Part shown: positions 1 through 32,000 of the stretch, piece by piece
Layout of the letters: each line of letters opens with the position of its first letter
Position numbering within the stretch: the stretch's first letter is position 1
Source: Halogeometricum borinquense DSM 11551
GTDB lineage: Archaea > Halobacteriota > Halobacteria > Halobacteriales > Haloferacaceae
Assembly (NCBI RefSeq): GCF_000172995.2
Contig: NC_014729.1
Location: forward strand, 1,890,001-1,922,000
DNA length: 32,000 nucleotides
Direction: 5' to 3'
Notes under the pieces: generated by a model
What the model saw: the letters and a program-made list of their open reading frames with translations, nothing else
The model's database searches: none
What the model was told of the DNA's origin: nothing
Position numbers and translations under genes: made by a program

Positions 1-1
1 G

Positions 2-895
2 GACGCCGTCGTGGACGTTCTCGTCGTGACGAACGACGAGAACAACTACCTCACGACCGCGCTCTCGGTCATCGATAGCGTCAAACTCACGGTGAAGAAC
101 CCGCCGACGCCGACGGACGGCAACTACGACGTGGTCGTCTACTCGAACGTGGAGGGCGAACGACTCCTCGCGGGCAACCTGCAGGCGGGACGTGACGCAA
201 TCAAGAACGGCGGCGGCGTCGTGATTCAGGCGCAGTCACCCATGCCGAAGCGGTACGACGATCTGCTTTTGCTCTCCCCCAACGGAACGGGGACGAACCC
301 GACGCTCACCTCGCCCGCAAAGACGGAACTGATGCGGAACATCAACTTCCCACCGCCGGAGCTGTACCTCCAAGGCGAACTCCGCGAGGGGAAGGCGCTC
401 TTGAAAACGGCAGATGGTACGCCGATGATCGCAACCGCCCAGCGCGGTTCCGGCCAGATACTCTACTACGGCTACATCGAGTCGGACTCGTCGTTCAAGT
501 ACAACTACCAGTATCCGGTGTTCTGGAAGCGCGCTGTCTACGACCTCGCCGGACGGCCGCCGCTCTCGGCGTTGAACGAGCAGACCGGCACGCGCCTGTC
601 GTTCGAGAACGAGACGAGCATTACGACGCCCGAGGGTGCGGTCACCGCGTCGTCTGTCCGTCTCGACGATTCCGGGTTCTACGAAGTTGACGGCACGCGA
701 TACAGCGCGTCGCTGTTGAGTGAATCCGAGTCCGCCGTCGTCGCGTCCGACATCGGCGCCACAGATAACGAGAGCGTGGCGTCGCGCGAGGAAGAGAAAA
801 CCGCTCCGGACCCGCTGACCGAATGGGTCGCACTCGCCGCTATCGGTGGCGTCGTCCTCGAAGTCGCCTACCTCCGCCGACGAGGTGATCTCTAA
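2..895 (+). CDS. C-terminal part of a membrane-anchored protein in the MoxR/VWA operon (5' end lies outside the window)
   Basis: The frame is open from base 2 with no upstream stop. The product is acidic and ends in a hydrophobic anchor (EWVALAAIGGVVLEVAYLRRRG). Its stop overlaps the next start (TAATG at 893-897). Confidence 0.75.
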   Translation, partial: DAVVDVLVVTNDENNYLTTALSVIDSVKLTVKNPPTPTDGNYDVVVYSNVEGERLLAGNLQAGRDAIKNGGGVVIQAQSPMPKRYDDLLLLSPNGTGTNPTLTSPAKTELMRNINFPPPELYLQGELREGKALLKTADGTPMIATAQRGSGQILYYGYIESDSSFKYNYQYPVFWKRAVYDLAGRPPLSALNEQTGTRLSFENETSITTPEGAVTASSVRLDDSGFYEVDGTRYSASLLSESESAVVASDIGATDNESVASREEEKTAPDPLTEWVALAAIGGVVLEVAYLRRRGDL

Positions 896-3252
896 TGGTC
901 GGCTTCGAGCTCCCAACGGGCATGACTGTCGGCGTAGAGCGGCCGCTGTTCCTCCTCGCTTTGCCCATCGGGGTCATCCTCCTGTGGGCGTTCGTGTGGT
1001 ACAGAGCGGACGGAACGGCGTCAAATCGGAGTCGGCAGTGGTTCTTCGTCGTGCGCATCCTCACCGTCGTCCTCCTCGTCGTTTCCGCCGCCGGACCGTA
1101 CACGGCCCAGTCAACCGAGACCTTGGGGGAACCGAAGGTGACACTCCTCGTAGATCGCTCTGATAGTACGACTGTCGCGCCCCAACGCGCCGACAAAGTT
1201 GCGTCGGCTATCGAGAAAGCGGGTGTTCCGGTGGCGACGACGACGATTGCCAGCGGCGGCTCCTCGCCTATCGGCGACGGTGTGGCCGCGAACCTCCGCG
1301 AGAACGGGAGCGTCCTCCTCCTTTCGGATGGCAGGGTGACAGAGGGACGGTCGCTTTCCGAGGTAACGGAACTCGCTCGGTCGCTGAACACCACCGTCTC
1401 CACCGTTTCGCCCGAACCCAACACGAAAGAACGGTATGTGTCGGTTAACGGTCCCTCGAAGACGAGCGTCGGCGTCGAAAGCACGTTCCTCGTCAGCGTC
1501 GGCGGCGTCGAAATAAACACGCCGGCCAAAGTGACCGTCGCGGTAGACGGCGAGCAAGTGTTGGAGACGACGATTCAGAACGCCACCGACGCCCGCGAGT
1601 TCACGCACACGTTCTCGGAGACGGGGACGCATCGAATCACCGCGGAGATGGAATCGACCGACAAGTTCGAACAAAACGACGTGTTCCGCAAGACGGTCCG
1701 CGCCGTAGACCGGCCGAAGATTCTGTACGTCTCCGAGCGGGGCTACCCGTTCGAGAGTTACCTCCGCAACGTGTACAACGTCGAAAAGCGGTCGTCAGTT
1801 CCCGAAGACCTCTCGCCGTACTACGCCGTCGTCGTGCAGGATATGCCCGCGAGCCGTATCGGCAACGTGGACGCTCTCCAAGAGTACGTCATCGATGGCA
1901 ACGGACTGCTTGTCGTCGGCGGACCGAACTCGTTCGAGAACGGTAACTACGAGAGTTCCTCGCTGGCGTCGATGCTCCCGGTGACCACCGGCGACGGGAG
2001 AGGCCAATCAACGAACATCGTCCTCTCAATCGACGTTTCGGGGAGTTCCAAAGGCGGTATGCGCGTACAGAAAGCCGTCTCGCTCTCCGCGCTGAAACAA
2101 CTCGGCGACGAAAACGAAGTCGGCATCGTCGGCTTCAATCATCGCACCTACAGCGTCGCAGAGCGACAGCCGCTTGGCCCCAACCGCGAGGCGCTGGCTG
2201 ACCGAATTCGTCGTCTACAGGCGGGCGGCGCAACGGACATCGCAGGCGGTCTCCGCGGTGCGGGGAAAATGCTCGGCGACGATCCGGGCACGGTCATCCT
2301 CATCAGCGACGGACACGACCGGGTCGAAGAGTCCATCAGTTACGCCAAACAGCTCCGCTCGGAAGGCAAGCGTATCATCGCAATCGGTGCGGGGAAGAAC
2401 CCCAACGAGAAGAACCTCCGCACTATCGCCCGCGCGTCCGGCGGGAGTTACTTCCGCGCGACCGAGACGAACCGCCTCAATATCCTGTTCGGCGGGGCGC
2501 AGTCGTACGAGGGCGAAGGCCTGACCATGGTTGATCCGAACACGTTCATCACGTCCGGTGTGAGGCTGACGGCGAATCCGGGTTCGACCAATGACGTGTC
2601 CATCCGACGTGGCGCGGACTTCCTCGTGGCGAGCGAGGACGGCACGCCCGCTGTCGCCACGTGGCGCTACGGTCTCGGTCGCGTCGCCACCATCACGACG
2701 TACGGCGCGGACGGGAGCCTCGACGGCCTCCTCGGCAAGCCCGATTCGCTGCTCTTGACGAAATCGACGAATTACGTCATCGGCGATCCGGAACGGAAAG
2801 CGACCGGCATCACCGGCATCTCAGATACTCGCGTCGGGTCTTCGACGACAGTGACGTACCGCGGTGACGAGCGCCCGTTTGTCGAGGGCGTAAGCTTCCG
2901 GCAAGTCGGTGACGGGGCGTACCGGGCATCAGTAACGCCCGACGAGGCTGGCTTCCACGAGGTGATGGACGCCGCGTACGCCGCAAACTACCGAGCCGAG
3001 TACGGCGCGTTCGGTCCGGATCCCGCTCTGGACGACTTAGTGGATGGAACCGGCGGTAAGGAGTTCACCGCGGATCAGGGCGAGGAAATAGCCGAGTTCA
3101 CCCGCGAACAGTCCCGACGGGTTCGGTCCGTCAAAACTGACTGGACGTGGCTAGCGCTAGTACTCGCGCTCGTATCATTCAGTCTCGATGTCATCTATCG
3201 GCGGGTTCAAGTCCGTCGGAGCAGTACCGCTGGTGAAGGAGGCTTGACATGA
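895..3252 (+). CDS. von Willebrand factor type A (VWA) domain protein with BatA-like N-terminal TM region and C-terminal TM anchor
   Basis: MIDAS-type motif DVSGSS, followed by GGATDIAGGL and VILISDGHD. N-terminal hydrophobic helices (PLFLLALPIGVILLWAFVWY) and a C-terminal TM (WTWLALVLALVSFSLDVIY). Coupled to neighbours on both sides. Confidence 0.9.
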   Translation: MVGFELPTGMTVGVERPLFLLALPIGVILLWAFVWYRADGTASNRSRQWFFVVRILTVVLLVVSAAGPYTAQSTETLGEPKVTLLVDRSDSTTVAPQRADKVASAIEKAGVPVATTTIASGGSSPIGDGVAANLRENGSVLLLSDGRVTEGRSLSEVTELARSLNTTVSTVSPEPNTKERYVSVNGPSKTSVGVESTFLVSVGGVEINTPAKVTVAVDGEQVLETTIQNATDAREFTHTFSETGTHRITAEMESTDKFEQNDVFRKTVRAVDRPKILYVSERGYPFESYLRNVYNVEKRSSVPEDLSPYYAVVVQDMPASRIGNVDALQEYVIDGNGLLVVGGPNSFENGNYESSSLASMLPVTTGDGRGQSTNIVLSIDVSGSSKGGMRVQKAVSLSALKQLGDENEVGIVGFNHRTYSVAERQPLGPNREALADRIRRLQAGGATDIAGGLRGAGKMLGDDPGTVILISDGHDRVEESISYAKQLRSEGKRIIAIGAGKNPNEKNLRTIARASGGSYFRATETNRLNILFGGAQSYEGEGLTMVDPNTFITSGVRLTANPGSTNDVSIRRGADFLVASEDGTPAVATWRYGLGRVATITTYGADGSLDGLLGKPDSLLLTKSTNYVIGDPERKATGITGISDTRVGSSTTVTYRGDERPFVEGVSFRQVGDGAYRASVTPDEAGFHEVMDAAYAANYRAEYGAFGPDPALDDLVDGTGGKEFTADQGEEIAEFTREQSRRVRSVKTDWTWLALVLALVSFSLDVIYRRVQVRRSSTAGEGGLT

Positions 3253-3830
3253 GTTTCATCGGCCGCCCAATCAACCTCGCCCTCGTCGCTGTCGTCGCCC
3301 TTCTCCTCACCGGGACAGTGGGTGCGACAATGATGTATCAGTCATCGGCGAGTGATCTGGAAACCCAGAACGATCAGTTGCGCGAACGGAACAAAAACCT
3401 TCGCGCGGAGCTAGAGTCCGCGCGAACCGAGCTAAAGGTCCTCCGCGAACGCGTCAACGACCTCAATCAGAGCCTCCAGCAGACGCAAGGAGACGTTGGA
3501 CACGTCGCTGCGGAGTTAGAATCGACAGAGAAGTTGCTGAACCACACGCAGGCGGAACTGGAACGCACCGAGACGTCACTCGAAGAAAAGCGCGAACAGT
3601 TAGAGTCCGTCCGCGACAACCTCGATGAGGCCCGGAGCAAAATCGAGGAACTCGAAAAGAAGAACAAGACGTTAGAGGAGCAAGTCGCGGAGCTGAAAAC
3701 GGAGAACAAAGAGCTCTCGGAGGAAGTTGATGACTTACGGGACGATCGCGACGACCTACAGCGTGACCTCCGAGAGGTCTGCGACGACTGGAGCGAGGAG
3801 GCGAACAGCCCCCCGCCTCCGGAGTGTTAG
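3249..3830 (+). CDS. N-terminally membrane-anchored coiled-coil protein
   Basis: ATGA overlap with the VWA gene. N-terminal TM (INLALVAVVALLLTGTVGA) is followed by about 150 aa of heptad-like E/L/K/R-rich sequence. The protein ends in PPPPEC. Confidence 0.8.
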   Translation: MSFIGRPINLALVAVVALLLTGTVGATMMYQSSASDLETQNDQLRERNKNLRAELESARTELKVLRERVNDLNQSLQQTQGDVGHVAAELESTEKLLNHTQAELERTETSLEEKREQLESVRDNLDEARSKIEELEKKNKTLEEQVAELKTENKELSEEVDDLRDDRDDLQRDLREVCDDWSEEANSPPPPEC

Positions 3831-3832
3831 TG

Positions 3833-4933
3833 ATGACAGAGGCAAACGACGAACGCGAGTTCGACGCTGACTCGGGATTTGACTGGACTGTCGAGTCCAA
3901 AGACGGCGCTGGCGATGCCGCGACAGCGGTCTCCAACGGCGACAGCGACGAGACGGACGGCTCCGACGACAGCAACGAAGTGACTCCCGACGAGGCGGAG
4001 ACGGCTGCTGGGGAGGCTAACGAGGCGACAGCTAACGAGACGGCGGCCGACAGAGACACATCGACCGCCCAGATGCGTGCGGCAATCTCGGAAGTCCGCC
4101 GTGAGGGGCGCAAAATAGCGTTCCTCTACGCGCTCCTCGACGCCGGATTGGTCGCACTCGCTGTGAATATCGGTCTCCGTCTGTTTCGCCCGGATGCACT
4201 CGGCGGAGCGCTTTCGCTCCCCGGCGCAGTCGCCGGTGCTGGTGGTGTTGTCCCAGCAACAATTTACGGTTCGACTATCGCGGGCCTCGGTATCGGTATC
4301 CTCACCTTCGTCGCCGAGTTCTCCTTTCGGACGCGACGCCCGCTTGTCGAACAGTTCGAGACGGCCAACCCCGCTGTTAGAGAAGAACTCAGAACCGCAC
4401 GGGACAGCATCGAAGATGGCACGGACACCGAGATGGCTCGTCACCTCTACGAGGACGTTCTCGGCGACCTGCGCGAGACATCGAGTCTCGAACTCGTCGG
4501 GACGCGCCGCGTCGTCGTCACCTCGCTTCTCGTCGTCGTCGTGAGTCTCGCCAGCATTCACGTCGCGGTCGTCGGTTTAGACCTCTCTCAGACGTTCGAC
4601 GACGGCGATCAGGCCGGCTCACTGCAACCGAATCCGGATGAACCGGATCGAGAAGACGAAGATTTAGAGGACGGCGAACAGATTCTCGGTGACGCCGAAA
4701 ACATCTCTGCGGGCGATGAGAGCATCAACGCCTCCGTCCAAGGAACCGGAAGCGGCGAGGGGACGAGCGGTTCGACCGCACCGCCGTCCTCCTACGACGA
4801 CAGCGGATTTGCTGATGCAGCCGTCGAGAGCCAACAGGCGGGATACGCCGAATCGGAGAACGTCGAAGACGCGGAGCTCATCCGCGAGTACAACCTGAAA
4901 ATACGCGACGAAGACGACGAAGACGATACCTGA
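3833..4933 (+). CDS. acidic multi-pass membrane protein, unknown function
   Basis: ATG at 3833 (alternative GTG at 3824). D/E-rich N- and C-terminal tails flank at least three hydrophobic segments (IAFLYALLDAGLVALAVNIGL, STIAGLGIGILTFVAEF, VVVTSLLVVVVSLASIHVAVVGL). Confidence 0.75.
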   Translation: MTEANDEREFDADSGFDWTVESKDGAGDAATAVSNGDSDETDGSDDSNEVTPDEAETAAGEANEATANETAADRDTSTAQMRAAISEVRREGRKIAFLYALLDAGLVALAVNIGLRLFRPDALGGALSLPGAVAGAGGVVPATIYGSTIAGLGIGILTFVAEFSFRTRRPLVEQFETANPAVREELRTARDSIEDGTDTEMARHLYEDVLGDLRETSSLELVGTRRVVVTSLLVVVVSLASIHVAVVGLDLSQTFDDGDQAGSLQPNPDEPDREDEDLEDGEQILGDAENISAGDESINASVQGTGSGEGTSGSTAPPSSYDDSGFADAAVESQQAGYAESENVEDAELIREYNLKIRDEDDEDDT

Positions 4934-4940
4934 GACGACA

Positions 4941-5885
4941 ATGCCTGGAGACGACATCGACCGAGTGCAGAAGAAACTGTCCCGCGTCCGCGGTGAGATA
5001 GCAAAGCGAATCGTCGGCCAGTCCGACGTAATCGAGCGTCTGCTCGTCTGCATTCTCTGCGACGGCAACGCGCTCTTGGAGTCGAATCCCGGTCTCGGGA
5101 AGACGACGCTCGTCCGGACGGTGGCCGAAGTGACCGACCTCTCCTTTTCACGGATCCAGAACACGCCCGACCTCATGCCGTCGGACATCACGGGGACCGA
5201 AATCATCCGCGAGATCGACGATGGTCGGGAGTTCGTCTTCGAGAAGGGGCCGGTGTTCGCAAATCTCGTCCTCGCCGACGAGATCAACCGCGCGACGCCG
5301 AAGACGCAGGCCGCCCTCCTCGAAGCGATGCAAGAACAACAGGTGACGGCGGCGGGCGAGACGTACGAACTCCCCCGTCCGTTCTTCATCCTCGCCACGC
5401 AGAACCCCATCGACCAAGGCGGCACGTACCCACTCCCCGAGGCGCAAACCGACCGCTTCCTGATGAAAATCCTCGTCGATTACCCCGAAGAAGACGAGGA
5501 GTTCGAGATTGTGAATCGGTACACCGGCGGCGGGACGGCACCCGAAGTCGAACGCGTCTTGAGTCGCGTGGAACTGCAACGCGCACAGCAGTTCGTCCAG
5601 CAGATGCCGATTGCGGACGATATCCGCGACCGGACGGTGCGACTGGTTCGTTCGACGCGCGAGGCGGAGAACGTCGAGTTCGGGGCGAGTCCCCGTGCGA
5701 GCATGGGTCTCGTCCTCGCGGCGAAGGCGCGCGCGTTCCTCGCAGGGCGGTCGCACGTCAGTTGGGAGGACGTCGAAGAGATGGCACTGCCCATCCTCCG
5801 CCACCGCATCCTCTTGGACTTCCGCGCCGAACGCGAGGGGATCACGCCGGAGGATGCGGTCCGACAACTCCTTGATGAGGCGTAA
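4941..5885 (+). CDS. MoxR-family AAA+ ATPase
   Basis: Walker A NPGLGKTT, Walker B/sensor VLADEINRATPKTQAALLEAMQE, and ILATQNP. The size of 314 aa is typical of MoxR. Confidence 0.95.
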   Translation: MPGDDIDRVQKKLSRVRGEIAKRIVGQSDVIERLLVCILCDGNALLESNPGLGKTTLVRTVAEVTDLSFSRIQNTPDLMPSDITGTEIIREIDDGREFVFEKGPVFANLVLADEINRATPKTQAALLEAMQEQQVTAAGETYELPRPFFILATQNPIDQGGTYPLPEAQTDRFLMKILVDYPEEDEEFEIVNRYTGGGTAPEVERVLSRVELQRAQQFVQQMPIADDIRDRTVRLVRSTREAENVEFGASPRASMGLVLAAKARAFLAGRSHVSWEDVEEMALPILRHRILLDFRAEREGITPEDAVRQLLDEA

Positions 5886-5887
5886 CC

Positions 5888-6748
5888 GTGACCATCGAAC
5901 CGGACTTCTTCGCCGAACTCGAACGGTTCGAAGCCTCGCTGCAGCGCATCTCCGAAGACGTTCAGCAGGGCGAACAGGAGTCCCGAAGCGTCGGTGAAGG
6001 ACTAACGTTCAGCGACTACCGTCGGTACGCGCCCGGCGACGACACGCGACTCATCGACTGGCGGGTGTACGCGCGAACCGAGGAGTACTACGTCAAACAG
6101 TTCGAGGAAGAACGAAATCTCACTGTCCACGTCCTCGTGGATACCTCGGCGTCGATGGACTACGGCGACGGCGACGCACACAAGTTCGAGTTCGGCGCGA
6201 AAATCGGTCTTGGATTCGCCTACCTCACCGCCGAGGAGAACAACGACTTCCGCTTTTCGACGTTCCGCAACCGACCGAAGCGTCTCGACACCGGACGGTC
6301 GAATCGGGGAGACCTCCTTCGGGTCGTTGACCTGTTGAACGAGACGGAGTTGTCGGACAAGGCTGATCTCGTGTCCGCGCTCGAAGAATACGCGAGTACC
6401 ATCCACTCTCGCTCACTGGTAGTCGTCGTCAGCGACTTTCTCACCGACCCCGACGAAGTGGAGTCGGCCGTCGCCGCCCTCGAAGAGAACGACGTGATAC
6501 TCGTACAGACGCTCGCGCCGGACGAGCTCGACCCTGACGTGACGGGCGACACCATCTTCGAGGACCCCGAGTCCGGCGATTCCTTGCGGTCGTACTTCGG
6601 TGGCTCCATGGCCAACAAGTACCACGACAGACTCCAGTCGCACGTCGAAGCCATCTCCGAACGGGCGACGACGCACCGTGCGGACCACATTCTCGTGAAC
6701 ACGGGGGCTGCGTTCTTCGACGCCTTCGCAGACGTGTGGGTCGAATAA
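5888..6748 (+). CDS. DUF58 domain protein (MoxR partner)
   Basis: GTG start 2 nt after the MoxR stop. Characteristic DYRRYAPGDDTRLIDWRVYARTEEYYVKQFEEE motif followed by a VWA-like beta strand (VHVLVDTSASM). Confidence 0.9.
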   Translation: MTIEPDFFAELERFEASLQRISEDVQQGEQESRSVGEGLTFSDYRRYAPGDDTRLIDWRVYARTEEYYVKQFEEERNLTVHVLVDTSASMDYGDGDAHKFEFGAKIGLGFAYLTAEENNDFRFSTFRNRPKRLDTGRSNRGDLLRVVDLLNETELSDKADLVSALEEYASTIHSRSLVVVVSDFLTDPDEVESAVAALEENDVILVQTLAPDELDPDVTGDTIFEDPESGDSLRSYFGGSMANKYHDRLQSHVEAISERATTHRADHILVNTGAAFFDAFADVWVE

Positions 6749-6866
6749 CGATTCTCCGACCGAGAAGTCGGAGCCTCTTCTCGTCAGCAACTCCTCAGAA
6801 TCTCCGACAACGGTGCTACTGTGACGAAAAACGGGAGAACGGACGCGTATAGTTCTTCGTGACCGA

Positions 6867-7064
6867 CTAGCCGGACCACTCGCCGCGCATGTCGTTGGCG
6901 ACGGACGTGCGCCACGTCTCGAACCCGCGTTCACAGACGGGACTGTCGTCTAAGTGCTCGATGAAGCCTGCACCGGGAGTGTCCAACTCCGTCATGCAGA
7001 ACGGGCACAGGTCTGGGTCATCCCACGAGTACGCGATTTCGGACGGTGGTTGGGATTGGGACAT
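6867..7064 (-). CDS. small Cys/His-containing (zinc-finger-like) protein
   Basis: The internal ATG at 7064 gives a 65-aa acidic product containing CPFC ... H ... C. The longer track ORF adds an implausible AT-rich N-terminus. Confidence 0.6.
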   Translation of the reverse strand: MSQSQPPSEIAYSWDDPDLCPFCMTELDTPGAGFIEHLDDSPVCERGFETWRTSVANDMRGEWSG

Positions 7065-7226
7065 ACACACCCAATACACACATAGAGTTATAAAATCACG
7101 TGCTGGGTGCAGATTTTGATTCTGAACTTTTACAATAATCCAGCCTAATATCAATATTTGTCCAGTTCGTGTCTGGTCGTCGCAGGTCGAAACGGTAAAC
7201 TCCGACCGACTGATATCACGGTGGCA

Positions 7227-7652
7227 ATGAGTTATCTACCGTGGGCCGTCCTCGCGTTGGCCGCATATGCGTTTGTCTCGCCGCTGATGAAAGTGGCAAC
7301 ACAGGGGGAACCGAGCATCCCAAGTAACGTTGCAGCATTGATGGCGAACTCTCTCCTCGTTTTCGGCACGGCGAGTATCGTCGTGTATAACGATTCCGAC
7401 GTGATCGGCTACCTGACGCACTCGAAATCGAAGTACGTCTTTGCGGCGGGTCTCTGTCTCACCGTTGGTATCCTTGCGTACTACCGCGCGCTCTCGATAG
7501 GGCAGGTGAGCATCGTCTCTCCGATCTTCGGCATGTTTCTGGTGCTCAGTTCGGTTATCGGAATCGTCTTCCTGAACGAATCGCTCACCGCGCGGAAGGC
7601 GCTGGGTATCGGACTCGCCATCATCGCCGTCTACCTCGTCGCGGTCGAGTAA
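7227..7652 (+). CDS. small EamA/DMT-superfamily membrane protein
   Basis: ATG at 7227. About 4-5 hydrophobic helices, with an EamA-like C-terminal pattern (SIVSPIFGMFLVLSSVIGIVFLNESLT). Confidence 0.7.
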   Translation: MSYLPWAVLALAAYAFVSPLMKVATQGEPSIPSNVAALMANSLLVFGTASIVVYNDSDVIGYLTHSKSKYVFAAGLCLTVGILAYYRALSIGQVSIVSPIFGMFLVLSSVIGIVFLNESLTARKALGIGLAIIAVYLVAVE

Positions 7653-7687
7653 CGATTTTTGCCCGTCGCGGCCATAGTTCGGACGAG

Positions 7688-8248
7688 ATGGTACTGAAGG
7701 AATCCGACTCGAACCTGTCGCACGGCGACGTGGCCCCCGACTTCTCGCTCCCGGGGACCGACGGGGAGACGTACACGCTCGACTCGTTCGCAGACTACGA
7801 TGCGCTTCTCGTCGTCTTCACCTGCAACCACTGTCCGTACGCGCAGGCGAAGTTCGACGAACTAAACTACCTCGCGCGGACGTACGACGAACTCGCCGTC
7901 GTCGGTATCAATCCGAACGACGCCGAGGAGTACCCCGACGACTCCTTCGACCGAATGCAGGAGTTAGTCGAGGATGGAACGATTCAGTACACCGCCTACC
8001 TCCGCGATGAATCGCAGGATGTCGCGCGCGAGTACGGCGCGGTGTGTACGCCCGACCCGTTCCTGTTCGAGAAGGAAGGTGACGAGTTCGTCCTCAGATT
8101 CCAGTCGCGTATCGACGACGCGATGAGTCCCGACGACGAAGTGACCGATTACGAGATGCGGACGTCCGTCGAAGCGGTCATCGGAGGCGACGAAATCCCG
8201 CTAGATGAGATACCATCGCAGGGATGCTCGATCAAGTGGCGCGACTAG
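7688..8248 (+). CDS. thioredoxin-fold (AhpC/TSA-like) protein
   Basis: FSLPGTDGETYTLDSF ... LLVVFTCNHCPYA, a redoxin-like CxxC context. Its stop shares a CTAG with the convergent gene. Confidence 0.8.
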   Translation: MVLKESDSNLSHGDVAPDFSLPGTDGETYTLDSFADYDALLVVFTCNHCPYAQAKFDELNYLARTYDELAVVGINPNDAEEYPDDSFDRMQELVEDGTIQYTAYLRDESQDVAREYGAVCTPDPFLFEKEGDEFVLRFQSRIDDAMSPDDEVTDYEMRTSVEAVIGGDEIPLDEIPSQGCSIKWRD

Positions 8249-8694
8249 TCGTCTTCGGCGTCTAACTCCGAGGCCTGCAATAACGCTTCTCGTGCGTTCT
8301 CGACGGCCGCGTCCTTCTTCGCGGGGTACGCCTCGACTTTCGCGCGGAACGTGATACCGTCACCGAGGCGTGTCTCGTCGCGGAATGCGGCCTGTTTGTC
8401 GAGTCGCATGAACAGTTCGCAGTTTTCAGTCACGCGCTCGTCGAGTTCGTCCAACAGACCCTCGAAGTCCTGGATGTCCGAGAGTTTCGAGAGGACGTGG
8501 CGAACCTCGTTGGCGCGCTCGACGCGGGCGGAGAAGACGATAATTCGGTCGCCGTGGTGACCGGTATTCTCGATGCGTTCGATTTCGAACTCCTCGGGCA
8601 GGAGGCTTCGAATCGCCGCCTCGACGCGTTTCTCGTCTTCAGTCTCGTAGCAGAACGTCCGCAGGTCGATGTAATGGAACGGGACGCGAGGCAT
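8245..8694 (-). CDS. RNA-binding protein of the archaeal DUF54/COG1931 type (recognised from memory of haloarchaeal homologues)
   Basis: 149-aa acidic ORF with host-like codon usage. The N-terminus MPRVPFHYIDLRTFCYETEDEKRV resembles this conserved archaeal family. Confidence 0.65.
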   Translation of the reverse strand: MPRVPFHYIDLRTFCYETEDEKRVEAAIRSLLPEEFEIERIENTGHHGDRIIVFSARVERANEVRHVLSKLSDIQDFEGLLDELDERVTENCELFMRLDKQAAFRDETRLGDGITFRAKVEAYPAKKDAAVENAREALLQASELDAEDD

Positions 8695-8735
8695 GTTCTG
8701 TACCGCGTTTGCACCCGAACGGAAAAAAGACCGTC

Positions 8736-8945
8736 CTATTCGTCGTCCGCTTCGTCGGCCTCGTCGCCCTCGGCGGCGTCGAGTTGGTCGGGCGAGATGC
8801 CCACTTCTTGGCCTTCGTCGAAGCTGACGACGTACGTCTCGTCGCCGAACATCGTCTCTACGACCTGCGTGATTTTGCCGACCTGTCCGTCGAATTCGCT
8901 GTGCTTGTCGTTCAGGACGACGGCGTCGCCTTCGTCAAATTCCAT
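8736..8945 (-). CDS. small acidic conserved hypothetical protein
   Basis: ATG at 8945 gives a 69-aa product (MEFDEGDAVVLNDKHSEFDGQVGKITQVVE...) with an acidic tail. The longer track ORF prefix is Arg-rich and implausible. Confidence 0.6.
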   Translation of the reverse strand: MEFDEGDAVVLNDKHSEFDGQVGKITQVVETMFGDETYVVSFDEGQEVGISPDQLDAAEGDEADEADDE

Positions 8946-9136
8946 ACCTCGGATGGGGACCGCGGAGGTGAAAAGTAGACTGGTTCTGCCCGGCGTGCAA
9001 CGCTCACACCGTCCACGCCGAACGCGACTTTCCACGCCGCACGTGGGTGTGTCGAAGCCATCTTTAGCCACGCCACCGAAAGGGTCGGCATGACCCTCAC
9101 GGATACGCGAACGAAGCGACCGCCCGACCCCGAGCA

Positions 9137-9700
9137 ATGGTCGTAGACGACCTGTGGTTTCTCGCGGACGAAGCGAGTCAACGCGCCGAGCAGGCGTACC
9201 ATCGCCTCTGCGAACAGTACTCGAACTACCTCGACGAACACCGCACACGCCGTGTCTCCCGCCGCCGATTCCGGACGCTTGCGAGTCGCGTGAAACAGAC
9301 CGGTGCGCCGTGGGGAGCCCACACCATCGTCTACCGCGACACCGACGAACTCCTCCTCGTCCGCCACGACGGCGTTGATCTGTGGGTGCTCCCCGGCGGC
9401 GAGGTGCGCGAAGACGAGACGTACCGCGAGGCGGCCATCCGAGAACTCGGCGAGGAAGCTGGCGTTTCAGCCGATTACCGCGGTCTCGCTATCGCCAATC
9501 GAATCGACATCTGCTGTGACGACTACGAAACGTGGGGGGTTATGCCGGTGTTCTTTGCGGCCGCCGAAGACGTGGACCTACACGTTGACGACCCGGACGA
9601 CGAAATCTCCGACGCCGGGTGGTTCTCCTTTTCTGATCTGCCGGCAGACACGCGGGACCGCGGTGACCTCCTCGCGTGGCGCGACCACGCCTCGTTGTAG
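9137..9700 (+). CDS. NUDIX hydrolase
   Basis: Nudix box GGEVREDETYREAAIRELGEEAGV. Confidence 0.9.
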   Translation: MVVDDLWFLADEASQRAEQAYHRLCEQYSNYLDEHRTRRVSRRRFRTLASRVKQTGAPWGAHTIVYRDTDELLLVRHDGVDLWVLPGGEVREDETYREAAIRELGEEAGVSADYRGLAIANRIDICCDDYETWGVMPVFFAAAEDVDLHVDDPDDEISDAGWFSFSDLPADTRDRGDLLAWRDHASL

Positions 9701-9736
9701 ACAGCTATAACTGCGTTGCGCCGTCGTCTGCGAACG

Positions 9737-9928
9737 ATGCCACTCGTGAGTGTTCCCTGTCCCGCCTGCGGTGCGTCGGTGTATCTGTCGCTCCCCGACG
9801 GAAACCGGTTCGTCACCGCCGAACCCGGTGAAGGCGACGACGACAGAGACGATTTGACCGAGAAGCGGCTAACGTGCGAGGACTGCGGGACCGAATTTCC
9901 GGCACTCCACGGCCCCGAACGCGACTGA
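9737..9928 (+). CDS. small CPxCG-type zinc-ribbon protein
   Basis: ATG at 9737 with a TATA-like CTATAA about 30 nt upstream. Two CxxC pairs (CPACG ... CEDCG) and an acidic linker. Confidence 0.7.
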   Translation: MPLVSVPCPACGASVYLSLPDGNRFVTAEPGEGDDDRDDLTEKRLTCEDCGTEFPALHGPERD

Positions 9929-9962
9929 CTACTCGTTGCGAACGCGACTGACTACTCGTTGC
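9917..9962. repeat. perfect tandem duplication, 2 x 23 bp (GAACGCGACTGACTACTCGTTGC)
   Basis: Read directly: 9917-9939 is identical to 9940-9962. The first copy contains the last codons and the stop of the zinc-ribbon gene. Confidence 0.9.
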
Positions 9963-9974
9963 GGTTGGTGCCGT

Positions 9975-10337
9975 TTACTCGTCGCCGCCGCCAGTGCCGT
10001 TGTCCTCGCTGCGCTCCGACTCCTCGACGTGTTGTCCCCAGAACCCGGGGTGTTTCTCGACGGTCACATCCCCGAGGACGCGCGTCTGACACGACAGACG
10101 GAGGCCTGAGTCGGGGTGGTGCGGTGGAAACGACAGCCGTGTTTCCTCTCGCTTCGTCCGGTCGGTGACCGCGCCTTCGACGGCGACGGCACAGGTGCCG
10201 CACGTCCCCCGTCCCCGGCAGTTGAGCATGTCCGCGCTCCCGTTGTGAGGCGACTCGCCCGCAGCGAGGAGGACGTCGCGGAGGACCGCACCCCGTTCGC
10301 ACTGAATCTCGCTGTCCCGGAATTGAACGGTCGGCAT
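9975..10337 (-). CDS. 2Fe-2S (plant-type) ferredoxin-like protein
   Basis: Motif CRGRGTCGTC (C-x4-C-x2-C) plus a distal LSCQTRV cysteine. ATG at 10337 (MPTVQF...), with an alternative start at 10364. Confidence 0.85.
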   Translation of the reverse strand: MPTVQFRDSEIQCERGAVLRDVLLAAGESPHNGSADMLNCRGRGTCGTCAVAVEGAVTDRTKREETRLSFPPHHPDSGLRLSCQTRVLGDVTVEKHPGFWGQHVEESERSEDNGTGGGDE

Positions 10338-10513
10338 ACCTGTATCCCCGGCCCGAACGGACAAAGCGTCGTCGGCAGTTGGTAGTCAGAGTAGCCAAAG
10401 CGCCCCTGTAGCGGGCAGTCTGGTGGTCCAGCCACAGTGCGCCCGTGGTACGCTTCGGTGACGGCTATCGGAACAGCAGTCAGTATAAATATCGTGGCAC
10501 CCACGTTTCGACC

Positions 10514-11182
10514 ATGCGAACGACTCGACGGTCCTATCTCGCCGCCGCCGGTGGTGCCCTCGCGGCCACTGCCGGGTGTCTCGGCGGTTCCGATAGCCAG
10601 TCCAAGCCCTCCTGTGAAGTTGGCGACCTCGAACAGGTAAAATCGCTTCCGACGCCGACGCTCGGCCCCGAGGACGCCGACGTGACGGTGGACGTGTACG
10701 AAGACTTCGCCTGTCCTCACTGTGCGACGTACAACGTTGATGTCTTCCCGAAGGTAAAGCAGAACTACATCGACACCGGGAAGATTCGCTACCGCTTTTT
10801 CGACTTCCCGATTCCCGTAAGCAAACAGTGGTCGTGGGGCGGCGCAATCGCCGCGCGCGCCGTGCAGGACCGCACCGACGACGAGACGTACTTCAAGTAC
10901 GCAAAGAGGTTATTCGAGAAACAGAACGAACTCACGAGTAACGGCTACACCGTCATCCACGACGTAGCAAACGAGTTCGACGTTGACGGCTGTGAAGTGA
11001 TGGCTTCGGTCGAACAAGACATCTATCGCTCAGTCGTCAAGAGCGACCGGCAACGCGGCATCGAAGTCGACATTGGGGGGACGCCCGCCATTATCGTCAA
11101 CGGTGAGCACCTCTCCGGTGCCGGATGGGAGACGGTCAAGAACGGCATCGAAGGACACCTGAAGTCCGCATCAAAGTCGTAA
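10514..11182 (+). CDS. DsbA-family thiol:disulfide oxidoreductase, Tat-signal lipoprotein
   Basis: MRTTRRSYLAAAGGALAATAGC (twin-Arg plus lipobox), the active site FACPHC, and a DsbA-like C-terminal GTPAIIVNGE. Confidence 0.9.
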   Translation: MRTTRRSYLAAAGGALAATAGCLGGSDSQSKPSCEVGDLEQVKSLPTPTLGPEDADVTVDVYEDFACPHCATYNVDVFPKVKQNYIDTGKIRYRFFDFPIPVSKQWSWGGAIAARAVQDRTDDETYFKYAKRLFEKQNELTSNGYTVIHDVANEFDVDGCEVMASVEQDIYRSVVKSDRQRGIEVDIGGTPAIIVNGEHLSGAGWETVKNGIEGHLKSASKS

Positions 11183-11283
11183 CTGACCTGCGCACCACCC
11201 ATGCACGACTGCGTACGGATTTTGTCTTTCGGCATCTTTCACCCGACTATGCAGCGACCGGTCCCCTGCGGAGGTATCTGTCC

Positions 11284-11802
11284 GTGAAACGGCGCGAACT
11301 CATCGCCGGAGTTGGGAGTCTCGCGGTCGTCGGCGGCGCAGGATACGTCGCGTTGAACGGCGTCGGTCTCGGAGACGACGGTCTCCCGCTGACCGTCCAG
11401 ACGTTGGATGCACCGGGTTCAGAGGCAGGGAAGCGACCGGTACCCGCTCCCGGGAAACCAACCGTTCTCGACCTGTTCGCTACGTGGTGTGTTCCGTGTT
11501 CGGCGCAGATGGAGTCGTTGACGGCGCTCCACGAGGAGTTTGGTGACGACGTTGCGTTCGTCTCGGTGACGAACGAAGGGTTCGGCGACAATCTCACGGC
11601 CGACGACGTGCGCAAGTGGTGGGCCGACCACGACGGCGCGTGGACAGTCGGTCACGACCCCGAGAGCCGTCTGATGAAAGTGTTAGGTGCCGGTGGGCTT
11701 CCCTACCTCGCCGTCTTCGACGCCGACGGGACCGCGACGTGGACCCACCGCGGCCTCGCCTCGGAGTCGAACCTCAGAGCGCAGATTACGGCGGTGCTGT
11801 GA
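11284..11802 (+). CDS. TlpA/ResA-like membrane-anchored thioredoxin (redoxin domain)
   Basis: GTG at 11284 (VKRRELIAGVGSLAVVGGAGY anchor). Active site WCVPC, then PYLAVFDADG. The longer ORF start overlaps the DsbA gene and is unlikely. Confidence 0.85.
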   Translation: MKRRELIAGVGSLAVVGGAGYVALNGVGLGDDGLPLTVQTLDAPGSEAGKRPVPAPGKPTVLDLFATWCVPCSAQMESLTALHEEFGDDVAFVSVTNEGFGDNLTADDVRKWWADHDGAWTVGHDPESRLMKVLGAGGLPYLAVFDADGTATWTHRGLASESNLRAQITAVL

Positions 11803-12473
11803 TGCAGATGGCCGCTTCGGGCGCGTTCGCTGGAACCGTCGCATTCGCCGTCTCAGCGGGCGCCGCTACCTTCCTCGCTCCCTGCGCGTATCCGCTCTTG
11901 CCGGGGTACATCAGCTACTACGTTGGACGCGACGATTCGGATACTGGGGGCGCCATCGTCCGCGGCACTGCCGCAGCGATTGGCGCACTTGTTGTCCTCG
12001 TCACTGTCGCCGGAGTCCTGTTCACTGCCGGAACAGCCGTCGTCTCACACCTCACACTCCTTGAGCCAATTATTGGCGTCGCACTCATCGTCCTCGGTGC
12101 GCTGTTCGCACTGGGTCATGCGCCGACACTCCACATGCAACTACCCGAGCGGCGTTCGTCCGTCGGCGGGTTTGCCGTCTTCGGCGGCGTCTACGCTCTC
12201 GCCGCCGCCGGGTGCGTCGTTCCCGTCTTCGTCGGCGTCGTCACGCAATCGCTCACGCTATCTACGGGAAAGGCGGCCATCGTCCTCCTCGCGTACGCGC
12301 TTTCTGTCGCCGCCCCACTCGCAGCGGTGACGGTGTTAGGAGCACTCGGAAGCTATGCGTTCCGCGACCTGTCGAAGTACATCGGGTCGGTACAGCGTAT
12401 CGCAGGCGTCGTGATGGTTCTCGCCGGGCTGTGGCAGGTTGTCATCTCGTTGCAGTTCCTGGGATGGGTGTGA
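11802..12473 (+). CDS. ccdA: CcdA/DsbD-family transmembrane thiol-disulfide electron transporter
   Basis: ATG overlaps the previous stop (GTGATG). Two membrane-embedded Cys motifs (LAPCAYPLLPGY and AAAGCVVPVF). About 6 TM helices. Confidence 0.85.
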   Translation: MQMAASGAFAGTVAFAVSAGAATFLAPCAYPLLPGYISYYVGRDDSDTGGAIVRGTAAAIGALVVLVTVAGVLFTAGTAVVSHLTLLEPIIGVALIVLGALFALGHAPTLHMQLPERRSSVGGFAVFGGVYALAAAGCVVPVFVGVVTQSLTLSTGKAAIVLLAYALSVAAPLAAVTVLGALGSYAFRDLSKYIGSVQRIAGVVMVLAGLWQVVISLQFLGWV

Positions 12474-12511
12474 GGCCACGGCGACTCCGAGCGGCAACCA
12501 CCGAGACGGTG

Positions 12512-12931
12512 TCAGTCAGACCAGTCGCCTTTTCGTGAGATGCGGTTGCGAACCTCGTGAACGACTTCTGGGTGGTGTTCTGCGATGTCGGTCATCGTGA
12601 TAATACCGACGAGTTCCATTCCGTCCCTAACGGGGAGTTTCTTGACTTCGTGCTGTTTCATCGTGTCGAGTGCAGTGGTGATGCTCGTCTGTTCTGTCGT
12701 CATCACGAGATCACGACTCATCACGTCAGTTACCGCGATATCAGCGAGCGAGCCCCCATCTTGGTAGGTCCCCCAGAGCGCATCTGAGCGAGTAACGATA
12801 CTGATTGGGCCGGTATCGAGGACGACGACGCTTCCGACGCGACGCTCCAACATCGATCTGACGGCCTCACGCAGGGTTGCATCGAGAGTGACGGTCACGA
12901 CGGGCGAACTCATAACCTGAGCTACTTGCAT
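12512..12931 (-). CDS. CBS domain pair protein
   Basis: Two CBS-like repeats (VMSSPVVTV...VGSVVVLD...IVTRSD and VMSRDLVMT...KKLPVRD...VGIITMTDI). Confidence 0.85.
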   Translation of the reverse strand: MQVAQVMSSPVVTVTLDATLREAVRSMLERRVGSVVVLDTGPISIVTRSDALWGTYQDGGSLADIAVTDVMSRDLVMTTEQTSITTALDTMKQHEVKKLPVRDGMELVGIITMTDIAEHHPEVVHEVRNRISRKGDWSD

Positions 12932-13059
12932 ACAGAACTGACCGGGGAGAGGACAAGCATCCCCTTAGGTGATTCGACGCGGTGAGTCTCGGATACCGAC
13001 GCCGCGGGCACTCTCGTCTCCACGATACCGCGGGAGTATAGTTTAATCCGGAGTAACTG

Positions 13060-13314
13060 TCAACCATGCTCTCCACGCTTCGCGGTTTCCTTCTCGGATG
13101 AGACCCGGTCGGCAGTCGCAGCCGCTGGTCGTTTGTCATCGGACTCTTTTGTATCACGTTCGCCGCATACGCCGTCGGCGTCTTCACCATCACCGGCGAT
13201 ATAGTGTTTATCTCCTGACAGGACATCTTCCTCGGAACCAGAGGCGTCATCATCGGAGCAATCGGGTTCGTGGTCGGGTGGGCCATCAGACGCGGGTCCA
13301 GCCTGTACCGCCAC
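13060..13314 (-). CDS. possible small highly acidic, disordered protein (weak call)
   Basis: 84 codons with a GTG start. The composition is acidic, but there is no hydrophobic core and many A/T-ending codons unlike the neighbours. Confidence 0.25.
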   Translation of the reverse strand: MAVQAGPASDGPPDHEPDCSDDDASGSEEDVLSGDKHYIAGDGEDADGVCGERDTKESDDKRPAAATADRVSSEKETAKRGEHG

Positions 13315-13344
13315 CGAAACGCGACCGCCGACGGGGAGTAAGCG

Positions 13345-14634
13345 TCATTCCAGTCCGGGAACGTCGCCCGTCGGCGTGGGCAACGCTCGCAGCGACCGCG
13401 GCGGGACGAGGAAGTTGCCGCGGCGCTTGACGAAGATGTACTCCAAAATGCCGTTGTTTACCTGCTGTCTGATCGTCGGAATGTCGGTCAGATCCGACCC
13501 GTTCATCGCCTCGCGGACCTCCTCGAACGCCGAGATACCGCGTTGGAGGCTCGGGAAGTGCAGACTGGCCTCGCTGTTGTCGGTCGATTCGAAGTGGCGT
13601 CTGAGCAGTCGGACGTTGCCCTCGTCGTCGCGGTTTGCGCGCGCGGCCTTCGCTGCGTGACCGGCACGGCCGAACTCCTCGGCTTGCTGGCGGACGTTTT
13701 CGATCATCTCCGGTGTGAGTCCGCTGGCGTCTCCGAGATTCTCGCCGACGCCTTCGACGAGTCCGCGTTCGGCGTGAACTGGCGAGAACATCTCCATCAC
13801 GCGCTCTTCGAAGTCTTGCTCTTCGTACCAGTCATCGAGGCGCTGACGAATGGTGGCGAGGTGTTTCGTCGTTCCGCCCGCGAACGGCCCCTCCGAAATC
13901 GTCACGTACGCTTCGGACGCTTGATTGCCCGCAAAGCCAGCTTTGAATCCCATGAACAACGGTGATTCCTCGGGTACCGGATTCGATGTTGGAATCCCCT
14001 TCAGCCCATCCTGTCGTTCGGCGGGCATTCCCGGTCCGACGAATCCTGTTCGCCGGTCTGCGACACTGAACACGTCGGTCAGCGGTGCCGCGACTTCGAC
14101 CGAGTTGAGCGTGTCCTGGTTCCCGCGAAGGGCTTCTTCGGCGGCGAGTACCGCGTCGGCGCGGTCCGACGCGAGATGGACGAGCGCGTCCTGCCGGTCG
14201 AACTTGGGTGTCTCGAACGACGAGAGCGAACGTGGTTCGGGGAGATCGATATGCTCCGGCAGTGACTCCTCGAATCGGGAGAAGTACCGTGGCGAGTAGG
14301 CGATAGAGTAGATCAGTCCCTCGTGAGTCCGCTTGTACGCCCGGTCCAGCGTCGTCAGCGCGTCTTCGACCGCCTTGCGGTCTGACTCGCTGGGGACGCC
14401 GTCGAGATTCAGATAGAGGAGGATCTGATGGCGCGGTAGTTCGACGTTCCCGTGTCCGTCGGTACGGATGAACTCGTTCCACGCGTGCTGTCGCTTCGGA
14501 AGCGATGACGGGTCGTCCGTCCCCGCCGGAATCGGCTCGTCGTTGCGAGACATGCAAGCGGAGAGGGCTGTCGCGCCGCCGAGCGCGACGGCAGATTTCA
14601 GAAACGTCCGGCGAGACGCACCACGCTCGAACAT
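13345..14634 (-). CDS. DyP-type (EfeB-like) haem peroxidase, Tat-signal lipoprotein
   Basis: SRRTFLKSAVALGGATALSAC signal. C-terminal pattern SLHFPSLQR ... ILEYIFVKRRGNFLVPP resembles the DyP/EfeB GLxFxxxQ ... GGGYFFxxP ending. Confidence 0.8.
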   Translation of the reverse strand: MFERGASRRTFLKSAVALGGATALSACMSRNDEPIPAGTDDPSSLPKRQHAWNEFIRTDGHGNVELPRHQILLYLNLDGVPSESDRKAVEDALTTLDRAYKRTHEGLIYSIAYSPRYFSRFEESLPEHIDLPEPRSLSSFETPKFDRQDALVHLASDRADAVLAAEEALRGNQDTLNSVEVAAPLTDVFSVADRRTGFVGPGMPAERQDGLKGIPTSNPVPEESPLFMGFKAGFAGNQASEAYVTISEGPFAGGTTKHLATIRQRLDDWYEEQDFEERVMEMFSPVHAERGLVEGVGENLGDASGLTPEMIENVRQQAEEFGRAGHAAKAARANRDDEGNVRLLRRHFESTDNSEASLHFPSLQRGISAFEEVREAMNGSDLTDIPTIRQQVNNGILEYIFVKRRGNFLVPPRSLRALPTPTGDVPGLE

Positions 14635-14750
14635 GGACTGGGCTAGGTCACTCGCGGTGAAGTGGGTTCTGGTGCGCCTCTCGTTGTGTGCCGCTCGAAG
14701 TCCGCCGACGAACCACGCCGTTCATGACCGCTGAGCCGTAACTACGGATA

Positions 14751-15440
14751 ATGAATCGACGCTCCTTTCTCCGTGCGGCAGGGGTGACCGGCGCGGCTGG
14801 TCTTGCAGGTTGTCTCGGCGGATCTCCGCTCGGATCCGGCGACTCGAACCCGAACGTCGTCCTCAGCGAACCGGACCGTGACAAGCAACTGGAGAGCGAG
14901 GACCTGCCGTATCCGGCGTGGGGCCAGCGCGTCCCCGACGTGACGATTCCGGCACCACTCTCGGACGAGGATGTCTCCGTGCGCGACATCGAGGGGCCGC
15001 ACTTCCACACGTTCTTTTTCACCAACTGTATGACAGTCTGTCCGCTTCTCATCAGTTCCCTGCGCAAAGTTCAGGTGCACTCGATCAACGAGGGGTACGA
15101 CGACGAGGTGTCGTTCTACCCGGTTTCGTTCGACCCGGCGCGCGACGACGCCGAGGCCTTCCGGAAAGAGGCAAAGCAGATGAACATCGATATGGACGCC
15201 GGAAACTGGCATTTCCTCCGTCCGGACGGGAAGAGTGAGGCGCGGCGTATCGTTGACGAGACGTTCGGCGTCTTCTTCGAAAAGCAGGAGAACGGAGACA
15301 AGCCGTACATGTTCGCACACACGAGCGTCGTTCTCCTCGTCAACGGGGATGGCTACGTCGAACGCGCGTACCGCGGGACTAATCCCGACGAACAGAAACT
15401 TATCGAGGACCTCCGGCGCGTCCGCAACGCATCGGAGTGA
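14751..15440 (+). CDS. SCO1/SenC-family copper chaperone, Tat-signal lipoprotein
   Basis: MNRRSFLRAAGVTGAAGLAGC signal, the CxxxCP motif (FFTNCMTVCP), and a downstream conserved His (FAHTSVVLLVNGDG). Confidence 0.9.
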   Translation: MNRRSFLRAAGVTGAAGLAGCLGGSPLGSGDSNPNVVLSEPDRDKQLESEDLPYPAWGQRVPDVTIPAPLSDEDVSVRDIEGPHFHTFFFTNCMTVCPLLISSLRKVQVHSINEGYDDEVSFYPVSFDPARDDAEAFRKEAKQMNIDMDAGNWHFLRPDGKSEARRIVDETFGVFFEKQENGDKPYMFAHTSVVLLVNGDGYVERAYRGTNPDEQKLIEDLRRVRNASE

Positions 15441-15579
15441 CGGGCACCGTCTGACCGCCCGTTCGGCAGCCCGAATCACCTGTTTGCGGTCGAACGAACC
15501 CTGTCGCGGTCTCCGTCTCGAACACCATCCCCGACCGCCGAACGACGCGATTTTCTGTCAGCAAACACCACCGGAGTGT

Positions 15580-16779
15580 ATGGACAGACGGACGGAACGA
15601 CGCCGACTCGCCCTCGCAGTGTGGGCGGTGTTGGTGTCGCAGGTGCTACTCTATCCCGGCGTCGCTGACTTGGTTCACGAACTCGGCGGCACGGGCGACG
15701 TGCAGAGTGGGATGTGGTTCCTCGTCGCTGAGTTCGCCGCTTTCGTCACGTTCGCAGGTGTTTGGGGTGCCGCAAGCGATGCCCTCGGGAGACGGCGGTC
15801 GCTCATCGTCACGGGGGCACTCGGCGGTGCCCTCGGCTACCTCGTCCTCGCCGCCGTCCCCGCTCTCGGCGTCTCCTTCACTGCTGTTCTCGGCATTCGC
15901 GCCCTCGGTGGCACCATGACTATCGGGGCGTTCTCGCTGTCGATGACGGCACTTGCTGACCTCTCCTCGGAGAACGGGAAGAATATGGGTGCAGCGGGTA
16001 TCGCTATCGGTCTCGGTGCGGCACTCGGCTCTGTCGTCGGCGGCCGACTCGCTGACGCCGATCCGCTTTATCCACTGTACGGGGCGGCGACGCTCCTCGT
16101 CGTCGCGGCGGTCATCGTCGCCACCGTTCCGGACCGAACACCAGACGGCGTCCGTGTCCGCCTCGGCGCTGCGCTCGGCCGTCTCCGTGAACGCCCTGAA
16201 CTCGGGATTCCGTACGCCTTCGGCTTTATCGACCGGATGACGGCGGGATTCTTCTCGCTGGTCGGTGTCTTCTACTTCCGTTCGTTCGGTCTCGACGCGT
16301 TCGGGGCGGGACTCGCGCTGTTCGCGTTTTTCTTCCCGTTTGCAGTACTCCAGTATCCGCTCGGCGTCCTCTCGGATCGGGTCGGCCGGTTCGTCCCCGT
16401 CATCGTCGGGTCCATCGGGTTCGGTCTCACCATCATCGTCGTCGGTGTCGCACCGACGCTCCCGCTCGCCATCGTGTCGATGATTCTCGTCGGCGTCTTC
16501 GGTGCGCTCGTTTCGCCCTCGACGATGGCGCTCGTCACCGACATCGCGGATCCGGACGAACGAGGCGCGGCTCTGGGCGGCTTCAACGTCTTCGGCAGTC
16601 TCGGCTTTCTCACGGGATTCGTCGTCGGAGGATTCACCACCTCGACAGCCGACTTTCTCACCGCCTTCCTCGTTGTCGGCCTCTCAGAAGTCGCCATCGC
16701 CCTCGTCGCCGCGCGTTCGGTCTGGCGACTCTCGTCTGGAGGCTTTGGCAAGGGAATCGTCGGGTCAGTGAGAGACTGA
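15580..16779 (+). CDS. MFS transporter
   Basis: ATG at 15580. About 12 hydrophobic helices and an MFS loop motif (GAASDALGRRRS). The upstream part of the track ORF is Arg/Ser-rich and non-coding-like. Confidence 0.9.
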   Translation: MDRRTERRRLALAVWAVLVSQVLLYPGVADLVHELGGTGDVQSGMWFLVAEFAAFVTFAGVWGAASDALGRRRSLIVTGALGGALGYLVLAAVPALGVSFTAVLGIRALGGTMTIGAFSLSMTALADLSSENGKNMGAAGIAIGLGAALGSVVGGRLADADPLYPLYGAATLLVVAAVIVATVPDRTPDGVRVRLGAALGRLRERPELGIPYAFGFIDRMTAGFFSLVGVFYFRSFGLDAFGAGLALFAFFFPFAVLQYPLGVLSDRVGRFVPVIVGSIGFGLTIIVVGVAPTLPLAIVSMILVGVFGALVSPSTMALVTDIADPDERGAALGGFNVFGSLGFLTGFVVGGFTTSTADFLTAFLVVGLSEVAIALVAARSVWRLSSGGFGKGIVGSVRD

Positions 16780-16816
16780 CGCAGGACTGTCGCGTTCGGC
16801 GATGAGGGCCGCCAAC

Positions 16817-17791
16817 TCAGTCGTGCCCAGAGACGCGGACGGGTTCGTACGGTTCTTCGAGGTAGTCGATGTCGGAATCGGACAGTGAGATATCGAGCGC
16901 CTCCACGGCGTCTTCGAGGTGTTCGATACTCGTCGTTCCGACGATGGGGGCGTCCACCCAGTCTTTGTGGAATAACCACGCGAGGCCGATTTGTGCCATC
17001 TTCACGCCCTTCTCGTCTGCGAGTTGCTGCACGCGCTCGTTTATCTCTCGGCCGCCGCCTTCGAGATACGGATGCCCGTGGGCGAGTTCGTCAGTTTCGC
17101 CCCGTTCGGTCGAACGTGCTTCCTGGTGCGGACGAGCGACCCACCCGCGGGCGAGCGGTGACCACGGAATGACGCCGACGTTCTCCTTCTCGCAGAGCGG
17201 AAGCATCTCGCGCTCCTCCTCGCGGTAGAGAAGATTGTAGTGGTTCTGCATCGTAACGAACCGGTCGAAGCCGAGTCGGTCCGAGGTATGGAGGGCCTCC
17301 GCGAACTGGTGTGCCCACATCGACGACGCGCCGAGATACCGAACTTTCTCGCGGCGAACTGCATCGTCCAACGCTCGGAGTGTCGTCTCGATGGGCGTAT
17401 CGTAATCCCAGCGGTGGATCTGTAGGAGATCAACGGTGTCCATCCCCAGTCTGTCGAGCGAGTTGTCCAACTCCTGTTCGATTGCCTTCCGCGAGAGGCC
17501 GCCGGAGTTCGGATCTGAGTCGTCCATCTGGAAGTACAACTTCGTCGCCACCACCGCCTCGTCGCGGCGGCCTTCCAACGCCTCCCCGAGGATGCGCTCA
17601 GACTCGCCCTCGGAGTACATATTCGCCGTATCGAAGAAGTTGATTCCGAGTTCGATAGCCCTGTCCACTAACTCCTTGCCCGCCTCCTCGTCTACTACCC
17701 ACTCGCGCCAGTCGCTCGTCCCGAAACTCATACAGCCGAGACAGATTCTGGACACCTCCATTCCGGTGTCACCGAGCGTCGTATACTCCAT
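16817..17791 (-). CDS. aldo/keto reductase
   Basis: ATG at 17791 (MEYTTLGDTGMEVSRICLGCMSFG), then FFDTANMYSEGESE, and 324 aa in length. The upstream part of the track ORF is implausible. Confidence 0.93.
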   Translation of the reverse strand: MEYTTLGDTGMEVSRICLGCMSFGTSDWREWVVDEEAGKELVDRAIELGINFFDTANMYSEGESERILGEALEGRRDEAVVATKLYFQMDDSDPNSGGLSRKAIEQELDNSLDRLGMDTVDLLQIHRWDYDTPIETTLRALDDAVRREKVRYLGASSMWAHQFAEALHTSDRLGFDRFVTMQNHYNLLYREEEREMLPLCEKENVGVIPWSPLARGWVARPHQEARSTERGETDELAHGHPYLEGGGREINERVQQLADEKGVKMAQIGLAWLFHKDWVDAPIVGTTSIEHLEDAVEALDISLSDSDIDYLEEPYEPVRVSGHD

Positions 17792-18085
17792 GTCATCCGT
17801 AGACACCACTGCGCGGACGAAAAAACCATGCGAGGCGGTGGGGACGGCCGCCTTTGGGAGTGGGTGTTCTCTCAGGTATAGGTAATCGGTAACATGGATT
17901 TTTATCTGGTAACCGTATAGTCGTAAGCGGGAGTTCCGAAGTGCTACCATAGAACATGGGTCGGGGAAGGCGGCACGGGGAGATGGCTCGCACCGCCGCG
18001 GTACCGATACTGTAGGAGCCGACCGAGGGACGGCAGTCACTCCTCGGCGCAGTGTTTTTTCACGGAAGTCAGAGAGAAGGGCTGA

Positions 18086-19378
18086 CTACGCAGTATCGTC
18101 GGCGTCGGCGACCACAACGCGCGTATTGGCTACGAGATCACCGAGTCGTTGCCCGCGTTTCGTGACTAGCGCAACGAGACCGCCGACGACGTAGAACGGG
18201 AGCCAATCGACCGGCCTGAGGATGTTCCGTCGCAAGGCAGTGCGAACGCCGGGGTATCTGTCGTCGGCGTCAACGACGACTAAGCCAACCAGTCGCTTGC
18301 CGACCGTCTTGCCGTATCTCGACTCCAATGCAGTCCAGTAGGCCATGTCCGCGAGGAACGCACTGCCGAGCAGGAGCGCGACGACCTGCCAGTCGGCCAA
18401 CGAACTGAAGTCGGCCCCTGCGAGTTCTATGCTGATTCCGACGACGAGAATACCAACGGTCGTCCCGACAGCGATCACCGGAATCAACACCATCCAGTCA
18501 ACGACGAGCGCGGCGATCCGCCGTCCGAACACAGGTTTGTCCGCATCGAACGCGACCGTTTCGTCCCGGTTACGTCCGTACGCACCCTCGACAGTTCGGC
18601 CGCCACGAAGCCACGATGGGATGTATGTCGCGGCCACGTCAAGACCGTAGTCTGACGCCGTTGCACCGAGACCGAACACGTGCGCGTAGCCAGTCGTCAA
18701 ACAGACGTTCTCGTAGCCGTGTTCGTCACACTCCGCGGCGATGCGGTCCAGCATGAACTCGTTTCGTCGGCCGATTGTAGCCCGCATCTGCCACGCGAAC
18801 ACGAGGGCGAGCAGGAGTATGAACCCCGACACCACGAGCGAATCGGACTCGAAAAACCAGAACCACCCAACCACGGCGGTAACCGCGACGGAAACGACAC
18901 CCCAGAACAGCCTGTGTACCCGGTACGAGGCGTTGCTGACGGAGAACGCAAGCGCAATCGAGCCAACCGTCCCCCCGACGGCGAACGGTGCTAGTACGAG
19001 TGCGCCGACGAGAATTCCCCATTCAATCGCCCGTTGCCCGGGTCCGACCGCGTCTACGATTCCGCGGTAATGTTCGTCTACGGCGACGACGGGGCAGTCT
19101 CGTTCCGCACCGAGGCGACGTGCCGCCAACACCTCGGCGGGATAGGCATCGCGGTTGAACAGCGCGTAGAGGGGCTTCTGCATCACCGCTGTCAGAAGGA
19201 ATCCGAGCGTGACGAGTGGAGCGCGAATGAACAGCTCGACGTACTCCCGTGCGTCGTACGGTTCCGTTGGGTACTCCACGAAGAGAGCGTCCGCATCCGA
19301 GGCGAACGACGCCAACTCGCGCCGGACTTTCGACCGGCGGTCGGCGTGAATCGACCCGAATAGCTTCACGGAGGGCAT
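18086..19378 (-). CDS. multi-pass membrane protein with C-terminal RDD domain and TraB/GumN-like N-terminal region
   Basis: C-terminal RRIAALVVDWMVLIP ... YGKTVGKRLVGLVVVD ... LRRNILRPVDWLP matches the RDD pattern. N-terminal KLFGSIHADRRSKVRRELASFASDADALFVEYP resembles TraB-type GTxHxS...V..EL. The start is uncertain (19378, 19411 or 19441). Confidence 0.75.
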   Translation of the reverse strand: MPSVKLFGSIHADRRSKVRRELASFASDADALFVEYPTEPYDAREYVELFIRAPLVTLGFLLTAVMQKPLYALFNRDAYPAEVLAARRLGAERDCPVVAVDEHYRGIVDAVGPGQRAIEWGILVGALVLAPFAVGGTVGSIALAFSVSNASYRVHRLFWGVVSVAVTAVVGWFWFFESDSLVVSGFILLLALVFAWQMRATIGRRNEFMLDRIAAECDEHGYENVCLTTGYAHVFGLGATASDYGLDVAATYIPSWLRGGRTVEGAYGRNRDETVAFDADKPVFGRRIAALVVDWMVLIPVIAVGTTVGILVVGISIELAGADFSSLADWQVVALLLGSAFLADMAYWTALESRYGKTVGKRLVGLVVVDADDRYPGVRTALRRNILRPVDWLPFYVVGGLVALVTKRGQRLGDLVANTRVVVADADDTA

Positions 19379-19462
19379 TAGTTCGACGTTGCCGTGGAAC
19401 CGTATAGACATACCGAACCACTGACCCAAATTATTATTCACAACGTTTGCGATGGTGTGTGC

Positions 19463-21115
19463 ATGGTACTATCATACGACGACGCCGTCAGCGAGTTCGA
19501 ATGGGACATCCCGGCGGATTACAACCTTCCTGAGGTTGTTACGTCGCACGCCGACTCGTTCGGCGACCGGGTCGCAGTCCGCTTCCGTGGCGCGGACGGA
19601 GTGCGCGACGAACGAACGTACGCCGACCTGCGCGACGATATGAACCGCTTTGCCAACGCCCTCGCGGAGATGGGTGTCGGCAAGGGTGACCGCGTGATGC
19701 ATCTCGTCCCGCGACACCCGGACGTGTTCGCCATCCAACTCGGTGCGCTGAAGCGCGGTGCGATTCTCGTCCCGTGTTCGTCGATGCTGAAGCCGAAGGA
19801 TATCGCCTACCGAGCGAACGACTGCGAGGCGTCCACCGTCGTCGCTCACGAGAGCCTCGTCGAGATGGTAGACGAGGTGCGTGAAGAGACGCCCCTCGAA
19901 CGCTTCATCAGCCTCGGCGGTGCCCCACAGGGCTGGCAGTCGTTCAGTTCGCTCGTCGATGGCAGGGAGGCGACTCACGACGGTCCCGAACTCGCATCCT
20001 CGGATCCGATGTCTATCAACTACACGTCCGGAACGACGGGACAGCCAAAGCCAGTGATGCACCGCCACCGGTGGATGCGATGTTTCGAACTCGTGAACGC
20101 GCCGTACTGGTGGGGTGTCACCGCCGAGGGCGAGGTACCGCCCGGTGAGACGGCAGAACCCGCCGATTTGGACGACGAACTTCTCTGGGCGACGACGGGC
20201 ACAGGGTGGGCCAAATGGTTCTGGAGTCCGGTCGGCGTCGGAATTACGACGGGCGCGACGCAGTTGCTCTACGACGGCGAGTTCGACCCGGAAACGTTCC
20301 TCTCGATCATGGCGGAAGAGGGCGTTACACGCCTGTGCGCCGTCCCGACGCAGTACCGGATGTTCTCGCAGGCCGACCTCTCAGAGTACGACATCGACTT
20401 GCGCGCCGCCCTCTCGGCAGGTGAGCCGCTGAACCGTGAACCCATCGAGGCCATCGAGTCCGCCTTCGGCGTCACGCCGCGCGACGGGTACGGACAGACG
20501 GAGACCGTGGCCCTCGTGACGAACTATCCCGGCATCGAGGTCAAACCGGGGAGCATGGGCAAGCCGACGCCCGGTCTCGGGACGACCATAATCGACGAGG
20601 ACGAGACAGAACTCCCCCCGGGCGAAATCGGTGAGATAGCCGTCCCCGTGAACTGCCCGGGTATCTTCGACGGCTACTACGAACGCGAGGACTTGGACGA
20701 GGAGACGTTCTACGGCGACTACTACCGGACGGGAGATTTGGCCTCACGCGACGAGGACGGCTTTTTCTTCTTCGAGGGCCGCGCCGACGACATCATCATC
20801 TCCGCGGGCTACCGCATCGGCCCGTTCGAGGTCGAAGACGCGCTTGTCTCCCACGAGGCCGTCGCGGAGGCGGCCGCCGTCGGGTCGCCCCACGAGGAAC
20901 GCGGCGACGTGGTGAAAGCGTACGTCGTCCTGACCGAGGGATACGACGGTTCCGAGGAGTTGACGAACGAGATTCAGGAGTTCATGAAAGAGGAGACGGC
21001 CCCGTACAAATACCCCCGTCGGGTGGAGTTCGTCGATGAACTGCCGAAGACATCTTCGGGGAAGATTCGCCGTATCGAACTCCGGAGCAGAGAGGAGGAA
21101 CTGTTTGGGCAGTAA
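19463..21115 (+). CDS. AMP-forming acyl-CoA synthetase
   Basis: YTSGTTGQPKPV, GYGQTE, YRTGDL and SSGKIRR motifs. ATG at 19463. Confidence 0.93.
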   Translation: MVLSYDDAVSEFEWDIPADYNLPEVVTSHADSFGDRVAVRFRGADGVRDERTYADLRDDMNRFANALAEMGVGKGDRVMHLVPRHPDVFAIQLGALKRGAILVPCSSMLKPKDIAYRANDCEASTVVAHESLVEMVDEVREETPLERFISLGGAPQGWQSFSSLVDGREATHDGPELASSDPMSINYTSGTTGQPKPVMHRHRWMRCFELVNAPYWWGVTAEGEVPPGETAEPADLDDELLWATTGTGWAKWFWSPVGVGITTGATQLLYDGEFDPETFLSIMAEEGVTRLCAVPTQYRMFSQADLSEYDIDLRAALSAGEPLNREPIEAIESAFGVTPRDGYGQTETVALVTNYPGIEVKPGSMGKPTPGLGTTIIDEDETELPPGEIGEIAVPVNCPGIFDGYYEREDLDEETFYGDYYRTGDLASRDEDGFFFFEGRADDIIISAGYRIGPFEVEDALVSHEAVAEAAAVGSPHEERGDVVKAYVVLTEGYDGSEELTNEIQEFMKEETAPYKYPRRVEFVDELPKTSSGKIRRIELRSREEELFGQ

Positions 21116-21173
21116 GACGACAACTGACGCCTCACGTACTTTCTTACGCTCTGACACCGATTCTACCGAGTAA

Positions 21174-21971
21174 ATGTACGTCGCAGACCGGACGTGGCCC
21201 GAACTCGGAGACTACGTCGCCGCAGAGTCACTCGCAGTTGTTCCGCTCGGTTCGACGGAACAGCACGGCCCGCATCTCCCGCTCGCAACTGACCACCTCA
21301 TTGCCGAGGCACTGGCTCGTGAGGCCGCAGATCGGACAGACGTACTCTGTACGCCGACAGTGAACGTCGGGGTCAGTCCGCACCACCGGCAGTTCCACGG
21401 AACGATGTGGGTTGACGCCCCGCAGTTCCGCGACTACGTGGAGTCGATGACGCGCAACCTCGCGTACCACGGTATCGACCGCGTCGTGTACGTGAACGCC
21501 CACGGCGGCAATGCTCAACATCTCCGCGAGGTCGGTCGGCGACTCCGCGACGACGGCACGATGTACGCCATCGAGTGGATGTGGGACGAGTCCATCCCGG
21601 ACCTCGTCAACGAGGTGTTCGAACACAACGGGCCGCACGGCGGTCCGAAGGAGACGGCGATGATCATGCACATCGCACCCGAACTCGTCCGCGAGGACCG
21701 ACTCGAAGACGCGCGTGACGGCGGACTCGTCGATCTCGATGACTCGGATCGGTACATGAAACACGGCGCTCGCACGTTCTATGACGCCATCGAAAACTCC
21801 GAAAACGGCGTCTTCGGCGACCAGACGGATGCGACCCCAGAGACGGGTGAGCGGTTGTTCGAGGCCGCAACGGAGCAGTTAGTTCACCTCATCGAGTGGT
21901 TGAACGACCGGCGGTTCGAGGACCTGATGGAACCCGCGCACGTTGACCCACAACCCGGCAGTCGGCGGTGA
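21174..21971 (+). CDS. creatininase-family amidohydrolase
   Basis: Metal-binding signature PLGSTEQHGPHLPLATD. 265 aa. Confidence 0.88.
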   Translation: MYVADRTWPELGDYVAAESLAVVPLGSTEQHGPHLPLATDHLIAEALAREAADRTDVLCTPTVNVGVSPHHRQFHGTMWVDAPQFRDYVESMTRNLAYHGIDRVVYVNAHGGNAQHLREVGRRLRDDGTMYAIEWMWDESIPDLVNEVFEHNGPHGGPKETAMIMHIAPELVREDRLEDARDGGLVDLDDSDRYMKHGARTFYDAIENSENGVFGDQTDATPETGERLFEAATEQLVHLIEWLNDRRFEDLMEPAHVDPQPGSRR

Positions 21972-22107
21972 GTGTCCGGTTACTGACTGTACTCACACGT
22001 CGATACCAAAGACGACGAGGAGTGGGCGGCGATTCGCGCCCGCGCGGCGGAGATCCGAGAGAAGGGCGCTCGCGGCGATCTGTGAGCGCCGGTACGGCGC
22101 ACCGCAA

Positions 22108-22530
22108 CTACTGTTCGGCTTCTAACTCGTCGAAAAAGGCGGCGACACGGCGCTGTATCTCGTCACGAATCTCAGCAGTCGTCTCGGCGTCCTGCCCGTG
22201 TGGGTCATCGAGTCCCCAGTCGCGGTTCTCGCCGCCCCATCCGGCCGGACACACATCTTCGGCGGAACAGCCCATCGTGATCACGTAGTCGGACCCGGAA
22301 ATCTCCTCGAACGTCACCTCTCGCGGCGTGCGGTCCGAGAGGTCGAATCCCACATCGTACATCGTCTCTACGACGTTCTCGTGAACGTGGTCTGCGGGGC
22401 GCGTGCCACCGGTAACGACGTTCACGTCGAGGTCTCTGTCGGCCGTTTCCTGTTCTGCGAACGCCGTTGCCATCTGGCTTCGACCCGCGTTCTGTACGCA
22501 GACGAACGCAACCGTGGGTGCCGTCATCAC
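22108..22530 (-). CDS. arsC: arsenate reductase, LMW-PTP/thioredoxin-coupled type
   Basis: P-loop CVQNAGRS (CX5R-S) plus the distal cysteine pair GCSAEDVCP. Confidence 0.88.
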   Translation of the reverse strand: MMTAPTVAFVCVQNAGRSQMATAFAEQETADRDLDVNVVTGGTRPADHVHENVVETMYDVGFDLSDRTPREVTFEEISGSDYVITMGCSAEDVCPAGWGGENRDWGLDDPHGQDAETTAEIRDEIQRRVAAFFDELEAEQ

Positions 22531-22714
22531 AGAGTGCTCTCTCGGAGAGCGGTATCACTGCTTCGACTGCCGCGGTGAGGCGCGACAACACGAGACGATG
22601 TGTGACAGCACGCAGTACCGCCAAACCTGCCGCTCAGGATGGATAAAATACCGCAGAATCGTGGTGAGAATCGACGTGACCGCCGACCGCAGTACCGCTG
22701 TCGTGTTGCGTTCT

Positions 22715-22909
22715 TTACAGGCGCTGAAGGTTCTTCGCGCGCGGGCCCTTGTCGGCCTGCTCGATATCAAACTCCACTTCCTGACCTTCCTCGAGGTCCG
22801 GGCCGCCGACGTCTTCCATGTGGAAGAAAACGTCTTCGTCAGAGTCTTCGCTTTCGATAAATCCGTAACCGCCGGTGTCGTTAAAGAACGCAACCGTACC
22901 TTTCGCCAT
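22715..22909 (-). CDS. csp: cold-shock domain protein
   Basis: ATG at 22909. MAKGTVAFFNDTGGYGFI (RNP1-like) and DVFFH (RNP2-like). 64 aa. Confidence 0.93.
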   Translation of the reverse strand: MAKGTVAFFNDTGGYGFIESEDSDEDVFFHMEDVGGPDLEEGQEVEFDIEQADKGPRAKNLQRL

Positions 22910-22972
22910 TGCGGGTGGATTGAGGGTGACCACCCTGATAAGGTTTCCGCCGTCGGTCCGTCAGCACGACAG

Positions 22973-23380
22973 TCAGTGATCCGTTGTCGTCGCGGCTGCC
23001 GTCAACGAAAGGACGGAGACGCGACGTACCGCGTCGAAGTCTCGCAGTCGGTAGACGAGTCGGCGGACACGTTCGGCGGGACCGTCGCAGAACGCCACCT
23101 CGAAACACCAGTCGCCGTGGTGAGTGTGACTCGTCGCCTCGATGACGCCCTCGAAGTCGTGCTGGACCGTGTGTAGTTCCTGAATTACGGCCTCGTGCTC
23201 GTAGTCGAACGCGACGACGGCCGCGATGTTGCCCTCGGCCTCCTCCAGTCGCGTGTGCGATTCAACGTACTCTAGCATCGCTTCCCGAATCGCGCGGGAC
23301 CGGGAGTCGAGGCCTTCGGCCTGCCACACCGCGTCGAACTCCGCGAGAACGTCGTCCGGCACGTTCAGACTCGTTCGCAT
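22973..23380 (-). CDS. nikR: NikR-type nickel-responsive RHH regulator
   Basis: ATG at 23380. N-terminal RHH (RTSLNVPDDVLAEFD). C-terminal ACT-like domain with H...HTHHGDWCFEV, matching the NikR His/Cys nickel site pattern. Confidence 0.85.
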   Translation of the reverse strand: MRTSLNVPDDVLAEFDAVWQAEGLDSRSRAIREAMLEYVESHTRLEEAEGNIAAVVAFDYEHEAVIQELHTVQHDFEGVIEATSHTHHGDWCFEVAFCDGPAERVRRLVYRLRDFDAVRRVSVLSLTAAATTTDH

Positions 23381-23536
23381 GGTGGCCTCTCCGCGAAGGA
23401 CGCCTAAGAAACGTCGCATTCACCAACCGCCGCTTCTCTGTCCCATCAACCCATAATTCGATAGCGACGTAGATTATTACGGAACCCCCATATCGGTCTT
23501 AACAGGCGTTATACGCAGTGGTGAGGACCTATTCGT

Positions 23537-24712
23537 ATGGTCAGCGATCTGTGGGGGTTGATCGGCGGCGCGGTCGCACTCGGCTTTGTTCACGGCGTCG
23601 AACCGGGTCACGGGTGGCCTATCGCCGCCACGTACGCGATGGAAAAGGGGAACAAGTGGCTGTACGGGGCCGCCGCGGGGACCATCCTCGGCATCGGTCA
23701 TCTCGTGAGTAGTATCGCCATGGTCGTCGTCTTCTTCGCCGCGAAGTCCTACTTCAATCTGACGCAACTGCCGTGGATTTCGCAGATTGCGGGCGTTCTG
23801 CTGATCCTTCTTGGACTGTACGAACTTCGCGGTGGTGGTCATCACCACGGTGGCGACGATAGCCACGACCACGGCGAGCATGATGACCACGACACCCACA
23901 CCGACCATCACGATGGCGGTCGCCACGATGGCCACGGCGAACACGACGGCCACAGCCACCATGGCGAACACGGCGGCCACAGCCACCACGGCGAACACGA
24001 CGGCCACAGCCACCACGGCGAACACGACGGCCACAGCCACCACGGCGAACACGACACCACCCACGTTCACGTCGGTAAACACGGACGCGACGAACACGGC
24101 GTGTTCTACGCTCACAGCGACGACGATAACCACGGTGAACACGGGGTTCACCATGTCCACAGCGACCACGACAGTCACCACAGTCACGACGACCACGGAC
24201 ATCACAACCTCGTTCTCGGTCACCACGATTCCGAAGATCACGACGACGAGCGTCGTCACAGCGACCAACACGGACACGGCGACCACAGCCACCATGACAG
24301 CCACGACCACCACAACGACCAACACGGACACGACCACCACGAAGACGGCGTCCTCGCACGTCTCACGTCTGCACTGCCGTTCGTCGGCGGGCACTCACAC
24401 TCGCACCGTCTCGGGTCGGATCCCGCGGAGACGAGTCTATGGAGTATCGCGTGGTTCGCGTTCCTCCTCGGGTTCGCCCACGAGGAGGAGTTCGAGATTA
24501 TCCTCCTCTGTACCGGATCGAACTACTGTCTCGAACTCATGACCATCTACGCGCTCACTGTCATCGTCGGCATCGTCTCGCTGACGCTCCTGCTCGTCGC
24601 GGGTTACTACCGCTATGAAGACCGCGTCGAGTCGGTCGCTGAACACTTCCCGACCATCTCCGCGGCTATCCTCATCTCGATGGGACTTGGATTCCTGTTC
24701 GGCGTGTTCTGA
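23537..24712 (+). CDS. RcnA/NicO-like nickel-cobalt transporter with a roughly 190-aa His/Asp-rich loop
   Basis: N-terminal HGVEPGHGW resembles the H-x-x-x-PGHGK signature of the RcnA family. TM helices lie at both ends. The central loop is almost pure H/D/G/E/S with HDGHSHHGE repeats. Divergent from nikR. Confidence 0.8.
   Translation: MVSDLWGLIGGAVALGFVHGVEPGHGWPIAATYAMEKGNKWLYGAAAGTILGIGHLVSSIAMVVVFFAAKSYFNLTQLPWISQIAGVLLILLGLYELRGGGHHHGGDDSHDHGEHDDHDTHTDHHDGGRHDGHGEHDGHSHHGEHGGHSHHGEHDGHSHHGEHDGHSHHGEHDTTHVHVGKHGRDEHGVFYAHSDDDNHGEHGVHHVHSDHDSHHSHDDHGHHNLVLGHHDSEDHDDERRHSDQHGHGDHSHHDSHDHHNDQHGHDHHEDGVLARLTSALPFVGGHSHSHRLGSDPAETSLWSIAWFAFLLGFAHEEEFEIILLCTGSNYCLELMTIYALTVIVGIVSLTLLLVAGYYRYEDRVESVAEHFPTISAAILISMGLGFLFGVF
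23948..24055 (+). repeat. 4 x 27-bp in-frame tandem repeat (GGCCACAGCCACCACGGCGAACACGAC, encoding GHSHHGEHD)
   Basis: Read directly. Copies 2-4 are identical. Copy 1 differs at 2 positions. A partial copy precedes at 23930-23947. Confidence 0.9.
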
Positions 24713-24753
24713 TCCCGTCCCCGACGGCTCGGCGTTTCTGACTCCGTTTGGAT

Positions 24754-24795
24754 TTACTCCCCGGAGTCGCGCCCGAGCGTGTGGAACTTATCGTT
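24754..24795 (-). pseudogene. orphan 3'-terminal fragment (NDKFHTLGRDSGE-stop) homologous to the C-terminus of the AhpD/CMD-family gene at 30001-30600
   Basis: Minus-strand translation of 24795-24754 gives NDKFHTLGR.... This aligns in frame with NDEFHSLGR near the end of the intact gene 5.2 kb away. An in-frame TAG lies immediately upstream, so it is not part of a longer ORF. Confidence 0.55.
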
Positions 24796-24883
24796 CTAAT
24801 TTAAAATAGATACACAGCGTCAACATCCCCGAGAATGTGCTTCATTTACCTTGATTAATGTAGGTGAACAACCAACTCCAATC

Positions 24884-25792
24884 ATGGATATTGAAAACCA
24901 CTTGCATATCGCGGCATGGATTGCATCAGAAGCAGAAGTAGAGACTATTGATAGTTACTCGGAGAACCTCTCCCGATACAGAGATTTGGGCTATACACAC
25001 ATACCAATACCTTCAGAAAATAAATTTTACAACTTAGAAAATGACACCATGATGAAATTAGATGAGGAACAAATAATTCATGAAGAAACACACTTAATGG
25101 ACGTATTGAGGTTGATTCAAAATAAGCCCTTTCTACTGATTGACCGTAGGATTGGCTCCTATTACATTGTGACTGACGCTGGTGAATTTGTATTACCTCA
25201 TAGTATTGGAACACCTCAGGACGAGTACCTCAAAAAAGAGAAGGTCGAGGAATATTATGAAGACCGAATTGACGAACCATTTAGTGTATTTACTGAACAA
25301 GAACTTAGAGAAGAATATCCAGAAATTGCGAAAAGCGAAGTTCCTGTCGGAAACCCATATCAGATTATCACATTGTCTGATATAAATGACAGGATGATGA
25401 AAGAGATGCTGTATAGTGTTTTTGCTGAGTTGACCTCCCAATTAGCAACGAGAATTGAAAACGAGTATCCAGATTCGAGAGAGCTAATAACTAAAATTGG
25501 AGATAGTAACGTTGGACGCTGGAAAAAAGAACGCATGAGCGGAAGAGATGTTCATATTGCAGAATATACGACCCTTAGAGATATTATGGAAATACTGAGG
25601 AGTTCAAATCCTCACTTTGTGGAAGCATGCGGTTTTGAAGCAAAAGATGATATAGATAGTCTCAGAAAAATCATAGATATTCGAAACCATGTCATGCATC
25701 CGAATAGGTCACTTGTCTACAATCGAAGTGACATCACGAATGTGTTAGATGCTATTGACGAAGCCCAGAGAATTATATCAGGTATGAAATAG
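24884..25792 (+). CDS. AT-rich cargo protein with C-terminal Swt1-like HEPN domain (putative RNase; candidate defence/abortive-infection effector)
   Basis: ATG at 24884 with TATA-like GATTAATG about 25 nt upstream. G+C was 25% and 35% in the two 60-nt lines I counted, against about 60% in the flanks. The C-terminal LRKIIDIRNHVMHPN contains R-N-x3-H (25682-25699), preceded by helices resembling Swt1-type HEPN. The N-terminal 100 aa have a CBS-like feel (LMDVLRLIQNKPFLLIDRRIGSYYIVTDAGEF). Confidence 0.6.
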   Translation: MDIENHLHIAAWIASEAEVETIDSYSENLSRYRDLGYTHIPIPSENKFYNLENDTMMKLDEEQIIHEETHLMDVLRLIQNKPFLLIDRRIGSYYIVTDAGEFVLPHSIGTPQDEYLKKEKVEEYYEDRIDEPFSVFTEQELREEYPEIAKSEVPVGNPYQIITLSDINDRMMKEMLYSVFAELTSQLATRIENEYPDSRELITKIGDSNVGRWKKERMSGRDVHIAEYTTLRDIMEILRSSNPHFVEACGFEAKDDIDSLRKIIDIRNHVMHPNRSLVYNRSDITNVLDAIDEAQRIISGMK

Positions 25793-26029
25793 ATTCGACT
25801 TTCCACACAGAACCCTAACTACGGATAGTATGAGGCGGGAGAGGAGCGCCTCCTACCTTCGTTAACGGGACGGAGATGATGCTGGCATTACGGGACTGTC
25901 CTTTCGTCCATCGCTTAGTCATGCGGGACGGGGTTGCTCCCCTATCCCCGCACACTCCCATGTCACAAATACCAGATAGCTACGGCTATGGAGTGTTACT
26001 CTGAAACATGGGGATGAAGAAAGAGGTTG

Positions 26030-26650
26030 TTAGAAGCTACCCGCTTGGATGGGACCGCTCCGATTGAGGGGATGCGGTTCGTACTCTTCCTCAATCAGAC
26101 GGTGCCTCGCCAGCATACGGCGACCGTCGACGGCGTCGTTCTCCGCTATATCCAGCACCTCCTCAATCTCGCTGACGCCAAGACCACACCTGATATACAG
26201 ATATTCGAGAATCCGTCCGTTGTCGTGAGGGGCACCCTTGAATTGGTCGCGGCGAACGACGATGCCGTCAGCATCATCGGGATGGGGGAGGGTGATACCG
26301 TCAACCGTTTTTTCGACGGTAGGGGTACCACCGTGGGTACCCCGTTGCTCCGCGTCATGGATGCCAAGCACCCTTGCCGCGGTCTCTTCGCTAACGCCAA
26401 GTTCCGCCGCCACGTCTATCGCACCGTTAGTCAAGGGGTGTGCGGCTATCTCACGGATAATGTCTCCCGATTCAGCGTCGTACAGTTCGTCTTTCTCGGG
26501 GTACTCATCATAGTCCACAGAGGCAAGGGGTAGACCAACCTCGTACCCTACTTCTTCGTCTGGCTCAAACCATTCGTTAACTGCATCGGGACGGTCTTCG
26601 GCGGCATCTCCGTCACGGTCCCACCCTTCGGCAAAGGGGTTGAACGTCAT
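26030..26650 (-). CDS. element-encoded acidic protein with two HTH-like segments
   Basis: 206 aa. LTNGAIDVAAELGVSEETAARVL and YIRCGLGVSEIEEVLD look like helix-turn-helix units. ATGA overlap with the upstream ORF. Confidence 0.65.
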   Translation of the reverse strand: MTFNPFAEGWDRDGDAAEDRPDAVNEWFEPDEEVGYEVGLPLASVDYDEYPEKDELYDAESGDIIREIAAHPLTNGAIDVAAELGVSEETAARVLGIHDAEQRGTHGGTPTVEKTVDGITLPHPDDADGIVVRRDQFKGAPHDNGRILEYLYIRCGLGVSEIEEVLDIAENDAVDGRRMLARHRLIEEEYEPHPLNRSGPIQAGSF

Positions 26651-26868
26651 TCCGAACCCCCCTTGTACCCCCGCGGGAAGTGACGGCGACCCTCGTTCTC
26701 GTCCTCTTCCTCACGTTCCAGTTCTTCAATCGCATTCTTGACTTCTTGGGCGTTGAACCCGCCTTCCTCAAGAAGCCCGTTGACTATCTCCTTGGCGTTC
26801 AACTCCGCAACGTCGACGGTGAGGAGACGGGAGTCCTCTCGTTCATCCATCTGGAAATCCTCGGTCAT
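26647..26868 (-). CDS. element-encoded small acidic protein
   Basis: 73 aa. Start and stop overlap the neighbours (ATGA at both ends). Acidic, halophile-like composition. Confidence 0.6.
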   Translation of the reverse strand: MTEDFQMDEREDSRLLTVDVAELNAKEIVNGLLEEGGFNAQEVKNAIEELEREEEDENEGRRHFPRGYKGGSE

Positions 26869-27161
26869 TCCGAATCACTCCCATATGCGGAAGTAGGAAC
26901 GGCGAACCAGAGTTTCGGCGTATAGGTAGGGCTGTCAGCAACCGCCGTACCGAGAACGACCGCGTTGTCATTTAGCGATACGTCCTCTCCATCACGGACG
27001 TTTTTCCTTTGGATGACATACTCCGTCTGATTCGCGGCGTCAACGTCGATAGCGGTGAGATTGACCCTTGAACGTGCCGCCTCAAGGTGCTTAGATTCGA
27101 GTTGACCGAATCGAATCGTATCACCTTGGCTCAGGAGTCGATTGACACCAACAGCGTTCAT
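26865..27161 (-). CDS. element-encoded hypothetical protein
   Basis: 98 aa. Coupled to the ORFs on either side. Confidence 0.55.
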   Translation of the reverse strand: MNAVGVNRLLSQGDTIRFGQLESKHLEAARSRVNLTAIDVDAANQTEYVIQRKNVRDGEDVSLNDNAVVLGTAVADSPTYTPKLWFAVPTSAYGSDSE

Positions 27162-27340
27162 CAGAACGTCACCCCCGTATCGTCGTTAGCCACAATCGGA
27201 ACGTCGATGCCGTACGCCTCGTTGACCGCGTACTGAATTATTTGACCGTATGCCAATTCTCCGCCAAACCGCTCGTCGTTCACTTCATCGAGAAGGTCTT
27301 TCTCATAGTCGTGAACTTTGATACTCTTGCTTCGTGCCAT
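27161..27340 (-). CDS. element-encoded small protein, first gene of the four-ORF operon
   Basis: ATG at 27340 (MARSKSIKVHDYEKDLLDEV...), with an alternative at 27388. Its stop overlaps the next start by 1 nt. Confidence 0.5.
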   Translation of the reverse strand: MARSKSIKVHDYEKDLLDEVNDERFGGELAYGQIIQYAVNEAYGIDVPIVANDDTGVTF

Positions 27341-27708
27341 TGCTTCATCTAATACGTTGTGCAGGTTCCACCATTGAGCTACTATCACGGCACTGCCCCT
27401 CTAACGACGCTGATAACAGCGATTGACCGCGTTTCTGTCGTTCTTACATCAGCGTCTCTCATTATCCCCTCTGAGGCGATACGAGGATTGGTAAGATACG
27501 CTGATTATCCCACCGTCAATGGGTGCCAGCGGTTATGCGAACCCGACAAATATCCGAAAGCATCCGAATATACGTTGATATGGTCATGTCTCGTACGAGG
27601 AAAGGAACATTTATCGGCATCTGTGGTGCCGAAATTTGATATTAGGGGGTTTTGAGAGAATCACGGGGTGTTCTCTCGCGTGCGCGATATTACTATAGTG
27701 TATTAGAA

Positions 27709-27794
27709 TACGTTCGTAATTACACTACGTTCGTATTGCCACTAACGAACTGATAGGTACTCTACGAACGTATCCACCCCTCCTTTACGAACGT
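27709..27794. repeat. 10-bp iterons: TACGTTCGTA x2 direct (27709, 27726), then the exact reverse complement TACGAACGTA (27763) and TACGAACGT (27786)
   Basis: Read directly. A partial AACGAAC lies at 27744. Related GTTCGTTC x2 lie at 27863 and 27882. Confidence 0.85.
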
Positions 27795-27813
27795 TGCCGG
27801 TCGGTTTCCTCCC

Positions 27814-28201
27814 CTCAGACACCGCCTCAGACTCGGGAAGGGACCGACCAACCGCCATCGATGTTCGTTCCATCTCCAGACGTTCGTTCAATCGCTTGCC
27901 TCTCGTAACGGCGACCGTCAACGGCGTCGGGGACCGCAACCGCATCCTCGGGGACCGCAACCGCACGCTGACGCCAGCCGCCTCAATTTGCCTCAGATTC
28001 GATTTGCTGATTCTGGACAATGATTCCCTCTTGGTCGAACCAGAAACCGATTCTGACGATGATTAGGGCGCATAGAATCGAACCAATCATTCCTCTGAGT
28101 AATCAATTCCGCTCAATCGCCTCAGATTTGTTTCTCAGCGATTTCTCTTCTCAGACGATGATTTTCGCCAAGAATCTGTGCCGATTCTGACGCCTCTCAG
28201 A
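27814..28201. repeat. dispersed CTCAGA / GCCTCAGA motif cluster
   Basis: CTCAGA on the plus strand starts at 27814, 27826, 27992, 28121, 28150 and 28196. One inverted copy is at 28094. Variants CCTCAA/GCTCAA/CTCAGC are at 27981, 28206, 28111 and 28134. A 12-bp repeat CCGATTCTGACG is at 28047 and 28181. Confidence 0.85.
27927..27965. repeat. 2 x 18-bp direct repeat TCGGGGACCGCAACCGCA (period 21)
   Basis: Read directly: 27927-27944 and 27948-27965. Confidence 0.9.
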
Positions 28202-28529
28202 GACGCCTCAACCGAATCGTATGTGTATCGGTTATCTCATATGCGGCTGAGTTATCGAATCCGCCGTATGCACTTCCCTTTATCCGAATAACACAAAGTG
28301 GGTAGAATTGACTATCAATATATCGTGAATAAATAACCACAAATCGACAGACGGGGCATACCCTCCCTCCGCATTAATTAGAATACTACTTAAAGGACCC
28401 ATTTCAGCGGGGTAGTGGTGGAAAAACGCCCGCGACGTATCGATGTTCTATCCAGTATATACGAATCCACCACCGTATAGCGATTTTATTTGAAATTTTT
28501 TGCCAGAGAATCCACCAAAATATCGGCGG

Positions 28530-29465
28530 CTACGATTCGAGCGAGGGGCCGAACTGCCGCGCCTTGGTTTTCACATCGTCGTCAGCAAGGTCAAGATACA
28601 TTTGTGTCGTTTCGATGTCGGCATGCCCCATGAGTTTCTGCAACGTCCGTACGTCCATACCGTTCTTCAATGCGGCTACGGCGAACGAATGACGGAGCGT
28701 ATGTCCCGTGATTTTCCGCTTGGGTCGACCGCCTTTATCGTGGTACATCACTTCTTGAATCCCCGCCTCCTCTGCCGCCTCTCGGACGATTCGGCTAACC
28801 GAGTTTGGCTTGATGTGTTCCGCCTTCTGCGTCGGGAATAGGTGCGGCGAATCATCCGCTGTCAGCACCCCGTTGCGTTCGGCGTCAATCCAGATATTCA
28901 GCGGGGTAGATAGCGAGGGTTGGTAGTAGACCGTACGGTTGCTGTGTGTCTTATCAGCATGAATCCGAATCGACCGTTCCTCGCGGTTAACGTCATGGAG
29001 TTTCACCTTACACAACTCCCCTCTTCGCATCCCCGTTTGGAATAGCATCTTGATAATCAGTTCGTTGCGGAGTTTCGGCGGGGAATGGACGTTATCGACT
29101 AACTGTTGCACCTCATCAGGAGTGAGGTAGTGTACGTCATCCCGCAAGGACTGAGATTTCTTACTACCCTTCTTGACCGCTGTCCACGACCCTATTGAGA
29201 CATCCTCAACAGGGTTGTAGTCGTACATTTCGTCATAGAACTTAGCTATCCCTGCCCTCGCTATCTTCAGCGACCCTTTAGCGTAATCCTCGTCTGCTAA
29301 ATCAAGGAGATGACTCTCAACGTCGTCTTGGTTTGCGTCACCGAATTCAACTCCTCTCTCGTCAAGCCAGTCTCGGTATCGACGGATAGCAGAGGCATAT
29401 CGGTTTGCTGTCCCCTCAGTCTGTTTTACCGAAACATGTTGCTGGAAGGTATCTATTTCAGACAT
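28530..29465 (-). CDS. tyrosine recombinase / phage-type integrase
   Basis: Catalytic pattern GMRRGEL (Arg I), HTLRHSFA (His-x-x-Arg) and LMGHADIETTQMYL (His ... Tyr). N-terminal SAM-like core-binding region. Confidence 0.92.
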   Translation of the reverse strand: MSEIDTFQQHVSVKQTEGTANRYASAIRRYRDWLDERGVEFGDANQDDVESHLLDLADEDYAKGSLKIARAGIAKFYDEMYDYNPVEDVSIGSWTAVKKGSKKSQSLRDDVHYLTPDEVQQLVDNVHSPPKLRNELIIKMLFQTGMRRGELCKVKLHDVNREERSIRIHADKTHSNRTVYYQPSLSTPLNIWIDAERNGVLTADDSPHLFPTQKAEHIKPNSVSRIVREAAEEAGIQEVMYHDKGGRPKRKITGHTLRHSFAVAALKNGMDVRTLQKLMGHADIETTQMYLDLADDDVKTKARQFGPSLES

Positions 29466-29979
29466 CTTTGTAGTAAGCGGGGTGTTGCAACTCGTATTCC
29501 GTTCCGTCGTTTTCTCGGCGTATGTACGTCCGTTTCACCGCGTTAGTGCTGTTGAAAAGTTGTTCCAGTCGGATTCGGTATTTTGCTAATCCCCTCTCGC
29601 CCATCGCCTCATTGTGTTCCATCATTTCCTCAACCGTCTGTGCATTGTCACCTCCTTCGGGTAGTTTGTTCCACAATGAGGCAGTAGTGTCATCAACCTC
29701 TACCCCCGCGGTATGCATGGCTTCAAGCGCGTCTCCCAACGCCCCTTCTATCGTGCTAAGCCGTGACAGTATCTTGTCTGTTCTTTCGTCAAGGGTGTCT
29801 AACCGTCCACTATCGGCGTTACCCCCGCCTTGGGTTGTGGTTACGTCGCTAATCTCCCGTTCGACCGACGTACGAATCAAGTCGGTAAGGGTGTCGTACT
29901 CTCCGTTTTCTTCGACGTACGTTTGCCAGCGATTCTTCTGGTCCTCGCTGACTCGGAGGTGTATTTGCGGCCTTGCCAT
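29458..29979 (-). CDS. RHH (CopG/Arc-like) N-terminal domain protein, overlapping the integrase start by 8 nt; possible excision or regulatory factor
   Basis: MARPQIHLRVSEDQKNRWQTYVEENGEYDTLTDLIRTSVEREI fits a beta-alpha-alpha RHH. 173 aa and acidic. Confidence 0.65.
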   Translation of the reverse strand: MARPQIHLRVSEDQKNRWQTYVEENGEYDTLTDLIRTSVEREISDVTTTQGGGNADSGRLDTLDERTDKILSRLSTIEGALGDALEAMHTAGVEVDDTTASLWNKLPEGGDNAQTVEEMMEHNEAMGERGLAKYRIRLEQLFNSTNAVKRTYIRRENDGTEYELQHPAYYKDV

Positions 29980-30000
29980 ACACCACCGTTCAATCTCCTA

Positions 30001-30600
30001 TCACTTATCGCTGTCTACATTCTGTGTACGTCCAAGTGAATGGAACTCGTCATTCGGTCGCATGTCCGCGAACATCGCCATGCGGTTCGAGAGATTGAAA
30101 AAGGCCGTCACCGAGGCAATGTCCCACATCGCTTCCTCGGAATACCCCACCTCGGCGAGTCGGTCTAAGTCGTCTTCGGTGACTTCGCGCGGCGACTCGG
30201 TGAGTTTCACGGCGACGTCGAGCATCGCCATCCGCTTTTCGGAGATGTCCGCCTGCCGGTAGTTGGCGACAAGTTGGTCTGCAAGCGTCGGGTCCTTCGC
30301 GTAGATGCGGACGAGTGCGCCGTGGGCGACGTTGCAGTAGTAACAGTGATTGACGCCCGAGACGGCGACGACGATCATCTCTACTTCCTCTCTGTCGAGT
30401 GCGGTGTCGTCTACGAGAGCGTCGTGGTAGTCGAAGAAGGCGCGGAAGTGACTCGGCTTGTACGCAAACGCCGCGAAGACGTTCGGCGTAAAGCCCGAGC
30501 GTTCTGTCTCCTCCTCGATTCGCTCTCGCAGATCAGCGGGCAGTTCGTCTTCGTCCGGAACGGGGAATCGCGTCATCGCGTCGTCGTCTAGTTCGACCAT
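30001..30600 (-). CDS. AhpD/carboxymuconolactone-decarboxylase-family peroxidase-related protein
   Basis: Core motif SGVNHCYYCNVAH (CxxC...H). Host-like composition. The last roughly 9-18 codons lie at the element junction. Confidence 0.85.
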   Translation of the reverse strand: MVELDDDAMTRFPVPDEDELPADLRERIEEETERSGFTPNVFAAFAYKPSHFRAFFDYHDALVDDTALDREEVEMIVVAVSGVNHCYYCNVAHGALVRIYAKDPTLADQLVANYRQADISEKRMAMLDVAVKLTESPREVTEDDLDRLAEVGYSEEAMWDIASVTAFFNLSNRMAMFADMRPNDEFHSLGRTQNVDSDK

Positions 30601-30706
30601 GGATTCGAATATCCTGGTCGATGCTTAAGGACTGCTCCGCGCACAAGTCGTCTCGAAAACCAAGACTGTGGGAAAGCGATTAACCCCAGTCGCTCGTCGT
30701 ACCAGT

Positions 30707-31570
30707 ATGTACGAACGCATCCTCCTCCCAGTGGACGGTAGCACCGGTGCGAACGAAGTGCTGTATCACGCGGGCGAGATAGCGCAGTGGACCGGCGGGA
30801 GCGTCCAACTGCTGTTCGTCGCAGATACGGCCCGCGACAGCGTTACGGTCGTCGAAAACGACGTGGTTGACGCACTCGAACAGGAAGGCAGCGAGATAGT
30901 CGATGAGGCCGGAGAAGTGCTCGATTCGTTGGGCGTGGAGTACTCGACGGACGTAGTGCAGGGCGATCCGGTGCCGACGATTGTCGAGTACGCAGACCGG
31001 TACGACTACGACGTGGTTGTCATGCCGACGCGGGGTCGGCAAGGGCTGTCGCGCCAGTTACTCGGAAGCGTCACTGAGAAAGTCGTCCGTCTCTGCGAGC
31101 AACCGGTCCTCACTGCCCGTACCGGGACCGACAGAGCGCTGGCGTTCCCCTACGAGCGCATTGTTGTCCCGACAGACGGCAGTCCGGCGGCGACGCACGC
31201 CGCAGAACACGCAATCGACGTGGCGGCCGCGCTCGATGCGACAATTCACGTTCTCTCCGCCGTAGACGACTCGCTCCTCGGCTTCGATGTCCGCTCTGCA
31301 GTCTCGGAGGCCGAAGGTGAGAAAGCGGCAAACGAGGCAGTAGAGAACGTTGCTTCGTCGGCGGAATCGCGCGATGTGGATGTGGTCCGTCACGTCGAGC
31401 GCGGGTCGCCGCACGAGATGATTCTCGACTGCGTGGCGGAAAACGAGGCGGACGCAGTCGTGATGGGGACGACGGGCAAACGAGCGGTAGACCGGATCCT
31501 TCTCGGGAGCGTCGCCGAGAAGACCATTCGAACCTCGCCGGTTCCGGTCGTCAGTGTCCGTAACGTCTGA
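30707..31570 (+). CDS. tandem universal stress protein (UspA) domain protein
   Basis: ATG at 30707. Two repeats, each beginning ILLPVDGS / IVVPTDGS and ending in the G-x2-G-x9-GSV pattern (LLGSVTEKVV, LLGSVAEKTI). Confidence 0.9.
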   Translation: MYERILLPVDGSTGANEVLYHAGEIAQWTGGSVQLLFVADTARDSVTVVENDVVDALEQEGSEIVDEAGEVLDSLGVEYSTDVVQGDPVPTIVEYADRYDYDVVVMPTRGRQGLSRQLLGSVTEKVVRLCEQPVLTARTGTDRALAFPYERIVVPTDGSPAATHAAEHAIDVAAALDATIHVLSAVDDSLLGFDVRSAVSEAEGEKAANEAVENVASSAESRDVDVVRHVERGSPHEMILDCVAENEADAVVMGTTGKRAVDRILLGSVAEKTIRTSPVPVVSVRNV

Positions 31571-31584
31571 CGCCCCACTGCCAA

Positions 31585-32000
31585 TTACAGCGTGACCGCA
31601 AGATAGAGCGCGGCGGCGACGGCGAAGATACCGACGCCGAACAAGCCGTAGTTGGCGAGTTTGTTGTCCGCGCGCCACGCCGAAATCGTGTACTCGTAGC
31701 CCGAGAGCGGCCACAGGAAGTTCACACCCGCAGGGGTGAGAGCGTCGCCGAGGAGGTGCGCGAACACGGTGAGAAAGCCGACGAGAAACCCGAAGACAAC
31801 GACGCTCCCGTCTGCGATGGCGGCGAGTCCGATGTCATCGACGCCCGCCAACACCAATCCCTGCCCGACGAGAGCGAAGACGCCGCCGACGAGGCCGGCA
31901 AACGCCAGCGAGTGCGTCGGACCGCGATGCGGGATTCCGGGAATCCGATGGTCTACGTCCGGCAGCATCGCCAACCAGAGCATCACCACACCGACGACGA
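31585..32000 (-). CDS. DUF457/YdjM-like membrane-bound metal-dependent hydrolase (5' end probably outside the window)
   Basis: LPDVDHRIPGIPHRGPTHS motif and several TM helices. The family normally has about 50 more N-terminal residues than the ORF seen here. Confidence 0.8.
   Translation of the reverse strand, partial: VVGVVMLWLAMLPDVDHRIPGIPHRGPTHSLAFAGLVGGVFALVGQGLVLAGVDDIGLAAIADGSVVVFGFLVGFLTVFAHLLGDALTPAGVNFLWPLSGYEYTISAWRADNKLANYGLFGVGIFAVAAALYLAVTL

Follow-up and report, generated by a model that had tools for sequence, protein, structure and literature searches.

A candidate CBS-HEPN defence gene on mobile DNA of Halogeometricum borinquense, predicted to be a very distant archaeal relative of the anti-phage system DS-11

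Introduction

DS-11 is a one-protein anti-phage system that combines CBS and HEPN domains and protects Escherichia coli; it was found by DefensePredictor and reported in Science in 2026 (PMC13092281). The Y157A, R330A and H335A mutants of DS-11 lose defence, Y157 is a predicted adenine contact, and an HHpred analysis by its authors assigned DS-11 residues 252–359 to PF18731 (HEPN_Swt1) with a probability of 0.98 (PMC13092281). The domain combination was catalogued earlier, in 2013, when Anantharaman et al. listed CBS-HEPN fusions of an Abi2/Swt1-like clade, predicted that these are nucleotide-sensing RNases, and proposed that they regulate RNA stability (PMC3710099).

Here we describe a gene of Halogeometricum borinquense DSM 11551, located in a 32,000-nucleotide stretch of contig NC_014729.1 (the window, to which all coordinates refer), which appears to bring into the archaea the CBS-HEPN (DS-11-like) architecture known from bacteria. 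An original prediction made from the letters of the window had presented the gene as a candidate defence RNase of an architecture not characterised in haloarchaea, but its novelty was overstated, because both the 2013 catalogue (PMC3710099) and the validation of DS-11 (PMC13092281) had been missed. As the architecture has been on record since 2013, the gene is a new archaeal variant and not a new architecture, and we regard it as a credible, not unprecedented, defence candidate.

Results

Gene start, composition and putative promoter

The gene and a candidate promoter element are positioned as follows:

24884–25792, + strand: CBS-HEPN gene, 302 codons plus stop, from the open reading frame list (GL213_09940, Halogeometricum borinquense hypothetical protein)
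24855–24862, + strand: TATA-box-like AT-rich element TTAATGTA, recognised in the sequence about 22–29 nt 5' of the ATG

The databases contain a protein identical to the gene product. The longest form of the reading frame (24851–25792, + strand) begins with TTG and encodes 313 aa; judged from the homologues, the true start is the ATG at 24884, giving 302 aa, because they share the same first methionine (MDIE...), which is conserved in at least 90% of them. Archaeal promoter geometry was used to read the TATA-like element, and the equivalent upstream position in the Saliphagus and Haloterrigena copies has TTTTATAT/TTTTGTAT. The element suggests that the CBS-HEPN gene is transcribed from a promoter of its own and yields a leaderless transcript. 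Scans for bacterial (sigma-70) promoters and for terminators are uninformative here because the host is an archaeon.

The gene has a G+C content of 37.8% (GC3 35%), compared with 61.8% for host DNA (window positions 1–24000) and 52.2% for the remainder of the element that carries it (25793–29979), and the window-wide minimum of G+C in 500 nt, 36.2% at 25001–25500, falls inside it. The gene had been described at the outset as compositionally foreign and as cargo acquired separately on or near mobile DNA; both statements agree with these values and with the presence of an integrase in the element. Copies that are just 41–62% identical have 37–40% G+C within genomes of 60–65% G+C, and the contig of the closest relative again has an AT-rich island with GC-rich flanks on either side. 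We sought a low-GC donor genome and did not find one. Such stable AT-richness in GC-rich genomes is a useful flag for other mobile defence cargo in haloarchaea.

Homologues and a near-invariant Rx4H motif

An exhaustive search identified 268 representative homologues at E≤1e-3, and word-indexed searches reached 5–8 relatives. Conservation was counted, and profile scans of individual relatives were run, on a set of 80 homologues extending to approximately 20% identity. The homologues that could be located in genomes are all haloarchaeal, and a scan of 185,579 species, one genome each, with an 18-sequence alignment as the query recovered five loci. No viral carriage of the gene was found in IMG/VR, INPHARED phage genomes or PHROGs. 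The features of the C-terminal half are:

25391–25789, + strand: C-terminal all-alpha domain, residues 170–302, HEPN-type predicted RNase effector, from the AF2 model, sub-threshold Pfam matches and the DS-11 alignment
25682–25699, + strand: R267-N-H-V-M-H272, HEPN Rx4H catalytic-type motif, from conservation and alignment with DS-11 R330/H335

The C-terminal motif DSLRKIIDIRNHVMHPNRSL contains R267-N268-H269-V270-M271-H272, in which R267 is present in 80/80 homologues, H272 in 78/80, M271 in 77/80 and N268 in 73/80, and the family motif extends to R-N-x-V-M-H-x-N-R-[ST]-L. This is the HEPN signature, Rx4-6H with a polar residue (the asparagine) following the arginine, and on these counts the Rx4H string is far beyond a chance match. 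The original prediction had recognised the R-N-x-x-x-H motif correctly. Its proposed mutants R278 and H283 are the right residues, numbered on the 313-aa TTG form, and correspond to R267 and H272 of the 302-aa protein.

The C-terminal half as a probable HEPN-type domain

The C-terminal half is probably a HEPN-type domain and a predicted RNA-cutting effector. The AF2 model of the whole protein has a mean pLDDT of 94.8, and a model of the C-terminal domain alone consists entirely of helices, with a pLDDT of 96. By hmmscan, HEPN_Apea matches residues 199–292 with an E value of 0.014 and 16.3 bits, below the 24.4-bit cut-off, and the direct Pfam matches of the protein all fall below gathering thresholds; among the 80 relatives, HEPN_Apea matches seven (best 1.9e-4) and HEPN_RiboL-PSP four. 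The top PDB match of the isolated domain in Foldseek is the HEPN protein 2hsb, a non-significant match (E 0.57, probability 0.44, TM 0.34–0.38), and Csm6 is among the weak matches (E 3.8–5 for the isolated domain, E 2.4–5 with the whole-chain search included). A whole-chain Foldseek search against PDB and BFVD returned nothing significant, the viral library giving noise, and there was no match in a single-sequence search of PDB sequences, in a PHROGs scan, or in a scan with PADLOC 2023, a release that predates DS-11.

The near-invariant Rx4H, the confident all-alpha model and the profile alignment onto DS-11 R330/H335 thus support the earlier assignment of a HEPN-type C-terminus. The narrower label 'Swt1-type' fares less well: it has indirect backing from the UniRef entry name ('Swt1-like HEPN') and from the PF18731 assignment of DS-11, but PF18731 itself does not match the protein at E≤10, nor any of the 80 relatives at E≤0.01. 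The genuine DS-11 proteins likewise match no HEPN model by hmmscan.

A probable divergent CBS module in the N-terminal half

Three features were delineated upstream of the HEPN-type domain:

24884–25387, + strand: N-terminal half, residues 1–168, divergent CBS/Bateman-type module, from Pfam, profile search against PDB, Foldseek and the DS-11 alignment
25175–25354, + strand: extra segment, residues ~98–157, strand-helix-strand-helix-helix, from the hhalign gap, secondary structure and pLDDT
25364–25381, + strand: I161-I-T163-L-S-D166, h-h-T-x-x-D, CBS beta3/alpha2 ribose-binding-type motif, from conservation and the DS-11 alignment

The N-terminal half is probably a divergent CBS/Bateman-type module, and presumably acts as a ligand sensor. 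Pfam CBS (PF00571) matches the protein with an E value of 0.009 (16.8 bits, below the 24-bit cut-off) and matches seven of the 80 relatives (best E 8.9e-7), the family profile matches a CorC-type CBS domain in PDB with an E value of 4.6e-4, and the top Foldseek matches are the CBS-pair proteins DarB, YkuL and human CBS (E 0.08–0.6, probability ≤0.93). Although individually weak, these lines of evidence converge, and they favour the CBS-like N-terminal sensor that was originally suspected.

The h-h-[TS]-x-x-[DN] motif at beta3/alpha2 of CBS domains is of the ribose-binding type. In the haloarchaeal family T163 and D166 are each present in 74/80 homologues and N168 in 78/80, and I161-I-T163-L-S-D166 aligns with DS-11 I233-I-T235-T-T-D238, in a register that the three profile alignments all share. 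Within the DS-11 family, T235 and D238 are invariant. The remainder of the module is less simply aligned. In the A2-based alignments Y37 stands opposite DS-11 Y157, and position 37 is aromatic in 67/80 homologues, but the A6-based alignment has a shifted register, with F83 opposite Y157 instead. CBS1 and CBS2 are internal repeats. Because the CBS module can be aligned with that of DS-11 in more than one register, the equivalence of Y37 with the ligand-contact residue Y157 is insecure. Residues ~98–157 have no DS-11 counterpart in the A2/A5 alignment, and in the A6/A5 alignment the register of this segment is ambiguous. It includes residues 101–120 (pLDDT 69–73), where the model is least confident.

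Relationship to DS-11

For comparison with DS-11 we used E. coli WP_000257686.1 as the reference, together with NCBIfam NF053863 ('CBS domain-containing anti-phage protein', 260-bit cut-off). Pairwise BLASTP of the two proteins gives an E value of 0.34, and the link is visible at the profile-profile level only. The A2 family profile matches the single DS-11 sequence with a probability of 92% (E 6.7e-7, 182 columns) and a 30-sequence DS-11 family profile with 96.9% (E 1.4e-10, 196 columns), aligning residues 17–290 with DS-11 137–352. A stricter profile of 42 full-length relatives gives 94% (E 1.5e-7) and the narrowest, of 18 sequences, only 34.7% (E 4e-4). Each of the three profile alignments places R267 and H272 opposite DS-11 R330 and H335, and 22 of the 80 relatives individually match NCBIfam DS11_antiphage (best E 2.5e-7). 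We considered that DS-11-like sequences in the broad profile might drive this link, and rejected the idea because the stricter profile still gives 94% and because the DS-11 family HMM scores at most 22.7 bits on any relative.

These comparisons indicate that the protein is related to DS-11, as a very distant member from the archaea. Its own match to NF053863 covers residues 188–272 only (E 0.012), and by sequence it is not a DS-11 orthologue, since it scores 14.8 bits where 260 are required, is missing an N-terminus of ~125 residues, and has ~60 residues that are extra.

The carrier element and other genomic contexts

The gene forms the left edge of an integrated element with the following features:

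24713–29990, no strand assigned: low-GC integrated element, ~5.3 kb, from the GC profile, extent approximate
26030–27388, − strand: operon of four small acidic ORFs (75, 98, 73 and 206 aa), from ORFs and gene calls
28530–29465, − strand: tyrosine recombinase (integrase) of the element (Pfam Phage_integrase 4.3e-37; PHROG integrase 1.5e-44)

The flanks are host genes, NikR and a His-rich membrane protein to the left and CMD and Usp to the right. We found no convincing att sites or flanking repeats and no tRNA target for the element, no structured RNAs or Rfam families within it, no Pfam or PHROG matches for the four small ORFs, and no blastn match of its DNA to plasmids and phages. The product of ORF206 shares 39% identity with a protein encoded on a 4.5-kb plasmid of Halomicrobium.

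Defence or mobile neighbours occur in seven of 11 contexts, those of the window, Saliphagus, Halorubrum, Haloterrigena, Haloarcula, Haloferax gibbonsii and a metagenomic contig (P0157). The Haloterrigena copy is on a megaplasmid and adjoins an integrase, with a PifA homologue (E 4e-126) 2 kb away. In Haloarcula the neighbours include an Mrr-like nuclease-domain protein (PADLOC PDC-S02/type IV REase models), a PIN-domain protein and a DUF4238 protein, and on Haloferax gibbonsii pHG3 an annotated restriction endonuclease, a DEAD-box helicase, DUF5677 and an integrase. The Saliphagus copy is near Mrr_cat and PD-(D/E)XK genes, the metagenomic relative adjoins a 1717-aa DEAD/Helicase_C/MZB protein and DUF4268, and the Halorubrum copy is truncated, with an abutting IS transposase ORF and T5orf172 in its context. 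Three contexts (Halorussus, MAG QS_8_69_26 and Halovenus) contain host-type genes only, and one further context, L015, has unannotated AT-rich neighbours. The contexts are patchy, mobile and often defence-island-like; the expectation of defence-island or mobile-element surroundings, as opposed to housekeeping ones, is borne out in the seven and not in the three with ordinary host genes only.

When ten loci were compared, no ORF within ±3 kb recurred except for a cold-shock gene present at two of them, and no MNT, other nucleotidyltransferase or antitoxin-like neighbour was found in these loci. A conserved partner or antitoxin is therefore rejected, in keeping with the absence of an MNT or antitoxin partner noted originally. 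Where two copies are linked to integrases, the two enzymes are 24% identical over a fragment only, and because they are unrelated we also rejected a single shared element type for these two copies.

Discussion

Proposed function

In the interpretation that we favour, with a probability of roughly 0.6, the product of the gene is a self-contained toxic RNase, gated by a ligand and conferring abortive-infection-type innate antiviral immunity, and the gene is carried as cargo on mobile DNA. The CBS/Bateman-type module would bind an adenine-nucleotide-like small molecule and would probably mediate dimerisation. Virus infection would cause ligand binding or release and thereby switch on the HEPN domain, in the dimer of which two R-x4-H motifs (R267, H272) would form a composite, metal-independent RNase site. 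Cleavage of RNA, which could be tRNA, rRNA or mRNA, would arrest the infected cell and block virus production. We infer the RNase activity, the dimerisation, the identity of the ligand, the activation logic and the haloarchaeal antiviral phenotype.

The same RNase might instead serve the mobile element, as an addiction or post-segregational-killing-type toxin, or as a weapon directed at rival plasmids and proviruses, and so stabilise the small integrated element or the megaplasmid on which it lies. HEPN domains are common toxin modules (PMC3710099), the gene is found on or beside integrase elements, IS elements and megaplasmids, and its carrier resembles a small plasmid. We nonetheless consider this unlikely, given that no antitoxin-like partner, MNT or other, is kept in ten loci, that the carrier elements are unrelated to judge from their integrases, that the Halorussus copy is alone among host genes, and that the nearest characterised relative, DS-11, is a partnerless phage defence. 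A physiological role is an improbable alternative: a stress-responsive RNase whose CBS module responds to the energy charge of the cell, or to a second messenger (AMP/ATP, SAM or c-di-AMP), and tunes RNA turnover, with no part in immunity. Such a regulator misfits because of its patchy rarity, with five loci in the 185,579-species scan, its strongly foreign composition, its unconserved context, and the truncated copy beside an IS transposase. It would be compatible with the standing of CBS modules as classic adenosyl-ligand sensors, with the c-di-AMP receptor DarB among the best structural neighbours, and with the copies among ordinary host genes; regulation of RNA stability is also what Anantharaman et al. 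proposed for CBS-HEPN fusions (PMC3710099).

It is very unlikely that the HEPN-like domain is not a nuclease at all, acting in ligand or RNA binding or as a scaffold, or that the gene is a decaying remnant with no current function. Some HEPN domains, including that of eukaryotic Swt1, are regarded as inactive (PMC3710099), and the structural searches gave no significant fold match, but the catalytic-type arginine, histidine and asparagine are retained as counted above and the AF2 model is very confident. A remnant is also hard to reconcile with an ORF that is intact and 100% identical across several H. borinquense assemblies and read sets, and with a protein that is acidic, like native halophile proteins. 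Finally, no single-sequence database match reaches a curated threshold, as would be expected if R-N-x-x-x-H were a chance string in an orphan protein unrelated to HEPN or CBS. The conservation of the motif across the homologues, 268 representatives of which were recovered, and the profile-profile match to DS-11, collinear over both domains, effectively refute this reading, and the CBS evidence is independent of the motif.

Beyond the proposed immune RNase lies a more far-reaching idea, which we think quite improbable as a whole: that the haloarchaeal clade is more than 'DS-11 in archaea' and forms an immune sensor with a function of its own, specific to archaea. The Bateman module of this clade is remodelled, with an extra sub-domain of ~60 residues and no counterpart of the DS-11 N-terminal domain, and might recognise another signal of haloarchaeal or viral origin, for example c-di-AMP or a virus-induced nucleotide. 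The persistent AT-richness might be selected because it holds a toxic gene in a silent or poorly translated state until the gene is required.

As HEPN RNases gated by ligands are already well established, the gene reveals no new principle. Archaeal innate immunity is, however, far less charted than that of bacteria, and tests in haloarchaea have covered very few single-gene systems of the abortive-infection type. The candidate is small, at 302 aa, allows clear controls by point mutation (R267A and H272A for the nuclease; T163/D166 and Y37 or F83 for the sensor), and could be tested in the genetically tractable Haloferax. Comparison of the distant bacterial and archaeal branches could also help to identify the ligand of the CBS module.

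Comparison with known systems

DS-11 is the closest of the described systems. In both, one polypeptide carries a CBS module and, C-terminal to it, a HEPN domain of the Swt1/Abi2 type (both predicted here), with I-I-T-x-x-D-L at the CBS/HEPN junction and the Rx4H motif ~30 residues from the C-terminus (R330/H335 in DS-11, R267/H272 here); neither has a partner gene, and the profile-profile match is collinear through both domains over ~180–196 columns. They differ in that identity is only ~15%, and in that the N-terminal ~125 residues of DS-11 are absent here: the alignment starts at DS-11 136–137, and only ~16 residues precede the aligned region in the haloarchaeal protein. The latter has ~60 extra residues (98–157), or else a shifted CBS arrangement, and the extended R-N-x-V-M-H-x-N-R-[ST]-L motif; it is an acidic protein of an archaeal halophilic host, and its function is predicted from sequence.

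The CBS-HEPN and CBS-HD-HEPN proteins catalogued in 2013 (such as alr3009) have the same domain combination, with CBS controlling a HEPN RNase that is predicted to be active (PMC3710099); these fusions, compared here by description, are bacterial, and some have an additional HD domain. ApeA is likewise a one-gene HEPN effector, and HEPN_Apea is the best direct, albeit sub-threshold, Pfam HEPN match of the haloarchaeal protein. It has a different N-terminal domain with no CBS and forms large ring oligomers; it is activated by deoxydinucleotides, small ligands bound at a distance from the active site, and cleaves tRNA anticodon loops (bioRxiv 10.64898/2026.01.26.701840). ApeA is thus a mechanistic precedent for HEPN defence under the control of a ligand. 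The CARF-HEPN proteins Csm6 and Csx1 of type III CRISPR systems offer a parallel in which a sensor of an adenine-derived ligand allosterically activates a dimeric HEPN RNase, as predicted here, but the CARF sensor binds cyclic oligoadenylate made by Cas10, and no CRISPR association or cyclase is evident for the CBS-HEPN gene.

HEPN-MNT toxin-antitoxin systems of type II/VII share a small HEPN toxin, an Rx4H motif and a location on mobile DNA, but require an adjacent MNT nucleotidyltransferase antitoxin, which is absent from the ten loci analysed here. Eukaryotic Swt1 is connected through its HEPN domain, which gives its name to PF18731, the family to which the DS-11 HEPN domain is assigned. 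In Swt1 this domain is joined to a PIN domain and probably lacks catalytic activity (PMC3710099), and Swt1 functions in nuclear mRNA surveillance and not in defence.

Composition and start of the CBS-HEPN gene

The gene under study encodes a 302-residue protein (the window protein) that is 100% identical to GL213_09940, a hypothetical protein, and is carried by several H. borinquense assemblies and read sets. Its features are as follows.

24851-25792 (+): open reading frame counted from TTG, as in the ORF list
24884-25792 (+): CBS-HEPN gene counted from ATG, 302 codons
24855-24862 (+): AT-rich TATA-like box, TTAATGTA, approximately 22-29 nt upstream of the ATG
25682-25699 (+): R267-N-H-V-M-H272 motif

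Judging from its relatives, the ATG at 24884 is the true start, because the homologues share the same methionine and the MDIE... N-terminus. The original prediction had described an AT-rich gene of this length with an R-N-x-x-x-H motif, and both descriptions hold; the residues it called R278 and H283 are R267 and H272, its numbering having begun at the TTG. The protein contains the string DSLRKIIDIRNHVMHPNRSL. G+C content is 37.8% (35% at third codon positions, GC3) versus 61.8% in host sequence, and the minimum of all 32 kb (36.2%, 500-nt window 25001-25500) lies within the gene. The predicted pI is 4.76, with a close-family median of 4.7; acidic proteins are expected in halophiles using a salt-in strategy. 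The position of the TATA-like box, together with similar boxes upstream of copies in two further species, suggests by general archaeal promoter geometry that the gene may be transcribed from a promoter of its own into a leaderless mRNA.

An integrated element carries the gene

The CBS-HEPN gene occupies the left edge of a low-GC segment of approximately 5.3 kb (about 24713-29990), which also contains an ORF of 173 aa and is followed on the right by host genes for a CMD-family protein and Usp.

22973-23419 (-): NikR, host gene to the left
23537-24712 (+): His-rich membrane protein, host gene to the left
26030-27388 (-): operon of four ORFs encoding small acidic proteins
28530-29465 (-): tyrosine recombinase (Phage_integrase, 4e-37)

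Searches of this element for a tRNA, att repeats, Rfam families and phage-like proteins were all negative, and its DNA has no match in plasmid and phage collections. Its ORF206 (26030-26650, -) shares 39% identity across about 95 residues with the product of 2801-3445 on a plasmid of Halomicrobium urmianum (NZ_CP084094.1; 4,491 bp) that has a comparable series of small ORFs, and this resemblance suggests that the element may be an integrated small plasmid. The remainder of the element has 52.2% G+C, 14 points above the CBS-HEPN gene, which fits the earlier proposal that the gene is a separately acquired cargo.

The region 27389-28529, about 1.1 kb, is without a convincing ORF and contains a 17-nt tandem repeat (27702-27735) and a direct repeat of 18 nt free of mismatches (27927-27944 and 27948-27965); these repeats may represent iterons, an origin of replication or a site of recombination. 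The 391-aa membrane protein encoded to the left of the element has no Pfam match, a His/Asp-rich loop of about 230 residues and 9-nt-periodic repeats in its DNA, and is probably involved in nickel/cobalt handling, regulated by the neighbouring NikR.

Family and domain identity

HMMER, run exhaustively against 1.84 billion representative proteins, returned 268 relatives at E<=1e-3, of which 52 reach E<=1e-30; the majority span 260-340 aa. In an alignment of 80 sequences, with identities as low as about 20%, every sequence has R267, and H272, M271 and N268 are present in 78, 77 and 73 sequences, respectively. A second conserved block, I-I-T163-x-x-D166-x-N168, retains T in 74, D in 74 and N in 78 of the 80.

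As a single sequence the window protein gives three sub-threshold but mutually coherent matches: Pfam CBS (residues 64-103, E 0.009), HEPN_Apea (residues 199-292, E 0.014) and NCBIfam NF053863, the DS11 CBS domain-containing anti-phage protein (E 0.012). Scanned one by one, the 80 relatives match CBS in seven cases (best 8.9e-7), HEPN_Apea in seven (best 1.9e-4), HEPN_RiboL-PSP in four and DS11_antiphage in 22 (best 2.5e-7), and the family profile matches CorC-type CBS domains in the PDB (E 4.6e-4). An AlphaFold2 model built with the family alignment (mean pLDDT 94.8, pTM 0.88) has a beta/alpha N-terminal half and is all-helical from about residue 170. With the whole chain, Foldseek ranks the CBS-pair proteins DarB, YkuL and human CBS at the top (E 0.08-0.6, probability <=0.93) and Csm6 low; with a model of the isolated C-terminal domain (pLDDT 96), the best PDB match is the HEPN protein 2hsb (AF_0298), at only E 0.57. 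By these ranks and E-values the models support the CBS assignment and are just compatible with HEPN. PF18731 (HEPN_Swt1) has no direct hmmscan match on the window protein or the 80 relatives, which we regard as uninformative rather than as evidence against HEPN, because true DS-11 proteins likewise match CBS only and no HEPN model (30/30). The suspected CBS-like N-terminal half and HEPN-type C-terminus are both supported, the latter by the motif conservation, the helical model and the correspondence with DS-11 described below.

Relationship to DS-11

DS-11 (WP_000257686.1, 365 aa, sequence from the supplement) was reported by DeWeirdt et al. ('DefensePredictor', Science 2026; PMC13092281) as a single protein with CBS and HEPN domains that guards E. 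coli from phage. Defence is lost when the CBS domain carries Y157A and when the HEPN domain carries R330A or H335A; residues 252-359 were assigned to PF18731 by the authors' HHpred (probability 0.98), and the CBS domain was proposed to bind an unidentified adenine derivative and thereby regulate the HEPN nuclease (PMC13092281 and supplement). Compared pairwise by BLASTP, the window protein and DS-11 show no significant similarity (E 0.34). Profile comparisons gave the following.

Profile comparisons with DS-11 (probability; E-value; aligned columns)
A2 (80 relatives) versus DS-11 single sequence: 92%; 6.7e-7; 182
A2 versus A5 (DS-11 family, 30 sequences): 96.9%; 1.4e-10; 196
A6 (42 full-length relatives) versus A5: 94%; 1.5e-7; 184
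A3 (18 closest relatives) versus A5: 34.7%; 4e-4; 214

The A2-A5 alignment joins window residues 17-290 to DS-11 137-352. Every profile alignment places R267/H272 on R330/H335, and I-I-T163-x-x-D166 on I-I-T235-x-x-D238, which is invariant across the DS-11 family. The CBS register is unstable: A2-based alignments pair Y37 with the tested Y157 and treat residues ~98-157 as an insertion, and the A6-based alignment lays the second CBS-like unit of the window protein over the first of DS-11, with F83 at the place of Y157. We hold with high confidence that the window protein has a CBS-HEPN architecture and is related to DS-11. Contamination of the broad profile by DS-11 was ruled out, the DS-11 family HMM scoring <=22.7 bits on any relative.

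Genomic neighbourhoods and persistent low G+C

A one-genome-per-species scan gave five loci, all in Halobacteriales (5/5); it did not return H. borinquense, though the window protein fits the pattern RNxVMH[APT]NR[ST]; masking or the choice of representative genome may be the cause. Three further copies lie on haloarchaeal megaplasmids, and searches of viral contigs and phage genomes yielded no copy.

Contexts of homologues
L001/L011, Saliphagus: Mrr_cat and PD-(D/E)XK genes nearby
L003, Halorubrum sp. CSM-61, 8811-10432: HEPN half only, abutting IS transposase ORF; T5orf172 and UPF0175 near
L012, Haloterrigena megaplasmid: adjacent integrase; PifA homologue at 2 kb
L013, Haloarcula pelagica plasmid: DUF4238, Mrr-like nuclease-domain protein (PADLOC PDC-S02/type IV REase models), PIN
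L014, Haloferax gibbonsii pHG3: DUF5677, DEAD-box helicase, annotated restriction endonuclease, integrase
P0157, metagenome contig: 1717-aa DEAD/Helicase_C/MZB protein, DUF4268
L002, Halorussus ruber; L004, MAG QS_8_69_26; L005, Halovenus rubra: only ordinary host genes near

Several copies lie near integrases, IS, PifA or nuclease genes, and three among host genes only. When 375 ORFs lying up to 3 kb on either side of the gene at 10 loci were all compared with one another, no common partner gene emerged. These contexts, and the lack of a partner, form the pattern expected of a gene that stands alone and moves horizontally, rather than of a housekeeping gene.

The only ORF in common is a cold-shock-domain gene in two loci (89% identical; window 22715-22933, -, and L002 10927-11121, -), each within about 2 kb of the CBS-HEPN gene; this is probably a coincidence involving a conserved multi-copy gene. 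The L003 homologue (133 aa) adjoins a 381-aa transposase ORF and looks inactivated by insertion. On the L012 plasmid (Haloterrigena sp. KLK7), 5967-8081 encodes a 704-aa KAP-family NTPase that matches the PADLOC PifA model (E 4e-126) and is a strong archaeal homologue of PifA, the abortive-infection protein of the F plasmid.

Copies in H. borinquense, Saliphagus (L001), Halorussus, Halorubrum, Haloterrigena and metagenomic contig L015 have 37-40% G+C though their proteins are only 41-62% identical and the genomes are at ~60-65% (the Haloterrigena plasmid is lower, at 52%); these copies encode acidic proteins. More distant copies have 48-51%, and the L004 copy, 32% identical, has 70%. No low-GC donor contig was found. 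On L015 the closest homologue (61% identity) and a neighbouring, divergently oriented 653-aa ORF (459-2420, -; acidic, 43% G+C, no Pfam match) together make up an AT-rich island whose flanks are GC-rich, and this ORF could be another cargo or defence gene.

Proposed function and alternatives

The best-supported model, to which we give a probability of roughly 0.6, is a ligand-gated toxic RNase acting in antiviral defence. The CBS/Bateman-type module would bind an adenosyl-type ligand, its T-x-x-D motif being conserved, and would control the HEPN domain, in which Rx4H motifs would form the active site of a dimer; virus infection would activate the RNase, leading to RNA cleavage and growth arrest. 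What the analysis itself establishes is the architecture, the conserved motifs, a distant kinship with DS-11, the missing partner gene and the mobile or defence-type surroundings; catalysis, dimerisation, the ligand, the trigger and the phenotype are predicted. Precedents are ApeA, which is activated by deoxydinucleotides (bioRxiv 10.64898/2026.01.26.701840), the CBS-HEPN fusions predicted in 2013 (PMC3710099) and DS-11 itself.

A role in element addiction or inter-element conflict would suit a gene found on or next to integrase elements, and has to be set beside the lack of a partner gene; we consider it improbable. Physiological RNA turnover responsive to energy or a second messenger is equally improbable: some copies do lie among ordinary host genes, and the overall neighbourhood pattern is that of a mobile gene. 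That the gene is non-catalytic or decaying seems quite unlikely beside an invariant R267, and a chance occurrence of the Rx4H motif is scarcely credible, the motif appearing from the alignment to be more than that. The RNase model remains our preferred reading.

Comparison with known systems

Within the Abi2/Swt1 clade, the CBS and HEPN combination dates from 2013 as a bioinformatic finding (Anantharaman et al.; PMC3710099) and from 2025-26 as an experimental one (PMC13092281). No characterised haloarchaeal example was found in the literature searched, in agreement with the original prediction. The gene reveals no new principle; as a candidate for archaeal defence it is well defined and open to testing, and it has one compositional oddity. 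Its inferred working mode, a CBS-controlled HEPN domain within one protein, would be like that of DS-11. The window protein differs in being archaeal, in lacking the N-terminal ~125 residues of DS-11, in having ~60 residues more, and in falling outside the equivalog family (14.8 bits versus a 260-bit cut-off).
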